The notes under the pieces were generated by a model. It did not search any database. It was given only the letters and a program-made list of their open reading frames with translations, and was not told where the DNA came from. Below, piece after piece: positions 1 to 64,000 of a stretch of 64,000 nucleotides of DNA. Within the stretch, counting starts at the first letter, position 1. Each line of letters begins with the position of its first letter. Origin of the DNA: a virus (taxonomy: Duplodnaviria > Caudoviricetes); the IMG/VR virus record IMGVR_UViG_3300020187_001966; one strand, written 5' to 3'. A program made the translations under genes and the position numbers.

Positions 1-61
1 AACAGTAGGTGTAAACAACTACGACTGTTCAGGCGCTACAGTAGCAGACTTTACATTTTAA
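1..61 (+). CDS. 3' end of upstream gene (partial, ...TVGVNNYDCSGATVADFTF*)
   Basis: Open frame from position 2 to TAA at 59-61; continues beyond the window edge. Confidence 0.5.
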   Translation, partial: TVGVNNYDCSGATVADFTF

Positions 62-89
62 ATCAGTGAGAGAGACAGAGGAAATTTAA

Positions 90-557
90 ATGCCAAGAAA
101 AAAACCTGAGCAACTCAAATCAGCTGGAGCAACACCTGCTCCAACACCAACACCGGTAGCACCTGCTCCAGTAGCACCAACACCAGTAGCAACAGCACCG
201 GTAATACCAGTACAAGCACCAGTAGCACAAGCACCAGGTGTTTATCATCCAGCAGACACTAACGGAGACGGTAAAGTATCTGATGAAGAACTAGCAATGC
301 ACTTAGAGTTCAAACGTAAAGAATTTGAAGACGCAGATGCGATGCGTGATGCGCAACGTAAAATGGCTTGGTTTGCTTTAATGGGGATGTTACTATATCC
401 TTTTGCTGTTGTATTAGCAGTACTAGCAAACTTAGATCAAGCTGCTACAGTGTTAGGTAATATGGCCGCTACATACTTTGTATCAGTTGCCGCTATCGTT
501 GCTGCGTTCTTTGGTGGACAAGCATATGCTGGTAAATCAAGTAGTAAGAAAAGATAA
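90..557 (+). CDS. Membrane protein: Pro/Ala/Thr-rich N-terminus, single EF-hand, two C-terminal TM helices (holin-like)
   Basis: Canonical 12-residue EF-hand loop DTNGDGKVSDEE; two hydrophobic segments; SD GAGGA. Confidence 0.7.
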   Translation: MPRKKPEQLKSAGATPAPTPTPVAPAPVAPTPVATAPVIPVQAPVAQAPGVYHPADTNGDGKVSDEELAMHLEFKRKEFEDADAMRDAQRKMAWFALMGMLLYPFAVVLAVLANLDQAATVLGNMAATYFVSVAAIVAAFFGGQAYAGKSSSKKR

Positions 558-560
558 CAC

Positions 561-1121
561 ATGCAAGACTTTTATATCCTTCAACGTACACCTACAGCAC
601 TAAACAGTGAACAAGCAAAAAAATGGTTTTATACTATTGAGATGCTTGGTCCAGAAGGCATTATGGCTGGTGATGACGACACAACAACAAACTTAATGCT
701 AGGTATGCAAGATGAACAATATGTATACATACTACCATTGGTAAGACATCTTACTGGCAATGAAGCAGAACGTATTGTTGAAGGATATATGCGTGTTACT
801 GAACATGACTTTGAAATAGAAACCAGCAACGTATATCGTGCGGATGCTGATTTTGGACACCCATTTGAATACGATATTAATATCGAAGAAGATGCTAGAC
901 TAACATTATATAACTCAATGGCACGCCAACACCACAATAGTTGGATACAAGAGCGTCAGCAAAATGGATGGCGCTTTGGTCTTAATTTAGACTTAACAGA
1001 AAAAACACACCCAGCAATGCGTCCTTGGGATGACCTACCAGAAAGCTATCAACAACGGATGGCTGTAAAAGATAAAGAGCTTGTAGACTTTTACGCAAAA
1101 AATAAATCACAATTTACTTGA
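561..1121 (+). CDS. RyR (ryanodine-receptor repeat) domain protein
   Basis: C-terminal ARQHHNSWIQERQQNGWRFG...KTHPAMRPWDDLPE matches the RyR domain pattern (H..W......GW.YG......K.HP.L.PW..L). Confidence 0.8.
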   Translation: MQDFYILQRTPTALNSEQAKKWFYTIEMLGPEGIMAGDDDTTTNLMLGMQDEQYVYILPLVRHLTGNEAERIVEGYMRVTEHDFEIETSNVYRADADFGHPFEYDINIEEDARLTLYNSMARQHHNSWIQERQQNGWRFGLNLDLTEKTHPAMRPWDDLPESYQQRMAVKDKELVDFYAKNKSQFT

Positions 1122-1146
1122 CAACCAAGACGGCTTACTGTATAGT
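1118..1146 (+). promoter_or_regulatory. sigma70-type early promoter
   Basis: TTGACA(1118-1123)-17 nt-TATAGT(1141-1146), extended -10 TG. Confidence 0.85.
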
Positions 1147-1173
1147 AAGGACATATACATTCAGGAGAATCTT

Positions 1174-1452
1174 ATGTCAAACAATATGCCAGCCTACATT
1201 GTCACTAACCCTTGCTTAACCGGATTGCACACCAGCAAAGTGTTAACAAAACAAGAATATGCGTCTGCCCAAGAAATTTGGGGTAAGCAAGCATTTGTTG
1301 TTGCGCCTTTCTCAGAATCATTGTATAATACATTGTATGCGCAATTTACACAGTCAAAAGAATTTATCCACAACTTGCTACCTAAAATGAATTCTCCGCA
1401 GTTTATTGCTGCTCACCGCAAATTTTATAATAAAGTAACGCAAAATGTTTAA
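1174..1452 (+). CDS. Hypothetical protein
   Basis: SD AGGAGA, downstream of early promoter, overlaps next gene. Confidence 0.65.
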   Translation: MSNNMPAYIVTNPCLTGLHTSKVLTKQEYASAQEIWGKQAFVVAPFSESLYNTLYAQFTQSKEFIHNLLPKMNSPQFIAAHRKFYNKVTQNV

Positions 1453-2509
1453 TCAAAATCTAAATCGTATCGGGTTTGCGTGTAAATACATGCACCCGGA
1501 CCAAACGCAAAAGCCAAAGATACTTAAAGAAATACAGTCTAAGTATACAGAGCGTAGTACAACTATCACATGGCTTAACCGACAAACTCGTGAGGTAGCA
1601 GAGCAACGCTTATATGAGATTGCTTTTGATAACGTTACTAACTTAGAAAGGTTAATTAGATATGTTGGAAATTTACCAGAACAATTACGTATGGTACGTA
1701 TCGGGTCAAATTTGTTGCCTGCTTATACTCATGGTGATTGGGCTTATTTCTATAGGGAGCCAAGTCTCCAAGCACGGCTCGAGCGAGCATACTCGAGTGT
1801 TGGCGAAATTGCACGTGAGCTTGATGTACGCTTGTCTATGCATCCTGGTCAGTTTACCGTTCTTGCTTCCGATAATCCAGATGTTGTTGAGCGTAGTTTA
1901 GAGGAGTTTGAATACCATGCGGATATCATCAGGTGGATGGGTTACGGTCAGAAGTGGCAAGACTTCAAGTGTAACGTCCACATCTCCGGTAGACAAGGTC
2001 CAGCCGGTATCAAAGCCATCCTTCCAAGACTGTCTACAGAAGCAAGAAACTGTATCACTATCGAAAACGAAGAAAACGCCTGGGGACTCGACGCAACGCT
2101 AGAACTAGAAAAAGATGTTGCTCTTGTACTCGATATCCATCATCATTGGGTGAACAGTGGCGGTGAATATATTAGACCCGACGATGACAGAGTAAAACGT
2201 ATTATTGATAGTTGGCGTGGTGTTCGTCCTGCGATGCACTACAGTGTTAGTCGTGAAGATTTATTGCTTGAACACTCTAGAACACACAAGCCAGACTTTC
2301 CAGAACTTGAAGAGCAAGGCTTTAAGAAGGGAAAACTAAGAGCGCATTCAGACTATTTGTGGAATGATGCTGTAAATGACTGGGCACTCTCACATTGGCA
2401 GTGGGCTGATATTATGGTAGAAGCAAAATGTAAAAACTTAGCAAGTAACCAACTACTACAGCGTCATTTTATGAATACTGATGCGTTTACTGGAAAGATT
2501 GCAGCATGA
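1445..2509 (+). CDS. uvsE: UV-damage endonuclease (UvdE/UvsE family)
   Basis: RIGFACKY, RLSMHPGQFTVL, ITIENEEN, LVLDIHHHW, AMHYS, RAHSDY, DIMVEAK motifs. Confidence 0.92.
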   Translation: MFNQNLNRIGFACKYMHPDQTQKPKILKEIQSKYTERSTTITWLNRQTREVAEQRLYEIAFDNVTNLERLIRYVGNLPEQLRMVRIGSNLLPAYTHGDWAYFYREPSLQARLERAYSSVGEIARELDVRLSMHPGQFTVLASDNPDVVERSLEEFEYHADIIRWMGYGQKWQDFKCNVHISGRQGPAGIKAILPRLSTEARNCITIENEENAWGLDATLELEKDVALVLDIHHHWVNSGGEYIRPDDDRVKRIIDSWRGVRPAMHYSVSREDLLLEHSRTHKPDFPELEEQGFKKGKLRAHSDYLWNDAVNDWALSHWQWADIMVEAKCKNLASNQLLQRHFMNTDAFTGKIAA

Positions 2510-3240
2510 GAGACCACGAACTAAATGATAATGATTTGCAAGAATTCTCAACTGCTGAACATAAATTTAAATGTGTCCCTAATCAAACTAGCAACTATGA
2601 TGTTTTTAGATTAGCAAATCCTCAACTTACTGATGGCAGTACATTTGCTATTTGGGATTATTACCGTACACTGTTTATTAATGCAAAACTAACTGGCGAA
2701 GGTCTATCAAGTTTCCGTCAGACACTACAGCGTTTTATTGAAAGCAAGCCATATAAAGATGATGTAGAAGCAACTGATAGAGCAAATGATATTAATCGTT
2801 ACATTGGACTAGCACGTTGGCTTGAGTTACAATTCAATGTAGATACTACTATTGACCAACTTAGTGAAAGTTGGGACAGACAACGACTAGAAAAAGAATC
2901 AAGACGTATTCAGGGTACAATACCATTTAATAACTATGTTAGTTACTTTACAAAAGACCCACAACAAAAATTAAAAGATCCAAAAGATTACGACACTCGT
3001 AAATTACTTGTACGTAGTGTGTATGCGTATACTCACAAACAAATTCGTTGGTATATTTGTGCAAGTGAATATGGTGCTGTAAAAGTTTGGGTACATACAA
3101 AGCATAATCCATTTATAGACTGGTTTGAAAATCGTATTAACAATGGCGTAGAAATTAATGTTGTTACTAGTAAAATATTGTGTAACATTGATGACTCTAC
3201 ACCTTATATTAAGATAGAAAATTTCTTTGTAGACAACTAA
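2506..3240 (+). CDS. Hypothetical protein
   Basis: 244-aa ORF, ATGA-coupled to uvsE. Confidence 0.7.
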   Translation: MRDHELNDNDLQEFSTAEHKFKCVPNQTSNYDVFRLANPQLTDGSTFAIWDYYRTLFINAKLTGEGLSSFRQTLQRFIESKPYKDDVEATDRANDINRYIGLARWLELQFNVDTTIDQLSESWDRQRLEKESRRIQGTIPFNNYVSYFTKDPQQKLKDPKDYDTRKLLVRSVYAYTHKQIRWYICASEYGAVKVWVHTKHNPFIDWFENRINNGVEINVVTSKILCNIDDSTPYIKIENFFVDN

Positions 3241-3243
3241 ATA
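3237..3243 (+). promoter_or_regulatory. Putative T4-type late promoter variant (CTAAATA), 5 nt before ATG
   Basis: CTAAATA then ATG at 3249, no SD. Confidence 0.45.
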
Positions 3244-3248
3244 TTCAC

Positions 3249-3818
3249 ATGAAAAACTTAGCATTTGGTGCCGCCTTCATTTTAGCTGGATGTTCGGCTA
3301 CCCCCGTTCTCGACTCTGTGGTTACAGCACAACCTTATCTTGGATTAGAAGAAAGATCACACAGAGCAGAACTAAAAGAACTGTTGGATGTAGATCCTGT
3401 ACGTACAGAATGGTGTGCGGCATTTGTTAATAGTGTATTAGAAATAGACGGTATTCCCAATCTAAACGATCAAACAAAATACCCTCCGCTTATGGCAAGA
3501 AGTTTTTTATATTGGGGCGATCGTGTAGAACCTGGAGATATACAACGTGGAGATGTTGTTGTGTTTCCAAGAGGCAACTCGGGTTGGAAAGGACACGTAG
3601 GATTCTATGTTGACACACAGACGCACAACGGCCGAGAATATTGGATTGTACTAGGTGGTAATCAAAGGAATGAAGTGAGATACGACTTCTATCTGCCTAA
3701 TAGAGCATTGGGAATACGTAGATATCCGATAAATACTACTAGTCCACGGAGGACTTTATGGGGATTCAACCCCGTAGACTTAGAACGTCAAGGAGAAAAC
3801 AAATGGGAAGACCACTAA
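3249..3818 (+). CDS. TIGR02594-like NlpC/P60-CHAP peptidoglycan peptidase, predicted lipoprotein
   Basis: Lipobox LAGC; catalytic motifs WCAAFVN and GHVGFY; VLGGNQ. Confidence 0.85.
   Translation: MKNLAFGAAFILAGCSATPVLDSVVTAQPYLGLEERSHRAELKELLDVDPVRTEWCAAFVNSVLEIDGIPNLNDQTKYPPLMARSFLYWGDRVEPGDIQRGDVVVFPRGNSGWKGHVGFYVDTQTHNGREYWIVLGGNQRNEVRYDFYLPNRALGIRRYPINTTSPRRTLWGFNPVDLERQGENKWEDH
3729..3778 (+). promoter_or_regulatory. Late promoter (ATAAATA 3729-3735) followed by two leader hairpins
   Basis: AGTCC-acgga-GGACT (3741-3755); TTTATGGGG-attcaa-CCCCGTAGA (3755-3778); SD AGGAGA at 3791. Confidence 0.6.
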
Positions 3819-4258
3819 ACAAACGATATTTTGCCAAAGCTGATGTAGGACCAACAGCTGCAGGTAACGAAATTAAAGTATCCTTTCATAATGGCACAGC
3901 CGTTAAAGAAGGATTTATTGTAAAACAAAAAGGATCTAAAAGATTCGTATGCTCGGAAATCGGAGCAGCTGATACTTTACATACTTGTACACTAGCAGCT
4001 GACAAACTACCAGCGGCACTAGTAGACGGTGAAATGGCTATTTCATTCAAAATGGATGATGGTGAAACATATTCAGTAAGTAAAATTGCTGGACGTAAGG
4101 TTACATTGTCAGCACCAAGTGCTACAGGCGCAAATACTTATGACGGCGTAAGCGTAGCATGGGGCTTTGGTAACTATACAGATCAAGCAATGATTGAAGA
4201 AGCTGGTGACGATGATGCAGCAGGCGTTGATGACGACGACTTTACAGAAGACGCATAA
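3803..4258 (+). CDS. Putative virion structural protein (MGRPLNKRYF...)
   Basis: Start moved to ATG 3803 behind SD AGGAGA; late promoter; acidic tail. Confidence 0.65.
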   Translation: MGRPLNKRYFAKADVGPTAAGNEIKVSFHNGTAVKEGFIVKQKGSKRFVCSEIGAADTLHTCTLAADKLPAALVDGEMAISFKMDDGETYSVSKIAGRKVTLSAPSATGANTYDGVSVAWGFGNYTDQAMIEEAGDDDAAGVDDDDFTEDA

Positions 4259-4269
4259 TTAAACTAACT

Positions 4270-4314
4270 AACGCCCTTGGATAAATACTTTATAATAGTA
4301 ATACTGAGGGCGTT
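4270..4314 (+). promoter_or_regulatory. Inverted repeat enclosing a late promoter and pairing with the RBS of the next gene
   Basis: AACGCCCTTGG(4270-4280)/CTGAGGGCGTT(4304-4314); ATAAATA at 4281-4287; ATG at 4318. Confidence 0.65.
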
Positions 4315-4317
4315 TTT

Positions 4318-4695
4318 ATGAAAATAAATGAAGTTACACAAATAGTCGAAAAGACTGAAATTACTCTAGAAGATACACAAGACTTCCACGAAGAGTTTGG
4401 ATATCTGGCATACAGTATAGACGAAGGCGATCTATTTGAAGCAGAGTACCAAGGACGTAAAGTTAAACTAAACAAGCCAATGCGTGGTGATGTTAAGAAG
4501 TTTAAAGTATATGTAAAAGATGGCGACAAAGTAAAAAAAGTAAACTTTGGTCACGGCGGCACAAGTGCTAAACGTCCAACAATGCGTATACGCAAAAGCA
4601 ATCCAAAAGCACGTAAGAGTTTTAGAGCAAGACATAATTGCGATAATCCAGGACCAAAGACCAAGGCAAGATATTGGAGTTGCAGGGCCTGGTGA
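4318..4695 (+). CDS. Putative head-internal protein with basic Cys/Trp C-terminal domain
   Basis: N-terminus MKINEVTQIVE; after LFE a K/R-rich domain ending RHNC...RYWSCRAW. Confidence 0.7.
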   Translation: MKINEVTQIVEKTEITLEDTQDFHEEFGYLAYSIDEGDLFEAEYQGRKVKLNKPMRGDVKKFKVYVKDGDKVKKVNFGHGGTSAKRPTMRIRKSNPKARKSFRARHNCDNPGPKTKARYWSCRAW

Positions 4696-5315
4696 TGCAT
4701 TATACTATCTATAAAATAACTAACCAGATAAATGGAAAATATTACATTGGTAGGCACGCTACTAAAGATGTAAATGACTCCTATATGGGTAGTGGTATAG
4801 GCATTAAAAATGCTATTGCAAAGTACGGTGTTGAAAACTTTACTAAAGAAATTATTGCAACAGCAGACAATACAGATGCACTATGGGACTTAGAATTAAA
4901 AATCGTCAACGAAGATGTAGTGAAAGATACTATGTCTTACAATATGTCGTACGGTGGAAAGCATTACTTACATGGATTAAAACAATACGATTACGATGCA
5001 TTTATAGAGCATCAGCGCAAAGCAGGACAGCAATATGCTAAAAACTTTACAGGAAATTCTAAAGAATGGCATGCCAAGGGCGGTTCTAAAAGTTCTCGTA
5101 TGCGTAGCGAACAATACACGTATCGCATTACTACAAACGAAGGCGTAGAATATATTGTAAACGGTTTAGAATTTAAAGAACTATGTGCAGAGAAAGACTG
5201 GAACTATAATACCTTACACTGGAAGAAAAGCATGGGTAAATATATTAGTAGAGGCAAGCACAAAGGCTTCTTAGTAGAACAACTTAGTACGTATAAGCAG
5301 GAAGTGGTAACATGA
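4695..5315 (+). mobile_element. Free-standing GIY-YIG homing endonuclease (Seg-like)
   Basis: YTIYKITNQINGKYYIGRH...YMGSG...KYGVENFTKEII; TGATG coupling puts the start at 4695. Confidence 0.85.
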
Positions 5316-6457
5316 AAGCAACTGATTTAAACCTGAGTGAAATGCCAGCAATGACTTTACATGGTCCAGATGGGTTCGGACTTACACAATATAGTGGTGA
5401 TGAATATGCCCTAGTAGGCGGCTTTAGAGACGGAGCAAGTAACGCTGGTGAGTTGAGACTAAAGTATCAAATATATAGTCACGCTCTTATTGATGCTAAT
5501 GGCGGTGATTTTGCTAAAGGTGAAATTGGTTATTGTGTTGTAAGAGTAGCAAGTGATGATGGACCAGACCAAGGTGAAATTTTAGGTTTGATTGATATTG
5601 AACTAAAACCAAAGTATAGAAAAAGCGGACACGGCAAAAAGATTGTACGTGATATTGTTGATACAACAAAGTCAGGCAATTTAGATATACACGACATTCA
5701 AAAGAAAGCCAAGAAGTTCTGGGACAAGATGGGTGTTGAGTATGATGCGAAAAAGCCGGGCGCTAAGAATGCAGTACTTAGAAAACAATCTGAAAGTGTA
5801 CTAGACGAAGATATAGCTAGTGTTGCTGAAGTTACGGCTATGGCGGCAGTAGCAGGACTAGCCGCACCAGTAATGATGGCTATGCTTAAAGCGGCATACA
5901 AAACTGGAAAAGGTATTAACGCTATTAGAAAAATCGCAAATCGTGCAGGTGTTAAACTTGCTGATCGTGTAATGGGCGAAGAGCTAGAAGACTTTAATAA
6001 AGACGAACCAAACAAAAGTACAGTAGCAGTGCCTGGATATGGTACTATGAATGTTGATAGTTTGATGAAGAACATTGTTGACCAAACTACACAAATGGTA
6101 AAGCAAATGCAAGCTGGTACACAAGGATTTCGCAATGCTGATTATGCTTTAAATAGTAATAAAGTATTAGCAACCAAAGTAGCAGCATTAGTAAAAGCAC
6201 TAGATGACTTACAAGCAATACGTGCCAAAGGTGGTGCTAACAGTAAAAATATTCAACAAGAAGCAGAAGAAGAACAACAAGCTCTTCCAATTGACGTAAA
6301 CAAAATTATGGGTAATATACAAGAGTTTGAAAGTAAGAAATACATTAATCCAGAAGATGCTGATCTAATGAGACGTGGTGTACAAAGTTTAGCAACACCA
6401 AGACAAACAGTAAACCCTAATGCTATATTACAATTACTAACAATGGTAACAAGATGA
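5312..6457 (+). CDS. Putative internal protein with GNAT acetyltransferase domain
   Basis: MKATDLNLSE N-terminus; LIDIELKPKYRKSGHGKKIV resembles GNAT acetyl-CoA motif A. Confidence 0.6.
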   Translation: MKATDLNLSEMPAMTLHGPDGFGLTQYSGDEYALVGGFRDGASNAGELRLKYQIYSHALIDANGGDFAKGEIGYCVVRVASDDGPDQGEILGLIDIELKPKYRKSGHGKKIVRDIVDTTKSGNLDIHDIQKKAKKFWDKMGVEYDAKKPGAKNAVLRKQSESVLDEDIASVAEVTAMAAVAGLAAPVMMAMLKAAYKTGKGINAIRKIANRAGVKLADRVMGEELEDFNKDEPNKSTVAVPGYGTMNVDSLMKNIVDQTTQMVKQMQAGTQGFRNADYALNSNKVLATKVAALVKALDDLQAIRAKGGANSKNIQQEAEEEQQALPIDVNKIMGNIQEFESKKYINPEDADLMRRGVQSLATPRQTVNPNAILQLLTMVTR

Positions 6458-6654
6458 AAATCTCTCAGATTATATCAGAAGCAGGTGTTGGTAAGATAAC
6501 CAAATATAACACTACAGTAGATGTTAAGCCTGGCGAAACAGAACGTCAAGCAGCTAAGTTTTTCCCAATGAACAAAGGCGGAAAACCAAAGCCTCTTGGT
6601 GTTCCTGGTGCTACTCCTAATCAAGCATTTAATTTAGGACTAACTAAAACATGA
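6454..6654 (+). CDS. Small putative internal protein
   Basis: MKISQIISE|AGVGKITK; ATGA coupling on both sides. Confidence 0.7.
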   Translation: MKISQIISEAGVGKITKYNTTVDVKPGETERQAAKFFPMNKGGKPKPLGVPGATPNQAFNLGLTKT

Positions 6655-8591
6655 AGATCGATCAAATCACAGAAAACATGAGTCATACTAGTAAACGACT
6701 ACATGACATTGAAAAGGAAAAGGGTGTAAAGCCTGGTACTCCTGAGTGGTTTAAACTGTGGTTTAGTTTACCTTACCTTAAAGAAAGCACAGTTGTAGAA
6801 GGTTACAAACTACAATTAGAACGTGATACTGATATGATGGTATTAAATATTGTTGACACTGCTACAGGCAAGCGTACAGAAGTTCGTGGCAAGGCAGGCT
6901 ATGAGACTAACGGTTATGATAAAAATGACAAACTACATCAGTTACTAGATAAAATTAGTAAAACTGCTAATATCAGTGAACTAATGAACGGTGAACCTGT
7001 TGGTATCAACCCTAAACACCCAGACGGTGCTAGTGCAAAGAAAGCAACGACTAAAGCATTCAATGAAGCAAAAGATGGTCTACCAGTTAAAACACTCAAA
7101 GGATTATACCATGTCGGCACGATGGATTCATCTGAGAAGCGTGATGGCTTCGAGGGTGCAGGATTAAGCGTAAGTACACATCCTGATGCTTGGAAGCAGA
7201 TTGCTAGAGGTCACGTAACAGGTGATACTCACAGTGCTACAAAAGAAGGCAATAAATTCTTAGATGTACATAGTCTTTCAGACGCACACAATAAACAAAT
7301 CAAACAATGGGCAATCGAAAATGGCTACTTAGAACAGCAAGAAACTGTTACAGTATGTTACTATGATGATGAAATGGAAGATGATCTTTGTTCAACTTTC
7401 GACTCAATGGCAGATGCCGAAGCAGAGTATGATGAAGAACTAAAGCATATGGATGTAACAGTAGACAAGGGCGGCATTGTTCCTACTGATAAGCTGAAAA
7501 AAGAAACAAGACAAAATCGTATAGATTCAACAGGTGTGCTAGAGTTTGTACTACCAATATTTGCAGAACAACAAGGACTCGACGGTGTTTGGTGGCAAGA
7601 TAACCTAGATGTCCAGCGATATTCGGCACCACGTGGTGTTATTGTTCCTAGCAAGATTAAGTCTTGGAAGTTCACAGTTAACGAATCAATTACAGAAGCA
7701 TTTGATAATCCTTATTCATATTATTGGGATGATACATATAACGGCGATGACTCTTTTCTAGCTAAAGCTGAAATGGATATGGGCGAACTAATGGTTATGT
7801 TTTCAGTAGGCGAGCCAGGTGAAAGTTGGACTATTGACTTTGCGGTAGACGGATCAATGGACAAAACAGGTGACGGAGATCAGTTTAGAATCTTTGCTAC
7901 AGTAGTTGCAGTTATAAAAGACTGGATGGCTAATAAGGTAGATTTATCTAAAGTAACACAAATTGATTTTAGTTCTGACAAGGACGGCGAGGCAGAAGAT
8001 AGTAGAGCTAAACTATACAAACGTTTTGGTCAACAACTAGCAAGTAAACTTGGATGGAATTTAGAAGTCACAGATAGAGGACAATTTGCTTCCTTTAAGA
8101 TTAAGAATCCAAATGCTCCTGTGAAAGAAGCAGTTAATGAAGCAATAGAAATGAAAATTAGCGACTTGACTATCAGTGATGCTGGTATGGCAATCGCACA
8201 ATCAGTAGGTGGTGGAAGTAGAACAGATGCTCCGTTGGCAGTTACAAAACTTCCATCAGGCCATGTATATCTGGTAAATGGGTATCATAGATTAGTAGAT
8301 GCTATGCAGGCTGGCAAAGATACTGTATCGGTAGAATATGTTCCATATGAAAAAGTAGAAATACTTTGGAAACAAGAACGTGAACAAGATATCAAATACG
8401 GTAAACAGTTTAACGAAAACTTCGCAGACGGTAAAGTAAAAGGCAAAAGCAGACCAGGCAGAGTAAAGAAGTCAGGTGCTAGTTGTAATGGTAGCGTAAC
8501 AGAATTACGAGCAAAAGCAAAAAAAGCCAGCGGTGAGAAAGCAAAGATGTATCACTGGTGTGCCAACATGAAAGCTGGTAAGAAGAAATGA
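6651..8591 (+). CDS. Multi-module putative internal polyprotein (ART-like, ParB/Srx-like and basic modules)
   Basis: Modules bounded by ITE/LKE/FNE/VNE/VKE; LYHVGT...GLSVS (ART-like); VYLVNGYHRL (ParB-N-like). Confidence 0.6.
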   Translation: MKIDQITENMSHTSKRLHDIEKEKGVKPGTPEWFKLWFSLPYLKESTVVEGYKLQLERDTDMMVLNIVDTATGKRTEVRGKAGYETNGYDKNDKLHQLLDKISKTANISELMNGEPVGINPKHPDGASAKKATTKAFNEAKDGLPVKTLKGLYHVGTMDSSEKRDGFEGAGLSVSTHPDAWKQIARGHVTGDTHSATKEGNKFLDVHSLSDAHNKQIKQWAIENGYLEQQETVTVCYYDDEMEDDLCSTFDSMADAEAEYDEELKHMDVTVDKGGIVPTDKLKKETRQNRIDSTGVLEFVLPIFAEQQGLDGVWWQDNLDVQRYSAPRGVIVPSKIKSWKFTVNESITEAFDNPYSYYWDDTYNGDDSFLAKAEMDMGELMVMFSVGEPGESWTIDFAVDGSMDKTGDGDQFRIFATVVAVIKDWMANKVDLSKVTQIDFSSDKDGEAEDSRAKLYKRFGQQLASKLGWNLEVTDRGQFASFKIKNPNAPVKEAVNEAIEMKISDLTISDAGMAIAQSVGGGSRTDAPLAVTKLPSGHVYLVNGYHRLVDAMQAGKDTVSVEYVPYEKVEILWKQEREQDIKYGKQFNENFADGKVKGKSRPGRVKKSGASCNGSVTELRAKAKKASGEKAKMYHWCANMKAGKKK

Positions 8592-8806
8592 AGATGTTTT
8601 TTAAAAAGTGGTGGCGCAGTATGTTTCCACAATATATACTTGAAGTAAAACATCGTGGCGTTGAGCGCCGCATACATGTAGTAAAATTTCATAAGAAGAA
8701 TATGAAACGATTGGCAGGTATAAATGTTCATGGTGAGACCTTTGAACTAATGAGTAAAGAACCAATGGATTACTATGTAGTAGAATACAGGGATGATTTA
8801 AGATGA
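8588..8806 (+). CDS. Hypothetical protein
   Basis: 72 aa, ATGA-coupled on both sides. Confidence 0.65.
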   Translation: MKMFFKKWWRSMFPQYILEVKHRGVERRIHVVKFHKKNMKRLAGINVHGETFELMSKEPMDYYVVEYRDDLR

Positions 8807-9441
8807 AATTATCAGAATTATTAAACATCAACTTCCCTCAATTGGAGGAAGTGATGAGTACAGAAGATTTAGAGGACAAAGTCCAAAAACAAAAACAAGA
8901 CGCATTCAATAAAGCTATGCTTGACGCAATGCATCGTCTTGTAATGAGTAAAGACAAAAGAAGTAGTATTGGCAGCTATGCTTTTGATATATCACGTAGT
9001 TTTGGAGGAGTAAGTCCCAAAGAAGTTGAACGTATGTACCGTGACAAATATATGACTGAGGGAGAACAACTCCCTACAATAATAACGCAAACAATGTTGG
9101 ATACACTAGAAAAACATCTAGATAAAATGTTTTCATCAGTTGGCATTGATGTAGAGTTTACACGACACTTTTTAGACCGTGTAAATGATAACAGAAATAA
9201 AACGCAAATTACTCTAAAAGAGCTTGCTATTTTGTTTAAAGACGCTTATAATAAGTATGGTAAGCAAATAGCACAAATGGGTCCAGATGCGGAAGCTGTC
9301 ATTAAAGATATGCGCAGTGATGTTAATCTACCTTTTGTACTAAATTGGGATAGTAGTAATCAAGAGCTAGACTTAGTAGCAAAAACAGTTATGCGTAAAA
9401 AAGACTTCTTTACTCCTGATACAGAGCTTCCGTTAACATAA
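8803..9441 (+). CDS. Putative internal protein; C-terminal HFLDRVND...KTVMRK domain (possible RNase fold)
   Basis: MKLSELL N-terminus; second module after MTE|G. Confidence 0.55.
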   Translation: MKLSELLNINFPQLEEVMSTEDLEDKVQKQKQDAFNKAMLDAMHRLVMSKDKRSSIGSYAFDISRSFGGVSPKEVERMYRDKYMTEGEQLPTIITQTMLDTLEKHLDKMFSSVGIDVEFTRHFLDRVNDNRNKTQITLKELAILFKDAYNKYGKQIAQMGPDAEAVIKDMRSDVNLPFVLNWDSSNQELDLVAKTVMRKKDFFTPDTELPLT

Positions 9442-9468
9442 CATGTTATTAACAAATAACAGTTTACG

Positions 9469-9475
9469 ATAAATA
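9469..9475 (+). promoter_or_regulatory. T4-type late promoter
   Basis: GATAAATA in intergenic gap, 30 nt before ATG 9505 with SD GGAG. Confidence 0.6.
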
Positions 9476-9504
9476 ACTATATATAGAAAATCCGGAGTGT
9501 CTCA

Positions 9505-9981
9505 ATGAGATTAGAAAAAATACAAACAGCACAACAGGCGCAAGCTAAACCATCAGTGGCAAAAGTAGCTGAAGGTTACGCAGTGCGTGATGTTAATAAC
9601 AAAGAAGTAAAAGTTTTTGAAGACATTGATGTAGCAAAAAGCTATTTGAAGCGTCATATTACAGAACTTAAAGAAGGCCGTGAGCCAGTTGTATACATGA
9701 GTGAAATCATGGAAGGTGTCCTAGATGACACTGACGACGATGGTTGGATGGCAAAAAGTGAACTATACAAACTTTCAAAGTATGCTATTCAGTTACACGG
9801 TATGATCCAAGATAACGAAAATTTAGAACCTTGGGTACAAAGCAAAATCACAAAAGCAGCTGATTATATTAGTTCAGTAAAACATTATATGGAATACGTT
9901 CAAATGACTGACGGACAACCTGAAGTAGTAGACGACATGCCAATGGAAATACCAAACGAATTGCCACCTGAAGGAATGTAA
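9505..9981 (+). CDS. Putative prohead core/internal protein
   Basis: VAE|G, LKE|G, IME|G sites; DGWMAKSEL...LEPWVQSKITKAADY domain typical of large T4-like phages. Confidence 0.6.
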   Translation: MRLEKIQTAQQAQAKPSVAKVAEGYAVRDVNNKEVKVFEDIDVAKSYLKRHITELKEGREPVVYMSEIMEGVLDDTDDDGWMAKSELYKLSKYAIQLHGMIQDNENLEPWVQSKITKAADYISSVKHYMEYVQMTDGQPEVVDDMPMEIPNELPPEGM

Positions 9982-9983
9982 TA

Positions 9984-11597
9984 ATGAAGTTTACTGATTT
10001 TACTGAAAAAGTTATTGAATCTATTGTTAACGAAGAAGCAGCTATTAAACTTGATTTTGATCAAGTGAGGATAAGAATACCTGCTAACGATAATACTAGA
10101 CCAACTACTGGAGAAGTTATTGATTTAGATTCTCGTCGAGCTGCAGCAAAAGATGCTCTTAGTAAAATGTCAGAAGCAGACAGAAAATCTGCAAACGAAT
10201 TTATTAAAAAGAACAAAACTCTACTACAAAGACTATCGTCTGTAGGAGCCAGATCAGCAGCAAGACATGGTGTAGCAACAATTTCAAGTGTAGCATCAGG
10301 CCCACTTGCGCCAGCAGTAGCAGCAGTATTAAATGTAGCAATGCTAGGTTGGGATTTAGCTGATGCCGGCGTTGAAATATGGGACTGGGCAAAATCAAAC
10401 AATGCTAAAGATATTAAACAAGGTAATGCTGGTCGAGCCTATGGCAATGATTTAGCAATGGTAGTTCCAAGATCACCTAGACAGAATTCAAGAGACGATG
10501 ATGCGTATGAAATAAAACATTTAACTCAACAATCACAATTTGGTGCTGCTGGTATGAGAGATCAAGCTGCTCGATTACTATCACAACGTCAAGCTGAATA
10601 CCGCAGAGATCAACAAGAATGGGACAAAGAGTTTGGAAAAACACACTTAGATAACGGCACAGCAAATCCAGATGCAGGTTATCAAGATAAAATAATGAGA
10701 ATTGCGCAAGCAGGTAGAGATGCTCAAAATAAAGCAAGTGATAACGAGCTTATTAAAAAAGCACAACAAAAACCTCAAGATATTCCTCCTGTTGTTAATT
10801 TTACAAATATTCCACCATTGATCACACCATCGTTTACCCCAGGCACAATTAACAACCCAACTGGAGAATTCACTCCCCCTGAATTTGACCCTAATGCTCC
10901 TGAGTTCCCTGAGTTACCTAAAAGGGGTAAACCATTTAAAGCACCAGAAACACCTATAGAGCCAGCTCCAAAAGGCCCTAAAGTTATAACTAAATCACCA
11001 ACCCAACCAAAAAGAACCGACAAGGATCTGGAAAATCCAATAGTACCTGGAGAATTCACTCCCCCTGAATTTGACCCTAATGCTCCTGAGTTCCCTGATT
11101 TACCTAAAAGGGATGATCCGTTTAAAGCACCAAAGCCACCTGTAGAGCCAACTCCAAAAGGCCCTAAAGTTGTAACTACCCCACCTAAACAACCAAAAAG
11201 AACCGACAAGGATCTGGAAAATCCAATAGTACCTGGAGAATTCACTCCCCCTGCATTTGACCCTAATGCTCCTGAGTTCCCTGAGTTACCTAAAAGGGGT
11301 AAACCATTTACAGAACCAGAGTTGCCAAAAGAATTACCAAAAGAATTACCAAAAGAATTACCAAAAAAGTACACCCCTCCTGCTATAACCCCTAATCCAC
11401 ATGCCGGGATAGTTATTGGGAAAAAAGGTAAAACTGATACTAAGACAAAAACCAAGGAAAAACCTAAAGGCAAGACGACAAGTAGACGTGTTGGTGGTGA
11501 TGCTGGCAGTGGTGATCGCATTAAGTCAACGGCTAATCAAATGAAGTTCAGCCCTATAAATATTAGAGACCCACTAAACTTAAAGAGATATGGATAA
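9984..11597 (+). CDS. Putative internal protein with Pro-rich tandem repeats
   Basis: MKFTDFTE...IVNE|E start; 62-aa repeats and (ELPK)x4. Confidence 0.7.
   Translation: MKFTDFTEKVIESIVNEEAAIKLDFDQVRIRIPANDNTRPTTGEVIDLDSRRAAAKDALSKMSEADRKSANEFIKKNKTLLQRLSSVGARSAARHGVATISSVASGPLAPAVAAVLNVAMLGWDLADAGVEIWDWAKSNNAKDIKQGNAGRAYGNDLAMVVPRSPRQNSRDDDAYEIKHLTQQSQFGAAGMRDQAARLLSQRQAEYRRDQQEWDKEFGKTHLDNGTANPDAGYQDKIMRIAQAGRDAQNKASDNELIKKAQQKPQDIPPVVNFTNIPPLITPSFTPGTINNPTGEFTPPEFDPNAPEFPELPKRGKPFKAPETPIEPAPKGPKVITKSPTQPKRTDKDLENPIVPGEFTPPEFDPNAPEFPDLPKRDDPFKAPKPPVEPTPKGPKVVTTPPKQPKRTDKDLENPIVPGEFTPPAFDPNAPEFPELPKRGKPFTEPELPKELPKELPKELPKKYTPPAITPNPHAGIVIGKKGKTDTKTKTKEKPKGKTTSRRVGGDAGSGDRIKSTANQMKFSPINIRDPLNLKRYG
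10861..11310 (+). repeat. 186-bp in-frame tandem repeat, about 2.4 copies
   Basis: CTGGAGAATTCACTCCCCCT... starts at 10861, 11047 and 11233. Confidence 0.92.
11319..11366 (+). repeat. 12-bp tandem repeat x4 encoding ELPK
   Basis: GAGTTGCCAAAA followed by GAATTACCAAAA x3. Confidence 0.92.
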
Positions 11598-11600
11598 GAA

Positions 11601-13421
11601 ATGATACACAAAATAGCAAAACAAATCATAGCAGAAGCTAGACAAAGCAGAACTAATTATGCTGTTACACAACAGCCATATGATAAAATTAAAGCAAATA
11701 TGTACACCATATTTGAATGCTATGCTCGTGGTATTATTGACTGGGACATTTCAAAAACAAAACTACAAAATGTAATTAAAGAGTATGTAAATTTATATCC
11801 ACTAGAAGAGCGTAAAGCTGAAGTTAAAATTATGCGTGAAGAATATAAACGTATCACAACAGACTATAAACTAGCACTAGACGAATATCGTGTAGTTGCT
11901 GAACAAAAAATGACAAGTAGTTTAGTAGCAAAACAAAAACTAGACGAAAGTACAGCGCAACATCACAGTAATGTATTTTACAATGGACGTAATTTAACTG
12001 AATCAGATCTTAAAGATATTGCTACACTTAAAACATGGCAACGTGTAATGGAAGCGTATCCTAACCTTACAACAAAAGAAGAAGAGCTTGTACGTACACT
12101 TGAAAACACATATGATACTAAAGACTTTGAATTTAATCCAAGAGCTGGTCATAGAGATCAAATGGCACATCCAGAAAATCAAGGATTAGGTCCATCAAAT
12201 ATGTCTAGCCCACGTCCCAAGTTACGTCCTAAAAAACTAGCTCCAATGTCAAGTCCACGTCCACAAGCCCGTCCAGCAAACTTACAAATGCGTAATGATA
12301 TTAATAAAGCAGTACAGCAGGCAGTTGGAGAAGGCGATAGCCCACACAAAAAAGGTACAGCAAAGTACAAAGCACATATGGCGGCAATGCATGCTGAAGG
12401 ATATAAAGAGTTGCCGCCAATTAACAGAGATCGTTATCAAGAACGTGACGGTCTAGAAGGACCATTCAGTACACTAAGTGGTAAGGTAGTTTATTATGAT
12501 CCAAAAGAAGGTTCGTACTACGATCCAGACACAGATATGTATATGAGTTATGGCGAATTCAAAGCACTTGACAACGACTATAGTAACATGAAAGACGAAC
12601 GTGACATCGACGTAAAAGAAGAAATGAGCAATGACGAAGTAGATGCGTTCCATCGTGCACTAGATGAACTTGTGCACAAGCACTTAGGTCACAGCTCACA
12701 TGAGAAAGAAATGGACGAAGTTGAAGAAACACTTAGCCCAGAAGAGAAAAAGCAAGTCAATCAAATGTACAACAAAGACGGTACGTTAACTGACATTGGT
12801 AAAAAAGTTATGAGCCAAGGACAAATACAAGATATCCTTAAAAAAGCAATGAAGCAACTTAAAGGTATTGATGCCCAAGCAAAGTTTACACACAGAGATT
12901 TAAATCAAGCAGTTGCTACAATTAATCAAGGTAATATTCCAGGCGCACTACAAGAATTAGTAAATGGTGTAGATGGTCCTGAGCCACAAATACAAGACAC
13001 ATTTAATGACGCACATGATGATTTACAGAGACTTATTAACCCTAAAACAGACAAAGAACTAGATGATGAGTATTGGCAAGACGTATCCGATATGAAAGCA
13101 AAAAGCAGAGCTGGCGTAGAATCAATTGTTCATGATGTATTTGATACAGCACTTGAAGAAATGACAAGCGCAGGTGCTATTGCCAGTGTAGCAACACCAA
13201 TGGGTAAAATGAAACGCCGTAAAGACAGTATTTTTGCTGACAAAGAAACTAAAGGCGATGTAATGACTGAAGCACAGTTTGACGAAGCGGCAGGCGAAAA
13301 AGATGCTTGTTATCGTAAAGTAAAATCACGTTATAAAGTATGGCCAAGTGCTTATGCTAGTGGCGCATTAACAAAATGTCGTAAAGTTGGAGCAGCCAAC
13401 TGGGGAAAAAGTAAGAAGTAA
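11601..13421 (+). CDS. Multi-module putative internal/core polyprotein
   Basis: IAE|A, LDE|S, LTE|S, VGE|G, VKE|E, LEE|M, MTE|A, FDE|A sites; basic C-terminal DACYRKVK...SAYASGALTKCRK module. Confidence 0.6.
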   Translation: MIHKIAKQIIAEARQSRTNYAVTQQPYDKIKANMYTIFECYARGIIDWDISKTKLQNVIKEYVNLYPLEERKAEVKIMREEYKRITTDYKLALDEYRVVAEQKMTSSLVAKQKLDESTAQHHSNVFYNGRNLTESDLKDIATLKTWQRVMEAYPNLTTKEEELVRTLENTYDTKDFEFNPRAGHRDQMAHPENQGLGPSNMSSPRPKLRPKKLAPMSSPRPQARPANLQMRNDINKAVQQAVGEGDSPHKKGTAKYKAHMAAMHAEGYKELPPINRDRYQERDGLEGPFSTLSGKVVYYDPKEGSYYDPDTDMYMSYGEFKALDNDYSNMKDERDIDVKEEMSNDEVDAFHRALDELVHKHLGHSSHEKEMDEVEETLSPEEKKQVNQMYNKDGTLTDIGKKVMSQGQIQDILKKAMKQLKGIDAQAKFTHRDLNQAVATINQGNIPGALQELVNGVDGPEPQIQDTFNDAHDDLQRLINPKTDKELDDEYWQDVSDMKAKSRAGVESIVHDVFDTALEEMTSAGAIASVATPMGKMKRRKDSIFADKETKGDVMTEAQFDEAAGEKDACYRKVKSRYKVWPSAYASGALTKCRKVGAANWGKSKK

Positions 13422-13424
13422 TAA

Positions 13425-14279
13425 ATGGGTAACCGGAATCAAAATAGCACAGATTATATTCACGCAGATGAACCAAACATTTTAAATGTTCATAAAGCTA
13501 TGGATTATAATCAGCAAGGGCAACCGCTACTAAGAACAACTGGTAGTAGTTATGATTGGATTATTAACATTAGCGCAGGTGCGGTTGATGGTACTGGTTA
13601 TATTGAAAAGTTCGGCATGAACACTGATGTAGACAGCGACAAAGAAACAATTTGGGACGGTGGAGGTATATATACGTATCTATCCACTGGCGAGAAACTT
13701 TCAGTTACTAGCAGCAGTGTTAATGATAGCGCATCTGGATCAGGTGCTCGTACTGTAGAGATACAAGGTTGTAATGATGCTGGAGAGGTTATTTTAGAAA
13801 CTGTTGAGATTGGTAGTGCAAGTACTCAATTGTTTAAACGTGTGTTTCGTGTAAAGGTTGTAACATCAGGCACAAGCGGAGTTAATGAAGGTATTATTAA
13901 TATTACTAGTCTGGTATCTACAACAATAGTTGCTCAAATTGGAGTTGATGGCACTGGTAGTAATGCAGCAGGACGTGGACAAACATTCATGGCGTTGTAT
14001 ACAGTACCAGTAGGAAAAACAGCATATTTGACACAATGGACTGTTGGTTGTGGTAAGCAAAATACAGATGCTATTGCTACATTTATGGCAAAAACACCAG
14101 CTGGTGCTTGGAATGCTAAAGATATTATTACAGTTAGCGCAACTACATACACTAAAGATTATAAGATTCCAATACAGTTTACAGAACAAACAGATATAGA
14201 AGTACGTGCTTATAGTAGTGTAAACAATTCACTAGTAAGTAGTACGTTTAACTTATTGATAATAGACAACCCGGTATAA
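13425..14279 (+). CDS. Putative virion structural protein (Gly/Ser/Thr-rich beta-sandwich)
   Basis: Composition and position in the late cluster; KFG.N.D...ETIWDGGG.Y pattern recalled from marine phage structural proteins. Confidence 0.5.
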   Translation: MGNRNQNSTDYIHADEPNILNVHKAMDYNQQGQPLLRTTGSSYDWIINISAGAVDGTGYIEKFGMNTDVDSDKETIWDGGGIYTYLSTGEKLSVTSSSVNDSASGSGARTVEIQGCNDAGEVILETVEIGSASTQLFKRVFRVKVVTSGTSGVNEGIINITSLVSTTIVAQIGVDGTGSNAAGRGQTFMALYTVPVGKTAYLTQWTVGCGKQNTDAIATFMAKTPAGAWNAKDIITVSATTYTKDYKIPIQFTEQTDIEVRAYSSVNNSLVSSTFNLLIIDNPV

Positions 14280-14282
14280 ATA
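14275..14282 (+). promoter_or_regulatory. T4-type late promoter, 5 nt before ATG (leaderless)
   Basis: Perfect TATAAATA; ATG at 14288; no SD. Confidence 0.7.
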
Positions 14283-14287
14283 TTTAC

Positions 14288-14599
14288 ATGCTTATAGAAG
14301 ACATCATAACAGAAGATTTACGGGCATGGTTCGGCAAAGGCAAAAAAGGCGGGGCCGGCGGAGGTGGCTGGGATCGTTACAACAGCAAAGGCGAACGTGT
14401 TGGCAAATGTGGAGATGGCGAAGGCAAAGGCAAACCAAAGTGTCTAAGTAAAAGCGCAGCCGCTAAACTACGTAATGCTGACAAAAACAAAGACGGCAAA
14501 AAAGACGGAGCAAAAGGTATTGCTACCGCAGTTAAACGTAAAAAATCAAAAGACCCTAATCCTAATCGCAAGGGCAAAGCAAAGAACGTAAAGAACTAA
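14288..14599 (+). CDS. Small, highly basic putative internal protein
   Basis: MLIEDIITE|DLRAWFG; K/G-rich with two Cys. Confidence 0.7.
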   Translation: MLIEDIITEDLRAWFGKGKKGGAGGGGWDRYNSKGERVGKCGDGEGKGKPKCLSKSAAAKLRNADKNKDGKKDGAKGIATAVKRKKSKDPNPNRKGKAKNVKN

Positions 14600-14608
14600 G
14601 GAAGTATA

Positions 14609-17050
14609 ATGCCAATTCTAACTAAACGTGAGAGACAAGATGATAAACTTGCTTTAGCAAATGCTGATAGAGTAGCTCGTAATGTAATAGAGCCAGGGCG
14701 TTATACTGATGTAACAGCAGACGCAACTCAACTACCTACACGTTATGCTGTTGGTGATAATGACACCAACAATGTAGTAAATAACCCCAATACAGGCGGC
14801 CTATTACCAGGTCGTCCTTGGAACTCAACAACATCTGTGTATGCAATACTTGCTTTTGAGCCAAAACTAGTTTTTGATTTTACTGGAAATGTATTTAAGA
14901 CAGGCGGTGCAGATAGCACTCTAGCTAACAGTGTGACTCATGCTCGCGCAGGTCAAGCTACGATGGTAGACTCAGATGGTCTTCTCAAATGGGCTCCACA
15001 TAACCTTTTGCCTAGGTCTGAAGAGCTAAATCTGTGGTCTCAAGCAAATGCTGGCGGGGCTGTTGTAGACAATGCTGTTGCTCCAGATGGGACAACCACA
15101 GCGGCTACCTTTACAATTAGCTCTACTAACTTTCATAGTTATATTCGTTCTTTTGTCACATATACTGCAGGAGATATAATTACATTTTCCTTCTGGGTAA
15201 GAAGTGACACTGTAACGATACTGCCGTTTGGGATTAATGGTGGGACAAATCAAGCGAACAATAACATATATACTAATGTTCCAGTAACAAGCACTTGGAA
15301 CTTGGTTGATCTTGAATTCACAGTTGGAGGTAATGACACTTCTCTTTACTATGTAATTGGAAAACAAAGTCAAAACCCTGTATCTAATCAAATAGGTGAC
15401 GTAGAAATCTGGCATCCACACGCTTACCGCAGTGACTTAGGTGGCATGGTGAACAACCCATCACAACCTACAGGCTTTGAAACCTACGCCCCAACAACAA
15501 GTTCTGCTGTTTACCTACCAAGAGTTGGACATCACGTCTACAATGGCTCTGCTTGGGTTAACGAAGGCATCCTCCACGAGAGTGAAGCTAGGACTAACTT
15601 GGTTACTTATAGTAATGACTTTACTCATTCGAGTTGGGTAAAGAATGCAATAATAACCCCAAATGATGCTGTTTCCCCAGACGGGACATCAAATGCTTCG
15701 AAGTTTTCATTCGGCGGAACTGGTTATTTTCAATTCAACCATTCTAGAACCACTGGTCAGACGTACACCATATCAGCTTGGGTTAAGTCTTATGATGGAA
15801 CAGATGAAGCCTTTCAACTTTATGCACAAAATGGTGCTTTTAATCAAGACTTTATAGCAACCTCCGAGTGGCAGAGATTCTCATTTACTTACACAAGTAC
15901 GGGGACTACAGTCAATGGTGATGGCATTGCACGTCCTACTAGCAATATTCCTGCTCTCTTACATGTTTACGGTATACAAATAGAAGCTGGCGCAACCCCA
16001 TCTAGTTACATCCCAACATCAGGTTCAACTGTAACAAGGGCGGCTGAGACACTAACCGTCCCTGCGGCTAATCTGCCTTATCCTACTCCTGTTGAGGTTA
16101 CTGGCACTGAGCTGGTTACTAATGGTACGTTTGATAGTAACACAAATAATTGGACTGCTTTTAATTCCGCATTATCTGTGGACTCTAACAGATTAAAAAT
16201 TGTTAACGATGGAATCTTTGGGACAGCAACCCAACAATTCACTACTGTCTCAAATAAAGTATATTTAGTTACAGCTGATTTAATTCATGGCGGCGCTGTC
16301 GACGGTAGAATACTCATCAATGAAGGACAGTTTGGTGGAGCTTTGTATAATAGCACAATAGTATCATTCGATAAAACATTTTCAATTGTTTTTAAAGCGG
16401 CTAGTCACCTCACTAACATAGTTCTCCAAAATTCTTTTGGTACTTCTGGAGGTCTTGGTAGTACTGGAGATTTTAACTTTTGGGATAATGTATCCATCAA
16501 AGAAATCAACCCTCTCGCTTTGTCTATCCAGATGGACGGTAAGATGACTTATGCTGATAATGGCGCTACTGCAACTAGCAGTAATAACGTGGGCGAAGTA
16601 ACCTTTTTAAAATGGCAAGAGACTAGCAATAAATTTATTGGAGTAGTTCTTAACACACTCACCTCACGAGTAGGGCAAGTTTCGGTAAGACAACGTAATG
16701 CTAGCAGTGGGTTCGATGAAGTTGTGTCAGCCGTTGACGCTTACACCCCTGACACTAACGTACCGTTTAACATTGCATCACGTCATGGCTCTACGTTCAT
16801 CAACGGCGCTCACGAGGGTACACTCCTGACAGCCAACACAACCCCTACGATTCTCCCTGACTTGTCATCTACTGCCTTAGAACTTGGCCAAACCTTCATG
16901 GGTACAATAGCTCAATTCAGAATGTGGGATGAAGACTTAACAGACGCAGGTATAGTTGAAGCAACAGAACCATCCACAGAACCATCATTACAATTAACAT
17001 TTGATGGCTCATCCACAACAAGTTTCACAGTATTAGATTGGAGTGAATAA
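14609..17050 (+). CDS. Fibre/spike protein with lectin (ConA/CBM-like) repeats and N-terminal anchor module
   Basis: Repeated EARTNL / GATPSSYIPTSGSTVTRAA / ELVTNGTF motifs; N-terminal ~72 aa ending GGLLPGRPW. Confidence 0.7.
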   Translation: MPILTKRERQDDKLALANADRVARNVIEPGRYTDVTADATQLPTRYAVGDNDTNNVVNNPNTGGLLPGRPWNSTTSVYAILAFEPKLVFDFTGNVFKTGGADSTLANSVTHARAGQATMVDSDGLLKWAPHNLLPRSEELNLWSQANAGGAVVDNAVAPDGTTTAATFTISSTNFHSYIRSFVTYTAGDIITFSFWVRSDTVTILPFGINGGTNQANNNIYTNVPVTSTWNLVDLEFTVGGNDTSLYYVIGKQSQNPVSNQIGDVEIWHPHAYRSDLGGMVNNPSQPTGFETYAPTTSSAVYLPRVGHHVYNGSAWVNEGILHESEARTNLVTYSNDFTHSSWVKNAIITPNDAVSPDGTSNASKFSFGGTGYFQFNHSRTTGQTYTISAWVKSYDGTDEAFQLYAQNGAFNQDFIATSEWQRFSFTYTSTGTTVNGDGIARPTSNIPALLHVYGIQIEAGATPSSYIPTSGSTVTRAAETLTVPAANLPYPTPVEVTGTELVTNGTFDSNTNNWTAFNSALSVDSNRLKIVNDGIFGTATQQFTTVSNKVYLVTADLIHGGAVDGRILINEGQFGGALYNSTIVSFDKTFSIVFKAASHLTNIVLQNSFGTSGGLGSTGDFNFWDNVSIKEINPLALSIQMDGKMTYADNGATATSSNNVGEVTFLKWQETSNKFIGVVLNTLTSRVGQVSVRQRNASSGFDEVVSAVDAYTPDTNVPFNIASRHGSTFINGAHEGTLLTANTTPTILPDLSSTALELGQTFMGTIAQFRMWDEDLTDAGIVEATEPSTEPSLQLTFDGSSTTSFTVLDWSE

Positions 17051-17051
17051 T

Positions 17052-18671
17052 ATGGGTACTAAGAATTTAAATAGTGCAACAGACTTAATAACATTCACCA
17101 GAGCATCAGGTGGTACAGCTTTAAGAAAAATTAGCTACGGTAACGAGTTAGTTACTAATGGTGACTTTTCGAGTGGCACGACAGGTTGGGTAGATGGGAC
17201 AAACTGGTCAGGGGCTTTAGATGCTTCATCTGGCAAGCTGTTGATTACCAGTGACTCTAGTAATGGCTACGGTTGCGCCATTCAAGGTGTCCCACTTGTT
17301 GTAGGCAAGGCGTATAGATTAACAGGCTCCCGTAGGGCGGTCTCTGGTGGCAATCCAGCTATAGGTGTATCAAATTCGGCGGGTGCTGTGCAAGTGGTAT
17401 TACTGAGTGGATCAGCCTCAACAGTAACTAATTATTTTTCTGTGACATTTGTGGCCTCGTCTACTTTTAGCCTATGCTTATTTAATCAATCCCCAACAAA
17501 CGGCAATTCTTCTGAGTTCGACAATATCTCAGTCAAAGAAGTCCTCTTCGACCAAGCTGATGGCACACTCCAACTTTTTAACCATGGTAACAACGTACCT
17601 CGGATTGAGTACGATGCTACTGGTGCAGTCAAAGGCTTACTGATTGAAGAAGCTAGGACTAACCTATACCTTAACAGTTCAGATACTAGCACTAACAGTT
17701 CATTTGGTATTACAAAAACTTCAGACTCTGCGGTTAGCCCTGACGGTACAACAACTGCTGATTTGATAACCCCGGATACATCATATCCTAGACATTTATT
17801 TCAGTATTCTAGCTCCTACAGTGCAGGTGATGGTAGCAAGGAGACTTATAGTTTCTATGCAAAATCCAATGGCTATAACCTCATTGAAGTATCTCAGAGA
17901 AATCAAAATGGTGGCACAATAACTAAGTTTGATTTAAGTGCTGTAACTGCAACGACAACTGGTGGTACTGAAATATTAAAGTCTATAGAGGATGTGGGTA
18001 ATGGTTGGTACAGATGTTCTGCGGCTTACATAACGTCTAGTGTAAGACCATACCCTGCTATTGAGTTTCTCGATACAGATGGTTCTCAAGGATTTGTACC
18101 TGATGGAACTTCAGGTATCTACTTTTGGGGGCATCAACTAGAAGCTGGCGGCTTCCCTTCGTCCTACATCCCAACATCAGGTAGCACAGCTACTAGGGCG
18201 GCAGATATTGCTACTATTCCTACGAGTGCCTTTGGGTATAACCAGAAGGTTGGTAGTGTTGTTGTGGAGTTTAATAGTAATAAACCTAATAACGAGCAGT
18301 ATGGTGCTTTCGGGTTAAGTGATGGTAGTCCTACAAACCGAATAGCTTACTACGCAACGTCTGTTAACACGTTAGTTGTTACAACTGCTGGTGTCGGACA
18401 GGTAGAACTAAACGCGGGTTTAAGAGTTACAACCTCTGAACTTGTTAAGTTTTCTGCTGGATATGCCGAGAATGACTTTGCCGCTTCTCTCAATGGCGCA
18501 ACAACGGTCACTGATACATCAGGAACGGTTCCTTCTGGAATATCTTCGTTAGGGATAGGTCACTATTACCCCCCTAACCCAAGTTCTAACCTGATAAACG
18601 GTCACATCAAATCAATCAAATACTACCCTCGCAGACTAACTAATGCACAATTACAGGAGCTAACAACATGA
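17052..18671 (+). CDS. Second fibre protein with ConA/CBM-like domains
   Basis: ITFTRASG, ELVTNGDF, GLLIEEARTNL, PSSYIPTSGSTATRAAD, YYPRRLTNAQLQELT; start at ATG 17052 behind GGAG. Confidence 0.72.
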   Translation: MGTKNLNSATDLITFTRASGGTALRKISYGNELVTNGDFSSGTTGWVDGTNWSGALDASSGKLLITSDSSNGYGCAIQGVPLVVGKAYRLTGSRRAVSGGNPAIGVSNSAGAVQVVLLSGSASTVTNYFSVTFVASSTFSLCLFNQSPTNGNSSEFDNISVKEVLFDQADGTLQLFNHGNNVPRIEYDATGAVKGLLIEEARTNLYLNSSDTSTNSSFGITKTSDSAVSPDGTTTADLITPDTSYPRHLFQYSSSYSAGDGSKETYSFYAKSNGYNLIEVSQRNQNGGTITKFDLSAVTATTTGGTEILKSIEDVGNGWYRCSAAYITSSVRPYPAIEFLDTDGSQGFVPDGTSGIYFWGHQLEAGGFPSSYIPTSGSTATRAADIATIPTSAFGYNQKVGSVVVEFNSNKPNNEQYGAFGLSDGSPTNRIAYYATSVNTLVVTTAGVGQVELNAGLRVTTSELVKFSAGYAENDFAASLNGATTVTDTSGTVPSGISSLGIGHYYPPNPSSNLINGHIKSIKYYPRRLTNAQLQELTT

Positions 18672-19057
18672 GCGAAGAATTAGAAACAATAAAGATTGAC
18701 TTTTATTTAAAGTTAACAAACGAAGCCGCAATGACTACAGTATTATCAGACTTCTATACACAAGACACTGAAACTACAGTAAACGAGGATACAGGCGAGG
18801 AGACCACTACAAACGTAGGTGATCCTTACTTAGTACCTAACACATCTAACTATGCTATTGATGTTGTGGGAACACTAAGTGAACCTACAGGCAATACACT
18901 GACAGATGATAATGACATGGAGTATCCTGAGATGCAAGCCTTAGATGGTTGGCATGTGAATATCCGTTTAATAGGTGATGAAGTTAGAGCAGCAGTAGAA
19001 GCACTGGATGAAACACACGGTGTTACTCCAAGTGTACCACAAAGAATTTGGTTATAA
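18668..19057 (+). CDS. Acidic fibre-associated protein (assembly chaperone-like)
   Basis: DFYLKL...IDVVGTL...GWHVNIR pattern; directly follows the fibre genes. Confidence 0.55.
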   Translation: MSEELETIKIDFYLKLTNEAAMTTVLSDFYTQDTETTVNEDTGEETTTNVGDPYLVPNTSNYAIDVVGTLSEPTGNTLTDDNDMEYPEMQALDGWHVNIRLIGDEVRAAVEALDETHGVTPSVPQRIWL

Positions 19058-19060
19058 ATA
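19053..19060 (+). promoter_or_regulatory. T4-type late promoter
   Basis: TATAAATA overlapping the preceding stop codon. Confidence 0.65.
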
Positions 19061-19114
19061 GAGTAAAGACATAAAAGCCAGATCGGCCTTACGCTACTTA
19101 AAAAAGGAAACAAT

Positions 19115-19288
19115 GTGCATACAAAAACTTGTACAAAATGTGGACATGCGTGTCATTGTGACAAAGTAAACTGTCCCGAGTGTATTAATGACGTATGTGG
19201 ACACTGTAATTGTGAATCTAAAATTTTAGCTGAACATGAATCGAAAATATGGCCATGGCAGGATAGTGGCGTCGAACAAATGCTATGA
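19115..19288 (+). CDS. Cys/His-rich metallothionein-like peptide, 57 aa (not in ORF track)
   Basis: GTG start, SD AAGGA 6 nt upstream, TGA overlaps next ATG; MHTKTCTKCGHACHCDKVNCPECINDVCGHCNCESKILAEHESKIWPWQDSGVEQML. Confidence 0.75.
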   Translation: MHTKTCTKCGHACHCDKVNCPECINDVCGHCNCESKILAEHESKIWPWQDSGVEQML

Positions 19289-19884
19289 ATCTTTGTACAG
19301 AAGAAATAGCATGGGCAACAACTGCTCCTGAAGACTTATGGATATTCGATAAACTTATACTAGCAAGACGTCTTGGTTATACGTGTGGGCCAGTAGGGAC
19401 TAGAGTTTCACAATCGGATTACTATATTGTAAGACCTTGTGTAAACGCTATAGGACTTGGGCTAGGTGCGCAAAAGCAATATATTAAAGAGTTTACAGAT
19501 CATCTAACACCTGGACATTTTTGGTGTGAAATATTTGAAGGTGATCATATTAGTGTAGATTATCTCAATGGGGAGCAAGTACTAGCAGTACAAGGACATA
19601 AAAATCCAGCCACCTATACACAATGGGATCGTTGGGTAAAAGTAGATGTTCAAATACCATTACCTAGTTGCTTAGATAATATTAAAAATAAATACAGTAA
19701 GATAAACGCAGAGTACATAGGCGGGAATCTAATAGAAATACATCTAAGACATAATCCAGATTTCCCTGAAGGTCAATACGAGTACATACCTGTATGGCAG
19801 GGACAAGACCAAAAACCCCCAGATGGATACAAATATGTAGTAGATCCGGATATTCATGGACGCACAGGAGCGTTTGTAAAATAA
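19285..19884 (+). CDS. ATP-grasp-like protein
   Basis: YIVRPCVN, WCEIFEGDHISVDY and NAEYIGGNLIEIHLR resemble the ATP-grasp KP / QE..G.E / E.N.R elements. Confidence 0.55.
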   Translation: MNLCTEEIAWATTAPEDLWIFDKLILARRLGYTCGPVGTRVSQSDYYIVRPCVNAIGLGLGAQKQYIKEFTDHLTPGHFWCEIFEGDHISVDYLNGEQVLAVQGHKNPATYTQWDRWVKVDVQIPLPSCLDNIKNKYSKINAEYIGGNLIEIHLRHNPDFPEGQYEYIPVWQGQDQKPPDGYKYVVDPDIHGRTGAFVK

Positions 19885-19887
19885 ATA
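19881..19887 (+). promoter_or_regulatory. T4-type late promoter for the lysis genes
   Basis: ATAAATA, SD AAGGA, ATG 19915. Confidence 0.55.
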
Positions 19888-19914
19888 CACATACATAAAA
19901 CAAGGATTTGTAAA

Positions 19915-20763
19915 ATGGCAGTAGAAGATTTTGAATTTGAATTCACAGAAGACATGGTTATTGAGATGCTTCGTGGCAATGACGAAGCTGAAGATTGGTA
20001 TGACGCAATGTGTGAAATCCTTCCTCTATGGGAAGTAGATACACCAGCACGAGTAGCAATGTTTATCGCACAGTGCGGACATGAAAGTAATAACTTTAGA
20101 GTGTTGAGTGAGAACCTCAACTATAGCGCCAAAGCACTAGATGCTATTTTTGGCAAGTATTTTAAGAGAGCAGGTAGAGATGCGGAACCTTATCACAGAA
20201 AGCCTAGAAAAATTGCGAATGTTATTTACGCAAATAGAATGGACAACGGCGATACCGATTCCGGAGATGGTTGGAGATTCAGGGGCGGTGGCATTCTACA
20301 ACTTACAGGCAGATACAATTATACAAAATTCGGAGAAGACGTCGATATGTCACCAGAAGCGGCAGTCGAGTACGTCAGAACAAAAAAAGGCGCCTTAGAC
20401 TCAGCATGTTGGTTCTGGGACACAAACGGCCTAAACAAGTATTGTGACAGTCGTGATGTTAAAGGTGCTACTAAACGTATTAACGGCGGCTACATTGGAC
20501 TAGAAGATCGTAAGAAGCATTATGAACATGCTATGGAAGTTCTAGGCGGACACTGGGAACCAGCACAAATGGTATACGAAACTATTCGTGTAGGCTCACG
20601 TGGACCAACAGTACGTGCTGTACAAGAAGAATTAGAAATCGGGGCTGATGGTGTTTTTGGTAGAGGTACTGAAGCACACATTAAGCACTGGCAAGAAGAG
20701 AACGGACTTACGCCAGACGGTGTTATGGGGCCTGTTAGTTTAGCAATGATGTTTGGAGAATAG
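19915..20763 (+). CDS. Endolysin: GH19 chitinase/lysozyme-like domain plus C-terminal peptidoglycan-binding domain
   Basis: MFIAQCGHES, ENLNYS, GWRFRGGGILQLTGRYNY, TKRINGG; ADGVFGRGTE...WQ..NGLTPDGVMGP. Confidence 0.9.
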   Translation: MAVEDFEFEFTEDMVIEMLRGNDEAEDWYDAMCEILPLWEVDTPARVAMFIAQCGHESNNFRVLSENLNYSAKALDAIFGKYFKRAGRDAEPYHRKPRKIANVIYANRMDNGDTDSGDGWRFRGGGILQLTGRYNYTKFGEDVDMSPEAAVEYVRTKKGALDSACWFWDTNGLNKYCDSRDVKGATKRINGGYIGLEDRKKHYEHAMEVLGGHWEPAQMVYETIRVGSRGPTVRAVQEELEIGADGVFGRGTEAHIKHWQEENGLTPDGVMGPVSLAMMFGE

Positions 20764-20764
20764 T

Positions 20765-20959
20765 ATGTCGCAAGAAGTAGACGATAAAGGTAAAATGGAA
20801 ATACAACTACGTGTATTAGGTAACGAATTAGTTGCTATAAAGATGTCAGTTGATGATTTTAAAATGAAATGGTTACTAATTGGAGTAATTAGTATTGTAG
20901 CATTAGGATGGGCGGCGGGCAGCTTTGGTCCAGAACTAGTAAACATGTTTGGAGAGTAA
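20765..20959 (+). CDS. Small single-TM protein
   Basis: C-terminal hydrophobic helix; start at ATG 20765. Confidence 0.6.
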   Translation: MSQEVDDKGKMEIQLRVLGNELVAIKMSVDDFKMKWLLIGVISIVALGWAAGSFGPELVNMFGE

Positions 20960-21054
20960 CATGGACATAGCTCATTATTTAAAAGTATACAAAAAGCATG
21001 AAGCAGAACATACTAGTACTAATGAGCGCAACAACTATTGGAGGAGATATAACG

Positions 21055-21207
21055 ATGAGTTGGTTAAAGAACAGACTAAAAGAGAGAACGACACTTGATG
21101 GTGTTGTACTAGTAGCTTCAGGTGTAGCAATGATATTGGTACCTGTAAACTTAATTGCGTATGCTATGATTGCGTATGGCGGTTGGACTATTTGGAAATC
21201 TGAATAG
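21055..21207 (+). CDS. Small 2-TM protein, holin candidate
   Basis: SD GGAGGAG; MSWLKNRLKERTTLDG followed by hydrophobic segments. Confidence 0.6.
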   Translation: MSWLKNRLKERTTLDGVVLVASGVAMILVPVNLIAYAMIAYGGWTIWKSE

Positions 21208-21208
21208 T

Positions 21209-21484
21209 ATGTGGGATATGATAAGCGACATGGCTACCAATAGACTGTGGATATACACAAGTATTGGTGGTAGTATTATAGGTGCAGTTAGTTTAGCATA
21301 CTTGAGCACTACTAGAGCTGGGCTTTGGTTTTATTCCAAAGTAGATAACAGCATGGACTTCCTTGTAGAACGTTATGGATGGACTTGGTTAGAACAACCA
21401 GAAGACGCATGGCGTAAAAAGTATCCAAAAATAACAGCAAAGATAGATGCAATAGAAGCAAGACTAAAAGAGTTGGAAAAATAA
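21209..21484 (+). CDS. Membrane protein with C-terminal coiled coil
   Basis: N-terminal TM; KIDAIEARLKELEK. Confidence 0.6.
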   Translation: MWDMISDMATNRLWIYTSIGGSIIGAVSLAYLSTTRAGLWFYSKVDNSMDFLVERYGWTWLEQPEDAWRKKYPKITAKIDAIEARLKELEK

Positions 21485-21684
21485 TGTACAGTAAACAATG
21501 TAAGGCCCACTTAGATAAAGTAGGCGAAACTGGACTACAACACATGGGACATGCCTTAAAAGCCGCTGTTAAATTACAGCTCTTGGTGCCAGCACTGATT
21601 ATTCACAGTATTGCTCCAAGATGCTTTACTCATACCGCAAGTAATGTTATGAATGATATACTAAACACTCGTAAAAAGACTTGA
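21484..21684 (+). CDS. Small protein, DUF6356-like
   Basis: HL...GET...H...A...IIHSIAP..F pattern. Confidence 0.55.
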   Translation: MYSKQCKAHLDKVGETGLQHMGHALKAAVKLQLLVPALIIHSIAPRCFTHTASNVMNDILNTRKKT

Positions 21685-21709
21685 CAACCTAGCAAATCTA
21701 ACATATAGT
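21681..21709 (+). promoter_or_regulatory. sigma70-type early promoter of the replication operon
   Basis: TTGACA-17-TATAGT. Confidence 0.85.
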
Positions 21710-21732
21710 AGTAGGATAACAAGCTAAAGGAG

Positions 21733-21996
21733 ATGAATATGTCACGAGCATTTAGTGATAGTGAGATTAACAAACTTAAACAAATTATTAACGAAGGTAT
21801 CCAAGTAACATCAGAAGTGGAAACACTTAAAGGTGGACTGAAAGATACAGTAAGCGCAGTTGCTGAAGAGCTAGATATGAAGCCAGCAACTATTAACAAA
21901 GCAATACGTATTGCTTATAAACAAGAGTTCGCAAAAGTATCAGACGATTTCAGCGAATTAGAAGAATTATTGGCGGCTGTCGGCAAAGGACATTAA
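21733..21996 (+). CDS. T4 DsbA-like dsDNA-binding protein
   Basis: Helical ~87 aa, LKDTV..VAEELDMKPATINKAIRIAYK; heads the replication operon. Confidence 0.65.
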   Translation: MNMSRAFSDSEINKLKQIINEGIQVTSEVETLKGGLKDTVSAVAEELDMKPATINKAIRIAYKQEFAKVSDDFSELEELLAAVGKGH

Positions 21997-21997
21997 T

Positions 21998-22696
21998 GTG
22001 CTAGACTTAAAAGTTATTGAAGTCCAACACTATACAGATAAACTTTTTAGAATTAGAACAGAGCGACCTCGCAGTTATAGATTTACTGCGGGGGAGTTCG
22101 TTATGATTGGTTTAGAGGATGCTCCAAGTAGAGCGTATAGTATTACCAGTGGTCCATATGACGACTACATAGAATTTTACAGTATTAAAGTACAAGACGG
22201 ACCGCTTACTAGTAAACTACAACACATTGTAGTAGGCGATACTATTCTTGTAGGTGAGAAGCCAACAGGTACACTTATACTTGCTAACTTAGAACTAGGC
22301 GGACATCTAGTAATGATGGCAAGTGGTACTGGTATTGCTCCGTTTATTAGTTTACTACGTGAACCAGAAACATATGATCTATTTGAGAACATTACAGTAA
22401 CATGGACTACTAGGCTACATGCTGAACAGGACTGTTACCGAGACTTCTTGAATGAGATGCCCATTGAATACATCAGCACAGTTACACAAGAGCCTGCTGA
22501 ACTACAAGGACGTATTCAAGTGTTCATGGCAGACGGTACTGTAAAGATTGACAACCCCGCAGAACAGCGTATAATGTTATGTGGAAGTGTAGCATTTAAC
22601 AATGATTTAAAAGAACACTTTAACAGCCTCGGATTTAACGAAGGCAACAAACGTACACAAGGAACGTTTGTACAAGAAAGGGCATTTGTCGGCTAA
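21998..22696 (+). CDS. fpr: Ferredoxin/flavodoxin-NADP+ reductase
   Basis: RFTAGEFVMIGL, RAYSITS, GPLTSKLQ, GTGIAPF, QGRI, MLCGS, ERAF. Confidence 0.9.
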   Translation: MLDLKVIEVQHYTDKLFRIRTERPRSYRFTAGEFVMIGLEDAPSRAYSITSGPYDDYIEFYSIKVQDGPLTSKLQHIVVGDTILVGEKPTGTLILANLELGGHLVMMASGTGIAPFISLLREPETYDLFENITVTWTTRLHAEQDCYRDFLNEMPIEYISTVTQEPAELQGRIQVFMADGTVKIDNPAEQRIMLCGSVAFNNDLKEHFNSLGFNEGNKRTQGTFVQERAFVG

Positions 22697-25380
22697 TGTA
22701 TGTAGACGCTTACTTCGATCAAAACAAAGATATTATCCACGTTACTGAACGTGATGAAAAAGGGCGGCGGGTATTCCGTGAGTATCCTGCTAGCTATGGC
22801 TTTTATTACAAGGATCAGCGTGGAAAGTACGACAGTATCTTTGGCGATAAACTATCACGTTATGCTACAACTAATGGCAGAGCGTTTAAAAAAGAAAAGA
22901 AGATGTATGGCGGACAAAAACTTTTTGAAAGTGATGTTAACCGCACGTTTAAGTGTTTAGCAGACAACTACTTGGGTAAAGATACTCCTAACTTAAACTT
23001 AGCCTTTTTTGATATTGAGGTTGACTTTGATAAAGACGTAGGATTTGCTCCGCCTGAAGATCCGTTTAACGCTATTACAGCAATCGCAGTTCATCTTAGT
23101 TGGCTTAAAACTACAGTATGTTTAGTGTGTAAACCAGACACACTTAGCCGTGAAGATGCAGCAGAGATATGTAGTCGCTTTCCAGACACTATGTTAATGG
23201 ATACAGAGGAAGAACTACTAAAAACTTTCCTTGAATTAATTGATGATGCGGATGTAATGAGTGGATGGAACAGCGAAGGCTTCGACATTCCATACACAGT
23301 AAACCGTATTTCTAGAACAATTGGTAAAGAGTATACTAAAAAGTTTTGCTTGTGGGATCAATATCCTAAACGCAGAGAGTTTGAGCGTTATGGAAAGTCA
23401 CAAGAGACGTTTGATACTATTGGACGTTTGCACTTAGACTATTTGCAACTGTATCAAAAATACACATATCACGAAATGCACAGCTACAGTTTGGATGCTA
23501 TTGCAGAGTATGAACTAGGCGAAAAGAAAGTTGAATACAAAGGCACACTTGACCAGTTATACAACAACGACTTCTATACGTTTATTGACTACAACAGACA
23601 AGACGTTGAGCTACTAGTTAAACTAGATGCCAAGCTACAGTTTATTGACTTAGCAAATGTTATTGCGCACGATAATACAGTTCTTATTCAGACAACAATG
23701 GGTGCTGTTGCGGTTACTGACCAAGCTATTATTAATGAAGCACATCATCGTGGACTAATTGTTCCTGACAAAGTACGTGATAAAGTACAAAAGCATTATC
23801 CACAATCAACACAAGCCGCAGGTGCGTATGTTGCTACTCCTGTACGTGGTAGGCACGAGTGGATTGGCAGTATGGACTTAAACAGTCTGTATCCTAGTAT
23901 CCTACGTAGCCTTAACTTGAGTACAGAAACTATTGTAGGGCAGGTTAGACACACATTAACTGTGCCACTACTACAGGAATATAAATGGGAAGCCGCAAGA
24001 GCGTGGGAGGGCAAGTTTGCTTGTCCAGAGTATGAGCTTGTAATGGCAAAGGATACTGAAACGCAACTGTGGATTGACTTTGAAAACGGCGAAGAGCTAA
24101 TGGCAACTGGTGCTGAAATATATAGCATTGTCTTTGAAAGCGATCAGCCTTGGGTTATTAGTAGTAATGCTACTATTATTAGACAAGACAAAAAAGGTAT
24201 TATTCCTGGATTGCTAGAGCGTTGGTATGCTGAACGTAAAGTTATGCAGAAAGAAGCTAGAGCTGTACAAGGTAAAGATGATGCCAAGTTTGGATACTGG
24301 GACAAGCGACAACTAGTTAAAAAGATTAACTTGAACAGTTTGTATGGTGCGTTACTTAATCAAGGATCACGTTTTAATGATCCACGCATGGGACAATCAA
24401 CAACATTAACAGGACGTACTATTGCTAGACATATGGGTGCTAGTGTTAATGAACTGTTTACTGGAGAATACAATCACGTAGGCGATACAATTGTGTATGG
24501 CGACACGGATAGTATCTACTTTAGTGCGTACCCTATCTTTAAAGACAAGATTGAAAGCGGAGAGTTTGAGTGGAATAAAGACAAGGTTACTGAACTTTAT
24601 GACACTGTATGCGATCAAGCAAACACAACGTTTCCTGGATATATGGCACAAGCACATAATGTACTTGACCAAAAGCAAGGTGAGATTATTGCCGCCGCTC
24701 GTGAAATGGTTGCCTTGTCTGGTATCTTTATTAAAAAGAAGCGTTATGCTATCCTAGTATATGATAACGAAGGCTATAGAGAAGACAAAGACGACAAGCC
24801 AGGTAAGATTAAAGCAATGGGCTTGGACTTAAAGCGTAGTGACACACCAGCATTTATGCAAGACTTTCTCAGTGAACTACTGCTTAAAACGCTAACAGGT
24901 ACAACTGATGATGATTTGATTGCTCGCATTATTGAGTTCCGTCAAGAGTTTAGACAAAAAGATCCGTGGGAGATTGGCACACCAAAGCGTGTTAACAAGC
25001 TAACACATTATACAGGGTTAGAATGGGATAAGAAAGGCGTGTACACTGGTAAAGCAAACATGCCTGGACACGTAAGAGCCGCAATCAACTACAATAGACT
25101 CAAGGGTATTAACAACGATAAATACAGTCCAGACATTGTTGATGGTATGAAAACTATTGTCTGTAAACTGAAACCGAATCCAATGGGATTCACTAGCATA
25201 GGATATCCTACAGATTCAATAATCCCTCCAGACTGGTTCAAAGAACTACCGTTTGATGTAGATCTTATGGAGGAAACAATCATTACTAAAAAGATTGATA
25301 ACTTACTTGGTGTACTACCAATTGACTTATCAAAAGCAGAGGACAAGACTACATTTGAGAGTCTGTTTGATTTTGGATGA
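22696..25380 (+). CDS. Family B DNA polymerase (T4 gp43-like)
   Basis: Exo motifs DIE, GWNSEGFDIPY, YNRQD; Pol motifs DLNSLYPS, KINLNSLYG, YGDTDS. Confidence 0.96.
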   Translation: MYVDAYFDQNKDIIHVTERDEKGRRVFREYPASYGFYYKDQRGKYDSIFGDKLSRYATTNGRAFKKEKKMYGGQKLFESDVNRTFKCLADNYLGKDTPNLNLAFFDIEVDFDKDVGFAPPEDPFNAITAIAVHLSWLKTTVCLVCKPDTLSREDAAEICSRFPDTMLMDTEEELLKTFLELIDDADVMSGWNSEGFDIPYTVNRISRTIGKEYTKKFCLWDQYPKRREFERYGKSQETFDTIGRLHLDYLQLYQKYTYHEMHSYSLDAIAEYELGEKKVEYKGTLDQLYNNDFYTFIDYNRQDVELLVKLDAKLQFIDLANVIAHDNTVLIQTTMGAVAVTDQAIINEAHHRGLIVPDKVRDKVQKHYPQSTQAAGAYVATPVRGRHEWIGSMDLNSLYPSILRSLNLSTETIVGQVRHTLTVPLLQEYKWEAARAWEGKFACPEYELVMAKDTETQLWIDFENGEELMATGAEIYSIVFESDQPWVISSNATIIRQDKKGIIPGLLERWYAERKVMQKEARAVQGKDDAKFGYWDKRQLVKKINLNSLYGALLNQGSRFNDPRMGQSTTLTGRTIARHMGASVNELFTGEYNHVGDTIVYGDTDSIYFSAYPIFKDKIESGEFEWNKDKVTELYDTVCDQANTTFPGYMAQAHNVLDQKQGEIIAAAREMVALSGIFIKKKRYAILVYDNEGYREDKDDKPGKIKAMGLDLKRSDTPAFMQDFLSELLLKTLTGTTDDDLIARIIEFRQEFRQKDPWEIGTPKRVNKLTHYTGLEWDKKGVYTGKANMPGHVRAAINYNRLKGINNDKYSPDIVDGMKTIVCKLKPNPMGFTSIGYPTDSIIPPDWFKELPFDVDLMEETIITKKIDNLLGVLPIDLSKAEDKTTFESLFDFG

Positions 25381-25619
25381 AAACAAGTTTAGATTTACAT
25401 GGAAAACATATACATGAAGCGTGGAAAAGTGTTGACAGATTCATAGGTGAGTGTTATTATAGTAATATTAAACGTTGTGAAATCATATGTGGCCAAGGCT
25501 TAATTCGTAATGAAATAGAAACTTGGTTAAATCTAAATATACATGTGCGAGAATATAGATTTAATGTCCGCACACAAGGCAGTTATAACGTAATACTAAA
25601 GAAAAGGAAAACAGTATGA
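25377..25619 (+). CDS. Stand-alone Smr (MutS2 C-terminal) domain protein
   Basis: SLDLHG...EA...F...IICGQG...G...V.L pattern. Confidence 0.75.
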   Translation: MKTSLDLHGKHIHEAWKSVDRFIGECYYSNIKRCEIICGQGLIRNEIETWLNLNIHVREYRFNVRTQGSYNVILKKRKTV

Positions 25620-26335
25620 GAGACTATCTTCTCGACATCGTAAAGCATACCCGTAATGTGGGTAACATTGACGCAGTAAAGGTTACTAACGGAAGTGTTA
25701 TTGAAGCTAAAGATGACGACAACAAAGTAATTGTAAAGGCAACTTACAAAACACCACGCAGCGAATTGGCTGGGGTAATTGGATTGCCAAACTTGGATAA
25801 ACTAAACGTTATCCTTAACATTTCTGAATATACTGAGAACGCAAATATCAGTGTTGAAATGCGTGAACGTAATGGTGAAGAAGTACCATTTACTATGAAG
25901 TTTGTAAACGCAGGTGGTGATTTTAAAAATGACTTCCGCTTTATGAGCAAAGAACTTATTACACAGCGTATTCCAGAAGTACGTTTTAAAGGTGCTAATT
26001 GGGATGTAGAAGTTGCTCCACATAGTGCTAGTGTAGCACGATTTAAGATGCAAGCACAAGCAAACAGTGAAGAGAATGTCTTCATTGCGAAAACAGATGG
26101 TGATTCACTAAAGTTTTATTTTGGTGATGACAGTGGACACACTGGTAACTTTACATTTGAAGCTAGTGTATCTGGTGAGCTTAAACAAAGCTGGAAATAT
26201 CCAGTTGCTGAAGTACAAAGTGTACTAAATCTTAATGGTGATATTACTATGCGATTTAGTGATGCTGGTGCGTTAAAGATTGATGTAGACAACGGCATGG
26301 CTGTGTACGAATACATCTTCCCGGCGCAAAGCTAA
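25616..26335 (+). CDS. Sliding clamp (gp45-like)
   Basis: About 240 aa, beta-rich, ends AVYEYIFPAQ; position after the polymerase. Confidence 0.75.
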   Translation: MRDYLLDIVKHTRNVGNIDAVKVTNGSVIEAKDDDNKVIVKATYKTPRSELAGVIGLPNLDKLNVILNISEYTENANISVEMRERNGEEVPFTMKFVNAGGDFKNDFRFMSKELITQRIPEVRFKGANWDVEVAPHSASVARFKMQAQANSEENVFIAKTDGDSLKFYFGDDSGHTGNFTFEASVSGELKQSWKYPVAEVQSVLNLNGDITMRFSDAGALKIDVDNGMAVYEYIFPAQS

Positions 26336-26781
26336 TGCGAGTTGGGTTTACGTGTAGTGTATTTGATTTGCTTCATGCTGGTCATATTGCTATGTTACGT
26401 GAAGCTAAAGAGCATTGTGAATATCTAATAGTTGGGTTACAAACTGACCCAACTATTGATAGACCGGACGAAAAGAATCGTCCAGTACAAAGTTTAGTTG
26501 AAAGACATTTACAACTAAGCGCAGTCAAGTATGTAGATGAAATTATCACATATCAGACTGAACAAGATTTGATTGATATTCTAAATATGTATAATATAAA
26601 TGTACGCATGTTAGGTGATGAATATCGAGAAAAGGATTTCACTGGCAAGGAAACTTGTCGCAAACGAGGTATTGAACTTCACTTCAACAGAAGAGACCAT
26701 AGGTTTAGTACAAGTGATTTAAGGGAAAGGGTTGAAAATGCCCCCAAACATCGAACAACGGTTAAAAAGTTTAGAAAGTAA
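26335..26781 (+). CDS. Cytidylyltransferase (TagD/glycerol-3-phosphate CT-like)
   Basis: FDLLHAGHI HxGH motif; LIVGLQTDP; FSTSDLR. Confidence 0.85.
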   Translation: MRVGFTCSVFDLLHAGHIAMLREAKEHCEYLIVGLQTDPTIDRPDEKNRPVQSLVERHLQLSAVKYVDEIITYQTEQDLIDILNMYNINVRMLGDEYREKDFTGKETCRKRGIELHFNRRDHRFSTSDLRERVENAPKHRTTVKKFRK

Positions 26782-26926
26782 GCATAAAGCTCTTGACAAA
26801 CAGATAGAACAGTTGTATAAACATACTAGTGCTGAACTTAGTATTAAAAAACTTAAGAAAGAAAAACTGCTCCTAAAACAGGAGATAGTAAAACTAACTA
26901 ACCAATTAGGAGAACATAATGGTTAA
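26738..26926 (+). CDS. DUF465/YdcH-like coiled-coil protein
   Basis: RLKSLESKHKALDKQI...LKKEKLLLKQEI. Confidence 0.7.
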   Translation: MPPNIEQRLKSLESKHKALDKQIEQLYKHTSAELSIKKLKKEKLLLKQEIVKLTNQLGEHNG

Positions 26927-27095
26927 GAAGATCCGTGTAATTGAAGACTCAACAGTAGCACCTGATGAAATATCTGACGCTGCGTTCCGAACACAAGTAA
27001 TGGAACTTGCGAAAGCTGTAGATTGGAAACTTTGGGAGTTGTTGCAAACTATTCAACGCCTTGAGAAGAAAATCGACGTTTCAGATAATGACTAA
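26919..27095 (+). CDS. Hypothetical protein, 58 aa (not in ORF track)
   Basis: SD AGGAGA; MVKKIRVIEDS...KAVDWKLWELLQ; overlaps both neighbours. Confidence 0.65.
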   Translation: MVKKIRVIEDSTVAPDEISDAAFRTQVMELAKAVDWKLWELLQTIQRLEKKIDVSDND

Positions 27096-27528
27096 CCGTG
27101 AAGGTTATTATGATTATATGCTTAGGCGTATGAGAGAAGAGGATACTAAGATGAAGAAGTCAAGCACAAATATTTGGGTAACATTCCGCAAGGAAGGTTT
27201 ACACAAGTACCCAGCAGCACTAGATGACCCTAAGTTGGCAACTGGTGATGAACAAGATGTAAGTTTCCTAGGATACATACATCGACATATTTTCCACTTT
27301 AAGGTAGAACTTGAAGTATTCCATGACGATCGAGACGTTGAATTTATCCAATTCAAGAGATGGTTGGAAAGCCTCTACGCAGACGGAACTCTGCAACTCG
27401 ATTTTAAATCCTGTGAGATGATTTGTGATGATCTTGCAGATACAATTAACACAAAATATCCCAACCGCAAAATGACAATCACTATTAGTGAGGATGGGGA
27501 AAATGGAGCAACGTGTAGCTATGCATAG
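27088..27528 (+). CDS. dpdL: QueD-paralogue T-fold enzyme of DpdL type (predicted CDG decarboxylase)
   Basis: LGYIHRHIF = LxxxHRHxF signature instead of the QueD CxxxHGH; SCEMI; EDGENG. Confidence 0.7.
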   Translation: MTNREGYYDYMLRRMREEDTKMKKSSTNIWVTFRKEGLHKYPAALDDPKLATGDEQDVSFLGYIHRHIFHFKVELEVFHDDRDVEFIQFKRWLESLYADGTLQLDFKSCEMICDDLADTINTKYPNRKMTITISEDGENGATCSYA

Positions 27529-27841
27529 TTTAGGTACTAATATCCGTGAACTTCGCCAAGGGCGAGTAAGCGTTAACGACATCAAATGGGATCTTATTAA
27601 GATTATCGAACCATATGATGGTATTCTTGCAACCAATGACGGAAGTGAACGAACTGTTCGCCGTCTATTCACTACATACCTAAGTGATCTTAGATACGTG
27701 GGTCTAATTAATGACTTTAACATCTTTAGTAATATCCGTGATAACGCTATTACATATGATGTAAGCGTAAAAATGTCACAAGATCGCAGTGATAAGAAAC
27801 TAAAGATTCATGTAGGTGTGTATCAGAAACGAGCGGCATAG
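27521..27841 (+). CDS. Hypothetical protein
   Basis: ORF filling the dpdL-dpdA gap; start uncertain. Confidence 0.6.
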   Translation: MHSLGTNIRELRQGRVSVNDIKWDLIKIIEPYDGILATNDGSERTVRRLFTTYLSDLRYVGLINDFNIFSNIRDNAITYDVSVKMSQDRSDKKLKIHVGVYQKRAA

Positions 27842-27842
27842 T

Positions 27843-29357
27843 ATGACAGCAACTCGTGTAAACTTAACAGAACGTAACAAAGACTACGCAGTATTTTTGC
27901 CTAGTATTAGTACGTTCTATAATAACTTTATCGCAAAGCAACGTGCTTCTGGCAATCATATTTTGCCAGAACGTATGCCAGCAGGTTTTGAAACTGGCAT
28001 GGAAGGCATGAACTTTCTTAATGAGAAGGATGCTTACTATAGTTATAAGTGGGGGTTATACTCCGCAGGTCATGCTCAACTTAATCTAGATAAAGCTAAT
28101 GAATCAGACGCAATGGTACAAGGCCGTGATCGTGACAAAACGTTTATGCTTTGTGACAGTGGCGGCTTTCAGATTATTAAAGGTGTTATCCAGTGTGATT
28201 GGGATAACTTTAAAACTGATGACAGTTTACGTCAGAAGATCTTAAACTGGTTGGAACACACAGGTGATTACAGTATGATCCTGGATATTCCAACACTAGC
28301 GGCGGATCCTACATTTACAGAACGAACAGGTATTTCATCATTCAACGAATGTTTGGACTACACTGACTTTAATGTAAACTGGTTTAAAAAGAACCGCAAA
28401 TACCAAACAAAGTATCTTAATGTTATGCAAGGGCGCAACTGGGCTGAAGCAGAACACTGGTATGAGAAAATGAAACATCATGATCTCGAAGGCTTTGCGT
28501 TTGGTGGTAGTGCTAAGAACGACATCAACATTGTACTACGTACACTTATTAAGATGCGTGATGATCAGCAACTAGAGCGTGGCAAACGTGATGTGCTACA
28601 CTACTTGGGCATTGGTAGACTAGAATGGGCAGCGGCTTATACAGCAATCCAACGTAGTTTACGTGAGCATGTTAACGAAGATATTAATGTTATGTTTGAC
28701 TGTGCGAGTCCTTTCTTGGCAACAGCAAATGGTACAATGTATACACAGCACGTTCATAAGTCAGATCGCTTTGGTTATGTTATGGATAAAGCAATGGACA
28801 GTAAAGCACTAAGTGGAAGTAAACAAGCATTTCCGTTTGGTAGTCCAATTGGCGAACGTCTTAACTTGGGTGACATTTGTCACTACTCGCCTGGTATGCT
28901 TAATAAAGTAGGCAAAGAAGGCAAAACAAGTTGGGATAGTTTTAGTTATATGCTACTAATGTCACACAATGTATACAGTCATATTGAAAGTGTACAACGT
29001 GCTAATGCGTTAACTGACATGGTAAACGCAACAGTAAGTACAGACTACAGAAAATGGCGTAAACTTAAACCTAACAGTAAAGATGAAGTGTTTAGTCCAT
29101 ATGTTCCACGTAACATTGTGTACATGACACAGTTTATTGATCAACTGTTCCGCAGTGAGAAACCTATGACAATGCTAGACGAAGCGGCAGGTATGTTAGC
29201 TAACTTTAGTGGACAAAAACTACAAACATCAAGTGCTGGTAGTTTTAGTAACTTGTTTGAAGTTGAAGGTGCTGTTTCAGAAGAATCCAATGAGATGTCA
29301 GCTGAACAAGAAGCTGACGCAATTGACTTTTTAGAATCAATGGAGAGTACTGTATGA
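27843..29357 (+). CDS. dpdA: DNA-guanine transglycosylase, TGT/DpdA family
   Basis: DSGGFQ motif, MILDIP, LNVMQG, GFAFGG, LHYLG, MFDCASPF; neighbours folE and queE. Confidence 0.85.
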   Translation: MTATRVNLTERNKDYAVFLPSISTFYNNFIAKQRASGNHILPERMPAGFETGMEGMNFLNEKDAYYSYKWGLYSAGHAQLNLDKANESDAMVQGRDRDKTFMLCDSGGFQIIKGVIQCDWDNFKTDDSLRQKILNWLEHTGDYSMILDIPTLAADPTFTERTGISSFNECLDYTDFNVNWFKKNRKYQTKYLNVMQGRNWAEAEHWYEKMKHHDLEGFAFGGSAKNDINIVLRTLIKMRDDQQLERGKRDVLHYLGIGRLEWAAAYTAIQRSLREHVNEDINVMFDCASPFLATANGTMYTQHVHKSDRFGYVMDKAMDSKALSGSKQAFPFGSPIGERLNLGDICHYSPGMLNKVGKEGKTSWDSFSYMLLMSHNVYSHIESVQRANALTDMVNATVSTDYRKWRKLKPNSKDEVFSPYVPRNIVYMTQFIDQLFRSEKPMTMLDEAAGMLANFSGQKLQTSSAGSFSNLFEVEGAVSEESNEMSAEQEADAIDFLESMESTV

Positions 29358-30109
29358 AAATTGTAGTTGTATCTGGTGGATTTGATCCATTACATAGTGG
29401 ACATATTGCGTACTTTAAGTCAGCTAGAAAACTTGGAGACAAACTTGTAGTTGCTGTGAATTCAGATGATTGGCTTACCCGTAAAAAGGGTAGGCCATTT
29501 ATGCCTTTTCATGAACGTTGTAATATTATTGAAGAGCTAGGGTGTGTTGATCAAGTTATTGGATTTAATGACGAAGACGACACAGCATGTAACGCAATAT
29601 TTCAAATGTTATCTACTAAAACAAGAAGTGATACTGTAATCTTTGCCAATGGTGGAGATCGCACTTCAGATAATATTCCAGAAATGATTTATGACGAAGT
29701 ACAATTTGAATTTGGAGTTGGTGGAGAAGACAAAAAGAATAGTAGTAGTTGGATACTTAAAGAGTGGAGTCAGCCTACAACACAACGTGCTTGGGGTAGT
29801 TACACAGTGTTACATAATGGTCCAGGTTGGGCAGTTAAAGAGCTAGCATTTGGTACTGAAACTCCACTAAGTGATCAACGACACTTTATTCGTAGTGAAC
29901 ACTGGCATGTAGTTGAAGGCGATATTCGTATGGATTTAGAGTTTGACAATGGCGACAAATCAAGTATACTATATACATCAGGACAAAGTATCGATATTCC
30001 TGTACACACTTGGCACAAAGCAACAAACGTCGGCACCACAACAGCAAAAGTAATTGAAGTGTGGATGGGCGATGAACTTAGTGAAGATGACATTGAAAGA
30101 AGAGATTAA
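29354..30109 (+). CDS. Cytidylyltransferase fused to mannose-6-phosphate-isomerase-type cupin
   Basis: SGGFDPLHSGH, FANGGDR, KNSSSWIL; RAWGSY...SDQRH..RSEHW...IPVHTWH. Confidence 0.85.
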   Translation: MKIVVVSGGFDPLHSGHIAYFKSARKLGDKLVVAVNSDDWLTRKKGRPFMPFHERCNIIEELGCVDQVIGFNDEDDTACNAIFQMLSTKTRSDTVIFANGGDRTSDNIPEMIYDEVQFEFGVGGEDKKNSSSWILKEWSQPTTQRAWGSYTVLHNGPGWAVKELAFGTETPLSDQRHFIRSEHWHVVEGDIRMDLEFDNGDKSSILYTSGQSIDIPVHTWHKATNVGTTTAKVIEVWMGDELSEDDIERRD

Positions 30110-31170
30110 TGAAAACAATTTATATTATACCGATAGAACCGATTGACCAACGTTATTCTAAGCAATGGTATGATAACATTCCACTTATACTACAAAAAGA
30201 GATAGCTGAACGTAATTTAGATTATCATGTAGTAACAATTGATGGCGAGGACTTTAAACCTGATGTGAGAACAGAAGGTGCTTTCCTTGACTTTGGTGCT
30301 ACTAATGTATATAAGTCAACACAGACTACAGCGGTAAGTAAACTGTTTAGTAACGGTAAAGTTAAGGCAGGCGATAAGTTTCTGATAACTGATGCTTGGA
30401 ACTTTATCATTACACCTATCAAATACATGAGTGACTTACTGGACATTCCAGTAGAGATACATAGTATTTGGCATGCTGGAGCATATGATCCAAGTGACAT
30501 ACTTGGGTATAAGATGCAACCAGACTGGCCCAATCATGTTGAGAAGAGCTGGTATCATAGTAGTGATTATAATTACTATGCTACAAACTTTCACAAGGAC
30601 ATGTTTTTACGTAACTTAAATATTCCACAAGGTAATTATAATAAAGCTATACGCAGTGGGCAACCACACGAGCTTATTGTTGATAACTTAACACAATATC
30701 AAACTACACCTAAAACAAATACAGTTATGTGGCCACATCGCTATAATGATGACAAGCAACCAGAAATTGCTGAAGACTTGTCTAACGACTTTAGAATGGT
30801 CATTACACAAAAAATGAACCTTGACAAAGCTGAATATTATGCTAAGATGGGAGGGTGTAAGGCAATTTTTAGTTGTGCGTTACATGAAAACCTAGGCATT
30901 AGTGTAATGGAAGCAGTACTAACAGGTGCTATTCCAATCGTGCCGGATCGCTGTAGTTACAGCGAAATGTATCTGCCAGAGTTTAAGTATCCAAGTGAAT
31001 GGACTAAAGACTATGTAGCATACGTGGAAAATAGACCACAGCTAACAGCCTTTATTCAAGAGAAACTAGACAACTTTGATCAGTATACAAACAAACTAGA
31101 AGAACAACGTAACATTCTTATTAAAGATTATCTAAATAGTAGTGTTATGATAGACAACATACTACAATAA
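30109..31170 (+). CDS. GT-B glycosyltransferase (GT4-like)
   Basis: WPHR...KQPE; HENLGISVMEAVLTGAIPIVPDR..YSEMY. Confidence 0.8.
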   Translation: MKTIYIIPIEPIDQRYSKQWYDNIPLILQKEIAERNLDYHVVTIDGEDFKPDVRTEGAFLDFGATNVYKSTQTTAVSKLFSNGKVKAGDKFLITDAWNFIITPIKYMSDLLDIPVEIHSIWHAGAYDPSDILGYKMQPDWPNHVEKSWYHSSDYNYYATNFHKDMFLRNLNIPQGNYNKAIRSGQPHELIVDNLTQYQTTPKTNTVMWPHRYNDDKQPEIAEDLSNDFRMVITQKMNLDKAEYYAKMGGCKAIFSCALHENLGISVMEAVLTGAIPIVPDRCSYSEMYLPEFKYPSEWTKDYVAYVENRPQLTAFIQEKLDNFDQYTNKLEEQRNILIKDYLNSSVMIDNILQ

Positions 31171-31189
31171 ACGAAAAGGAACATAGTAT

Positions 31190-31882
31190 ATGAACAAGAC
31201 TTCCGATTTAGTAATTAACAGACTAAAAAAAGACGACAAACGTTATTGGGCAGGCGATAACATTAGTGACTACATCAAAGACGGTGAAAAGGATCTATTG
31301 ATTGACGAAGCTGCTGTAGCGTTTGAAAGTGTATTAGATACACTTGTAATTGATCGTCATAATGATCCCAATTCAAAAGGTACAGCAAAGCGTTTAGCTA
31401 AAATGTATTATAATGAAATAATGGCGGGTCGTTACGAACCTATGCCACCAGCAACAGCCTTTCCAAACGATTCAGCGGATCGATATGAAGGAATGTTGGT
31501 AGTACGTAGTGAGCTTAAAAGTATGTGTTCACACCATCATCAGCCAGTGGCAGGTGTAGCGTACATAGGTATTATTGCTGCAGACACACTTATTGGTTTA
31601 AGCAAGTACACACGTATTGCTCAATGGTGTGCTAGACGTGGAACACTACAAGAAGAACTAGCTACTGATATTGCTAGGGAAATCATGTCAGCAACTGGTA
31701 GTACAGACGTTGGTGTCTATATCCAAGCAACACATGGTTGTTGTGAGAATAGAGGAATAGGCGCACACAGTAGTTTAACACAAACAACTGTACTTAAAGG
31801 TAGCTTCCATAATGACCAAGGAACTAAAAAAGAGTTCATGGACAATATTAAACTACAGCAATCATTTGCTCAAGGCAAATAA
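31190..31882 (+). CDS. folE: GTP cyclohydrolase I
   Basis: SMCSHHHQP, IGLSKYTR, LQEEL, HGCCENRG. Confidence 0.93.
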   Translation: MNKTSDLVINRLKKDDKRYWAGDNISDYIKDGEKDLLIDEAAVAFESVLDTLVIDRHNDPNSKGTAKRLAKMYYNEIMAGRYEPMPPATAFPNDSADRYEGMLVVRSELKSMCSHHHQPVAGVAYIGIIAADTLIGLSKYTRIAQWCARRGTLQEELATDIAREIMSATGSTDVGVYIQATHGCCENRGIGAHSSLTQTTVLKGSFHNDQGTKKEFMDNIKLQQSFAQGK

Positions 31883-32175
31883 TGAAAACTCCAAAATATA
31901 AAAACTTTGGGTCTGAATTGAGTATCCCTGTCAGTGGTTTATCTGACAGGGAGAATCACAAATCAGGATCTGGGGGTGCGCTAAATGCTGGTTATACACC
32001 AATTGATGCCCTCGCAGAATTATGTAACAAATTAGGTCACTATGGTCTAAAATATAAAACAGATTTTTACTGGGAAGACTTCCAGTATGGTTCGCAAGGT
32101 GGACAAACAATTAGGTTGACATTCCGTTCAAAGGATGTTATGTTAACGGCAAAGATAGGATTAATAAATGATTAA
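31882..32175 (+). CDS. Hypothetical protein
   Basis: TAATG coupled to folE. Confidence 0.65.
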   Translation: MKTPKYKNFGSELSIPVSGLSDRENHKSGSGGALNAGYTPIDALAELCNKLGHYGLKYKTDFYWEDFQYGSQGGQTIRLTFRSKDVMLTAKIGLIND

Positions 32176-32674
32176 AAAACATTATTACAGTTGGACTGAC
32201 ATTGAACGCATGTGTGTTAGTATTGTTAATCAAATGTACAAGGACAACTGGCGTCCTGATTACATTGTAGGACTTACTCGTGGAGGGAATGTACCTGCTA
32301 CTATTATTAGTAACATGACAGGCATTCGTTGCGAAGCACTTAAAGTAAGTTTACGTGATGATGACAGTGAAAGCGAAAGTAACTGTTGGATGGCAGAAGA
32401 TGCTTACGATGGAAAAAACATTCTTATTGTAGACGACATTAACGATACTGGTGCTACATTTAATTGGATTATAGATGATTGGCAAGCAGGATGTTTTCCA
32501 AATGATGTCGCTGGTTGGAAATCAGCGTGGGGTCAAAATGTAAGATTTGCTACACTAACAGACAACTTAGCAAGTGAATTTAAAGGGCAGTGTGCGTACA
32601 CTTGTCATGAAATTAATAAAGCAGAAGAGGATGTGTGGTTAGTTTATCCTTGGGAAAATGTAGGAGAATACTAA
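32168..32674 (+). CDS. Type I phosphoribosyltransferase (Gpt/Hpt-like)
   Basis: IVGLTRGG; ILIVDDINDTGAT PRPP motif; WLVYPWE. Confidence 0.88.
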   Translation: MIKKHYYSWTDIERMCVSIVNQMYKDNWRPDYIVGLTRGGNVPATIISNMTGIRCEALKVSLRDDDSESESNCWMAEDAYDGKNILIVDDINDTGATFNWIIDDWQAGCFPNDVAGWKSAWGQNVRFATLTDNLASEFKGQCAYTCHEINKAEEDVWLVYPWENVGEY

Positions 32675-32856
32675 TGGGTAAAGCAGAAAAAACAGAAGAA
32701 GACGCAAGATTAGTTAAAGAGTTTTTAGCTAAAAAAGGTAACAAGATAACTGTGTTACCAGCACACGCAAGAACAGATCCAGATGATATAGTGTATACTT
32801 TTAAAGTAGGCAAGCGTGGAAGACCAGCTGCTAAGCCGCCAGCAAAAGACAAATAA
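32674..32856 (+). CDS. Small basic protein
   Basis: SD AGGAGA, start at ATG 32674; ends KRGRPAAKPPAKDK. Confidence 0.6.
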   Translation: MGKAEKTEEDARLVKEFLAKKGNKITVLPAHARTDPDDIVYTFKVGKRGRPAAKPPAKDK

Positions 32857-32857
32857 C

Positions 32858-33109
32858 ATGGCGTTTGAATGGAATAAAATACACAAGTATGAAGATAACT
32901 TTGAACGTGAAATTATTGAATCAGTAGATGAATATGTTTTCGAATACTATGGTGTAGAAGAACTAGAAGAACTTACTGACAATCAAGTTTCTGAAATTGA
33001 AACATTTGCATCAGAACTAAATGAATACAGTGTTATGCAAATAGGTATAAACAACCTAATGATGCGATATGAAGATGTAAAATACGATCGGGAGAATAAT
33101 AATGACTAA
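32858..33109 (+). CDS. Acidic hypothetical protein
   Basis: Start at ATG 32858. Confidence 0.6.
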   Translation: MAFEWNKIHKYEDNFEREIIESVDEYVFEYYGVEELEELTDNQVSEIETFASELNEYSVMQIGINNLMMRYEDVKYDRENNND

Positions 33110-33845
33110 GAAATATTTTTTACGTGGTAGCAATTATGGCGGCGAAATGACCATTGGCACAGTGACCCCAGAGTTTGTTACTTACTGGCATGAACGTGAT
33201 CAAGATGAATTACTTGATCATCTTATGGCACTTGAATCTGGAGAAGATGCTGGAGAAGAAGAAGGATTTGATCCTGATAGTCCTGACATTTTACCAGAAG
33301 GCGAATACTATAATAGTTGGTATGATATTGAAGATATCCATCACCAAACTGCTTCAAATGGAACAGAAGTTATGGTATTTCCATGTACTACTGGAGAACA
33401 TGGCGAGCCAAACTATGAGTGGGAAGACCGTATCGATATAGAGCCATATCAGTTGTATGGTAGAGAATGTTATACACAAGAAGAACCAGCAGATGGTGAA
33501 GAAGATGACAGTGTACCTGTATTAGTATTTTATAGTTCAGAAAAAGGCGACTTTGGCGGATGGACTCTTGAACTAGCTGATGATGAAGAGTTTAATAAAG
33601 ACTTGATTACTGTCAGTATTGTGGAAACAGATCATGGCGAAATGATTGAACGATTATGGTATAACAAAACAGAAATTGAGAAAGAATACGATTGGTGCGA
33701 TAGCCGAGGTAAAGGTTACTATGCTAGTGTATCTTGGTTCAACAAACGTTGGGAAGATCAGCCAATGGCTGAAGATAGCGACGAGTGGAAAGAAGCATGG
33801 GAATGGTACCAAGAAGAGCTAGACGAAAAAGAAGAATCAAAATAG
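33102..33845 (+). CDS. Highly acidic hypothetical protein
   Basis: 247 aa, D/E-rich, SD GGGAG. Confidence 0.7.
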   Translation: MTKKYFLRGSNYGGEMTIGTVTPEFVTYWHERDQDELLDHLMALESGEDAGEEEGFDPDSPDILPEGEYYNSWYDIEDIHHQTASNGTEVMVFPCTTGEHGEPNYEWEDRIDIEPYQLYGRECYTQEEPADGEEDDSVPVLVFYSSEKGDFGGWTLELADDEEFNKDLITVSIVETDHGEMIERLWYNKTEIEKEYDWCDSRGKGYYASVSWFNKRWEDQPMAEDSDEWKEAWEWYQEELDEKEESK

Positions 33846-33851
33846 TATACG

Positions 33852-33859
33852 TATAAATA
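33852..33859 (+). promoter_or_regulatory. T4-type late promoter, 5 nt before ATG (leaderless)
   Basis: Perfect TATAAATA; ATG 33865; no SD. Confidence 0.7.
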
Positions 33860-33864
33860 ATAAC

Positions 33865-34971
33865 ATGAGATATACACAGTTTAAACCAGATAACATTAAT
33901 GAAGGCGGCAATAGTTCAGGAGTACGTTACAACAGTGAAGTAGGCTTACTACATACGTTTGCTGGAGCAAAAGAATTTGATCCTAATGATGTTGCTGGAA
34001 GTTTTGACTTATCAAAATTAGAAAACCCAGAAGCTGTTGTTGCTGGAATACAAAAGTTTTTAGTACCAGATTACAATGAGAAGATTTTTTCTGCTTGGAG
34101 AAATATTGGTGAACTGTATCAATCACATATGGCTAGTAAATTGTCTACTATGCCTACTCGCTTTGGTTGGGTAGGTGGTGCTAATGCTGGACCAGTTGCT
34201 GATGTAGAATTTATTGATCATGAATGTTCTGGTATTAGTGTTAAAGATGCTGGTGGTATTACACTTAAAAATCTAACTCCAAAATCACTAGGCATTGATG
34301 GCGAATACGGTATTGACGTATTTGCGTATCATGCTGAAGAAGATTATATTAAAATGAAGCAAGCAATCTTTAATGATGTTATGGATCTTGCACAGAAAAG
34401 TCCAGACACTCGCATTGCGCCAATAACAGACAAATACGCTATTACATATCTATCGCAACAAGATAAATTTTATTGCGAAGGTAAAAACAAAGTAGAACTA
34501 TCACGCAACGATATTTTAAATTCAGTATCAAAGAATGCCAAATGGCAACGTGTTTTTGGAGATTGGTTCCAAGCTAATTGGTCCACTAAGAAACAGTATG
34601 CTGAACCACTATACTTAGATATTGCCAAAACTTTTGAGAAAGTTATTGAAAACTCATTACAAGACAGATCTAAATTAACAACAACACTAGCATTTGAAGA
34701 CAAATCGTATTTTTATGCTACGCCTAAGAGCTTATTCTTTGTCCCAAGTGTTAATGACTTAGACGATATTTCCATTAAAAATTTAAAATATGGAGCACCA
34801 GACGGTACTTCACAAAAGTACCTTGCTGAAATTGGTATGCCAGGTAGTATAGAAAATGCCGCAATTATAATATACATTCGTTATGCTAATGGCATGTTTG
34901 AAACTAACCCAACAGTCAGAATACAGAGTTTAAGGAACCCTGAGTTTATTGGCTGGCAAAAACTAGTATAA
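33865..34971 (+). CDS. Putative PD-(D/E)xK restriction-endonuclease-like protein with capsid-targeting-like N-terminus
   Basis: YNSE...WVGG.N..PVADVEF...GISVK...TLKNLT; N-terminus ...NINE|G. Confidence 0.55.
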   Translation: MRYTQFKPDNINEGGNSSGVRYNSEVGLLHTFAGAKEFDPNDVAGSFDLSKLENPEAVVAGIQKFLVPDYNEKIFSAWRNIGELYQSHMASKLSTMPTRFGWVGGANAGPVADVEFIDHECSGISVKDAGGITLKNLTPKSLGIDGEYGIDVFAYHAEEDYIKMKQAIFNDVMDLAQKSPDTRIAPITDKYAITYLSQQDKFYCEGKNKVELSRNDILNSVSKNAKWQRVFGDWFQANWSTKKQYAEPLYLDIAKTFEKVIENSLQDRSKLTTTLAFEDKSYFYATPKSLFFVPSVNDLDDISIKNLKYGAPDGTSQKYLAEIGMPGSIENAAIIIYIRYANGMFETNPTVRIQSLRNPEFIGWQKLV

Positions 34972-34978
34972 AAATATC

Positions 34979-35007
34979 TTGACAATTAAAAGTTATCGTA
35001 GTATAGT
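34979..35007 (+). promoter_or_regulatory. sigma70-type early promoter
   Basis: TTGACA-17-TATAGT. Confidence 0.85.
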
Positions 35008-35045
35008 GTTACTATACAAGGTGTCATAATGACTACAGGACAACA

Positions 35046-35969
35046 ATGCTTAAACCAGTTAATGAAAATCTAGACAGTGTTACAATAACAGATGTGGAAG
35101 ATCACAAACTGATTAGTAATGATGATCTAAATCGAGATCTTAAAAACTTAAAGAACTTTGATGCTGATGAGAATCGCAATAACTTTTATGGCAATCCTTT
35201 CCTATATCACTTTCAATTTAAAAACTTACTAAACTGTAAGCGTGAAAAAGGCAAAACTATTCATGAGCTGTATGCTGATAAACCAGCATGGAAAAAACTT
35301 ATAGATAGCGCACGTAAGCGTAACAGAGGCGGGCGTACTGCCGCAGGTAATATTTTTGAGTGCTTTAGAATTAATCTTGGTAGTATTGTAATGTTTAAAA
35401 GTACAACAGCCAAGTATCTATACAAGAAGTATTCAGTTAAAAGTGTATTAGATCCTACAGCAGGTTGGGGTGGACGTATGCTTGGTGCTTGGGCATTAGG
35501 CATTAACTATACTGGCATTGATACAAATACTAATATGAAATCAGCATATGATCGTATGATGAAGTATCTTAGCGGCTATAGTGAATTTAATAATCCACTA
35601 ATAGAAGAAGAACAATCTGGTAAATTAGAAATGATTTGGCAAAGCGCACTTGATGTAGACTTTAGTAAGTTAGAGTATGACTTTGTGTTAACAAGTCCTC
35701 CATATGTTAATCTAGAAATATATGAACACATGGAAGTATGGGATAGTGACGAAGCATTTTATAAAGGATTCTTCATTCCTATCTGGCAAAAGTGTGTTGA
35801 CAATATACAAGCAGGAGGACATGTGTGCTTTAACATTAGTCCTAAAATGTATGATGATGCTGTCGCAAACGGACTGCCAGTATGTGATGATGAAGAAGAC
35901 TTAAAGCAACAACTAGGCCAACAAACAGGCAAAAAGAAACAAGACAAAATATACATTTGGAAATGTTGA
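35046..35969 (+). CDS. DNA amino-methyltransferase (N4-C/N6-A type)
   Basis: Motif I LDPTAGWGGR, GIDTN; motif IV TSPPY. Confidence 0.85.
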   Translation: MLKPVNENLDSVTITDVEDHKLISNDDLNRDLKNLKNFDADENRNNFYGNPFLYHFQFKNLLNCKREKGKTIHELYADKPAWKKLIDSARKRNRGGRTAAGNIFECFRINLGSIVMFKSTTAKYLYKKYSVKSVLDPTAGWGGRMLGAWALGINYTGIDTNTNMKSAYDRMMKYLSGYSEFNNPLIEEEQSGKLEMIWQSALDVDFSKLEYDFVLTSPPYVNLEIYEHMEVWDSDEAFYKGFFIPIWQKCVDNIQAGGHVCFNISPKMYDDAVANGLPVCDDEEDLKQQLGQQTGKKKQDKIYIWKC

Positions 35970-35980
35970 AAGGAATTAAC

Positions 35981-36187
35981 TTGACAAATAGTGAACCATA
36001 TCGTAAAATAGATAATAATAATTGGGTTATTACTGTACAAGAACAGGGCGAAACAAAAGAGCTGTTTGTAGAATTTCCTCCTGATGCGCTTAATCAAGTA
36101 GGATGGGATGTAGGAGATACTCTTGTATGGCAAGAACTTGACCATGGAGCATGGAGTTTAACAAAGAAGGATGAAGATGAAACTTAG
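35981..36187 (+). CDS. AbrB/MazE/SpoVT-like DNA-binding protein
   Basis: LFVEFPPDALNQVGWDVGDTLVW; TTG start behind SD AAGGA (start uncertain). Confidence 0.6.
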   Translation: MTNSEPYRKIDNNNWVITVQEQGETKELFVEFPPDALNQVGWDVGDTLVWQELDHGAWSLTKKDEDET

Positions 36188-37070
36188 ATATAGTGAAGCG
36201 TTTTATAGCGTACAAGGCGAAGGTAAGTTTGTAGGAGTACCTAGTGTGTTCTTGCGTACTTTTGGTTGTAACTTTCGTTGTATGAACTTTGGCTTAAAGA
36301 ACGAGCCAATGCGTGATGTAAAACAAAAAGCAGGCATTATTCATAATGCTGAAGTACAAGGATTACTTGACGCAGGTGTACATGAAACAACTAAAGAGTT
36401 TACAGACCTGCCTATTATCCACACAGGTTGCGATACATACGCAAGTATCTATCCAGAGTTTAAACACTTTAATCGACAAGCAACTGTAGATGAAGTAGTT
36501 GAACACTTACTTAGTCTATTACCCGAAGGCAAATGGACAATGGACAATGGTCAAGACGTACATTTGATTATGACAGGCGGCGAACCATTGTTAGCATGGC
36601 AACGCCTGTATGTAGAACTATTTGAGCATCCACGCATGAAAGATTTAAAAAATGTTACATTTGAAACAAACACTACACAACATCTACACGACGAGTTATT
36701 CGAATATCTCAACAATAGCGACAGAATTACAGTCACTTGGAGTTGTTCCCCAAAACTTAGTGTCAGTGGAGAACCTTGGGAAACTGCTATTAAACCTGAT
36801 GTTGCTAGTGAGTACCAGTGTGTTACTGATAGCGACCTTTATCTTAAGTTTGTTGTGGCTACTGCTGACGACTTTGACGAAGTTACGAGGGCTGTGGAGG
36901 CTTACAGAAGTGCCGGGGTGGAATGTCCAGTATATCTTATGCCAATGGGCGGTCGCAGTGAAGAATATTCCCTCAACGTTAAAGACGTGGCTGAAGCGTG
37001 TATGGAAAGAGGATGGAGATTCACACCCAGACTACACATATCACTCTTCGGAAATGCCTGGGGAACTTAA
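36171..37070 (+). CDS. queE: 7-carboxy-7-deazaguanine synthase (radical SAM)
   Basis: FYSVQGEG, FLRTFGCNFRC, GCDT, TGGEP, FETN, CSPK, PRLH. Confidence 0.9.
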   Translation: MKMKLRYSEAFYSVQGEGKFVGVPSVFLRTFGCNFRCMNFGLKNEPMRDVKQKAGIIHNAEVQGLLDAGVHETTKEFTDLPIIHTGCDTYASIYPEFKHFNRQATVDEVVEHLLSLLPEGKWTMDNGQDVHLIMTGGEPLLAWQRLYVELFEHPRMKDLKNVTFETNTTQHLHDELFEYLNNSDRITVTWSCSPKLSVSGEPWETAIKPDVASEYQCVTDSDLYLKFVVATADDFDEVTRAVEAYRSAGVECPVYLMPMGGRSEEYSLNVKDVAEACMERGWRFTPRLHISLFGNAWGT

Positions 37071-37139
37071 ACAAAACGAACAGTTACGTAGGGCAATGGA
37101 AGCACCAATTAATTATGAGAAGATACGTAAAGAACTATA

Positions 37140-38246
37140 ATGATCGACGAGATATATAAATTCTGGAATATAACACCTGAGTATATCTTTAGTGACGAGT
37201 TTACAGGGTACGAAGACTTGTATCCTGAATTCGACAAACACACAAAAGAAACTTATGAACGTGATCCAGACGGTACCATAAATGCCGTCTTTGCTCTGTA
37301 TCGTACAAGAGGTATTGTTCCTATTATATACTATACTGAGACAGGACTAAAGACTGCTATACGTGAATTCTGTAATAAGTCATACAACAATGTCCAAGGA
37401 GATAGATTAGGGTTAGGCAATAATGCTGGACAAACTATCAATCGCTTTATCTTTACAAACATGCAAACAGCAGAGCCCAAGGGTCGTGGAAGTAACAGTC
37501 TTAAAGATAGGTTTTTTGATGATGCTAAACTAAAACGTGCTATACGTATTTGTTTTGAGTTTAGAGAAGGCAACAAGTTGTGTTATCCTACAGCAATGCG
37601 CAGAAGTCTAGAGCTAGTTACTGGAGAAAATGTAACTAACTTTAAAGCACAAAACGCCAAAAGTATTGTTGAGCGTCTGTGTCCAGTTATATGGGGTAAT
37701 GTATACGACTATAGTTGTGGTTATGGCGGACGTTTACTTGGTATTACTAGCAGTAACATGCGGTATAAGTATATTGGTACAGACCCAAACACAGAAACAT
37801 ATCAATATTTAAATTACTTAAACAGTATAATTGGCGGTAACGCAGAGATACATTGCCAAACATCACAGGACTTTCAACCAGAAGATATAGACTTAGCATT
37901 TAGTAGTCCTCCTTACTTTAACTTAGAAAAGTACAGTGATGAGCCTACACAGTGTATGGTACAATTTAATACACTGGACGAATGGTTTGATGGATATACT
38001 GTTCCTACTATGGAAAATATATACCGTGGATTAAATAATGATGGTATTTTTGCTACTAACATAGCAGATTACAAAACTACAAAAGATGAATTCAAAGTTG
38101 TAGATAGATGGATACAAACCGCAGAGAAGGTTGGGTTCAAACATACAGAAACAATTAAGATGATGCTTAACACACGGCCTGGTGTTGGCAATGATAAACT
38201 AGCAGGTCGAGAAAAGTGGGAAGGCGTATACGTCTTCACCAAATAA
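37140..38246 (+). CDS. Second DNA amino-methyltransferase
   Basis: YDYSCGYGGRLLG, GTDPN, FSSPPYFNLE. Confidence 0.85.
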   Translation: MIDEIYKFWNITPEYIFSDEFTGYEDLYPEFDKHTKETYERDPDGTINAVFALYRTRGIVPIIYYTETGLKTAIREFCNKSYNNVQGDRLGLGNNAGQTINRFIFTNMQTAEPKGRGSNSLKDRFFDDAKLKRAIRICFEFREGNKLCYPTAMRRSLELVTGENVTNFKAQNAKSIVERLCPVIWGNVYDYSCGYGGRLLGITSSNMRYKYIGTDPNTETYQYLNYLNSIIGGNAEIHCQTSQDFQPEDIDLAFSSPPYFNLEKYSDEPTQCMVQFNTLDEWFDGYTVPTMENIYRGLNNDGIFATNIADYKTTKDEFKVVDRWIQTAEKVGFKHTETIKMMLNTRPGVGNDKLAGREKWEGVYVFTK

Positions 38247-38258
38247 AAAGGTTAATAA

Positions 38259-39350
38259 ATGAACAACTATATTTTTACAAGCGAAAGTGTAAGTGACGGT
38301 CATCCAGATAAAGTAGCAGATCAGATATCTGATGCCCTGGTGGATGCTGGACTAGCTAATGGCGACGAGACAACTCGTGTTGCTGTTGAAACACTTGTAA
38401 CCACTAACCATGTAACGGTAGCGGGTGAAGTAAAGAACTTTAATGTAAACAACGTAAAAGAGATTATACGTGACAAAGTTAAAGAAATCGGATACGAACA
38501 AGACGGGTTCCATTGGGACAACTTAAACATCTACAATGAGATACACGCACAAAGTGGAGACATTGCTCTAGGCACAGACGACTTTGGAGCAGGAGATCAA
38601 GGACTAATGTTTGGCTATGCTTGTAATCATACAGACAGTATGATGCCAGCACCTATTCATTACAGTCACGAGATCTTAAAGAACTTGAAAAGCAAGCGTG
38701 GTAATATACTAGGACCAGATGCTAAGAGTCAAGTAAGTGTAGAGTACTATGGTGCTAGACGTGACGGTGTAATCAAACGCATTGATCAAGTCGTGATAAG
38801 TACTCAGCACACAGAAGGCAATGTACAAGAGGCTCGACACCTTTGTAAACTTGCCGCAATGGAAGAATTAGGAGATTTAGTCGATGAAAGAACTACATGG
38901 CATCTTAACCCTACTGGAAATTTCGTTATTGGCGGTCCTGACGGTGATGCTGGTGTTACTGGGCGAAAAATTATTGTTGATACTTATGGGGGTTTTGCTC
39001 CTCATGGTGGCGGTGCGTTTAGTGGCAAAGACCCAACAAAAGTCGACAGAAGTGCAGCCTACATGGCCAGATGGCTTGCGAAGAATGTAGTAGCAGACAG
39101 CATGGCAGACTGGTGTAATATCCAGTTATCTTATGCTATTGGTGTAAAAGAACCTACAAGCATTTATGTTGACAGTAATGGACACAATGCTAGTATTGCT
39201 AACTTTATTGAGCGTGAAATTGACTTAACCCCAAAAGGAATCATTGACAGATTTGATTTATTCAACTATACTAACTATAGCGAAAACTGCACATACGGAC
39301 ACTTTGGAAACAAAGATGTACCATGGGAAAGGATTGGATGGAATGCTTAA
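38259..39350 (+). CDS. metK: S-adenosylmethionine synthetase
   Basis: FTSESVSDGHPDK, GAGDQG, GPDAKSQ, GGPDGDAGVTGRK, GGAFSGKD. Confidence 0.96.
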   Translation: MNNYIFTSESVSDGHPDKVADQISDALVDAGLANGDETTRVAVETLVTTNHVTVAGEVKNFNVNNVKEIIRDKVKEIGYEQDGFHWDNLNIYNEIHAQSGDIALGTDDFGAGDQGLMFGYACNHTDSMMPAPIHYSHEILKNLKSKRGNILGPDAKSQVSVEYYGARRDGVIKRIDQVVISTQHTEGNVQEARHLCKLAAMEELGDLVDERTTWHLNPTGNFVIGGPDGDAGVTGRKIIVDTYGGFAPHGGGAFSGKDPTKVDRSAAYMARWLAKNVVADSMADWCNIQLSYAIGVKEPTSIYVDSNGHNASIANFIEREIDLTPKGIIDRFDLFNYTNYSENCTYGHFGNKDVPWERIGWNA

Positions 39351-39606
39351 TAAACTAAAAAACGTTTTTTCCAAAAGTAAAGAAGTAACAAAAGAGACTG
39401 CTATTGGTCCTTGGGTTAAAGTTATTGAAGTACATTTTGATAAAGAGAACCCAACACAAGGTTACTTTGAACTAGATTGGAACGAAGATTTTGTAGGACT
39501 GCTAGGAGAAGCTGGCTATGCTGGTGAGACACCTGAAAAAATTGTTGACTTATGGTTTAACGATTTGTGCCGCAGTGTCGCACTAGACGCTACTGGCGAA
39601 GACTAG
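39343..39606 (+). CDS. Conserved phage hypothetical protein
   Basis: Start at ATG 39343; GYFELDWN...WFNDLCR. Confidence 0.65.
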   Translation: MLNKLKNVFSKSKEVTKETAIGPWVKVIEVHFDKENPTQGYFELDWNEDFVGLLGEAGYAGETPEKIVDLWFNDLCRSVALDATGED

Positions 39607-39610
39607 AGCT

Positions 39611-39847
39611 ATGACGCCAATAGAGATATTCGAATATAAAAAGAACTGGCAACGTGGAACGTGCTACAGTGTACGTCTACATTCTGATCTCAGAGATCGT
39701 GGAAAAGAATGGTGCAAGGTTCAATTACTGTCGACACAATGGGACTTTAAAAAATACACTGATAACTATGAGGACACTTATATGTTTGAATATAAACAAG
39801 ATGCGGATAACTTTTCCACACAATGGCCGGAGTTTACTAACCAATGA
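39611..39847 (+). CDS. Hypothetical protein
   Basis: 78-aa ORF in operon. Confidence 0.6.
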   Translation: MTPIEIFEYKKNWQRGTCYSVRLHSDLRDRGKEWCKVQLLSTQWDFKKYTDNYEDTYMFEYKQDADNFSTQWPEFTNQ

Positions 39848-40314
39848 AAGTTAAAATTGGAAAATATCCTACTCATAGGTTCTATCACAACTGGTTATAC
39901 AACTGGTTTGGTTATAGTCAACAGCAACGAACAAGTATAAAGATTCACAAGTATGATACCTGGAGCATGGATAATACTCTTGCTCCTATTATCCTACCTA
40001 TGCTAGTACAACTAAACGCTACAAAAATTGGCGCTCCGATAGTAGATATGAAGGACGTTCCTAAAGAACTACGTGCTACTAAAAAAGAACTATCTGTATA
40101 CAGTAAAGGCGGTGAGACTGATCCAAAACATTTCGAACGTTGGGATTGGATCTTAGATGAAATGATCTGGGCATTTGAACAAAAGTGTCGTGATGATTGG
40201 ATGGAAAATTACGATTACAACAAGTGGGATAGCGAAGGAGTTAAGGCACATCAAGACCGTATGTCAAACGGATTTAAACTATTTGGAAAGTATTACGAAA
40301 ATTTATGGACGTAA
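39844..40314 (+). CDS. Conserved phage hypothetical protein
   Basis: YDTWSMD.TLA.IILPML...RWDWILDEMIWAF...GFKLFGKYY..LW. Confidence 0.75.
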   Translation: MKVKIGKYPTHRFYHNWLYNWFGYSQQQRTSIKIHKYDTWSMDNTLAPIILPMLVQLNATKIGAPIVDMKDVPKELRATKKELSVYSKGGETDPKHFERWDWILDEMIWAFEQKCRDDWMENYDYNKWDSEGVKAHQDRMSNGFKLFGKYYENLWT

Positions 40315-40983
40315 CTTACAATGCTTGTTATGGTTTCTATAGAAGTTAGGTGATTGTTTAGTAGTATGTCCACATTTAGTACAAGTAACAAGTTTAGGAT
40401 CTTTGTCAGTAAGGCGATTAGGATTATGCTTACAGCGATCCATATGCCAACGATTCATATTCTTATAGTCACCAGTTTTGTCGCAATGTGGGCAAGTAAG
40501 CGTAGTAGTATCCTGTAGACGATTACGCATATTGGCAATGTGTTCCTCAGATTTAGGAACACCTGCATGAGCAAGTCGTATTTTGTCTTTAGTTTCGCTA
40601 CTATGTGTCTTTCCAGTCATTGTGCCTCTACCTTGCATAGTGCGTTTGAAACTTGCTACTCTGTTAACAATATGCTCTTCAGACATAGGACCAGTAGGAA
40701 GGAACATGCCGTTGATATTCTTGTTTAACCATTTATCGCTTTTAAGTACGTTCAACTTCTCAAGGGCTTTACGCTCATGAAGTTTACACTTATTATCATC
40801 ATTGAACACTGTGCGAACTTGTATAATATCAGGTTCTCCGTGTTCTTTACGAAACGCTTTAACGTGTTTAGAGGAAGTGAAATATGTATTCCATAAATCG
40901 TCAGGTGAGCAATCTTTTGCCCAGCGAGCACCGTAGTAAAACTTATCGTGTTTGCTCCATCCTATTAGATATGTGTAAGCCAT
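40303..40983 (-). mobile_element. Free-standing GIY-YIG-like homing endonuclease with NUMOD3-like and Zn-ribbon segments
   Basis: YTYLIGW...YYGAR...YFTSS; GKTHSSETKDKIR; CPHC; start at ATG 40983 behind AAGGAG. Confidence 0.8.
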
Positions 40984-41011
40984 TGACAATCTCCTTTAAC
41001 CGTGTTATAGT

Positions 41012-41019
41012 TATTTATC
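41012..41019 (-). promoter_or_regulatory. T4-type late promoter for the endonuclease
   Basis: GATAAATA on the minus strand 29 nt upstream of the ATG. Confidence 0.6.
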
Positions 41020-41091
41020 ATTTGCGTAAGAAAATTTGTGGGACTAATAGTTCCAGCCAAAACTACACATATAATTTATGGGATTAAAGAT

Positions 41092-41388
41092 ATGAATGAA
41101 CAACAAAAAACCGACATTCAACAACAACTTAAACAAGGAGAAGTTGTTATTGAGTTTACTAAGATAAACGGCGACTATCGCAAGATGACATGTACACTTA
41201 GTAAAGATATTATTCCAAAAGCAACTAAGAAAGATCCGCTTACTGAAGAAAAAGTACGTAAGATTAATCCAGAAGTATGTGTTGTATATGATACCAATGC
41301 CAATGGCTGGCGCAGTTTTCGATGGGATACTTTAATTGATGCGTTGCCGGCAGAAGAAGATAGTTTAGATTTTGATGTACAAGATTAA
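41092..41388 (+). CDS. SH3-like WYL_2/DUF2693-type protein
   Basis: IEFTKINGDYRKMTCTL...VYD...GWRSFR. Confidence 0.75.
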   Translation: MNEQQKTDIQQQLKQGEVVIEFTKINGDYRKMTCTLSKDIIPKATKKDPLTEEKVRKINPEVCVVYDTNANGWRSFRWDTLIDALPAEEDSLDFDVQD

Positions 41389-41457
41389 AATAGTGCTTGA
41401 CAAACTACAAAATTTGTTTAATAATACACAAGAACAATAACAACAAGGACGATACCG

Positions 41458-41790
41458 ATGCCGATGATGTATAAGCAGCCTGTTTGCAGCAGGCGGTATG
41501 ACAGGTACAGTGCATATATGTTTCGTGACAAAAATGAAATGGATATGCGATTCAATCCAAGAAACTTGTTGTTAGAATTTTTACAGTATGATGCTGTAAA
41601 CTGGTTTGTTGAAAACGGTATTCCCCTAAGTGTTGAAACACACGAAGTACCTAAAACTATGGAGATGCAAGCCGATTTATTTGCTTCGTTTACAGCAGAG
41701 CAGCATAACCAGTGGCGTGAGAAAAAAATCATTGACAAACTGCAAAATTCGTATAATAATAAACAAGACAAAACAGATTATCCATTTTAA
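41458..41790 (+). CDS. Hypothetical protein
   Basis: SD AAGGA; TTGACA element at 41397. Confidence 0.6.
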   Translation: MPMMYKQPVCSRRYDRYSAYMFRDKNEMDMRFNPRNLLLEFLQYDAVNWFVENGIPLSVETHEVPKTMEMQADLFASFTAEQHNQWREKKIIDKLQNSYNNKQDKTDYPF

Positions 41791-41799
41791 GGACACAAT

Positions 41800-42780
41800 A
41801 TGACTTATATCCTAGTAGACTCGCTTAACATGTTTTATCGTGCACGTCACGTAGTACGTGGCGATGACATTGAAACTAAAATTGGCATGGCATATCACAT
41901 TATGTTTAGTGCTATCAACAAAGCATGGCGTGACTTTGACGGTACACATGTTGTATTTTGTTTTGAAGGACGTAGCTGGCGTAAGGATCATTATATTCCA
42001 TATAAAGATAATCGTAAAGTAGCTCGAGATGCTCTTACTCCACGTGAGCAAGAAGAGGACCAAAAGTTCTTTGCGGCATTTGATGAGCTTAAAGGCTTTA
42101 TTGAAAAACGTTCTAATTGTACAGTATTACAACATAAGCAATGTGAAGCAGATGACTTCATTGCACGTTGGATACAGAATCATCCTGATGATAAGCATGT
42201 TATTATTAGTAGTGACAGTGACTTTTATCAGCTAATTAATGAGAATGTAACACAGTATAATGGTATTACTAATCAACATATTTGTTTAGACGGTGTTTAT
42301 AATGACCGTGGTAAGCCTGTTATGGACAAGACGACTAAAGAGCAAAAGCAAATTGGCGACCCTTCATGGATACTATTTGAGAAGTGTATACGTGGCGACA
42401 CAAGTGATAATGTGTTTAGTGCGTATCCTGGTGCTCGTAAGAAAGGTACTAAGAACAAGATTGGATTACTGGAAGCATTTGCTGATAAAAACGACAAAGG
42501 CTTTAACTGGAATAACTTTATGTTACAAAAGTGGGTAGACCATGAAGGTGTAGAGCATCGTGTACTAGATGATTATCAACGTAATATGGAATTAATTGAC
42601 TTAACAGCACAGCCTGTAGGTATTAAAGAAGCACTTGATGAAACAATTGTTGAGCAAGTACAAAAAGATCCTAAAGCACAAGTAGGTATACACTTTATGA
42701 AGTTCTGTGGCAAGCATGACTTACAACGTGTAAGTCAACAAGCAGAAGCACATTCAGAATATCTGAATGCGTCCTACTAA
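41800..42780 (+). CDS. rnh: T4 RNase H-like 5'-3' exonuclease
   Basis: ILVDSLN, CFEGRSWRKD, YKDNR, EADD, ISSDSDF, GDTSDNV. Confidence 0.9.
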   Translation: MTYILVDSLNMFYRARHVVRGDDIETKIGMAYHIMFSAINKAWRDFDGTHVVFCFEGRSWRKDHYIPYKDNRKVARDALTPREQEEDQKFFAAFDELKGFIEKRSNCTVLQHKQCEADDFIARWIQNHPDDKHVIISSDSDFYQLINENVTQYNGITNQHICLDGVYNDRGKPVMDKTTKEQKQIGDPSWILFEKCIRGDTSDNVFSAYPGARKKGTKNKIGLLEAFADKNDKGFNWNNFMLQKWVDHEGVEHRVLDDYQRNMELIDLTAQPVGIKEALDETIVEQVQKDPKAQVGIHFMKFCGKHDLQRVSQQAEAHSEYLNASY

Positions 42781-43024
42781 GACTAAAGTAGCAGTGTTTC
42801 CACTTAGTGGAGATGCTGATCATTTTGATGTATGGTTAGAAAGTGAAGTAGGGTTGTGGATACAACTCAACGGAACAAACATAACCTATCATATGGAAGT
42901 AGATACAGACAATGCCAATTTTACCTCGATAATTGAGGCTGAATTAGATACTGAAACATATATAAAATATAGATTAATGTGGCCAGAAAATGAAATACAA
43001 AGCAAAGACAGTAATAGAAAATAA
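42767..43024 (+). CDS. Hypothetical protein
   Basis: 85-aa ORF overlapping neighbours. Confidence 0.55.
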   Translation: MRPTKTKVAVFPLSGDADHFDVWLESEVGLWIQLNGTNITYHMEVDTDNANFTSIIEAELDTETYIKYRLMWPENEIQSKDSNRK

Positions 43025-43460
43025 ATTTTGGATTGTAGAATCCAAAGGCAGTAAAGTTGGAACACTAAAAAGTTCTAATGATGGCTACGTATTTTATAAT
43101 AATATAAATAGTACAGAGACACTATACGCAGATATGTCTAGTTTCACAGTAGAAGAAAAGAAAACTAGAACCTACATTAACGACACTGTTTATGGATACT
43201 CTGCTAATACCGAACAAGCGCACGATATTTCACTACAAGATACAGTGCCTATTTTTAAGAAGACAGCCACAAGTACACAACATTTTGCGGCTGGTTACTA
43301 TGGGATTAAGTTCCCACGTCTTGGATGGAGCGATGCTTTTTGTCCTAGACTAAAGACATTAGACACATACCAATTTATTGGTCCGTTTAAGTCACAAACA
43401 GACGTCAACATGGCGATAAAAAGGAAAGCACAGGAGAATGAAATATCTAATAGCACTTAG
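42990..43460 (+). CDS. Conserved phage hypothetical protein
   Basis: KFWIVE...AAGYYGIKF...FCPRL.TL..Y.F.GPFK. Confidence 0.7.
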   Translation: MKYKAKTVIENKFWIVESKGSKVGTLKSSNDGYVFYNNINSTETLYADMSSFTVEEKKTRTYINDTVYGYSANTEQAHDISLQDTVPIFKKTATSTQHFAAGYYGIKFPRLGWSDAFCPRLKTLDTYQFIGPFKSQTDVNMAIKRKAQENEISNST

Positions 43461-43803
43461 CGCATGGTTACTATTGGTATTCACAGTAAGCAGTGCAAGT
43501 ACACAAGAACCAAATAATATGAAAACATTTATTACAAAACAGCCCTGTGCGCCAGTTGCAGATATGTTAAGAACACCAGCAAAGTATGGTGAAAGAATGT
43601 TGTTTACTGGAGAAGGAGTACAATTTAGTGCGGAAGATGGACGCCCATATAACGGCGGTGCTTTTTTCTTTACAAATCAAGATACAGGAACATGGACATT
43701 AATTAGTGTATATGGTGATGGTATTGCTTGTTTAGTAGCAAATGGAAAAAACTTCGAACCATATGTAGGCAAACAACCTTATGCTCCAAAGGATAATCTT
43801 TAA
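43438..43803 (+). CDS. Secreted/periplasmic protein with two Cys
   Basis: Sec-type signal peptide; SD AGGAG. Confidence 0.65.
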   Translation: MKYLIALSAWLLLVFTVSSASTQEPNNMKTFITKQPCAPVADMLRTPAKYGERMLFTGEGVQFSAEDGRPYNGGAFFFTNQDTGTWTLISVYGDGIACLVANGKNFEPYVGKQPYAPKDNL

Positions 43804-44000
43804 TGTGGGCATTAGTTTTTATATACTTCTATGACAGAACTCCTTATATTGAACCTATTACATTACACACAAGTATGGTAGAATGTTTCCATGCTAGAGA
43901 GGCATTAGCAGGCGAAGTAGGTAAAGGCGACGGTCATTTCAAAGCAGGACAACAGGCAATTTGTATTAACCTAATTGACGAAGAAGACGAAGAGCTATAA
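43803..44000 (+). CDS. Small protein, hydrophobic N-terminus, two Cys
   Basis: TAATG coupling; MWALVFI...ECF...QAIC. Confidence 0.6.
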   Translation: MWALVFIYFYDRTPYIEPITLHTSMVECFHAREALAGEVGKGDGHFKAGQQAICINLIDEEDEEL

Positions 44001-44015
44001 TTTAGTGCTACTTTA

Positions 44016-44022
44016 ATAAATA
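44016..44022 (+). promoter_or_regulatory. T4-type late promoter
   Basis: ATAAATA in gap, SD AAGGA, ATG 44052. Confidence 0.55.
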
Positions 44023-44051
44023 CTATTAACATAGTATAAAAAGGAAGCAAC

Positions 44052-44360
44052 ATGGCTAGACCCAAACCAACAATTTTAATGGAGTTTACTGATCCTAAAT
44101 CATTTCGCAGTGAACAGTTACTAGCCGCTGAAGCAATCTACGCAGTATTTCATGAGAATAAGCCTATTAATCTACGCAGTCTAAATAGCTTAACAAACTA
44201 TCCAGGCCCTAAGTATAAAAAAGTTAGCTTTAGTAACAGTGGTCATGCGTTTAATTTGGCGGAAAGACTCAACAAGTTATTTAAAACAACTGGATTTACA
44301 GTTGTTAAACTTACAGATGGAACAGTAGTTAAAGAGGATGATGACACCGGATTTTTATAA
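44052..44360 (+). CDS. Conserved phage hypothetical protein
   Basis: MARPKP...GPKYKKVSFSNSGHA.NLA.RLN. Confidence 0.75.
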   Translation: MARPKPTILMEFTDPKSFRSEQLLAAEAIYAVFHENKPINLRSLNSLTNYPGPKYKKVSFSNSGHAFNLAERLNKLFKTTGFTVVKLTDGTVVKEDDDTGFL

Positions 44361-44697
44361 GCAAGTACTAGCACATGCTAAAACTATGCAATATGGTGAA
44401 CGATTCAATCTACGAAACATTTTCAAAAACTACCGCAATGGTAAAGGCCTCAGCTTAACTAAGTTTGGGGTCGTTGTCTTGATGGATATGGGGGTAGAAG
44501 CTGAAAGGTTTATACTCAAAGAGCCAGCAGTGTTTACTGCCAAGCTCAGAACATTACTGGATAGATATAACCAGTATCCTTATTATATTACTAGACATGA
44601 ATTAATTTTATATGGAAGTGAAGATCGTATGTTGTATAAATTATACGGTCATGATTTAGACGCTTGGGTAGAACATATGGAAGCAAACTTAGATTAA
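44338..44697 (+). CDS. Conserved phage hypothetical protein
   Basis: GLSLTKFG...PYY...L.LY. Confidence 0.65.
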   Translation: MMTPDFYKQVLAHAKTMQYGERFNLRNIFKNYRNGKGLSLTKFGVVVLMDMGVEAERFILKEPAVFTAKLRTLLDRYNQYPYYITRHELILYGSEDRMLYKLYGHDLDAWVEHMEANLD

Positions 44698-44742
44698 AGT
44701 GGGGCTGATTTCCTATACAGGTTTTCAGCCAAGTAGGGTTAA

Positions 44743-44976
44743 TTACTTACGGTTCCAAATTCCCCATAAGACCCATATTGCGATCAGACCCATAACGCCC
44801 TGAGCACCTAGAGATGCTAACATTGCACTTACGTTGTCTACTACAGATAGTCCTGATGGCATGAATGGCATATTGCCCATACCTAGTACTTCTGCGATGA
44901 TCACTAGAGCCGCTAAACTAACACCAACTTCTGCTAATGCGCCTGCCCACTCTTTTACTTTGTTCAAAATATCCAT
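44743..44976 (-). CDS. Small 2-TM membrane protein
   Basis: SD GGGAG; two hydrophobic helices; possible ATAAGTA late element upstream. Confidence 0.7.
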   Translation of the reverse strand: MDILNKVKEWAGALAEVGVSLAALVIIAEVLGMGNMPFMPSGLSVVDNVSAMLASLGAQGVMGLIAIWVLWGIWNRK

Positions 44977-45083
44977 GATACTTCTCCCTTTCTCTTTCGT
45001 TGTACAAAAAGCGATATTCTGCTTTCTGTACTACTACTTATCTGATTTCAGCAAAAAAAGTGAAAAAAAGTGCCTTTTAGGGC

Positions 45084-45112
45084 TTGACACCAAGACGTAT
45101 TGGTGCTATAGT
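45084..45112 (+). promoter_or_regulatory. sigma70-type early promoter with A-tract UP element
   Basis: TTGACA-17-TATAGT, TG extension; AAAAAAAGTG x2 upstream. Confidence 0.88.
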
Positions 45113-45144
45113 ATATGTATAAGTTAAGCAAACAGGAGTTACAC

Positions 45145-45375
45145 ATGTTTAGAATCCCTTCATTTTACAAAGATACAGTAGACTTTAAAACTGCTTGGAA
45201 CACAATTACTAACTTTGGTCGTGGCGATGCTCTTGAAGGTATGAACGCTATGAACCGTGTTTGGGAAGAGCATTGTGCTAGTGGTGAAGAAGATGATACG
45301 TTTTTTGAGAACTACGAATATGAAGTAAATGCTTACAATGCTGTATTTTCAAATATGAATAAACTTTTTGCTTGA
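45145..45375 (+). CDS. Small acidic early protein
   Basis: Start moved to ATG 45145 behind AGGAG, downstream of the promoter. Confidence 0.7.
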   Translation: MFRIPSFYKDTVDFKTAWNTITNFGRGDALEGMNAMNRVWEEHCASGEEDDTFFENYEYEVNAYNAVFSNMNKLFA

Positions 45376-45400
45376 CACCGTCCGCCAATGTCTATATACT
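45372..45400 (+). promoter_or_regulatory. sigma70-type early promoter
   Basis: TTGACA-17-TATACT. Confidence 0.85.
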
Positions 45401-45431
45401 GTAGACATAACATCCAACCAGGAGATATAAA

Positions 45432-46523
45432 ATGGATTTACAAACACGCACCGTAAAACTTTCAGAACTTCAAAAGTATGTAAAGCATCACTTTCGTACT
45501 AAACGTCCTATGATGGTCTGGGGACCACCAGGTATTGGCAAGTCTGAAACGTTTCAACAGATTACAGATTCCTATATTGCTGAAGGCAAAAAAGCCAAGC
45601 TAATTGATGCTCGCTTGTCACTATGGGATCCAACCGACCTTAAAGGTTATCCTTACTACAATAAGGAAACTAACCGGATGAGCTTTAGCTCTCCAGATGA
45701 ACTTCCTACAGAAGCTGAAGCCGCAGAGTACGATATTATTGTACTGTTCCTAGACGAACTTAACGGTGCCGCTCCTGCTACACAGGCTGCTGCTTACCAG
45801 TTGATCCTTAACCGTGCTATTGGCAAATACAAACTACCAGACAATGTAGTTATTGCCGCCGCAGGTAACCGTGAGACTGACAAGGGTGTTACATATCGTA
45901 TGCCTAAGCCGCTTGCTAACCGCTTCCTACACTATGAAGTACGTGTTGACTTTCAAGACTGGTTTGACTGGGCTATTAAAAACAACCAGCATCCTGACGT
46001 AATTGGTTATGTTACTACGTTTAAAGACGACTTGTATAACTTTGATGCTAGCAGTGCTGAACGTTCGTTTGCTACACCACGTACTTGGGCGTTTATCTCA
46101 GATACTATTGAGGATGTAGAAGGATTTAATGAAGAAGAAGTAACTGATATGGTTGCCGCTGGTATTGGTGAAGGACTTGCTCTCAAGTTTAAAGCACACC
46201 GCCAAGTTGCCGCTCAGTTGCCTAACCCTACAGACATTCTGGACGGTAAGGTCAAAGAACTGAAAACAGATAACATTAGTGCCAAGTATTCACTTACTAC
46301 TGCGCTATGTTACGAGCTTAAAGATAGCTTTGATAATAAAAAGGACGAAATGACACGTTTTGATAACTTCCTTGAGTTTGTACAAAACAACTTTGAAGCA
46401 GAAATGGTTGTTATGGCATGTACAATTGCGCTAGGCAAGTATGCTATTCGTCCAAAGTTTAATCAGCTAAAGAACTGGAAAGGCTTTATTGCCAAGTACG
46501 GTACGCTGATTGAAATGGCGTAA
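45432..46523 (+). CDS. MoxR-like AAA+ ATPase
   Basis: WGPPGIGKS, LFLDELN, AAGNR, PLANRF, ATPRTW. Confidence 0.9.
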   Translation: MDLQTRTVKLSELQKYVKHHFRTKRPMMVWGPPGIGKSETFQQITDSYIAEGKKAKLIDARLSLWDPTDLKGYPYYNKETNRMSFSSPDELPTEAEAAEYDIIVLFLDELNGAAPATQAAAYQLILNRAIGKYKLPDNVVIAAAGNRETDKGVTYRMPKPLANRFLHYEVRVDFQDWFDWAIKNNQHPDVIGYVTTFKDDLYNFDASSAERSFATPRTWAFISDTIEDVEGFNEEEVTDMVAAGIGEGLALKFKAHRQVAAQLPNPTDILDGKVKELKTDNISAKYSLTTALCYELKDSFDNKKDEMTRFDNFLEFVQNNFEAEMVVMACTIALGKYAIRPKFNQLKNWKGFIAKYGTLIEMA

Positions 46524-46544
46524 CACAGTTACGTCACTCCTGGT

Positions 46545-46580
46545 GAAGTAGGGTGTCGGCGGGCGCCCTACTTCTTTCTT
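46545..46580 (+). terminator. Rho-independent terminator
   Basis: GAAGTAGGGTGTC-ggcg-GGCGCCCTACTTC followed by TTTCTT. Confidence 0.8.
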
Positions 46581-46599
46581 AAATAATTAAACTTAGTGC

Positions 46600-46628
46600 T
46601 TGACATACAGTATATTATCGTTTATAGT
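46600..46628 (+). promoter_or_regulatory. sigma70-type early promoter
   Basis: TTGACA-17-TATAGT. Confidence 0.85.
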
Positions 46629-46653
46629 GTATGTATAACAACCGGAGAATACT

Positions 46654-47874
46654 ATGCAAACTTTTAAATCAGCAAAAGAAAAACTAGTAACAGCTCGTGT
46701 AAAAATGCTGTTTAAGCAGCCATTTTTTGGTAACATTGCCTGTCGTCTACAGTTAGTAGAAGTAGAACCAGACGGCTGGTGTACTACTGCCGCTGTTGAT
46801 GGGCGTAACTTTTACTATAACGCAGAGTTTGTTAACAAGTTAGATTTAGATGAAACAGTATTCCTAGTTGGACATGAAGTTGGACACTGTGTATATGAAC
46901 ACTTTCTCCGCAGAGGTGATCGTGATCCTCAAATCTGGAACATGGCTGGCGATTATAAAATTAATGCGATGCTAGTACGTGAAAAGATTGGACGTTTAAT
47001 TGATAAAGTTAAACCACTTTATGACAAAAAATATGAGTCAGACGAGTGGTGGACTGAAAATGTATATGACCAATTAAAGAAAGACGGTGTTGCTCCACAA
47101 CAAACACTAGATATTCACTTGGATATCGAAGGTGATGGAGACAATGGTACTAGTGGTAACGGCACTAAAGACGGTAAAAGCAAACCTACTATCACTAAAG
47201 ATGACGCAAAGGCTATCGCAGATGAACTTAAAAATGCTGTAATACAAGCGGCGCAAAGTGTAGGTGCTGGTAATGTACCAGGCGATATACGCCGTATGAT
47301 TGGCGAACTTACAGAGCCTAAAATGGACTGGCGTCAAATGATCCGTGTTACACTGGAGAGCAACCTTACTAGCGACTTTACTTTTATGACACCTAACCGC
47401 AAGAGCCAGTTTAACAATGTAGTGCTACCTGGCATGTTAAAAGATCAACAGATCGATATTGCTATTGCGCTAGACGTTAGTGGATCAATTAGCGATACTG
47501 ATACTCGTGACTTCCTAAGTGAAGTACAAGGTATCATGGATCAGTTTCAAAGCTATAAGATTCGTATCTGGTGCTTTGATACAGAAGTTAGCGGTTACGA
47601 TGAGTTTACAGATGACGATGGACGTTCGATTACAGAGTTCGAAATGACTGGTGGTGGCGGTACTAAATTTATGCCTAACTGGGACTTTATGAAGGCACGT
47701 GGTATTGAGCCAGATCAGTTTATTATGTTTACAGATGGTGAACCTTGGAAAAGTTGGGGAGATCCAGACTATTGCGATACAATGTTCCTTATTAAAAACC
47801 CATGGAGCAAACCTGTTGCGCCATTTGGACAAAGTGTTTACTATGAAGCACAATCACAAAAACAGGCAGCATAA
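46654..47874 (+). CDS. DUF2201-type metallopeptidase-like plus VWA domain protein
   Basis: TAAVDG, GHEVGH (HExxH), WNMAGD; IALDVSGSIS MIDAS, GGGGT, FTDG. Confidence 0.88.
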   Translation: MQTFKSAKEKLVTARVKMLFKQPFFGNIACRLQLVEVEPDGWCTTAAVDGRNFYYNAEFVNKLDLDETVFLVGHEVGHCVYEHFLRRGDRDPQIWNMAGDYKINAMLVREKIGRLIDKVKPLYDKKYESDEWWTENVYDQLKKDGVAPQQTLDIHLDIEGDGDNGTSGNGTKDGKSKPTITKDDAKAIADELKNAVIQAAQSVGAGNVPGDIRRMIGELTEPKMDWRQMIRVTLESNLTSDFTFMTPNRKSQFNNVVLPGMLKDQQIDIAIALDVSGSISDTDTRDFLSEVQGIMDQFQSYKIRIWCFDTEVSGYDEFTDDDGRSITEFEMTGGGGTKFMPNWDFMKARGIEPDQFIMFTDGEPWKSWGDPDYCDTMFLIKNPWSKPVAPFGQSVYYEAQSQKQAA

Positions 47875-47880
47875 ATAATA

Positions 47881-48162
47881 ATGAAGATAATAAAACAAAA
47901 ATATGCCTTGAGCGAACAAGACATGATGATGTTAGATACACGTATAATTTCAGCTATGATGAAACATCGGTACGTTGTAGAGTTTGATGATACTCCTGAC
48001 ATTGACAGTTTAGATTTTAATGGTTGCCAAGGTTTCTATCATATAAAAAGTTTAAAGAGTAAATTGTATCAGTTTTGGTTTGAAAAACCCACTGATGGTG
48101 AAGCATTTTACTCTACCATAATTGCGTATAAGATGAGCATGTCTTCTGACAATGATAAATAA
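47881..48162 (+). CDS. Hypothetical protein
   Basis: ATAAATA at 47871-47877 immediately upstream. Confidence 0.6.
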   Translation: MKIIKQKYALSEQDMMMLDTRIISAMMKHRYVVEFDDTPDIDSLDFNGCQGFYHIKSLKSKLYQFWFEKPTDGEAFYSTIIAYKMSMSSDNDK

Positions 48163-48201
48163 ATGCGTATATAATAAAGTAAGTCAATATAGGAGAATAA
48201 T

Positions 48202-48495
48202 ATGACTAATGAAAACCAAACAGCTGAAGAGCCAATCACAACAGATGGTGCGACACCTGAACTACCAGAAGTAGAACAAGCAGAACCAGTAACACTGGGC
48301 GTTGCTGATCTACAAAATGCGGCGCAAGTAATTGACGTTGCTGTATCACGTGGCGCATTTCGTGCGGCAGAAGCGGCACAGGTTGGAACAGTATTCAACC
48401 GTCTTGCGGCATTTATCCAAAGTGTCCAAGAACAACAAGGTGACGGAGAATCAGCTGAAGCTGATGCTGCTGCTCCAACAACGGAAGCACAGTAA
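48202..48495 (+). CDS. Conserved phage protein
   Basis: ATAAATA at 48155; SD AGGAGA; DL.....IDVAVSRGAFR..E...VG..FNRL..FI. Confidence 0.75.
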   Translation: MTNENQTAEEPITTDGATPELPEVEQAEPVTLGVADLQNAAQVIDVAVSRGAFRAAEAAQVGTVFNRLAAFIQSVQEQQGDGESAEADAAAPTTEAQ

Positions 48496-48507
48496 GGAGG
48501 CATCCCA

Positions 48508-49164
48508 ATGGCGAAGAATATGAAACATATAGGAAAAATTGCTAATACTGGACTAAAGTGTGTTGTAGTTTTCCGTGAAATCTACGATGAAAGAGGAAAT
48601 GTCATTGATGACAAAAACTGTCTTATTGTAGAAACTGAACGTCTTCCAGATATGGAACACGATGATGTAGTACGAGTAGTACAATCACCTGAAGCACAAG
48701 ATGCAATTGAATTTTATCAAATTGCGCATCGTAGTTTGTTTAGTGATGGTGAAAATATGCTTAAACGACTTCATGATAAAGGTTACTTGAAAAAGTATCC
48801 AACAGATCAAATTAACATGACACCAAATAATCATACTAGTGTCAAGTTAAGTGATATCAATCATATCGTTCGTAAGCAATCATCTGGTATGAGTGAACGT
48901 GATATTGCTAATTCAATGGTAGATGATACTGACTCTCCGCCACGGACGCAAACCACATTTGATCCAACACAAACTATTGACCAAGCGGTTAATACTAGTG
49001 AGCAAGTATTGGACGAAACATCTATTGCCAAAAATTTATTAAGCCAAGCTGATACTTTTTTAGCAGAAGCAGAACGTCTTAGAGATGAAGCATACGATAT
49101 GGCTCCTGACTTAAAGCCAAAGCGTGGGCGTCCTAAGAAGGCAACTGTTAGTGCCAATACGTAA
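48508..49164 (+). CDS. Conserved phage hypothetical protein
   Basis: SD AAGGAGG; C-terminal AT-hook-like KRGRPKK. Confidence 0.75.
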   Translation: MAKNMKHIGKIANTGLKCVVVFREIYDERGNVIDDKNCLIVETERLPDMEHDDVVRVVQSPEAQDAIEFYQIAHRSLFSDGENMLKRLHDKGYLKKYPTDQINMTPNNHTSVKLSDINHIVRKQSSGMSERDIANSMVDDTDSPPRTQTTFDPTQTIDQAVNTSEQVLDETSIAKNLLSQADTFLAEAERLRDEAYDMAPDLKPKRGRPKKATVSANT

Positions 49165-49486
49165 AAAGGATCGCACTTTTCAGAATATAATACGTGATGT
49201 TGACATTGGTAATGTTCCACTAGACTACATTGAACGTCTTATACTAGTATTGGAAAACGGAGATAGAGTTATCTTCGAAGGTGAAGATATTAGAGACATT
49301 GAAGAGGATAACATAATCCTTTTCATTTTAGCTGCTGTAGATGATTTGGCTGAAGATTACCAAAGCCCAGTTCAAGATTTAGAAATAGTCATTGACTATA
49401 ATAAACTAGAAGCTGAAGTACGTGGTCTTACAGAAAAATTATTAAACAAGGAAAAAGATGATGATCCGAGCGATACTAGCGTGTGA
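49151..49486 (+). CDS. Acidic hypothetical protein
   Basis: GTG start inferred. Confidence 0.6.
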   Translation: MPIRKKDRTFQNIIRDVDIGNVPLDYIERLILVLENGDRVIFEGEDIRDIEEDNIILFILAAVDDLAEDYQSPVQDLEIVIDYNKLEAEVRGLTEKLLNKEKDDDPSDTSV

Positions 49487-49931
49487 TGAAAATTGGGGCA
49501 TCGGTAAATCCGGTGCCCTTCCTTGGCCACACAACCCTGCTGACCTAAAATGGTTTAAAGCATCAACATTAAATCATACTATAGTAATGGGCAAGGCAAC
49601 ATGGGATAGTTTACCCGTCAAGCCGTTGTCCAATCGTGTCAATGTTGTTGTTTCTAGTTCTGATATACTTGCTAAGGTTGATGTATTATCAATCAGTGAC
49701 TTACGCCGCCGTCTATCGTCGATGGATGCTGAACAAGATGTATGGATTATTGGTGGTGCTAGATTGATTGAAGGTATGATGGACTATATTGACGAGTTCC
49801 ATTTAAGCCAAATCAAAGGCAATTACAATTGTGACACATTTTTACCAAGTACACTGATTCAAGAAAACTATAGTCTAACATCAAGTCAATTTCAAGGCGA
49901 TGTTTATGTTGATGTATGGAGTAAACGTTGA
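49458..49931 (+). CDS. folA: Dihydrofolate reductase
   Basis: GIGKSGALPW, DLKWFK, VMGKATWDSL, RVNVVVS, IIGGA, CDTF. Confidence 0.93.
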   Translation: MMIRAILACDENWGIGKSGALPWPHNPADLKWFKASTLNHTIVMGKATWDSLPVKPLSNRVNVVVSSSDILAKVDVLSISDLRRRLSSMDAEQDVWIIGGARLIEGMMDYIDEFHLSQIKGNYNCDTFLPSTLIQENYSLTSSQFQGDVYVDVWSKR

Positions 49932-50359
49932 AGATATTAATATTTGGATTGCCTGGTAGTGGCAAAAGTACACTGGCAAAACCTTTCGCAGAGCTAATTG
50001 GCGGTGTACACATAAATGCTGACGCAGTTAGAACACAATATAACGACTGGGACTTTAGTCTTGAAGGTCGAAACAGACAAGCATCAAGAATAAAATACTT
50101 GGCAGATGGTGTAGTTATGGCAGGTAAGATTGCTGTTGCTGACTTTGTTTGTCCAACACACCTTACACGTATGGAGTTTAATCCTGACTACACAGTGTGG
50201 ATGGATACTATTTCTCGAGGTAGATTTGAAGATACGAATGATATGTTTGAAACACCTGAGCTTGTAGACTACCATGTTGAGAAATGGTTTGACAACGCAC
50301 ATGAACAACTAATGCCAGTAGTACAGCGTTGGATGAGTATTAATAATAAGAAAGAATAA
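49928..50359 (+). CDS. cysC: Adenylyl-sulfate-kinase-like P-loop kinase
   Basis: GLPGSGKSTLA, NADAVR...DWDFS.EGR, DFVCP, FETP. Confidence 0.75.
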   Translation: MKILIFGLPGSGKSTLAKPFAELIGGVHINADAVRTQYNDWDFSLEGRNRQASRIKYLADGVVMAGKIAVADFVCPTHLTRMEFNPDYTVWMDTISRGRFEDTNDMFETPELVDYHVEKWFDNAHEQLMPVVQRWMSINNKKE

Positions 50360-50362
50360 AGA

Positions 50363-50539
50363 GTGAATAGAACACTTCAAGATGGTACTATAGTACCTGC
50401 TATAGACATGGCAGTAGAACTTAAAGTAGTTACAAAATGTCCAACTAAATGGCGTCTAATAGACGAAGAAACAGGAGTTGAGTACCGAGGAAAACTTCCA
50501 CAAGATGGTGGGTTACACTGGCAAAGGATAGAAGATTAA
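50363..50539 (+). CDS. Hypothetical protein, 58 aa (not in ORF track)
   Basis: GTG start; TAATG coupling to thyA; TKCPTKWRLIDEETG. Confidence 0.6.
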   Translation: MNRTLQDGTIVPAIDMAVELKVVTKCPTKWRLIDEETGVEYRGKLPQDGGLHWQRIED

Positions 50540-51435
50540 TGTACCAATATTTAGAAGCACTACAATGTATTATGGATGACGGAGAAGATGTCAATGACCG
50601 TACTGGCGTTGGCACTCGTACTATTTTTGGATACCAGATGCGGGTTCCATTATCTTACAGTAATTTTCCAGCCGTAACAACAAAGAAACTAGCATGGAAG
50701 AGTGTAGTAGGAGAGCTGTTATGGTTCTTAGAAGGCAATACAGATGAACGTAGATTAGCAGAGATCACATTTGAGAAAGATCGAGAACAACTGTCGGATA
50801 AGAATACCATCTGGACTGCCAACGCTAACAAACAAGCAAAAGAATTAGGCTATGTAAAAGATGACGATCAAGACTATAAAGTTCTTGGTCCAGTATATGG
50901 ACATCAATGGCGTAACTTCGACGGAGAGTATTGGGTTAGTACACCACACCTTAAAGGTACAGATCAGATTAGCTGGATCATTAATGAGATTAAAACTAAT
51001 CCAGATAGTAGACGTATTATACTAAGTGCTTGGAACCCTAATCAACTTGATAAAATGACGTTGCCTCCTTGTCATACACTGGCACAGTTTAGGGTAATGA
51101 ACGGCAAACTAAGTTGTCAATTGTATCAGCGTAGTGCTGACATGTTCTTGGGAGTGCCGTTTAACATTGCTAGTTATAGTTTGCTTACTCACATGCTAGC
51201 GCAAATATGTGATTTAGAAGTAGGTACATTTATATGGACTGGCGGCGATTGCCACATATACAATAACCACATGGAGCAAGTAAAGCAACAACTAGAACGT
51301 ACACCTGCGGATGGTCCTATACTAGAGATGCCAGAGTTCAGTACACTAGAAGAATTACTAGCTACTAAACCAAGTGATTATAATCTTGTAGGATATGATC
51401 CAATGCCAACTATTAAAGCACCAATGGCGGTATAA
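50539..51435 (+). CDS. thyA: Thymidylate synthase
   Basis: DRTGVGT, ELLWFL, LGPVYGHQWR, LPPCH, YQRSADMFLGVPFN. Confidence 0.96.
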   Translation: MYQYLEALQCIMDDGEDVNDRTGVGTRTIFGYQMRVPLSYSNFPAVTTKKLAWKSVVGELLWFLEGNTDERRLAEITFEKDREQLSDKNTIWTANANKQAKELGYVKDDDQDYKVLGPVYGHQWRNFDGEYWVSTPHLKGTDQISWIINEIKTNPDSRRIILSAWNPNQLDKMTLPPCHTLAQFRVMNGKLSCQLYQRSADMFLGVPFNIASYSLLTHMLAQICDLEVGTFIWTGGDCHIYNNHMEQVKQQLERTPADGPILEMPEFSTLEELLATKPSDYNLVGYDPMPTIKAPMAV

Positions 51436-52115
51436 TGAACCATAAAATTCTTTATAAATTAGAAGAGCTAATACATACTAGTCCACAATTATTGCGACAA
51501 CGATTAACATTAAAGCAAGCCATACAAGGTACGTTTGATGTAGAAATTGACGATGTAGACTATGACACCATTGGTGAACTAGTAGACAGAATTGATGATA
51601 AGGTACTAAGTCATTACTTTTGCAATGTATGGCAAAGTGAAATGAAAAAATACAAGTACAGTGGGCTTACATTAATTGACGAAGTAAACAAATTAAAGCC
51701 TAGAGCAGTGTTAGATATTGGGTGTGGATATCACGAGTTTAAAGGCAAAATAGATAATTTAGTAGGCATTGATCCGTATAACGATAAATCAGATGTAAAA
51801 GTAAAATTACTAGATTATAGACCATCTCAAAAGTTTGATGCAACACTAGCACTGGGTAGTATTAATTTTGGTAGTACTGATAAAATATTTGCAGAACTAG
51901 AACATGCTGTTAGTTTGTGCAATCCTGGTGCTGTTATGTTTTTTAGAGTTAATCCAGGCTTACCACATGAAGCAGACGAAAGTAATTGGATTAGCTTTTA
52001 TCCATGGGATAGTAACTTTGTTGTTAACTGTGCTAGTCAGCTTAACGTTGACATATTAGATTTAAGAACAGATTCACACAAGAACAGAATGTATTTTGTG
52101 TGGCGGACTAAATAA
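51435..52115 (+). CDS. Class I SAM-dependent methyltransferase
   Basis: VLDIGCG, GIDP, FDATLALGSINF. Confidence 0.8.
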   Translation: MNHKILYKLEELIHTSPQLLRQRLTLKQAIQGTFDVEIDDVDYDTIGELVDRIDDKVLSHYFCNVWQSEMKKYKYSGLTLIDEVNKLKPRAVLDIGCGYHEFKGKIDNLVGIDPYNDKSDVKVKLLDYRPSQKFDATLALGSINFGSTDKIFAELEHAVSLCNPGAVMFFRVNPGLPHEADESNWISFYPWDSNFVVNCASQLNVDILDLRTDSHKNRMYFVWRTK

Positions 52116-52216
52116 GTATACAATATTGCTAACGCTCTGATCAAAAAGAAGTTCAGTAATATAACCCCCAATATTTTTAATTTAAGGAGCAGCTAGATTC
52201 TAGCTGTTGTATTTCT
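52108..52216 (+). promoter_or_regulatory. Putative late promoter (CTAAATA/ATAAGTA) and structured tctA leader
   Basis: CTAAATAAGTA at 52108; AAGGAG 52184-52189 followed by hairpin CAGCTAG-att-CTAGCTG. Confidence 0.45.
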
Positions 52217-53668
52217 ATGGACTATTACATTGTTGTATTATTATTAGGTGTGTTTTACGGATTTTTCGTAGGGCTCGTTCCTGTGGCTGGTGCTACAACT
52301 GGACTGATTGCAGTTTACAGTTTTGTAGGCTACTTTGAAGATCCTTACATGCTAGTTGTGTTTACTACAGCCATTGTAGTTACTAGCAGTATAGGAGATA
52401 CATTTTGCGGTGTTGTTATGAATATACCAGGAGCAGGCGGTGCCGCCGCTACTATGGTAGATGGATTTCCAATGTCAAGAAGAGGTGAAGCCGCTAGAGC
52501 ACTTAGTGCTGCAATTAGTACAAGTTGGATAAACGGATTAATATGGGGCTTGGCTGTGTTCTTGTTTCTGCCTTACTATACTAAAATTGTACTGTATTTT
52601 GGTACAGCAGAAATGTTTTCGTTCTTGATATTTGCTATGACTTGTGTTATATTTGTTAGTAGTAAGTATTGGTTCCGTGGCGCTGTAGCATTAGTTGCTG
52701 GCGTTGCTGTTGGGCATATTGGTATGGATCCAAATACTGCTAGTGTACGTTGGACTATGGATTGGGAATATCTTGGAGCAGGTGTACAAATAATACCATT
52801 AATGGCAGGAGTGTTAGCATTTCCAGAACTAGTAAGTGCATATCGTATGCGAGCAGAAAAGATAAAATTAACTAATGGTGTTATTGTTGAACAACTAATA
52901 CAAGGTGTTCGAGACACTTGGCGTTATAAGTGGGATGGATTACGTGGAGGTCTAATAGGAGGCTTTATCGGACTAGTACCAGGCATAGGCGGAGCAATTG
53001 CTGATTGGTTTGCATATAGCCAAACTGTTGCACTTGGAAAACGTGATGGAGAAAATGTTGGACAAGGTCATGTTAGAGGAGTAATAGGTTGTGAAGGTGC
53101 AAACAATGCACAAAAGGCAACCAGTTATGTTCCTACAGTGTTGTTTGGTATCCCTGGCGCACCATTTGAAGTTATAGTAATGGGACTGTTGATGTATGTT
53201 GGACTTGAGCTAGGTACACCAAGTGTACTAGAAGATCAAAGATTTTTTGATGTACTACTCAGTAGTTACTTGTGGAGTTTGTTACTCATACTGCCTATTA
53301 GTTATGGGTTTATCAAGTATGCAGTGTATATAACAAACCTTCCGTTTAAGTATTACTTCTGGCCTATACTAGCAAGTTTAGTTTGGGCTAGTACACAGTA
53401 CACAGGCATGATAGATGATTATGCTATGTTAGCTATTTGTTGTGTTGTAGGCATGGCAATGAAGTATCTGAAGTTCAGTAGAGTGAGCTTCTTGATTGGT
53501 TTTATTCTTAGTGCTAGATTAGAATCAAGTTGGGTACAGTTTGATACATTTGGTTATGGGTGGCAAGATTTGCTACTAAAACCACTACCAGCTGTATTCA
53601 TAACCCTAGCAATTGCAGCCGCAATTTGGGGAATATTTTTTAATAAAGCACGTATTGATTTTGTATAG
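52217..53668 (+). CDS. tctA: Tripartite tricarboxylate transporter, large membrane subunit
   Basis: Polytopic; IPGAGGAAATMVDGFPMSRRG, GLVPGIGG, EGANNA, LFGIPG. Confidence 0.88.
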   Translation: MDYYIVVLLLGVFYGFFVGLVPVAGATTGLIAVYSFVGYFEDPYMLVVFTTAIVVTSSIGDTFCGVVMNIPGAGGAAATMVDGFPMSRRGEAARALSAAISTSWINGLIWGLAVFLFLPYYTKIVLYFGTAEMFSFLIFAMTCVIFVSSKYWFRGAVALVAGVAVGHIGMDPNTASVRWTMDWEYLGAGVQIIPLMAGVLAFPELVSAYRMRAEKIKLTNGVIVEQLIQGVRDTWRYKWDGLRGGLIGGFIGLVPGIGGAIADWFAYSQTVALGKRDGENVGQGHVRGVIGCEGANNAQKATSYVPTVLFGIPGAPFEVIVMGLLMYVGLELGTPSVLEDQRFFDVLLSSYLWSLLLILPISYGFIKYAVYITNLPFKYYFWPILASLVWASTQYTGMIDDYAMLAICCVVGMAMKYLKFSRVSFLIGFILSARLESSWVQFDTFGYGWQDLLLKPLPAVFITLAIAAAIWGIFFNKARIDFV

Positions 53669-53677
53669 GAGATGAAA

Positions 53678-54736
53678 ATGAAAATCAGAAATTTAGTATT
53701 AGGCGCAGTTGCGTCACTGGCAATCGCTACAGTAGCATTTGCTGAAATCACAATGGTAGTACCACAGAAGCCTGGTCAAGGCACAACTGTATGGGCAGAG
53801 ATTGTAAAGAAAGAACTTGAAAAACACTTAGGTGAAAAAATTACATTACGATTAATTCCAGGTGCTCGTGACATTCCAGGATTTAATGAGTATCATAATA
53901 ATTTACGCTTTGATGAGAATACTATTATGGTATCACACGGTGGTAACGGTGTTAGTTTCTTACAAGAGGATGTAGCTTATGATTACGCAGAGTATGAATC
54001 AATTGCACTTATGAACTTAAATATTATCGCAGGTAAACGTATTGGCGATGACATGAGTAAGCCACGTTTTCCAGCAGGTTCAGGAATGGTGCCAGAAGCA
54101 TTTGCTATGACACTTATGTTATGCGGACCAGACAAGAGTGTAGACGAATATATTCAATGCTTTAAAGAAAATGTAGTATGGGTTAAAGGCATGAGTGGTA
54201 GTGAAAGACGTTTAGCATTTAAACGTGGAGATCTAAACGGTACTCGTGAGAACCCAGCAACATATCAAAAACACGTAGAGCCAGATGAAAATGCAGAGTT
54301 ATGGTTCCATCATGGTCTACTTGATCCAGCAACTGGAACACACAGTGACGATACAAACTACCCAGCAGGATATCAAGTAGAACAATTATTTGAAGCACGT
54401 TGGGGTGTAGCACCAAGTGGAGAGTTTTATGATGCGTATGTACTTGTAAAAAGTTTCCGTGACGGTTTACAAAAAGCAATTTGGATTAACAAAGGCAATC
54501 CAGAACTTCGTGATCGTTTACGTGCGGCAATGACAGCATTAGATAATGATCCTAAAAGTATGGCTGCTATTGAAGCAAAGAACGGCAATTACGAATGGTT
54601 TATTGGAGAACAAGGTGACCAAATGCGTGACACATTGATGGGCTTTATTACTGAAGATGCTCTCAAGAACTTAGTTAAGTTTAACAGTGAAGCACTAGGA
54701 CTTAAAAGTATCTATAAAGCAGATTTGGTTAAGTAA
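53678..54736 (+). CDS. tctC: Tripartite tricarboxylate transporter substrate-binding protein (TctC/Bug family)
   Basis: Signal peptide; VVPQKPG.GT..WA..., IPGA, G..Y.G..E..LAF.RG. Confidence 0.75.
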   Translation: MKIRNLVLGAVASLAIATVAFAEITMVVPQKPGQGTTVWAEIVKKELEKHLGEKITLRLIPGARDIPGFNEYHNNLRFDENTIMVSHGGNGVSFLQEDVAYDYAEYESIALMNLNIIAGKRIGDDMSKPRFPAGSGMVPEAFAMTLMLCGPDKSVDEYIQCFKENVVWVKGMSGSERRLAFKRGDLNGTRENPATYQKHVEPDENAELWFHHGLLDPATGTHSDDTNYPAGYQVEQLFEARWGVAPSGEFYDAYVLVKSFRDGLQKAIWINKGNPELRDRLRAAMTALDNDPKSMAAIEAKNGNYEWFIGEQGDQMRDTLMGFITEDALKNLVKFNSEALGLKSIYKADLVK

Positions 54737-55398
54737 TGAACAGCAATTGGGACAAATTGAAGCCTCGTACAAGCTATCATTATGACTCATTTAAAATGGA
54801 CCCGGCATACGATTCAATGCGCTATGCCGGGCGTTTTATTGGACAATGGCAAAAAGAACTAGAAACTGTTGTAAAAAGTAGTACAGCTATTACATGGCGT
54901 AACCGTAATCCAATAGATGGCACAAGTCCAGACATTGAGTCAGAAGAGTATGATCTAATGCGAGCAGGTGCAGATCCTAGACTTAGTTTAACTAATTTAG
55001 AATACCAATTGCATCCTGTATTTCAACATATGACAGATGCATTAGGACTAGTAGAAGGTGAGAAGCCGATACAAAGTCGTGTACACATACAACATCCTGG
55101 TCAAGTTTGGAACTTACACATTGATAAATTAGAAAAATGGAACAAAGCAGATCCGCACAGTGTTTATAGATTTATGGTAATGCTAAACGATTGGGAGCCA
55201 GGTCACTTTATACAGTACGGAAACTTTGTTCACACTGGTTATCGGGCTGGAGAAATATACAGTTTTGATTGGTATAATGTACCACATTGTACAGCAAACG
55301 CTGGAAATGGTCCAAGATGTACACTGTTAGTTACAGGTGTTGCTACTGAACATACTCGTAACTTATTCAGCACATATAATAATCAAATACCTGTATAA
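54736..55398 (+). CDS. Fe(II)/2-oxoglutarate oxygenase (Asp/Asn beta-hydroxylase-like cupin)
   Basis: PGQVWNLHID...RFMVML...PHCTANAG...R. Confidence 0.75.
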   Translation: MNSNWDKLKPRTSYHYDSFKMDPAYDSMRYAGRFIGQWQKELETVVKSSTAITWRNRNPIDGTSPDIESEEYDLMRAGADPRLSLTNLEYQLHPVFQHMTDALGLVEGEKPIQSRVHIQHPGQVWNLHIDKLEKWNKADPHSVYRFMVMLNDWEPGHFIQYGNFVHTGYRAGEIYSFDWYNVPHCTANAGNGPRCTLLVTGVATEHTRNLFSTYNNQIPV

Positions 55399-55401
55399 AT
55401 A
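55394..55401 (+). promoter_or_regulatory. T4-type late promoter
   Basis: Perfect TATAAATA; SD AGGAGA; ATG 55424. Confidence 0.75.
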
Positions 55402-55423
55402 AATGTACTAACAGGAGAATAAC

Positions 55424-55684
55424 ATGGCTTATACACATGTAAGTAGACTTACAACTACATCAAGTGATACATTTGACACGGTGGAGGCTTGGTTAACTGC
55501 ACACGGAAGTTGTGGTCAAAATAGCGAAGGTCATACTAGTTGGAATGCTGTACTAGACGAAGGCGGCGCATCAATTACACGGACTGTAGTTTGGCCAATG
55601 AAAGCAGTAAGAGAATTTGAACGTAGCGAACGTCCAGATAATCCTACATTTGATGGTGTAGTAATTAGTGAATCTGAAGACTAA
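55424..55684 (+). CDS. Small Ser/Thr/acidic late protein, possible substrate or structural protein
   Basis: Own late promoter and strong SD; 86 aa. Confidence 0.7.
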   Translation: MAYTHVSRLTTTSSDTFDTVEAWLTAHGSCGQNSEGHTSWNAVLDEGGASITRTVVWPMKAVREFERSERPDNPTFDGVVISESED

Positions 55685-56364
55685 AGAACACCAGTATAAA
55701 TTCGTTGAACAGTGTCGTTTAGAACTCGATCAATAGATTTATTTTTTGCAAGATCTTGGAACTTTGTATCTCGTTTACAAAGTTCTTTTTCTTTGTGTAA
55801 TTGATTATCTAGTCCTAGTTTATGTAATAGTTCTACTAGACTATTTTGTTGTAAATCAAAATGTTGTTGAATAAATTTATTCTCTATAGCAATTTTTTCT
55901 CTCATACGCTTGTCATTCTCATACCAAGTATAGTGAGGATAAGTTATATTCCAACCTCCTACTTGATGCCACCAATCAAAACAAAAGTCATCTGGCATCC
56001 AAAATGCCAAGAACTTTGCTTCAGGAAACCATTCACGTAGTTGAGGTATATGATAACTAAACCAATGACTTTTAACGATCTTAATACCAGTATCCCAATC
56101 ATCGAAAGGTTCCTGAAATTGTGCTATTACATCGTCACGATTTAATTGATCCAGACGATCAAACTCTAAACCATAATCGTGTCCTGGTCCCCAATATGCA
56201 CCTCTGTGCCAACCTTTAGCGCCGTTAGTATAACTATCAGTGTTTACTTCATCTGACGTATTGATGTCTACTTGACTTTGTATACATCGAATTGCTCCGC
56301 TCCAACGACTGCCTGGTGTACCAGTTGCTATGATTAAATCTTTACCTTTATACATAATTGCCAC
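55681..56364 (-). CDS. Sulfotransferase-like P-loop-fold protein
   Basis: IIATGTPGSRWS; GAYWGPG; IVKSHWF; paralogue of 58091-58798. Confidence 0.55.
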   Translation of the reverse strand: MAIMYKGKDLIIATGTPGSRWSGAIRCIQSQVDINTSDEVNTDSYTNGAKGWHRGAYWGPGHDYGLEFDRLDQLNRDDVIAQFQEPFDDWDTGIKIVKSHWFSYHIPQLREWFPEAKFLAFWMPDDFCFDWWHQVGGWNITYPHYTWYENDKRMREKIAIENKFIQQHFDLQQNSLVELLHKLGLDNQLHKEKELCKRDTKFQDLAKNKSIDRVLNDTVQRIYTGVL

Positions 56365-57010
56365 CCAAACTAGAACTTAGCAAAACTGTATTGCCAGTAG
56401 TAATACCTACTTGTGTACCAAGAGCACTCATTGTTCTAGTAGTACTAAATGCCCATTCTCTTTCTGCACACCACCAACAATCTTCACACGGTGGGTAACT
56501 AGTTTCGCAACTTACTGTTAGATCCTGTAATGCTTTTAAGTTATATTTTTTATATATCATTGCTAGATGGCTTTTATTAACATCATAAAACGGACGATAG
56601 AAATGATTATGAATTACTCTAGACAGTAACACATCTCTATCTTTTTTTCTTTGTTCATGATACTTTAACTTTACATCTGGGTTACGGGTTTTTCCACTTA
56701 CCCAGCAACTTAAATTGTATTGCTCAGTTAAATTATTAGTAGCTTGATCTCTATATTCTTTGCGTAATTCTAAGTTTGGCGCTATTGTTACACAATGCTC
56801 TAGTATTTTTACTGATGTATAGCACTGAATCCACCTGCTTACTGCTAGCGCAGGCTCTATATTATATTTCTTATCATCACTAGCAACTGTAAGTAACACA
56901 ACGTCATGCTGTCTTTGTGACGCTATTAACCAAAACAATATTGCGCTGTCACTACCGCCACTTAGATATATGCCTATAGGCCCTGTGGGTAATTTTATTT
57001 CGTCTGCCAC
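56348..57010 (-). CDS. QueC-like PP-loop ATP pyrophosphatase
   Basis: YLSGGSDSA; RPFY..NK; TVSC...PCEDCWWCAER Zn motif. Confidence 0.75.
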   Translation of the reverse strand: MADEIKLPTGPIGIYLSGGSDSAILFWLIASQRQHDVVLLTVASDDKKYNIEPALAVSRWIQCYTSVKILEHCVTIAPNLELRKEYRDQATNNLTEQYNLSCWVSGKTRNPDVKLKYHEQRKKDRDVLLSRVIHNHFYRPFYDVNKSHLAMIYKKYNLKALQDLTVSCETSYPPCEDCWWCAEREWAFSTTRTMSALGTQVGITTGNTVLLSSSLGGNYV

Positions 57011-58089
57011 AATAATTCTCTACTATTATTTTCTGCTACTAACTCAGCTACTGTACTTGCTAGTTCGCCATTAAATTGACGGCTACAATGATCGCTTCCA
57101 TAACATATTGTATTTGGATTATGCTCTGCTATTGTTCGTACAAATTCAATAGCTGACTGATGACTGGCATTACTGTCTTTTAGTAAGTTTCCTGGCATGC
57201 GTTTTAATGCTCCATTCCACCATATTACACCATTGCCTTGTTTAATTAGTAACAACAATTTATCGATGTCTGATCGGTTACTGATATTTACTCGATGATA
57301 GTGATGCTCTAAACTTTGGTATTGTTGCCAATGTGAGCTCCAATCAGCAAATTCAGCTTGTAGATTTTCCCAGATAATCATGTAATCATTATCTCTATCA
57401 GTAAACTTGTGTCTATTAAATAACTGCATGCTTGGATATTTTTGTTGTAGGTGTTTGATCCAACTTTTTATATCTGTACCATCCCATTCTTGAATGGTAT
57501 ATTTTCTAACAGCTAAACTTATCTTGCTTATGTCTATATGATGTACTACAGTGTCTGAGTGCATGCCATGATGATTTAATATCCCATTAATAAAGAATCC
57601 ACTACTCACTGTTATGGCCCAATCAACAGCCGTACTAGTTGCTCCGTATTCTGGGATTTCATTGTGCATCAAATAACTTATATTACTATCGTCTATTAAG
57701 TTAGTCACAGCGGCGCTATGACTGTGTGTAAATGTGTTTGCAGTAAAAGGATCAATTGATTGTATATTCATTTTTAAATCTATAGTACCTTCGCCCTGTG
57801 GTTGCCAGACGTCAGCACCACTACAAATGTTTATGTTCTCATAATTTTTTAATCTAGGAATAATGTTCTTTTCGTAGTTTCCCCATACTAATATAGTACC
57901 TGCTTGTATAATTAAAACACGATCGTACTTTGTATAATCAACTTGTTTAAAAACATCAATGACATGGTAATCATATTTGCTTTGACTATATCTACTGCTC
58001 ACACTGTGATCAATACTTAACTGACTATAGTTAAGTGCGATATCATCCCACCACGCATCTCCTGATTTAACTATTACAACACAATCCAT
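56995..58089 (-). CDS. Hypothetical enzyme-sized protein
   Basis: 364-aa ORF in operon; no motif firmly recognised. Confidence 0.7.
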   Translation of the reverse strand: MDCVVIVKSGDAWWDDIALNYSQLSIDHSVSSRYSQSKYDYHVIDVFKQVDYTKYDRVLIIQAGTILVWGNYEKNIIPRLKNYENINICSGADVWQPQGEGTIDLKMNIQSIDPFTANTFTHSHSAAVTNLIDDSNISYLMHNEIPEYGATSTAVDWAITVSSGFFINGILNHHGMHSDTVVHHIDISKISLAVRKYTIQEWDGTDIKSWIKHLQQKYPSMQLFNRHKFTDRDNDYMIIWENLQAEFADWSSHWQQYQSLEHHYHRVNISNRSDIDKLLLLIKQGNGVIWWNGALKRMPGNLLKDSNASHQSAIEFVRTIAEHNPNTICYGSDHCSRQFNGELASTVAELVAENNSRELLWQTK

Positions 58090-58090
58090 T

Positions 58091-58798
58091 TTAGATCATC
58101 TCAAAATTATAGTAACTCATTTGTACATCATATCTCAATCGTTCAGTTGGATTATCATTTTTATGATGATATCCTATGAGACTATGACTGTACCGACGAT
58201 TTTCATCAGTATCATCTAACTTCCAAACGTCACGCCAGTGTCTAGGTGTACTAGTGTGTACTGCTAAATCACGTTCATAAATCCATTTACGTGCTAACAT
58301 ACACTCGTGGTTAATTAACTCTTTTGCCTGTTCAGTTGTTTTGTAAAACGTAGTATAATCAGGATATGGAATTTTAATACCACCTACTCCATGCCAACCA
58401 TCCCAACATGCTTCTGGATGTCGCATAACAATCATAATTTTACTTTCAGGAAACGTTTCAGCAATCCAATCTAAACTGTAAACAAACTGATGACACTTTA
58501 CTATAATATATCCGTCATGATTTGTATAAGCTAATTCTATTTCAGCAATCACTTGTTCACGTGTATATTTTCCAGTGTGTAGTTCATGAAACCATTCACC
58601 AAACTCAAATCCTGGACCAAAATATGCGCCCAAGTGTTTAACGCCATTAAACTCTGGACCATGATCATACCCACGCTCTGGTGATCGGTCACTGATGTTT
58701 ATATCAATTACTGGAGTATTAGCTAGTAATACACTAGTGGCACTCCATTTACTTCCTGGTGCTCCAGTAAAGAATATTATTTTATTTGTATCTATCAT
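58091..58798 (-). CDS. Sulfotransferase-like P-loop-fold protein
   Basis: IFFTGAPGSKWS; GAYFGPG; IVKCHQF; IVMRHPE. Confidence 0.55.
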   Translation of the reverse strand: MIDTNKIIFFTGAPGSKWSATSVLLANTPVIDINISDRSPERGYDHGPEFNGVKHLGAYFGPGFEFGEWFHELHTGKYTREQVIAEIELAYTNHDGYIIVKCHQFVYSLDWIAETFPESKIMIVMRHPEACWDGWHGVGGIKIPYPDYTTFYKTTEQAKELINHECMLARKWIYERDLAVHTSTPRHWRDVWKLDDTDENRRYSHSLIGYHHKNDNPTERLRYDVQMSYYNFEMI

Positions 58799-59211
58799 GC
58801 TATTGTAATCGCAAAGCGCCTTTCTTCTATGTTCATAACTGTGTGATATGAATCAACTTCTAATATGTGCCACTGATGTTTATCTAGTACAACATCACAT
58901 GTGGGGGTTACCTGATCTTCATCATACCAAATAGTGTGTACATTAGCGCCGCCTGGGTCAATAATATAGTTTAACGCTGTCGTTCGTCCTCTGTCTTTGT
59001 GTACAGGTACACCATGTACTAGTGTTTGATAACGAAACTTTGTATATTCAGGAAACTGTTCTTGAAGATAGTCCGCCAATTCCGCTTGACATTCGTGTAT
59101 AGTGTAATTAGGGCTACGTCCGCCAAATATATTTTCAAGTTCTAATACTTGTTCAACTGGTAATATTAAATGCTCTGGCACAGCAGGCAAGTCTAAAAAT
59201 TTATATTTCAT
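58795..59211 (-). CDS. Fe(II)/2OG oxygenase-like cupin
   Basis: VPVHKD...ALNYII...W.ILEVDSYHTV...R. Confidence 0.7.
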   Translation of the reverse strand: MKYKFLDLPAVPEHLILPVEQVLELENIFGGRSPNYTIHECQAELADYLQEQFPEYTKFRYQTLVHGVPVHKDRGRTTALNYIIDPGGANVHTIWYDEDQVTPTCDVVLDKHQWHILEVDSYHTVMNIEERRFAITIA

Positions 59212-59945
59212 ACGATAAACTCTTTCATCTTTCGGTATTCTCTATAGCTAACATTAAGTACACGGCTGTTATTAGTCTGATTCCTCAATGCCATATTATT
59301 TTTTATTTGTGTTTCTATATGTTGATAAAAACTTCCACTGTTTAAATGCTCCCAAACATCTTGTACTGTAAAAAACAATCCCCAACGTTTACTTAATTGA
59401 TATAGCATTTTTCCATATTTAGTTTTGCTACCATTCATCCACTCAAGTTTAAGATAGGCAGGAAAATGCGCCGTTGTGTGCATATATCTATTTACTATAT
59501 CATCAGCATCTGCTACAATATTAATTACACGACTGTTGGGAAACTGTGTTAGTATTTCTTCTGGTAAACTATGCGTACAGTATAATAACCGATGTGTGTT
59601 TAGATATTGTTGACCTTGGGCTTTTTCAAACTGTGCTGGAAATAAGTCACGATAATATGTATCACAATCAACAAAATCTTTTACATAATCCCAGACTGGA
59701 GGCAATACTTCTCCGTTGGGCATAGTCCTATCAAAATGTTTGGGGGCTACTCGACGTTGAATTATCCAATCACACTTGTGCGATATGTTCCAAGGATTAA
59801 TACCGTTGTCTGAATTACTATACCAATACACTTCTGGTAAACTGCACAAGACACGCCCGATAGTGTGTCCTCTACTACCAGGTTCAAAACTTACAAAAAC
59901 AAAGTTTGGATTATTGTATACGTCCGAGATAATAGTAAACTCCAT
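59208..59945 (-). CDS. Sulfotransferase-like protein (divergent)
   Basis: VFVSFEPGSRGHTIGR; LYCTH. Confidence 0.45.
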   Translation of the reverse strand: MEFTIISDVYNNPNFVFVSFEPGSRGHTIGRVLCSLPEVYWYSNSDNGINPWNISHKCDWIIQRRVAPKHFDRTMPNGEVLPPVWDYVKDFVDCDTYYRDLFPAQFEKAQGQQYLNTHRLLYCTHSLPEEILTQFPNSRVINIVADADDIVNRYMHTTAHFPAYLKLEWMNGSKTKYGKMLYQLSKRWGLFFTVQDVWEHLNSGSFYQHIETQIKNNMALRNQTNNSRVLNVSYREYRKMKEFIV

Positions 59946-60597
59946 TATTATATGTTACTAGGTCACCAGTGTGATACCAATCGTCATATACACAAATGTC
60001 ACCTTTAACTAGCAATTCATTGTCTACAATCTTTGTATCACAATGTGTTTGCTCGCCCATTATACTTTCAGTTAAACTGACTACGTCACCAGGATTAAAC
60101 GTACTATTAATTGCTACTGGGCCTACTTCTGTCATACCCCAATTAGCAATAAACGTGGCGCCACGATCAATAAATGATTGAATAATACGACTGTGTACTC
60201 TATCACTACCACACATAATAGTTATGCCACTCAAATTTACACTACTAAATCCTCGAGTTTTTATTACAGCACGAGCCATGTCTGGTGTTAAATGACTGTG
60301 TGTATAATCTGTAATTTGTCTAACCCAACTATAAGGATTAAACTTTTGTATGTCAACCAGGGCACCAACTTCTACGGCAGGTAATGTTTGCGCAAGTAAT
60401 CCGCCAGCATGTGTTAGTGTACACACTGTTAGTATACGACTATTAACAGTAATATCTTGTACTTGTCTAGCTACACTATTAGCGGCTTGTAGTTTATGTG
60501 GGGGTTGAAATATACGTCTAGGCGCACCAGTAGTACCACTGGTTGGCAATGCCGTACCAGTATTAATTATCTTTTTTAAAGTTTCGTTCAGTGCCAT
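59911..60597 (-). CDS. Minimal AMP-forming adenylation enzyme (acyl-CoA synthetase family core)
   Basis: TSGTTGAPR, LTHAGG, WGMTE, WYHTGDL, YLGR; only 228 aa. Confidence 0.8.
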   Translation of the reverse strand: MALNETLKKIINTGTALPTSGTTGAPRRIFQPPHKLQAANSVARQVQDITVNSRILTVCTLTHAGGLLAQTLPAVEVGALVDIQKFNPYSWVRQITDYTHSHLTPDMARAVIKTRGFSSVNLSGITIMCGSDRVHSRIIQSFIDRGATFIANWGMTEVGPVAINSTFNPGDVVSLTESIMGEQTHCDTKIVDNELLVKGDICVYDDWYHTGDLVTYNNGVYYYLGRIQ

Positions 60598-60784
60598 CTA
60601 CAATCCTCTTAGCTAGATAGTAAGGGGTAAACGGAAATAGCCACGGTATAAAACTGTGAATTATTCCTGTTACTAACACACCTAATGCTAGTATATTATA
60701 ATATGTAGCCAATGTCAAGTGTTTAAAATAACCGGCACCAGCCTTTTTAAGATGTTTAAAGTCGAATATTTTTGTATTTTTCAT
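60563..60784 (-). CDS. Small protein, DUF6356-like
   Basis: HLKKAGAGYFKHL...IIHSFIPWLF. Confidence 0.6.
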   Translation of the reverse strand: MKNTKIFDFKHLKKAGAGYFKHLTLATYYNILALGVLVTGIIHSFIPWLFPFTPYYLAKRIVDGTERNFKKDN

Positions 60785-61262
60785 TATTTAATTTCCATAT
60801 ATTTTGTTGTGTATAAAATACTTCATCAGCTCTTACAAAATCTACAATACCATATTTGGCTAAATGATAAAATGTTCGATTAACACTTCCCATTTTACCG
60901 CTGGCATCGTTGTCTATATTTGTAGTGATGTACACAGGCTTATCTTGAGCGTATTCTAATTGTAATGGCAACTGTGTACTAAAACAGTAACTTTGCATGT
61001 GGTATCTGTTTAGTCCAACGTTACGTGAACGTAATTGTGCACCACGAAATAAAGCTCTATATCCATCTTCAAAAGGGTGTATACCACTTAAACTTATAAT
61101 TTCGTCATCAATGTATGTGGCAAACCAAGCACCAGATTCCAAACACCAATCCCATTTCATATTTTGTAGACTGGAGTTATTGTTGTATCCAAGTTTTTCA
61201 CATTGGCGTACAAACTCGCCTACTTGTACAATATGTTGATTGTCAATACGTTTAGACAGCAT
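60756..61262 (-). CDS. GNAT-like protein
   Basis: IISLSGIH...YRALFRGAQL; VYITTN. Confidence 0.5.
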   Translation of the reverse strand: MLSKRIDNQHIVQVGEFVRQCEKLGYNNNSSLQNMKWDWCLESGAWFATYIDDEIISLSGIHPFEDGYRALFRGAQLRSRNVGLNRYHMQSYCFSTQLPLQLEYAQDKPVYITTNIDNDASGKMGSVNRTFYHLAKYGIVDFVRADEVFYTQQNIWKLNNEKYKNIRL

Positions 61263-61836
61263 TTCTAACCACCGCCACTAAGTGAATTCTATTGTCTGTA
61301 CTAGCATTAAATGCTGTGTGTTTATGATGCTCAGTTTGTGTTAACCACCAAGTATTTTCTGGCATGTGCAAAACTTCATCTTCAATTACCATTTGACATC
61401 CTGGATCAGTAACTAGTGGGTAGTGTATTCTATTAGTACTATCTTGATGCCAAGTTAAACATGTTTTAGGAAGACTAGTCATTAATCTAACTCTACCAAG
61501 TGTATACTGACTGCTTAACTGTTGGTATACTTTAGCAAATATAGTATTTTCAAATACCGTACATAACTGAGTAAAGTGCTTTTCTCTTAAATGTTTATCT
61601 CGCAATGGTACAGTAAAGTGTGTTATATTACCGTCTTTATCTGCTTTATCAATTGTATTATTCCAATCATATTTTAAACTAGCATCTCCATGATGATAGT
61701 TGTCGGGCTGATCAGGTGTAGTATTAATACAAATTTGTCTGTGTGTACCCCAGTCAATTTTTTCTTGTTGTAATAACTCGTTCATACAACTGAGTAAATC
61801 ATATTGCGGTAAATCTAGTGGTGTGAAATATTTCAT
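61252..61836 (-). CDS. Asp/Asn beta-hydroxylase-like Fe(II)/2OG oxygenase
   Basis: GRVRLM...CLTWHQD...RIHYPL...HTAFNAS...RIHLV. Confidence 0.8.
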   Translation of the reverse strand: MKYFTPLDLPQYDLLSCMNELLQQEKIDWGTHRQICINTTPDQPDNYHHGDASLKYDWNNTIDKADKDGNITHFTVPLRDKHLREKHFTQLCTVFENTIFAKVYQQLSSQYTLGRVRLMTSLPKTCLTWHQDSTNRIHYPLVTDPGCQMVIEDEVLHMPENTWWLTQTEHHKHTAFNASTDNRIHLVAVVRNAV

Positions 61837-62513
61837 AATTTTAATTGTTGTATAGTTTCGTAACTTTTATCTCTGTCAAAGCTAAGAAAGAATTGATATG
61901 TATTGTTGGCATAACTATGCGCATCGTGTATAATGTTTGTGTCAATTAAATACATACGCCCAGCTTCAATTTCACAGTCTGGTGCGGCTAAATCAAACAC
62001 AGTGTTGTCTACATCTCTGGGATTGCTTCTAGCACTATTACGATCAAAACGTAACTTAACCATATCTGGTCTATCTGTACCCCATAGTCGCAGTATACGT
62101 CCTTGAAGTTTGGTATCAGTATGAGGATAAAACATACTGTTATCCATCCATTTTAGTATGCAACTACGTAATATACAATCTTTAAGTGGCTCTAAAAAAT
62201 CAAATGCTCGATGAGAAAGTATTTCTGTTGGTACTTGAAAGCTATGATCCCTAACACGGTCAGCATCTGCTAGCTGTGCATTCCACTGGTCTAGCGGATA
62301 GCAAACTGGTTCTGGATTGTTATGTAACTGCCCATTGGCATTTACTAATGGTAATCCATAACGTTGATGTTCTAAATGTCTGACACCCCATGCTCTAAAC
62401 GCATGTTGGTATTCACGCATACACTCTGAAAACAAGGTCATATTTGCTTTCATGTCAAGTGGAATCAAGGGTGCAGTGTGCATTTCCAAGTACTGTTGTT
62501 CAGTTTTTGTCAT
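61833..62513 (-). CDS. Fe(II)/2OG oxygenase-like cupin
   Basis: FYPHTD...LRLWG...EAGRMYLIDT..IHDA. Confidence 0.7.
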   Translation of the reverse strand: MTKTEQQYLEMHTAPLIPLDMKANMTLFSECMREYQHAFRAWGVRHLEHQRYGLPLVNANGQLHNNPEPVCYPLDQWNAQLADADRVRDHSFQVPTEILSHRAFDFLEPLKDCILRSCILKWMDNSMFYPHTDTKLQGRILRLWGTDRPDMVKLRFDRNSARSNPRDVDNTVFDLAAPDCEIEAGRMYLIDTNIIHDAHSYANNTYQFFLSFDRDKSYETIQQLKL

Positions 62514-62514
62514 A

Positions 62515-63132
62515 TTATGTTATATAAGTTACCGCTATATCTTCTTTTGGGATTGCAGGGAATGTTAAACTATTATCTGCGTGGTGTATTCTTCTAGGAA
62601 TGTCGCCTTTATGACCAACACCCATAAGCAATACAATCTCGTCTTCAGTATTTAATATTTCTTGTATCTCGTCGCCTTCAAAACATGCACAACACCCTGT
62701 GTTATACCCCATTAGACTTGAGGTTAAATTTAAATATCCTGCCGCAATGCCAGTTGCCATATGTAAATCTCTACCAACACTGGCTTCATTGTCGCCATAA
62801 CTGTCACGTTTTTTATTTAATCTATTACTTTTTTCTGTATTGTTAGTGAACACAAATAATACATTAGCAAGGGTTTGACTATTGCTAACCATTTTCTCTT
62901 CATCTCTATGATAGAACCCTTCAGTTTTCTCATGGATACGCTCAATTGTGTCTCTGTCAGTAATAGTATATACATTATAGAAGGCGGCGTTTTGCTTACT
63001 AGGACAATTTGTAATAGCATGCACCATTGTTTGTAAATCCTCTTGTGGGATTTCTTTTTCTAAATTCCAATTACGTTGGCAATGTTGCGATCTAATTACA
63101 GCTTTTTTAATGCTTGATTCAGTTAATTCCAT
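62515..63132 (-). CDS. Nitroreductase family flavoprotein
   Basis: SQHCQRNWN, CPSKQN, GIAAGYL..T..LMGY.TG, LMGVG. Confidence 0.82.
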   Translation of the reverse strand: MELTESSIKKAVIRSQHCQRNWNLEKEIPQEDLQTMVHAITNCPSKQNAAFYNVYTITDRDTIERIHEKTEGFYHRDEEKMVSNSQTLANVLFVFTNNTEKSNRLNKKRDSYGDNEASVGRDLHMATGIAAGYLNLTSSLMGYNTGCCACFEGDEIQEILNTEDEIVLLMGVGHKGDIPRRIHHADNSLTFPAIPKEDIAVTYIT

Positions 63133-63155
63133 ACTAAATTCTCCTATATATATTA

Positions 63156-63163
63156 TATTTATA
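63156..63163 (-). promoter_or_regulatory. T4-type late promoter for the leftward operon
   Basis: TATAAATA on the minus strand, SD AGGAG at 63141-63145, ATG 63132. Confidence 0.7.
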
Positions 63164-64000
63164 GTTTACGTTTGGGAATTTTGCTATCAGCACTGCTTAC
63201 ACAATTATCGCTAATACAAGGCATGGGCTTATCAAACAGTTTAAATCCTGTTTCAATATTACCCAATGGTACATCAGCACAGCTATAACTACGCTTTACA
63301 CTGCCATCTGGTTCACGTATAATAATACCTTGATAGCCAGCATTACAACTCCAGCCTTTAAACTTATTAAAATTAAATGCATTAAAACGTTCTGCTTGAT
63401 CCATGTACCATTTTTTGCCAGTTGAATCTTTAAATTCAATCTGCATGTGCCAGGGCACACTTTTATCATTATCACCTATTGTATACGGCGGCAGTTCGAA
63501 ACTAGGCCTTGGACGATCTGCCCACTTGCGTTTTTCCTCAGTATACGCCATTTGCGGCATGCCGTTCCACAATCGCTGTAACATCTCGTCCGTATAACCT
63601 TCCACGACTCTTGACGCCGTTGGATCGCTTTGTGGCTTGAGTGTGACGTTGATTCCTTGCTCGTGGAAGAACAAGGCATTTTCCCAATCCCTTTCGAACC
63701 ATTCCGGAACCATAACCATATTGATGGTAACCTGTACATCATGCTCCTGACATAATATGAGCTTGTCTGCAAACTCTTGTAGCTTGTCAAGTGTATTTAA
63801 GTGTTCTGTGTGTAAACTAGCGGTTATACTAGCTCTATGGAAAGGTTTTACCCGTTCTACATAGTCTTCGAACCATCGCATATTGCGACTACAGTTTGAT
63901 GTCATATGCACAGAGGTATAATTAGTGTTAGTAACATCATCAGCCAAATGACGCAAAATATCCAGATATCCTGGATGAAAAGTAGGCTCACCGCCAGACA
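63159..64000 (-). CDS. Radical SAM/SPASM-twitch protein (5' end outside window)
   Basis: Frame stays open to the edge and reads SGGEPTFHP; MTSN; C-terminal CNAG...G.V.RSYSC...C...NCVSSAD. Confidence 0.85.
   Translation of the reverse strand, partial: SGGEPTFHPGYLDILRHLADDVTNTNYTSVHMTSNCSRNMRWFEDYVERVKPFHRASITASLHTEHLNTLDKLQEFADKLILCQEHDVQVTINMVMVPEWFERDWENALFFHEQGINVTLKPQSDPTASRVVEGYTDEMLQRLWNGMPQMAYTEEKRKWADRPRPSFELPPYTIGDNDKSVPWHMQIEFKDSTGKKWYMDQAERFNAFNFNKFKGWSCNAGYQGIIIREPDGSVKRSYSCADVPLGNIETGFKLFDKPMPCISDNCVSSADSKIPKRKL

Follow-up and report, generated by a model that had tools for sequence, protein, structure and literature searches.

A hypervariable locus of a T4-superfamily jumbo phage encoding putative capsid-targeted, multi-module proteins

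Introduction

Why should the genes of a 10-kb row in a phage genome open, one after another, with similar short leaders ending in glutamate, and why should sites of the same kind recur between unrelated domains inside the encoded proteins? The row occupies positions 4318-14599 of a stretch of viral DNA of 64,000 nucleotides (the window), and an initial annotation had read it as an array of cargo polyproteins that are targeted to the capsid, cut by the prohead protease, and injected with the DNA. Here we report a computational analysis that lends this reading a probability of roughly 0.6: the stretch would be a hypervariable locus in which a jumbo phage of the T4 superfamily keeps its genes for internal-head cargo, the products being T4-type capsid-targeted proteins, polyvalent-like in build, that the prohead protease cuts apart.

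Results

The row of about 10 kb contains some nine leader-bearing genes, all on the + strand. Its features are as follows (candidate junctions are named by their final Glu; P1 is the residue before the putative cut).

4318..4695, + strand: putative cargo protein of 125 aa; leader at residues 1-11 (MKINEVTQIVE), then an acidic spacer; junction between LFE41 and A (LFE41 at nt 4432-4440); module at residues 42-125 (nt 4441-4692), matched by phrog_7595 over 42-125
4674-5315: GIY-YIG homing endonuclease inside the stretch, without leader
5312..6457, + strand: putative cargo protein of 381 aa; leader MKATDLNLSE; weak GNAT-like region at residues 69-141; candidate junctions LDE166 and MGE223 bracket a hydrophobic-helix module, with a C-terminal module after it
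6454..6654, + strand: putative cargo protein of 66 aa; leader MKISQIISE and a single small basic module (GVGK...TTVDV...)
6651..6674, + strand: leader MKIDQITE of the 646-aa polyprotein (ORF 6651), P1 at E8
6675..7067, + strand: its module a, at residues 9-50, and module b, of GYKLQLER type, at residues 51-139; boundaries at LKE45/VVE50 and FNE139
7068..7697, + strand: module c (140-349), predicted ADP-ribosyltransferase (ART)-superfamily fold, bounded by FNE139 and VNE345/ITE349
7698..8150, + strand: module d (350-500), predicted GNAT fold, ending at VKE493/VNE497/E500; phrog_6387
8151..8417, + strand: module e (501-589), ParB/Srx-like (..VNGYHR..), ending at FNE589
8418..8588, + strand: module f (590-646), very basic (+14) C-terminal tail, NFADGK...MYHWCANMK..
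8588..8806, + strand: ORF of 72 aa without leader; 92% identical in the close relative L005
8803..9441, + strand: putative cargo protein of 212 aa; leader MKLSELLNINFPQLEE, P1 at E16; modules at residues 17-86 (ending MTE86) and 87/94-212 (phrog_23027 at 90-206)
9505..9981, + strand: protein of 158 aa; atypical long leader with VAE23 as its first site; candidate junctions MSE67/IME70
9984..11597, + strand: putative cargo protein of 537 aa; leader MKFTDFTE with extra sites VIE12 and VNE17; followed by a hydrophobic segment, Pro-rich repeats (three, each of about 62 aa), and finally a basic tail
11601..13421, + strand: polyprotein of 606 aa; leader MIHKIAKQIIAE, P1 at E12; candidate junctions VGE244, VKE340, MDE373/VEE376, and MTE557; C-terminal end a basic Cys/Trp module (..VWPSAYASG..NWG)
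13425..14279, + strand: conserved ORF of 284 aa without leader; phrog_8198
14288..14599, + strand: putative cargo protein of 103 aa; leader MLIEDIITE and a Gly/Lys-rich basic module (DLRAWF...GKPKC..); phrog_727

The nine leaders quoted in the initial annotation are all present, at the starts of ORFs 4318, 5312, 6454, 6651, 8803, 9505, 9984, 11601, and 14288. A fixed rule defined a leader as the motif [ILVMF]-x-E (hereafter h-x-E) whose Glu falls at residue 5-14. Of the 11 array ORFs 8 carry such a leader, as compared with 17 of 85 ORFs elsewhere in the window (Fisher p = 7.6e-4); ORF 9505 falls outside the rule, its first h-x-E lying only at residue 23. Among relatives, represented by 359 distinct N-termini from more than 100 related viral contigs, the corresponding figures are 70% and 17%. 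The family consensus, M-[KR]-[IL]-x-[ED]-[LI]-[IL]-E with P1 mostly at residue 8, is one with which the leader of the 646-aa protein is consistent. The array leaders resemble the propeptides of T4 ipII/ipIII and gp24 (from T4 record NC_000866, in which ipI was also compared); propeptides of the T4 type are N-terminal and some 10-19 aa long, with hydrophobic positions and a final (L/I/V)-x-Glu, and the array leaders fit this description.

Most ORFs of the stretch bear leaders; the endonuclease, the 72-aa ORF, and the 284-aa ORF do not, and the cargo system does not take in every gene of the stretch. The 72-aa ORF has no family match in Pfam or PHROG and is probably not cargo; the 284-aa ORF served as the anchor gene with which relatives were found. 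The array lies on one strand and is flanked by virion-associated genes (a lysozyme-like gene and tail fibres). A nucleotide search of the 10-kb stretch against 50,697 phage records gave no match.

We next consider the internal sites. Every one that had been quoted (FNE, VNE, ITE, VKE, LDE, MTE, FDE, IME, and LTE) is present, and the proposal that such sites mark domain boundaries stood up to comparison with background, in that h-x-E clusters strongly where modules meet. Taken overall, h-x-E is no denser than background; it is position, not number, that exceeds chance. In the 646-aa protein 10 to 56 homology breakpoints fall at each of E45/50 (36-56), E139 (42), E345/349, E493/497 (E497 alone, 3), and E589, as compared with 0 or 1 at the other h-x-E sites, which lie inside modules. 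Similarly, 20-21 breakpoints fall at E67/E70 of ORF 9505, whose counterpart in L005 is 87% identical. Four modules that are widely shuffled were examined in 74 unrelated upstream contexts: the residue immediately ahead of them (P1) is Glu in all 74, and P3 is I, L, V, M, or F in 60 of them (81%; background 25.5%, p = 2e-23), although formally the invariant Glu could be the first residue of each module.

Family-wide, h-x-E is enriched at homology breakpoints (30-50% versus 19%), whereas h-x-D and h-x-K are not enriched, a difference that agrees with the finding that Asp at P1 blocks processing in T4 (PMC9026906). Glu as such is mildly enriched at breakpoints, and among crude breakpoints no more than a third to a half lie close to a site. 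These family-wide tests supersede a crude one confined to proteins of the window, which was weak (12 of 35 where 6.3 were expected, p = 0.009) and lost significance once every breakpoint was included. At the DNA level the junctions show no motif other than what codon constraints impose. In AlphaFold2 models the junctions at E345/349, E493-500, and E589 have low confidence and lie between confident domains, while h-x-E sites away from junctions are in helices or strands; the junction sites are predicted to be exposed, flexible linkers.

Are the internal sites cut, or are they relics? Under one alternative the leader alone is removed and intact multidomain (polyvalent) proteins are packaged and injected, the internal h-x-E sites being former leaders or a linker preference and remaining uncut. 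T4 packages large fusion proteins behind a single capsid-targeting sequence (PMC9026906), polyvalent proteins are in many cases believed to function without being cut (PMC5512222), and the fission and fusion events described below show that junctions can derive from leaders. Full internal "fossil" leaders, however, are rare and not enriched (6 observed versus 4.7 expected in shuffles), and we abandoned the view that most junctions began as leaders. Since the hydrophobic P3 is nonetheless retained in unrelated contexts, the three-residue site appears to be selected for itself; moreover, a gp21-type enzyme, which has few other determinants, would be expected to cut sites in such predicted linkers. 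We consider the intact-protein alternative unlikely.

The 646-aa protein illustrates the build of the array products: behind its leader come two small modules, then the ART and GNAT folds in that order, then the ParB-like module, and finally a basic tail. The expectation that enzymatic modules are present was borne out at the level of predicted fold in the window, and relatives add further enzyme types. Homologues of module c number 193; most of them stand alone at about 210 aa, some bearing a leader and others not. Its AlphaFold2 model (pLDDT 92) has, in a structure search, 13 best matches that are all ART-fold proteins (Z 5.2-8.0), including MbcT (Z 8.0, rmsd 3.9, 125 aa), diphtheria toxin (Z 6.7), and AcrIF11 (Z 6.3); Foldseek against the PDB returned nothing significant, and the Atlas gave a lead to ART-PolyVal and AcrIF11. 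The modelled module thus appears to have an ART fold, nearer to the RES, diphtheria-toxin, and AcrIF11 folds, with His15, Glu29, Ser34/36, and Arg189 as conserved residues. For module d the best 50 structural matches to the AlphaFold2 model are all GNAT proteins (Z 7.4-9.1); it is preceded by h-x-E in 8 of 9 contexts and is similar to KVP40.0058, which itself consists of a leader and then AFDRP... Module e aligns with ..NGHHR.. segments of related contigs, in which other leader-bearing proteins match Pfam ParB_N, the 646-aa protein of the window being below Pfam thresholds for ParB. Module f occurs in about 25 contigs, mostly at more than 80% identity, and the sequence ahead of it, which ends in x-x-E, differs in every case (Glu in 41 of 41 contexts, hydrophobic P3 in 32). 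The structural Z-scores, at 5-9, are middling.

That modules shuffle between genomes at h-x-E sites is confirmed by order swaps, flanked insertions, deletions, and fission and fusion exactly at the sites. Module b follows LNE in L006 and a bare leader in L007 and L049, and h-x-E precedes it in 9 of 10 contexts; the fused junction of the window (..VVE followed by GYKLQ..) corresponds in a relative to the start of a separate gene (MKINEVIMRE followed by GYELR..). (In-frame stops in L049 were considered as a changed genetic code; this was rejected, the stops being a gene boundary.) Residues 147/164-223 of ORF 5312 reappear, ending at E223, within an L006/L007 polyprotein, and the module of ORF 6454 closes both the polyproteins of L006/L007, where AFNE precedes it, and a protein of G016, where IAE does. 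The two modules of ORF 8803 are reversed in order and separated in the 539- and 504-aa proteins of L006 and L007, and the module of ORF 14288 recurs behind LEE within a 509-aa protein of G016. In ORF 9984 conservation in L005 is limited to the last 30 residues. ORF 11601 matches phrog_727, 38880, 3477, and 13298, with an Atlas lead to DUF5872, and its C-terminal module is present in hundreds of cyanomyovirus records, within a large ORF between g16 and g17.

Members of the family occur widely in contigs of uncultured T4-superfamily phages, several of which are of jumbo size. Further enzyme types in relatives are a nucleotidyltransferase, NT5C, ParB, a deaminase, and a poly(A)/CCA-type enzyme. 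Some of these cargo types (nucleotidyltransferase, NT5C) are also ordinary cytoplasmic enzymes of phages.

Do such phages possess the protease? Relatives G004, G016, and G017, whose DNA polymerase is 57% identical to that of the window, carry an S77 (T4 gp21-type) protease, as does G003; gp23 was found in G003 and G004. In the near-complete G004, G016, and G017 the S77 gene occurs together with arrays, or array modules, of like kind, and these clade relatives also have gp22- and gp23-like genes, as well as a gp23 with LAE before the mature domain. A search for S77 in ten large related contigs found no match, these fragments (20-41% complete) being too incomplete to be informative. The module of ORF 4318 provides a natural control that favours capsid targeting: it is bare and stand-alone in three viruses without an S77 match and lies behind h-x-E within larger proteins of the T4-like, S77-bearing phages Melnitz and HTVC008M. 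Single examples are present in HTVC008M, Melnitz, and KVP40-like phages. Judged from sequence, the leader behaves as a portable add-on: one and the same module may carry a leader, follow an internal h-x-E, or, where the virus lacks S77, stand bare. Metagenomic gene neighbourhoods of leader-bearing and leaderless homologues were too ambiguous to test for co-occurrence.

The co-occurrence of the motif with S77 argues against a second alternative, in which the products are unpackaged, cytoplasmic multidomain proteins whose motifs have some other use, for example in translation efficiency, with a different protease, or as a signal for degradation or for assembly outside the head. KVP40.0058 does adjoin a DNA ligase gene among non-structural genes, several module families are common cytoplasmic enzymes, and the late-promoter motif TATAAATA, with 7 occurrences in the window versus 8.4 expected, is not above chance and so gives no support for late expression. 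But the motif fits S77 specificity, including the rule of Glu and not Asp, and is missing from the same module where S77 is missing; the array, moreover, is confined to one strand and lies between the lysozyme-like gene and the tail fibres, and T4 ip genes too are scattered outside structural blocks. We judge a cytoplasmic role somewhat less likely even than uncut cargo. Least probable of all is that these are accessory proteins of the prohead core or scaffold, chopped and expelled in maturation like T4 gp22, gp67, and gp68: T4 core proteins are rich in h-x-E sites and the array proteins have acidic spacers and coiled segments, but folded ART and GNAT domains and strongly conserved basic modules would not be kept as disposable filler, and the same modules are independent proteins in unrelated viruses.

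Discussion

The polyprotein-cargo reading draws on the enrichment of sites at boundaries, the portable leader, and the enzyme folds; from these we infer that the array proteins are packaged, cleaved by the prohead protease, and injected. A propeptide of some 8-16 residues at the start of each cargo protein would be the functional counterpart of the T4 capsid-targeting sequence. It would anchor the protein in the prohead's scaffolding core, and the gp21-type (S77) protease would remove it after Glu. Behind one leader are one to six independent modules (ART, GNAT, ParB-like, basic Cys/Trp, hydrophobic-helix), separated by exposed linkers of the form h-x-E followed by G, S, A, or D. Because these linkers would be cut by the same protease as the leader, one tag could load several separate effectors, which would leave the head together with the DNA and act ahead of all phage gene expression. 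And because the linker is also the unit boundary, genes and phages could exchange, rearrange, join, or divide modules and still have them delivered. Leader-tagged, swappable enzyme modules with protease-type sites suggest a plug-in system for enzyme injection. A DNA-binding role for some modules, which had also been put forward, is a guess from their basic composition, and the notion that any inserted domain is delivered is an extrapolation from experiments in T4 (PMC9026906).

[quoted passage not shown] T4 internal proteins, however, are single units, whereas the array proteins are often chains of modules with internal sites, have a different leader consensus, and are encoded by about nine genes in a 10-kb row. 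None of the mature parts matched T4 IP or Alt families in Pfam or PHROG.

In their build the array proteins resemble the polyvalent proteins of phages and conjugative elements (Iyer et al. 2017, PMC5512222), which have several effector domains per polypeptide, among them ARTs of the diphtheria/RES-like side, GNAT, and ParB-like domains, a late or virion gene neighbourhood, predicted injection with the DNA, and extensive domain mosaicism. The 646-aa protein has at least two unrelated effector domains in one polypeptide, and the polyvalent domain set (ART, GNAT, DdrB-like ParB, LPD) is represented at the fold level in the window and by Pfam LPD23, ParB_N, and GNAT in relatives; LPD11 occurs in the neighbourhood of a leader-bearing homologue. 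The effector repertoire matches that of injected polyvalent proteins, in genuine examples of which T4 Alt-type ARTs do not occur (PMC5512222). No MuF, portal fusion, or zincin-like peptidase was among the Pfam matches of the window proteins or of 98 related proteins at E <= 0.001, a threshold at which divergent versions are possible. What would set the array apart is that, as proposed, a T4-type leader does the targeting and the prohead protease acts in trans, cutting at defined linkers.

Ejection or inner-body proteins of phiKZ-like phages (phiKZ gp175, SPN3US gp245) are likewise processed by a gp21-related protease after Glu at a three-residue motif, with multiple cuts per protein and many packaged proteins ejected into the host (PMC10052503, PMC9026906). 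There, however, the motif is S/A-x-E and multiple cuts mainly destroy long propeptides, whereas in the array the P3 position is, as in T4, occupied by a large hydrophobic residue, and cutting would set functional modules free from one another; the phage lineages differ as well. Finally, the hyperplastic region between g16 and g17 of marine cyanomyoviruses, a variable hot spot (PMC3037559), has a large ORF of the same small basic Cys/Trp modules; unlike the array proteins, this 926-aa ORF has no recognisable leader.

A broader proposal, to which we would give not quite even odds, is that in abundant uncultured T4-superfamily phages, some of them jumbo phages, the prohead-protease site has become a cassette boundary, such that any module flanked by h-x-E, including those of genes captured from unrelated viruses, may become head cargo, yielding sets of pre-made counter-defence enzymes that can be put together, rearranged, and traded and that act at injection (ART, GNAT, NMNAT-like, 5'-nucleotidase, CCA/poly(A)-type, ParB-like).

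If the cargo reading is correct, the T4 capsid-targeting tag and polyvalent effectors, treated separately so far, would be joined, and leader plus h-x-E linkers would constitute a readable grammar by which to predict injected proteins among T4-like phage ORFs of unassigned role. Pre-made ART, GNAT, and NAD- or nucleotide-related enzymes would be first-minute weapons against host defence, and findings on one cultured member would be informative for hundreds of contigs. The locus would then represent a natural, evolvable platform for protein delivery, of a kind that has already been engineered in T4.

A Co-Oriented Gene Array in a Large T4-Superfamily Phage

The phage belongs to the T4 superfamily, of which it is a large member. 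Its family-B DNA polymerase (gene at 22696-25380) reaches no more than 47-48% identity with those of cultured phages, the best matches being Sinorhizobium phage Phosso, Agrobacterium phage Atu_ph07 and the GAP32/CBB group. Relatives were taken from IMG/VR using a conserved 284-aa neighbour and two array proteins as anchors; the 646-aa array protein (ORF 6651) alone matched more than 600 stretches. The polymerase of contig G001 (locus L005) is 90% identical to that of the window, and those of three large or near-complete contigs, G004 (300 kb), G016 (342 kb, 95% complete) and G017 (345 kb, 99% complete), are 57% identical. The array and features in and beside it are as follows.

4318-14599, plus strand: the array, twelve co-oriented ORFs, flanked on one side by a lipoprotein with a lysozyme-like domain and on the other by two tail-fibre-like genes
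3249-3818: 189-aa protein carrying both a lipoprotein signal (..FILAGC) and a domain of amidase or lysozyme-like type, the latter a match to the C-terminal portion of a baseplate-hub/tail-lysozyme PHROG
3758-4258: ORF immediately upstream of the array, its true start probably MGRPLNKRYF; a homologue in G004 (L026 6011-6661) lies directly 3' of the major capsid gene, and the product may be capsid-associated
4674-5315: GIY-YIG homing endonuclease (phrog_314) between two array genes, overlapping the end of ORF 4318 and not found at the corresponding place in L005
10775-11521: three Pro-rich repeats of about 62 aa each within a 537-aa protein; a 248-aa antisense ORF across them is most likely a repeat artefact
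14275-14282 and 33852-33859: TATAAATA, 5 nt before the ATG of ORFs 14288 and 33865; it also occurs at 11555-11562, 38 nt before ORF 11601, and across the window it is no more frequent than expected by chance

None of the twelve array ORFs scored above threshold in Pfam, their PHROG matches were partial and confined to families of unknown function, and a nucleotide search against 50,697 phage records found no match for the array.

N-Terminal Leaders

All nine short N-termini that the initial annotation had likened to capsid-targeting sequences were found in array ORFs. Under a fixed rule ([ILVMF]-x-E with Glu at residue 5-14), a leader was present in 8 of 11 array ORFs as against 17 of the remaining 85 ORFs of the window (Fisher p=7.6e-4), and among relatives in 70% of 359 distinct N-termini of array-like proteins as against 17% of 583 control ORFs. 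The positional consensus in the relatives, M-[KR]-[IL]-x-[ED]-[LI]-[IL]-E, may be compared with the propeptides in the T4 record (a slash marks the cut; in other proteins below, a putative one): MKTYQEFIAE/A in ipII and ipIII, MAKINELLRE/S in gp24 and ..FLTE/AEIGG in gp23. In T4 IPIII the first ten residues are enough for head targeting, and processing is governed by residues 8 and 10, Asp at position 10 being blocking (PMC9026906). A 368-aa ORF outside the array (33865-34971) has a leader-like N-terminus (MRYTQFKPDNINE/GG) and may encode further cargo.

By its distribution, the leader behaves as a portable add-on. For residues 140-349 of the 646-aa protein, 193 homologues were found, most of them free-standing proteins of about 210 aa. 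They form two classes: those that start directly at the module and those with 8-12 extra N-terminal residues of the form MR[IL]xE[IL]..E. The ORF 4318 module (residues 42-125) divides in the same way. It occurs bare (79-85 aa) in Roseobacter phage CRP-902, Pelagibacter phage Kolga and a Nitrosopumilaceae spindle-shaped virus, in none of which a match to Peptidase_S77, the T4 gp21-type prohead protease, was found; in Melnitz and HTVC008M, T4-like phages that have S77, it ends larger proteins directly after MME/ or LEE/. Leader-bearing NMNAT/cytidylyltransferase-like enzymes (MRLFDLVE/, MKTLKE/) are fused to or precede this module at two loci, and may be injected NAD-related enzymes.

L006 4910-7186: NMNAT/cytidylyltransferase-like enzyme with the ORF 4318 module
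L028 2079-3869: the same combination (HTVC008M gp130)

Putative Cleavage Sites at Module Boundaries

The overall density of hydrophobic-x-Glu (h-x-E) in array proteins is ordinary; it is the placement that is unusual. Homology breakpoints in the 646-aa protein cluster at E45/50, E139, E345/349, E493/497 and E589 and avoid the remaining h-x-E sites, which lie in helices or strands in the models. Across about 500 array-like proteins, h-x-E fell within 5 residues of 30-50% of deduplicated internal alignment boundaries as against 19% expected (p ~1e-4 to 5e-5), an enrichment that persisted once windows possibly representing mis-called N-termini were dropped and that was not seen for h-x-D or h-x-K. 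The proposal that such sites exceed background at domain boundaries was thus borne out. The position after the boundary Glu is usually occupied by G, S, D or A. For four module types each found after many unrelated sequences (NFADGK, GYKLQLER, AE[YF]QG and AFDxPY), Glu immediately preceded the module in 74 of 74 deduplicated contexts, and P3, two residues before this Glu, was I, L, V, M or F in 60 (25.5% background; binomial p=2e-23), with P2 unconstrained. At the DNA level, the junctions showed nothing beyond what the codons for P3 and Glu impose, so they are not a DNA recombination signal.

Modules also shuffle at these sites across genomes, with swapped orders, flanked insertions and fused or split genes in L006, L007, L049 and G016. 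A 539-aa protein of L006 runs from its leader through residues 94-211 of ORF 8803, 147-223 of ORF 5312, 19-83 of ORF 8803 and 44-140 of ORF 6651; L006 and L007 differ from each other in the order of two modules, which is swapped, and by insertions with AFNE/ on both flanks. The fused junction ..VVE/GYKLQLER.. of the window corresponds to the start of separate genes in L049 and L007 (MKINEVIMRE/GYELR.., MRFSEIENINE/GYKLQ..). A 66-aa window protein (ORF 6454) consists of a leader and one module, which closes polyproteins in L006, L007 and G016. Compared with the close relative L005, whose polymerase is 90% identical, array proteins break up into a mosaic of pieces of 34-94% identity.

Module Repertoire

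Residues 140-349 of the 646-aa protein gave a predicted fold of pLDDT 92 whose 13 best structural matches all belong to the ADP-ribosyltransferase superfamily, among them MbcT (Z 8.0), RES toxins, the diphtheria toxin catalytic domain, AcrIF11 (Z 6.3), ParT and one domain of the cyanophage A-4 pre-ejectosome; Foldseek alone returned no significant match for this segment, and ESM Atlas leads were ART-PolyVal and AcrIF11. Residues 350-500 have a GNAT fold (top 50 structural matches all GNAT, Z 7.4-9.1). Residues 501-589 (module e) can be aligned to segments of related contigs reading ..NGHHR.., which is a ParB-like motif, and other array-like proteins from those contigs match Pfam ParB_N. The last 57 residues form a basic tail (+14). 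In a model of residues 340-646, confidence dips at E345/349, E493-500, E589 and one loop within module e, and pTM is only 0.48, which suggests separate domains joined by flexible linkers.

Among 98 non-redundant leader-bearing relatives, a Pfam scan found cytidylyltransferase-like (7), NT5C (6), GNAT (3), ParB_N (3) and LPD23 (2) domains, together with a poly(A)/CCA-type polymerase, a zeta-toxin-like kinase, a deaminase and peptidoglycan-binding domains; one leader-bearing homologue adjoins an LPD11 protein, a GNAT and the DNA polymerase. This repertoire is that of the polyvalent proteins, which phages are predicted to inject (PMC5512222; PMC7824862). In the g16-g17 interval of a cyanomyovirus (Synechococcus phage ACG-2014f), a 926-aa ORF (L001 5026-7806) strings together the small basic Cys/Trp modules also found in the array; it has many h-x-E sites and no recognisable leader.

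A Prohead Protease in Relatives and the Meaning of the Array

In G004 the head genes are arranged as in T4. After the portal come small core-like proteins, one of which begins MKLFEFFE/, then the S77 protease (phrog_207), a gp22-like scaffold rich in h-x-E, and gp23, in which ..HLAE/ stands just before the conserved mature N-terminus. Two extra ORFs (L026 10950-12409) separate portal from core and protease genes, which adjoin one another in T4; one of the two, with a CxxxCxxC motif, resembles a radical SAM enzyme. G016 and G017 both encode an S77 protease and, a few kb from the polymerase, array proteins of the same grammar.

The most economical reading, to which we give a probability of roughly 0.6, is close to that of the initial annotation, a T4-type capsid-targeting and processing system, here with cargo of the polyvalent type. 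The leader would load the chain into the prohead core, the prohead protease would remove the leader and cut the linkers, and the freed modules would exit the head together with the DNA. Three rivals remain: that the chains are packaged whole, their internal sites staying uncut; that the proteins are cytoplasmic and the motif serves another use; and that they are disposable core components. The choice among all four turns on virion content. The literature searched describes capsid targeting, multiple cleavage in phiKZ-like phages and polyvalent proteins; no modular cargo bounded by protease sites was found there for T4-type phages; what would be new here is therefore a T4-type phage whose modular cargo is delimited by protease sites.

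Follow-up and report, generated by a model that had tools for sequence, protein, structure and literature searches.

Gene content and layout of the locus

The window analysed here is a 64,000-nt stretch of a Caudoviricetes virus (IMG/VR record IMGVR_UViG_3300020187_001966). Eleven open reading frames (ORFs), all on the + strand and each verified as a gene call, span positions 26335–32674, and encode two HxGH nucleotidyltransferases (one of them as a fusion with a cupin), a DUF465 protein, DpdL, a TGT-fold protein, a glycosyltransferase (GT), FolE and a phosphoribosyltransferase (PRTase). An earlier note on this DNA had described a tightly packed run in the order CT-DUF465-orf-dpdL-orf-dpdA-CT/cupin-GT-B-folE-orf-PRTase, which our analysis confirms: most junctions overlap (29357/29354, 30109/30109, 31882/31882 and 32175/32168), and the sole intergenic gap listed is 19 nt, located 5' of folE. 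ORF starts were set at the most upstream possible position, so some overlaps may be overstated. The relevant features, including those flanking the run, are as follows.

22696–25380, + strand: family B DNA polymerase (PolB), anchor of the module (PF00136/PF03104)
25616–26335, + strand: orf239, probable sliding clamp (phrog_12062, a family without assigned function; clamp-labelled ESM-atlas neighbours)
26335–26781, + strand: CT1, accessory cytidylyltransferase-like HxGH nucleotidyltransferase (PF01467, 3e-13; phrog_7878)
26732–26926, + strand: DUF465 small protein (PF04325, 3e-9)
26919–27095, + strand: orf58, small conserved ORF (tblastn matches of 38–91% in related loci)
27061–27528, + strand: DpdL, QueD-like T-fold protein, proposed CDG decarboxylase (signature LGYIHRHIF)
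27488–27841, + strand: orf117, conserved ORF (tblastn matches of 44–94% in nearer relatives)
27816–29357, + strand: DpdA-like guanine transglycosylase of a divergent 500-aa subfamily, 513 aa (TGT fold, catalytic Asp)
29354–30109, + strand: CT domain plus type II phosphomannose-isomerase-like cupin (PF01467, 2e-15; PF01050, 2e-20)
30109–31170, + strand: GT4-like GT-B glycosyltransferase, 353 aa (AF2 model, EX7E motif, co-occurrence with DpdL)
31190–31882, + strand: GTP cyclohydrolase I, FolE (PF01227, 4e-38; NF006824, 7e-38)
31882–32175, + strand: orf97 (homologues in L006 and L041 only, among related loci)
32168–32674, + strand: type I 6-oxopurine-type PRTase (PF00156, 2e-13; motif VDDINDTG)
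36171–37070, + strand: QueE-like radical-SAM CDG synthase (QueE NCBIfam models, 3e-12 to 5e-8; weak PF04055)
38259–39350, + strand: SAM synthetase, MetK (PF02773, PF00438, PF02772)

Family searches (Pfam, PHROG, NCBIfam) gave no match for orf117 or orf97. About 300 uncultured phage loci share a syntenic core of PolB, clamp-like protein, DpdA, DpdL, GT, FolE, PRTase and QueE, and with the same genes syntenic in hundreds of related loci the arrangement is not due to chance. The co-occurrence counts below, many of them out of 80 loci sampled by GT or by DpdL, rest on loci that are related rather than independent. The ThyA and DHFR of the window are ordinary, and no hydroxymethylase was found in it.

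The transglycosylase and the deazaguanine pathway

The 513-aa DpdA-like protein had no match in Pfam and PDB sequence searches, and matched TIGR00449 with E = 5e-4 in the NCBIfam profile search. Its AF2 model (pLDDT 84) matched tRNA-guanine transglycosylases only. The motifs DSGGFQ and MFDC are present and both catalytic Asp residues are retained; D114, D157 and D295, including the Asp of DSGGFQ and of FDC, are invariant. By hhalign, the protein resembles ACP17 DpdA (88% probability) and shows weak profile similarity to phiST DpdA3 (17%). Of the DpdL-sampled loci, 72/80 have a gene of DpdA type close to DpdL, and in both PA5oct and a complete 328-kb relative the DpdA-like gene is the sole TGT-like gene. 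Virion DNA of PA5oct contains modified G in GA/GG contexts (PMC12191111).

DpdL had no match in the Pfam search, and its signature is an exact match to the published LxxxHRHxF; it is 57% identical to the DpdL of ACP17, 54% to that of PA5oct and 32% to that of phiST. QueE is syntenic with the module in related loci; it belongs to the deazaguanine pathway although it falls outside the 26335–32674 span; MetK is the likely source of SAM for QueE and the flanking methyltransferases. Among five large relatives, four encode QueD elsewhere in the genome, and no true QueC was found in any of the five. Taken together, the TGT fold, the DpdL signature and homology, and the FolE/QueE synteny bear out the 7-deazaguanine DNA-modification module that the earlier note had proposed, and we are highly confident that the locus encodes one that includes DpdA.

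A clamp-binding-type peptide in DpdA

The C-terminus of PolB, TFESLFDFG, resembles the clamp-binding tail of T4 gp43, which ends ASLDFLFG, and a similar peptide, SFSNLFEV, is found in the disordered tail of DpdA. Such a peptide occurs in 99 of 140 distinct DpdA tails, in a segment with pLDDT <50, and matches the PolB C-termini. The protein encoded by orf239 is probably a sliding clamp, though on weak evidence: its neighbours in the ESM atlas carry the labels PCNA-N or sliding clamp (0.97 and 0.95) and its homologue in Phosso is annotated as a clamp, while an hhalign comparison with T4 gp45 was negative. Homologues were seen in 61/80 and 70/80 loci, and in most related loci the gene sits immediately 5' of dpdA. 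Because DpdA shares the peptide with PolB, it probably rides the clamp encoded just upstream, and the tail sequence suggests replication-coupled insertion.

Glycosyltransferase and candidate sugar-donor genes

The 353-aa GT had no Pfam match at 0.01. Its AF2 model (pLDDT 87) aligns with GT4 enzymes at Z 23–24 (Foldseek and VIA), including Z 23.9 to BshA, MshA and SPS; it has the EX7E motif, and R211 and K216 are invariant. The closest solved structures are small-molecule glycosyltransferases (BshA, MshA, SPS, OtsA); 5zes, a tetrahydrobiopterin glucosyltransferase, is among the matches, and the T4 DNA glucosyltransferases are absent from the best 50.

The gene hardly ever occurs without DpdL nearby. 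Among GT-sampled loci, 75/80 have DpdL next to the GT, 67/80 have FolE and 68/80 a DpdA, and the GT is present in 69/80 DpdL-sampled loci, the remainder being mostly truncated. Three cultured phages, PA5oct, ACP17 and Phosso, also have it within their deazaguanine clusters; it adjoins DpdL in ACP17, although the DpdA there is of a different type, and in Phosso with DpdA 170 kb distant. Bacterial chromosomes also carry GT-DpdL-DpdA and GT-DpdA cassettes, without FolE and QueE. HEPN, STAND and nuclease-like genes surround these cassettes, and one of them adjoins a YhhQ-family transporter. The link between GT and module made in the earlier note is thus stronger than could be known from the window: the GT is a conserved, dedicated partner, and we consider it probable that it acts in the deazaguanine pathway. 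That the final DNA base bears a sugar is plausible, at just under an even chance. As 7-deazaguanine offers neither a hydroxyl nor a side chain to attach to, the acceptor (N2, C7 or some other product of DpdL) is a guess.

The CT/cupin protein has the motifs HSGH, RAWGSY and HWH..E, with a cupin of the mannose-6-P-isomerase type. Among loci whose GT is at least 50% identical, 29/38 have a cupin immediately 5' of the GT, compared to 1/202 others, and this protein probably makes the sugar donor used by the window's GT clade. CT1 has the motifs HAGH and RFSTSDLR, scores under the cut-offs of the RfaE-II and TagD models, and occurs in just 14–27/80 related loci. CT homologues are also found in marine T4-like cyanophages that do not appear among the DpdL hits. 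Of the suggestion that both nucleotidyltransferases belong to the module, core status does not hold, as CT1 and CT-cupin are each in a minority of loci and have cyanophage homologues; what stands is that the cupin, with or without CT, tracks the GT clade only.

Phosphoribosyltransferase

The best NCBIfam match of the PRTase is XPRT, and its best PDB matches are GpT-2, P. horikoshii PRT, HGPRT and XGPRT. It always accompanies the module in close relatives, where it is 72–84% conserved compared to ~56% for PolB. Homologues occur in three distant DpdL phages: in phiST, in BUCT-ZZ01 next to a queuosine gene, and in PA5oct within the cluster; none was found in the complete genomes of the DpdL phages ACP17, Phosso and RHph_I1_18. 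By sequence the enzyme belongs to the 6-oxopurine (Gpt/Hpt) type, and it retains the Asp of DDINDTG; in 6-oxopurine PRTases this residue deprotonates N7, which a 7-deaza base lacks. For this reason, salvage of guanine, which the earlier note had offered as the alternative, is favoured over its deazaguanine nucleotide route, even though TubE is a real precedent for the latter; judged by its sequence, the PRTase is somewhat more apt to serve salvage than anything else.

Proposed pathway and alternatives

From the folds, motifs, synteny and co-occurrence above we infer the chemical steps, acceptor atom, sugar and clamp tether of a replication-linked 7-deazaguanine DNA-modification module with a sugar step and guanine salvage, a reading that as a whole has about an even chance of being right. 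FolE would convert GTP to the first intermediate, a QueD encoded elsewhere in the genome would act next, and QueE would then yield 7-carboxy-7-deazaguanine (CDG); with no QueC, the pathway would end at CDG. DpdL, as proposed, would convert CDG to 7-deazaguanine (DG), which the 513-aa TGT-fold enzyme, tethered to the sliding clamp and acting on newly made DNA, would exchange for guanine. The GT4-type enzyme would add a sugar to the deazaguanine after or just before insertion, in the window's GT clade using a donor from the translationally coupled isomerase-cupin/nucleotidyltransferase, with CT1 as an optional helper in donor supply. The PRTase would turn expelled guanine into GMP, restoring the GTP used by FolE. 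If so, the DNA of this large marine phage may contain a sugar-decorated deazaguanine, a base nobody has described.

It is rather unlikely that the 7-deazaguanine of the DNA is undecorated, as in phiST, and that the GT acts on a free metabolite, protein or envelope, its linkage to DpdL reflecting a side reaction or regulation and no new DNA base. The small-molecule acceptors of its best structural neighbours (GT4/GT20 enzymes, with 5zes among the matches) favour this, as does the lack of an obvious acceptor group on DG. Pterin-glycoside synthesis follows the same logic, and the set of FolE, PTPS-like protein and GT would fit it as well. The phages measured so far that have this base, phiST (PMC10516641) and vibriophage VP1 (10.1101/2025.10.29.685425), contain it as unglycosylated dDG, with DpdL shown here in phiST only. 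However, the GT adjoins DpdL or DpdA in three DpdA contexts as well as in the bacterial cassettes lacking FolE and QueE, which is hard to explain unless it shares a substrate with DpdL/DpdA, and it is missing from the entire genome of phiST, exactly the phage that has DpdL and proven plain dDG. That the GT, both nucleotidyltransferases and the PRTase are auxiliary metabolic genes with no link to one another, neighbours only as early genes of the replication region, is very improbable: CT homologues are common in the cyanophages noted above and the frequency of promoter-like sites does not exceed that in shuffled sequence, but GT and PRTase synteny holds down to 35–40% protein identity, across phage lineages and bacteria. 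Such an explanation may apply to CT1 alone.

Rather doubtful, too, is a pre-replicative route, in which a TubE-like PRTase couples CDG or DG with PRPP, decarboxylation by DpdL may take place on the nucleotide, kinases and ribonucleotide reductase produce 7-deaza-dGTP, and the adjacent polymerase incorporates it, leaving DpdA secondary, for patching or proofreading. TubE is a CDG-specific purine-type PRTase, and in tubercidin synthesis decarboxylation follows ribosylation (PMC6112128); replacement is complete in phiST and VP1, and E. coli with ACP17 dpdL and dpdA alone failed to make dDG (PMC10516641), a result that also counts in favour of a GT role in the pathway. The PRTase homologues of distant DpdL phages, and its conservation relative to PolB, also fit. 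Against this route stand the three complete DpdL genomes without PRTase, the frequency of DpdA near DpdL, a clamp-binding-type tail that suits action on DNA, and the N7-deprotonating Asp; moreover, PA5oct modification appears motif-specific, which is typical of post-replicative exchange, and no dGTPase or MazG was found among the genes scanned.

Comparison with known systems

The closest known system is that of phiST (FolE, QueD, QueE, DpdL, DpdA3; Cui, Hutinet et al. 2023, PMC10516641), which shares with the window FolE, QueE, an LxxxHRHxF DpdL, a TGT-superfamily DNA transglycosylase, the lack of QueC, a genome-encoded PRTase homologue, and a place next to the replicative polymerase. The window differs in its 500-aa DpdA subfamily and adds the GT4 enzyme, the cupin/nucleotidyltransferase and the clamp-binding-type tail, whereas phiST has MazG, an AAA_18 kinase-like gene and no GT. 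In ACP17 and PA5oct a GT of this family (31% and 39% identical) adjoins the same DpdL (57% and 54%); QueE is present in both, the cupin/nucleotidyltransferase in neither. PA5oct also shares the DpdA subfamily (36%), the tail peptide and an in-cluster PRTase-like gene, a likeness of genes, its DNA chemistry being known as modified G only (PMC12191111); the 424-aa DpdA of ACP17 is only a distant homologue.

The T4 alpha- and beta-glucosyltransferases are likewise GT-B enzymes encoded in a replication region that transfer an NDP-sugar to a non-canonical base, as predicted here; their substrate is hmC rather than a purine analogue, and in fold the window's GT is closer to the small-molecule enzymes of GT4 than to AGT/BGT. 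By description, the GTs of huimycin and dapiramicin synthesis are also similar, being of the GT4 family with a base from FolE, QueD and QueE (PMC7439116; 10.64898/2026.04.15.718813), and the GT4-type HuiG glycosylates a 7-deazapurine; these act, however, in actinomycete secondary metabolism on free preQ0 derivatives, without DpdA. TubE/ToyH of tubercidin and toyocamycin synthesis, also likened by description, combine a small purine-type PRTase with FolE and QueE in a pathway ending at CDG, but the window has no UbiD decarboxylase, GMP reductase or Nudix gene, and the nearest solved relatives of its PRTase are ordinary 6-oxopurine PRTases. Finally, the bacterial Dpd restriction-modification system (DpdA/B/C plus DpdD-K) also uses a TGT-family enzyme to put 7-deazaguanine into DNA; the window, in contrast, has neither DpdB nor DpdC, and pairs a different DpdA subfamily with a glycosyltransferase.

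Gene Organization of the Module

The earlier note had described a tightly packed run of 11 ORFs at 26335–32674, and the ORF listing, which puts all of them on the plus strand, bears this out: overlaps of four, one, and eight bases occur at 29354, 30109, 31882, and 32168, and the sole gap in the run is 19 nt, before folE. Five of the ORFs are backed by curated models (two cytidylyltransferase-like nucleotidyltransferases, DUF465, FolE, and a type I PRTase). Upstream lie a family B polymerase (PolB), a Smr protein, and orf239; downstream is a QueE-like radical-SAM gene between two methyltransferase-like genes, then MetK. The features referred to below are:

22696–25380, PolB
25616–26335, orf239
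27061–27528, plus strand, 155-aa ORF, candidate DpdL
27816–29357, plus strand, 513-aa ORF, DpdA-like
30109–31170, plus strand, 353-aa ORF, predicted glycosyltransferase (GT)
35046–38246, two DNA-methyltransferase-like genes (weak PF01555 matches) either side of queE, with metK next

No near-identical DNA was found among cultured phages, promoter and terminator scans returned nothing informative, and BLAST detected no homologue of MazG, AAA_18, or DpdA3 of the cultured phage phiST in the window. An unannotated block of minus-strand genes elsewhere in the window includes a PP-loop ATPase, weakly QueC-like at its C-terminus, and a fragment of an AMP-binding enzyme (56348–57010 and 59911–60597, both minus strand); these two may be part of another small-molecule pathway. 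One phage ORF within 32816–64000, probably that at 52217–53668, gave a TctA tricarboxylate-transporter match (2e-83), and the same half of the window also yielded nitroreductase, Asp/Arg-hydroxylase-type oxygenase, and APS-kinase-like matches.

A Divergent DpdA-Like Subfamily

The identities of the 513-aa and 353-aa proteins come from structure prediction only, as Pfam, PHROGs, and phmmer or profile searches against the PDB failed for both. The AF2 model of the 513-aa protein (pLDDT 84) has the TGT (beta/alpha)8 fold, and its top Foldseek matches in the PDB are all tRNA-guanine transglycosylases (E about 1e-8, probability 1.00). The protein carries DSGGFQ and MFDC motifs; the catalytic Asp D114 (in DSGGFQ), D157, and the putative nucleophile D295 (in MFDC) are invariant across 29 family members and are also retained in the homologues from PA5oct and ACP17, both cultured phages, and from bacteria. 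Of the CxCxxC...H zinc site, only C355, H384, and H389 are conserved in the phage clade, and the ACP17 and bacterial homologues lack them. Sequence searches with the protein gave no Pfam match at E ≤ 0.01, PF01702 included, and none among PHROGs or PDB sequences; TIGR00449 stayed sub-threshold (19 bits vs. a cut-off of 47.6), and the family profile retrieved no TGT from PDB sequences. By hhalign (88% probability) the protein is a distant homologue of ACP17 DpdA; it is barely similar to phiST DpdA3. The family comprises at least 6,887 protein clusters with no Pfam domain. Because so divergent a subfamily escapes Pfam, deazaguanine-modified phages are probably under-counted. PA5oct, whose only TGT-like gene is a member of this DpdA subfamily, has DNA that carries a modified G (PMC12191111).

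The disordered tail of the window DpdA contains the peptide SFSNLFEV (29238–29264), within a segment with pLDDT below 50, which resembles both the C-terminus of PolB (TFESLFDFG, 25351–25377) and the clamp-binding tail of T4 gp43 (C-terminus ASLDFLFG). An F-x-x-[LIM]-F motif is present in the DpdA tail in 99 of 140 distinct PolB/DpdA pairs, and likewise in PA5oct; it is missing from bacterial DpdA homologues. This polymerase-like, clamp-type peptide suggests that base exchange may be coupled to replication. In most relatives PolB and DpdA flank orf239 (phrog_12062), whose PA5oct homologue has been detected in virions. The clamp labels of orf239 come only from language-model neighbours and the annotation of the record of Phosso, another cultured phage. 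Neither hhalign of orf239 against T4 gp45 nor a search of its profile against the PDB was positive, leaving a gp45-type clamp unsupported; the probable identity is a sliding clamp that has diverged very far, without sequence similarity to T4 gp45.

DpdL and the Proposed Route to 7-Carboxy-7-Deazaguanine

DpdL proteins have a published signature, LxxxHRHxF, where QueD has CxxxHGH (PMC10516641). The 155-aa ORF reads LGYIHRHIF, with HRH conserved in the family alignment, and is 57% identical to ACP17 DpdL (E 3e-38) and 32% identical to phiST CGPG_00067, the founding DpdL (E 1e-7). These matches assign it to DpdL, a QueD paralogue and the proposed decarboxylase of 7-carboxy-7-deazaguanine (CDG). 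FolE, QueE, and DpdA, the company expected of DpdL, are all in the window. A tblastn search with ACP17 and phiST QueD found no QueD there; QueD is present elsewhere in the genome in four of five large related phage records. No convincing QueC was found in those five records, which gave sub-threshold or marginal PP-loop/QueC matches only, so the pathway would stop at CDG, as in DpdL-type systems. The sole QueC-like match in the window is weak; it is to a PP-loop protein located on the opposite strand at a distance of 24 kb, and was rejected as QueC. When dpdL and dpdA of ACP17 were expressed in E. coli, no 7-deazaguanine deoxynucleoside (dDG) was obtained (PMC10516641).

Just upstream of DpdL, 46–63 of 80 related loci, and ACP17 too, have a family of 130–150 aa with no Pfam or PHROG match. 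No homologue of it was found in the window, and DUF465 and orf58 occupy its place. Examples are:

7328–7774 of related locus L213, 130–150-aa family member
7326–7724 of related locus L065, 130–150-aa family member

Identity of the Glycosyltransferase

The 353-aa protein was modeled by AF2 (pLDDT 87) as a two-Rossmann GT-B fold whose comparison with BshA gave Z 23.9 and rmsd 3.6 over 303 aligned residues; MshA, sucrose-phosphate synthase (SPS), OtsA, and PimA scored within 2 Z units of BshA. Its EX7E motif is H-E-NLGISVM-E, with E268 invariant. R211 and K216, basic residues for an NDP diphosphate, are invariant too, and we infer that they take part in donor binding. On this model, the protein is predicted to be a GT4-type GT-B glycosyltransferase. 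Pfam Glycos_transf_1 reaches it at E 0.014, below the gathering score, and matches nine of 13 family members (best 2.8e-6), every one under the gathering score. T4 AGT and BGT are absent from the 50 best Foldseek or VIA matches of the model; a single “DNA alpha-glucosyltransferase” stands at rank 42 of the BFVD matches. QTMAN_N (PF12038) matched none of the 13 family members at E ≤ 1. There is precedent for the chemistry: in huimycin synthesis a GT4-type enzyme glycosylates a 7-deazapurine (PMC7439116; 10.64898/2026.04.15.718813).

Nucleotidyltransferases and Cupin

Both nucleotidyltransferases exceed the PF01467 cut-off of 21 bits (50 and 58 bits), and neither reaches the cut-offs of the substrate-specific equivalogs RfaE-II and TagD. 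The first (CT1) carries HAGH and RFSTSDLR; the second carries HSGH and is a fusion with a type II phosphomannose-isomerase cupin (PF01050, 73 bits vs. a cut-off of 23.6) in which the metal motifs RAWGSY and HWHVVEG...H are present. Neither CT1 nor the CT-cupin is present in more than a minority of sampled loci, and among cyanophages missing from the DpdL match list CT homologues are common. Where GT is at least 50% identical to that of the window, a cupin, CT-fused or alone, lies directly upstream of it in 29 of 38 loci, vs. one of 202 among all other loci. Given this placement, the cupin/CT most likely supplies a clade-specific sugar donor, and by analogy with GMP-PMI enzymes that donor may be a mannose-type NDP-sugar.

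Two Readings of the PRTase

The PRTase has the PRPP-binding motif ILIVDDINDTGAT and scores 50 bits against PF00156 (cut-off 26.3). Among PDB entries, its best relatives are 6-oxopurine PRTases. It keeps the Asp within VDDINDTG, which we take to be the equivalent of HGPRT D137 and XGPRT D92, acting on purine N7. It has no equivalog-level match to XPRT or HGPRT (PRK09177, 52 bits vs. a cut-off of 138). Divergent homologues are found inside the PA5oct cluster (by Pfam-level search), in phiST, and in BUCT-ZZ01; none was found in ACP17, Phosso, or RHph_I1_18. What fits best is that the PRTase would recycle guanine: the base released by DpdA would be salvaged to GTP, which is the substrate of FolE. 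The alternative, in which a TubE-like PRTase would provide a nucleotide route for the deazapurine, has a precedent in TubE itself, a PRTase specific for CDG (PMC6112128), and by that analogy we keep it as a reading less probable than guanine salvage.

Besides the small PRTase, related large phages encode a further PF00156 protein; at about 315 aa, it matches a PRPP synthetase in size:

309727–310044 of related phage record G005 (locus L317), further PF00156 protein
160634–160963 of related phage record G002 (locus L318), further PF00156 protein

Co-occurrence of GT With DpdL and DpdA

We sampled IMG/VR four times, by DpdA, GT, DpdL, and PRTase, for a total of about 300 loci; these loci are akin to each other, so the counts express conservation and not independent events. 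The order PolB, orf239, DpdA, (small genes), DpdL, GT, FolE, PRTase, QueE recurs down to 35–40% protein identity. Among the 80 loci sampled by GT, 75 have DpdL, 67 FolE, and 68 a DpdA of either type. Conversely, 49 of the 80 sampled by DpdL have GT by tblastn and a further 20 have a divergent GT clade by profile, those left without GT being mostly truncated. GT is present in all PRTase-sampled loci that have 3.2 kb or more of upstream sequence. Across the sampled loci, which come from a very large group of uncultured phages, GT is a dedicated, near-obligate partner of DpdL and DpdA; three groups of cultured phages have it as well.

The setting of GT varies. In PA5oct it lies between DpdA and DpdL; in ACP17, between a 424-aa DpdA of a different type and DpdL; in Phosso it adjoins DpdL, with DpdA 170 kb distant. 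On bacterial chromosomal contigs the genes also occur as bare cassettes whose flanks mostly lack FolE and QueE: GT-DpdL-DpdA in Magnetospirillum and others, and GT-DpdA in Sulfitobacter, Shimia, Roseobacter, and Pelagibacterium. These varied contexts, unlike the counts, give independent support to the association. The genome of phiST, whose DNA is fully dDG (PMC10516641), has no GT homologue anywhere, though DpdL is present. Bacterial examples are:

7977–11088 of L344, a bacterial genome contig, cassette
8001–10554 of L348, a bacterial genome contig, cassette

Neighbors of the bacterial cassettes include HEPN_LA2681, nSTAND3, a CoiA-nuclease-like protein, a MASE1 two-component pair, and QueD, and one cassette is beside a YhhQ-family (Vut_1) transporter. 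The cassettes have the look of the module in a restriction-modification-like or defence-island form.

In the related loci L229–L308, FolE, PRTase, and QueE are 72–90% identical to the window proteins, PolB about 56%, and DpdA and GT 35–49%. The precursor-supply genes are either far more constrained or exchanged as a cassette.

What the Module May Make

We consider a sugar-decorated deazaguanine in DNA to be a well-founded hypothesis. More tentatively, and as a possibility somewhat short of probable when taken whole, the observations can be read jointly: the DNA of the window phage, PA5oct, ACP17, and thousands of uncultured relatives would contain a glycosylated 7-deazaguanine; the GT4 enzyme would act on the unsubstituted, electron-rich C7 that DpdL uncovers (or on the N2 that it leaves); insertion of the base at the replication fork would fall to a clamp-tethered DpdA of a previously unrecognised subfamily; and in alphaproteobacteria, restriction-modification-like islands would use this GT-DpdA pair as their modification half.

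The hypothesis may also explain two puzzles in the literature, namely why dpdL and dpdA of ACP17 did not suffice for dDG in E. coli and why nucleases that target hypermodified DNA sense that of PA5oct. As the GT-bearing phages PA5oct, ACP17, and Phosso are already in culture, the hypothesis is readily testable. We found no literature report of a glycosylated deazaguanine in DNA, in a search that reached few subscription journals. Viral DNA is known to contain eight 7-deazaguanine derivatives, none of them, to our knowledge, sugar-bearing, and the glycosylated DNA bases of which we know are all pyrimidine derivatives. If the hypothesis is true, the product of this module would be the first sugar-bearing purine analogue of any genome.

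Follow-up and report, generated by a model that had tools for sequence, protein, structure and literature searches.

The locus and its surroundings

The DNA analysed here (the window) is a 64,000 nt stretch from a marine T4-like phage, near-identical sequence of which is present in marine and estuarine sequencing runs from 13 studies between 2014 and 2025. Two genes on the + strand are the subject of this study. ORF A (33865-34971) encodes a protein of 368 amino acids that belongs to an unannotated family and is predicted to be a PD-(D/E)xK restriction endonuclease-like protein. A gap of 74 nt separates it from MT_B (35046-35969), which encodes an amino-methyltransferase of 307 amino acids and is the candidate for protecting the phage DNA. 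Both genes had been picked out in a first-pass annotation of the sequence, and both are real at these positions. A second SPPY methyltransferase, MT_C (37140-38246, + strand, 368 amino acids), is an alternative protector. The surroundings of ORF A also include a weak TGT/DpdA-like match, FolE, a phosphoribosyltransferase, QueE and MetK. The neighbourhood is a base-modification island, as had been proposed earlier, with FolE, QueE, MetK and the second SPPY methyltransferase all found nearby.

MT_B carries methyltransferase motif I as DPTAGWGG at residues 136-143 (35451-35474, + strand) and motif IV as SPPY at residues 217-220 (35694-35705, + strand). It gives a weak match to PF01555 (8.5e-5) and a match to a PADLOC type II methyltransferase (2.6e-9). 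The automatic names attached to it in the Atlas read 'cytosine-N4-specific', and are taken as a lead only. Assignment of MT_B as the preQ1 methylase DpdM was considered and rejected: DpdM belongs to the DUF3109 metal-cluster proteins, whereas MT_B is an SPPY enzyme (PMC10516641).

Predicted fold of ORF A

The structure of ORF A was modelled with AlphaFold2 from an alignment of 52 sequences (alignment A3), giving a pLDDT of 93.1 and a pTM of 0.87. A helix at residues 17-33 is followed in order by strands at 100-102, 114-116, 121-126 and 135-137, and then by helices. E25 (33937-33939, + strand) lies on the first helix, and is a candidate for the metal-binding glutamate of the nuclease core. D113 (34201-34203), in the sequence A112-D113 (34198-34203, + strand), is placed directly before the second strand and corresponds to the 'D' of the PD motif. 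The sequence G123-I-S-V-K127 (34231-34245, + strand) brings S125-V-K127 (34237-34245) to the end of the third strand. This is the core layout of the PD-(D/E)xK superfamily, with a variant motif.

Comparison of the model with the AFDB clusters using Foldseek gave matches to 'Restriction endonuclease' (E 2.2e-6, probability 1.0) and 'HaeIII family restriction endonuclease' (E 1.8e-5, probability 1.0). The representative of the HaeIII family aligns over residues 18-368 with TM values of 0.46/0.56; these are below 0.6, and both models are predicted. In Swiss-Prot the sole matches with a probability above 0.9 were BsuRI (6.8e-4) and HaeIII (1.3e-3, probability 0.99). Among the matches listed in a wide search with VIA-align the longest alignments were those to HinP1I (Z 5.3, 183 residues) and MspI (Z 4.9, 170 residues), where a Z of about 5 is middling on the program's own calibration. 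Among solved structures Foldseek detected no match to ORF A at E <= 0.001. Taken with the invariant residues described below, the model and its fold matches sustain the nuclease fold suggested in the first-pass annotation, and a PD-(D/E)xK fold like that of HaeIII, HinP1I and MspI is supported for ORF A at the level of prediction.

A family of homologues with conserved core residues

ORF A has no match among the Pfam, PHROG, NCBIfam or PADLOC families. Searches by tblastn and megablast found nothing among 50,697 GenBank phage records, so it is not a core function of T4. At least 223 homologues are found in metagenomes. Pfam scans of 58 of these returned no restriction endonuclease family, PF09556 included, at lax E limits of 1 to 10, and the PF09556 HMM found no match in five carrier contigs. 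Profile searches of PDB sequences with alignments A1 and A2 gave matches at chance level only. The nearest named Atlas clusters are all type II restriction endonucleases (HaeIII, HpaII, HinP1I and MspI), and in the neighbouring clusters PF09556 is found on only 10-19% of members. The homologues probably define a new family of restriction enzymes, which has hundreds of members and is likely to include several specificities. Palindrome statistics did not identify the recognition site.

The protein is conserved over its whole length of 368 amino acids, at 45-58% identity. W102, D113, G123 and K127 are invariant in alignment A3, in which identity falls as low as 21%. D113 is also invariant in alignments A1 and A2. 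E25 is nearly invariant in alignment A3, and E25, D113 and K127 are each present in all 41 of the locus sequences, so that the E...AD...GISVK core noted earlier is borne out. The residue at position 125 is serine in 39 of the 41 and glutamine in the other two. ORF A thus has a variant (D/E)xK motif with a non-acidic residue where an acidic one is usual, and a compensating acidic residue must be assumed. D151, which is invariant, is a candidate for it.

Association with methyltransferases

Homologues of MT_B with 65-99% identity lie beside homologues of ORF A in 12 loci. Across the family the adjoining methyltransferases fall into three unrelated classes, i.e. the MT_B type, beta-class enzymes (PF01555) and D12 enzymes (PF02086), and the partners include adenine-specific D12 enzymes as well as putative N4-cytosine enzymes. 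A methyltransferase gene is adjacent in loci L001, L007/8/20, L018/21, L029/36/39, L038, L022/23, L010, L019 and L033. It is also adjacent in all six of the distant homologues examined, and in five of them the gene immediately after is of the D12 class. The complete phage genome G002, of 328 kb, has just one PF01555 match, which overlaps the stop codon of its ORF A homologue, and no D12 methyltransferase was found there. In G001 and G006 the sole methyltransferase detected is next to or near the homologue, and some short contigs carry the nuclease and methyltransferase genes alone. This adjacency to unrelated enzymes, including the only N6_N4/D12 methyltransferase of the 328 kb genome, upholds the proposed link between nuclease and methyltransferase, and from gene order a functional tie of the ORF A family to DNA methyltransferases is supported. 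A methyl-dependent nuclease of type IIM was also considered; this is unlikely because ORF A genes are co-transcribed with, or adjoin, methyltransferase genes.

Adjacency thus holds for the loci listed above and for the six distant ones, but roughly one in two of the distinct T4-like loci lacks a methyltransferase within 3 kb. We note too that in a close relative (L038) the body of ORF A has been replaced by an allele of 39% identity while MT_B is still 99% identical. The incoming allele is 74% identical to that of L037, which sits near a D12 methyltransferase. Exchange of the nuclease with an unchanged MT_B argues against a strictly cognate pair, and raises doubt that ORF A and MT_B recognize the same sequence.

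Promoters and likely timing of expression

A T4-type late-promoter box TATAAATA lies at 33852-33859 (+ strand), with 5 nt between the box and the ATG of ORF A at 33865, where the first-pass annotation had placed a late promoter. In T4 the late box occupies the -10 position (PMC2988020). The A of the ATG is directly downstream, 6 nt past the last base of TATAAATA, and the late mRNA is accordingly predicted to be leaderless. The box occurs seven times in the window, where 8.35 occurrences are expected by chance. Its significance thus rests on a position conserved across homologues: of the homologous loci inspected, about two thirds have a NATAAATA box at a fixed position of -15/-12/-13. Homologues in L028, L033 and L034/35 are preceded by sigma70-type promoters instead.

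The 74 nt gap upstream of MT_B contains a sigma70-like promoter, TTGACA-17-TATAGT (34979-35007, + strand). It agrees with the consensus at 11 of 12 positions, and is near-perfect rather than perfect as first described. The promoter is kept in the relative L038, and analogous methyltransferase promoters are present in L001, L007/18/29 and L043. The split layout initially reported, in which the nuclease is preceded by a late box and the methyltransferase by a sigma70-like promoter, is found here and recurs in several relatives.

A perfect 7 bp inverted repeat, GTATAGT-GTT-ACTATAC (35001-35017), overlaps the -10 hexamer of the MT_B promoter. It is possible that this is an operator or forms a 5' hairpin. 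In L038 one arm of the repeat differs by one base.

In two metatranscriptome studies of seawater there are RNA contigs that start at 35025/35026, a weak hint of the start of the MT_B transcript. Two seawater studies (X17 and X18) have contigs that span the flanks and the methyltransferase and not the body of ORF A (33986-34909); gaps of this kind between contigs are not evidence. Two other RNA runs span the whole locus in long contigs, possibly including DNA.

An N-terminal leader resembling a capsid-targeting sequence

The N-terminus of ORF A reads MRYTQFKPDNINE followed by GG. Residues 1-13, MRYTQFKPDNINE (33865-33903, + strand), are an N-terminal addition resembling the capsid-targeting sequence of T4, and end in I-x-E before G14. 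Distant homologues begin with MGG at exactly the position of G14, so residues 1-13 are an add-on specific to the T4-like clade. Residues 1-15 have a pLDDT below 50 and are disordered in the model. Both the similarity to internal proteins and the boundary at G14 that had been suggested earlier thus gain support, and processing at G14 would be consistent with them.

Within the T4-like clade the leader is kept as a pattern, M-[RK]-hydrophobic-x-[ED]-hydrophobic ... [LIV]-x-E, also in members that have lost the following GG. In the window it is found in nine of 92 ORFs, i.e. ORF A and eight others that are clustered at 4318-14599, some of which follow late-promoter boxes. The leader is lacking at loci L034/35 and L002, and members of the family without it sit in ordinary restriction-modification operons. 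A gene for a gp21-type protease (PF03420) was found in three of the four carrier contigs searched, which are from related phages, including the complete genome of 328 kb. Together with the late promoter, the leader suggests that ORF A is packaged in the head and injected, while falling short of proof.

Proposed function of the nuclease

We propose that ORF A is a site-specific, Mg-dependent nuclease resembling type II restriction endonucleases, which is packaged by virtue of its leader, trimmed and injected by a phage whose own DNA is protected. We consider the chances that this is correct to be about even. The basic form of the family would be an ordinary pair of genes, with restriction preceding modification. 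The nuclease gene of marine T4-like phages would have gained a T4-type capsid-targeting leader ending in (L/I)-x-E before the conserved GG, together with a late promoter giving an mRNA that starts at the AUG, while the neighbouring methyltransferase retained an early promoter of its own, of sigma70 type. In the early phase of infection MT_B and/or other modifications encoded in the island would make newly synthesized phage DNA resistant. In the late phase the nuclease would be produced and carried by its leader into the prohead, where the gp21-type protease would trim it to G14. In the next infection it would be ejected with the DNA, and would cut host or rival phage DNA that lacks the modification. 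The catalytic activity of ORF A, the timing of its expression, its packaging, processing and target, and protection by MT_B rather than by 7-deazaguanine or the second methyltransferase are all inferred. Extending the proposal to a class, in which widespread marine T4-like phages load a site-specific restriction enzyme through a cleavable leader and inject it with self-protected DNA, the methyltransferase being made early, is more tentative, and we think it somewhat less likely than the reading for ORF A. Of the overall reading given in the first-pass annotation, the fold, the link to methyltransferases and the split promoters stand, while a strictly cognate pair is made doubtful by the exchange of alleles in L038 and the absence of a methyltransferase from about half of the T4-like loci. 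Further points count against a packaged restriction enzyme: the partners include both adenine-specific and putative N4-cytosine methyltransferases, some homologues have sigma70-type promoters or lack the leader, and serine stands at the acidic position of the motif. If packed with the phage's own DNA the nuclease would demand complete self-protection, and neither sequence HMMs nor Foldseek against solved structures gave a match.

The fold and the linkage to methyltransferases would also fit if ORF A were a real restriction enzyme that is made late and not packaged, acting in the infected cell on, for example, the DNA of superinfecting phage or what is left of the host DNA, in order to salvage nucleotides from the latter, its leader being otherwise used or without function. 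The leader-less members in restriction-modification operons and the sigma70-type promoters of some T4-like members are in keeping with this. Yet retention of the leader across the T4-like clade, even without the following GG, is not, nor is its match to the pattern of the eight clustered ORFs, some behind late-promoter boxes, nor its disorder and its ending exactly where leader-less homologues begin. We regard this alternative as unlikely.

ORF A might instead be packaged and injected as a counter-defence or DNA-protecting protein, using its fold to bind DNA or protein or to cut non-specifically. The model for this is T4 IPI*, an inhibitor of a host nuclease that is modification-dependent. The gene lies within a DNA hypermodification island, the cassette-like exchange of alleles in L038 resembles the turnover of an arms race, and the T4 internal proteins that have a similar leader are diverse anti-restriction factors (PMC3012670). 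We nevertheless consider this rather improbable, as E25, D113 and K127, residues of catalytic type, are invariant throughout the family, the operons of distant members in which the methyltransferase follows the nuclease better suit an active, methylation-sensitive enzyme, and a protein of this size and full-length conservation is unlike the small, fast-evolving internal proteins of T4. A late nuclease acting on the phage's own DNA in replication or packaging, as do T4 endonuclease VII and the gp4 head-completion nuclease, would account for the late promoter and a possible head association, and has a parallel in gp4 as a virion-associated nuclease of restriction endonuclease fold (PMC7824862), but is very improbable, since methyltransferase adjacency as a by-product of gene clustering is hard to reconcile with three unrelated classes in many genomic contexts, with the sole detected N6_N4/D12 methyltransferase of a 328 kb genome adjoining the gene and with short contigs carrying just the two genes, and since ORF A finds its best fold matches among site-specific type II enzymes and the gene is missing from the GenBank phage records searched.

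Restriction-modification is usually viewed as a bacterial defence. If the packaged nuclease proposed here is real, a natural tailed phage would wield it as an offensive weapon delivered by the virion, which would act on the host chromosome and on co-infecting phages as soon as the first seconds of infection. ORF A would then represent a new class of injected phage effector, and the extra methyltransferases of some heavily modified marine phages would be accounted for. The new enzyme family may also serve as a source of reagents. Since the phage is abundant, with near-identical sequence in so many studies, it looks feasible to test environmental material already in existence by proteomics and methylome analysis.

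Comparison with known systems

In its predicted fold class and the order of its core elements ORF A is like the type II restriction enzymes HaeIII, BsuRI, HinP1I and MspI, with the helix glutamate, the aspartate before the second strand and the x-K on the third. HinP1I and MspI likewise have a non-acidic residue (Q or N) at the (D/E)xK position. As with these enzymes, the gene adjoins that of a DNA methyltransferase. Unlike them, ORF A is phage-borne, most members of its family having an N-terminal leader and a late promoter; it lacks detectable sequence similarity to them, leaving the PF09556 HMM unmatched, and at 368 amino acids it is larger, with an extra helical insert at residues 43-92. 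HaeIII and BsuRI are accompanied by C5 methyltransferases, whereas the ORF A family is accompanied by amino-methyltransferases (D12, beta-class and SPPY type).

The leader of ORF A, M-K/R-x-hydrophobic-x-E-hydrophobic ... (L/I)-x-E, and its late promoter are like those of T4 IPI, IPII and IPIII and of other proteins with a capsid-targeting sequence, and gp21-type protease genes occur in related genomes that carry ORF A homologues. The internal proteins of T4 are inhibitors, basic and of small size, that evolve fast, whereas ORF A is predicted to be an enzyme with a nuclease fold. The capsid-targeting sequence has its precedent in T4, and a foreign nuclease has been packaged artificially into that phage through such a leader (PMC3012670). 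A limited literature search found no natural cargo of restriction-enzyme type in the T4 family; ORF A, if packaged, would be a natural version of these engineered leader-nuclease fusions and an instance of T4-style capsid targeting of an enzyme.

Fusions of Mom with a restriction endonuclease in jumbo phages similarly combine modification that protects phage DNA with a nuclease of restriction endonuclease fold predicted to act on host or rival DNA (PMC7824862). Phage modification and such a predicted nuclease are likewise combined in the ORF A phage, but as separate genes with promoters of different types, and virion delivery has not been suggested for the fusions.

A parallel to the proposed delivery had already been drawn in the first-pass annotation, and agrees with the literature: chloroviruses such as PBCV-1 package restriction endonucleases but not methyltransferases, presumably for degradation of host DNA within minutes of infection (PMC7019647). 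Adjacent restriction and modification genes, and a model in which a packaged restriction enzyme enters with the genome, would be common to both. Chloroviruses are giant viruses of eukaryotic algae and use another packaging route, whereas ORF A would be packaged via a cleavable leader of T4 type, making it the tailed-phage counterpart of the packaged chlorovirus enzymes.

Organization of the locus

ORF A, the restriction-endonuclease-like gene (33865-34971, + strand, 368 aa), is separated by 74 nt from the adjacent SPPY methyltransferase gene MT_B (35046-35969, + strand, 307 aa), whose motifs are DPTAGWGG at residues 136-143 and SPPY at residues 217-220. The phage is T4-like and carries genes for its tail and for a family-B DNA polymerase; near-identical sequence is present in marine and estuarine runs of 13 studies. 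ORF A is surrounded by a DNA-modification island comprising a weak TGT/DpdA-like match, FolE, a phosphoribosyltransferase, QueE, a second SPPY methyltransferase and MetK. The second methyltransferase (MT_C, 37140-38246) shares 25% identity with MT_B across 161 residues, and is followed by the full-length SAM synthetase MetK (E 2e-124) at 38259-39350.

Palindromes are strongly avoided across the whole window (1-64000). CGCG is observed twice where 61 would be expected, GGCC and TGCA each reach 0.42 of their expected counts, and AAGCTT is absent against 11.6 expected. Host restriction pressure may lie behind this, or self-protection from a phage-borne nuclease.

Conservation and fold of ORF A

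No model in Pfam, PHROG, NCBIfam or PADLOC matched ORF A, nor did any GenBank phage record. Metagenomes contain at least 223 homologues (84 clusters at 50% identity), most of them 360-390 aa in length; ORF A is a member of a large, unannotated family. Conservation is high from end to end. Across 52 sequences of down to 21% identity, W102, D113, G123, K127, G232 and W364 do not vary, while E25, S125, N136, D151, R339 and Q354 are nearly invariant. In the 41 locus sequences E25, D113 and K127 never vary; in ORF A itself D113 follows A112, and K127 closes the run G123-I-S-V-K127.

The AlphaFold2 model, built on the 52-sequence alignment, is confident (pLDDT 93.1, pTM 0.87), with pLDDT below 50 limited to residues 1-15. 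It starts with a helix at 17-33 that holds E25 and a helical insert, followed by strands at 100-102, 114-116 (D113 lying just before), 121-126 (S125-x-K127) and 135-137, and then helices. The order of elements in the model is the canonical PD-(D/E)xK arrangement. Foldseek found nothing significant among solved structures. Against AFDB clusters it matched "Restriction endonuclease" at E 2.2e-6 and "HaeIII family restriction endonuclease" at E 1.8e-5, each with probability 1.0, and BsuRI and HaeIII were the sole Swiss-Prot matches with probability >0.9. An exhaustive VIA-align search gave HinP1I (Z 5.3, 183 aligned) and MspI (Z 4.9, 170 aligned), scores that are middling on the tool's own calibration; these were the longest alignments among the 50 matches listed. 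The named language-model neighbours are type II restriction enzymes without exception. At the sequence level ORF A is not a member of PF09556, the profile search giving no match. The nuclease core proposed in the first-pass annotation is thus supported by the model, the AFDB and Swiss-Prot matches and the invariant E25, D113 and K127, and ORF A very probably adopts a type II restriction-enzyme fold.

Four uncharacterized AFDB cluster matches (A0A6C0IST3, A0A6C0BEQ2, A0A6C0ESW7 and A0A6C0JAU6; Foldseek E 5e-5 to 1e-3) have the ORF A fold, and their A0A6C0 accession block is one that we take to be from a giant-virus metagenome study. Nucleocytoviricota clusters occur among the Atlas neighbours of MT_B. 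These observations hint at related restriction-modification-like modules in giant viruses.

Association with methyltransferases

The neighbourhoods of 41 homologue loci were surveyed. A methyltransferase of 289-313 aa directly adjoins the homologue in L001, L007/8/20, L018/21, L029/36/39, L038, L022/23, L010, L019 and L033, and lies one to four genes away in L025/26, L027 and L037. Three unrelated classes are represented among these partners: the MT_B type, beta-class PF01555 and D12-class PF02086. Six distant homologues were examined, and each adjoins a methyltransferase gene: five are followed immediately by a D12 gene (gaps -1 to 61 nt), and the sixth has an MT_B-like gene immediately upstream. 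Methyltransferases of these kinds have a low base rate. The complete 328 kb genome G002 has one PF01555 match and no D12 match, its sole detected methyltransferase overlapping the stop of the ORF A homologue, and in genomes G001 and G006 the sole detected methyltransferase is the homologue's neighbour. It is therefore very unlikely that the genes are neighbours by chance. At about half of the T4-like loci, however, no methyltransferase lies within 3 kb, which argues against strict pairing.

In L038, a locus from a close relative, the flanks are ~86% identical to the window in nucleotide sequence, and MT_B and MT_C are 99% and 91% identical in amino acid sequence. The body of ORF A (window 33965-34963; L038:4101-5182) is replaced in cassette-like manner by a 39%-identical allele. 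The breakpoints lie at the stop codon and just past the first ~100 nt of ORF A, over which (leader and first conserved block) L038 is still homologous. L037, an unrelated contig, carries an allele 74% identical to the incoming one, near a D12 methyltransferase. Possibly both alleles share one specificity; also possible are protection by a different modification (7-deazaguanine or MT_C, for example) and turnover of the gene as a cassette under selection. Because of this exchange our confidence in MT_B as the cognate protector is lowered.

Promoters and timing

The late box TATAAATA lies at 33852-33859 ahead of ORF A. In about two-thirds of the loci examined the ATG is preceded by a NATAAATA box at a fixed position (-15, -13 or -12), and the interval between the two contains no Shine-Dalgarno sequence. 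The T4 late box is the -10 position (PMC2988020), and therefore the ORF A transcript would begin at or beside the AUG; the late mRNA would be leaderless. The same geometry recurs at a 103-aa ORF (box 14275-14282, ATG 14288). At 14275-14290 and 33852-33867 in the window, and upstream of homologues in L005-L039, the -10 element, whether a late NATAAATA box or a sigma70 TATAAT, stops 5-8 nt short of the ATG, and a Shine-Dalgarno sequence is lacking. Leaderless mRNAs are accordingly predicted for ORF A homologues, some partner methyltransferase genes (L001, L007/18/29) and the 103-aa ORF.

MT_B is preceded by a sigma70-like promoter (TTGACA-17-TATAGT, 34979-35007); with 11 of 12 consensus positions, its earlier description as perfect was slightly too strong. 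RNA contigs from two seawater metatranscriptome studies begin at 35025/35026, ~18 nt after the -10 hexamer and 20 nt before the ATG, a weak hint of use of this promoter. A perfect 7-bp inverted repeat (GTATAGT-GTT-ACTATAC, 35001-35017) overlaps the -10 hexamer and has a mismatch in one arm in L038; it is a possible operator or 5′ hairpin.

In the window, L038, L001, L007/18/29 and L043 the methyltransferase gene downstream of the ORF A homologue has a sigma70-like promoter of its own. Together with the late box this agrees with the proposed division into late nuclease and early methyltransferase in the window and several relatives, whereas in L028, L033 and L034/35 the nuclease gene is behind a sigma70-type promoter.

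The N-terminal leader

The distant homologues start MGG(K/R)S..T(K/R)Y.TE, exactly at G14 of ORF A, and residues 1-13 are therefore an extension restricted to the T4-like clade. Its pattern is M-[RK]-hydrophobic-x-[ED]-hydrophobic ... [LIV]-x-E, usually with GG next; it is absent from L034/35 and L002. The prohead protease gp21 cleaves after (L/I)-x-E. Cleavage after E13 would leave a GG N-terminus, as in the leader-less homologues once the initiator Met is removed. Several homologues are on 100-330 kb contigs, and gp21-type protease genes were present on three of the four such large carriers searched. The pattern resembles the T4 capsid-targeting sequence, which loads internal proteins, even foreign nucleases, into heads (PMC3012670). 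On balance we lean slightly towards packaging of the ORF A product in the phage head.

Nine of the 92 ORFs in the window have the leader pattern, ORF A and eight clustered at 4318-14599. The latter are consecutive or nearly so, with T4 capsid-targeting-like N-termini such as MKINEVTQIVE, MKFTDFTEKVIE and MLIEDIITE, which suggests a cluster of candidate head-internal or ejected proteins.

Comparison with known systems

Computation supports the fold of ORF A, its linkage to methyltransferases, the separable leader and the promoter layout; nuclease activity, packaging, target and protection are predicted. A limited literature search turned up no tailed-phage restriction enzyme of natural origin that bears a capsid-targeting leader. 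Partial precedents are the jumbo-phage Mom-REase modules and the virion nuclease gp4 (PMC7824862). ORF A and MT_B would work like a type II restriction-modification pair and, as proposed, like the packaged restriction enzymes of chloroviruses (PMC7019647), using a loading signal of the T4 type.
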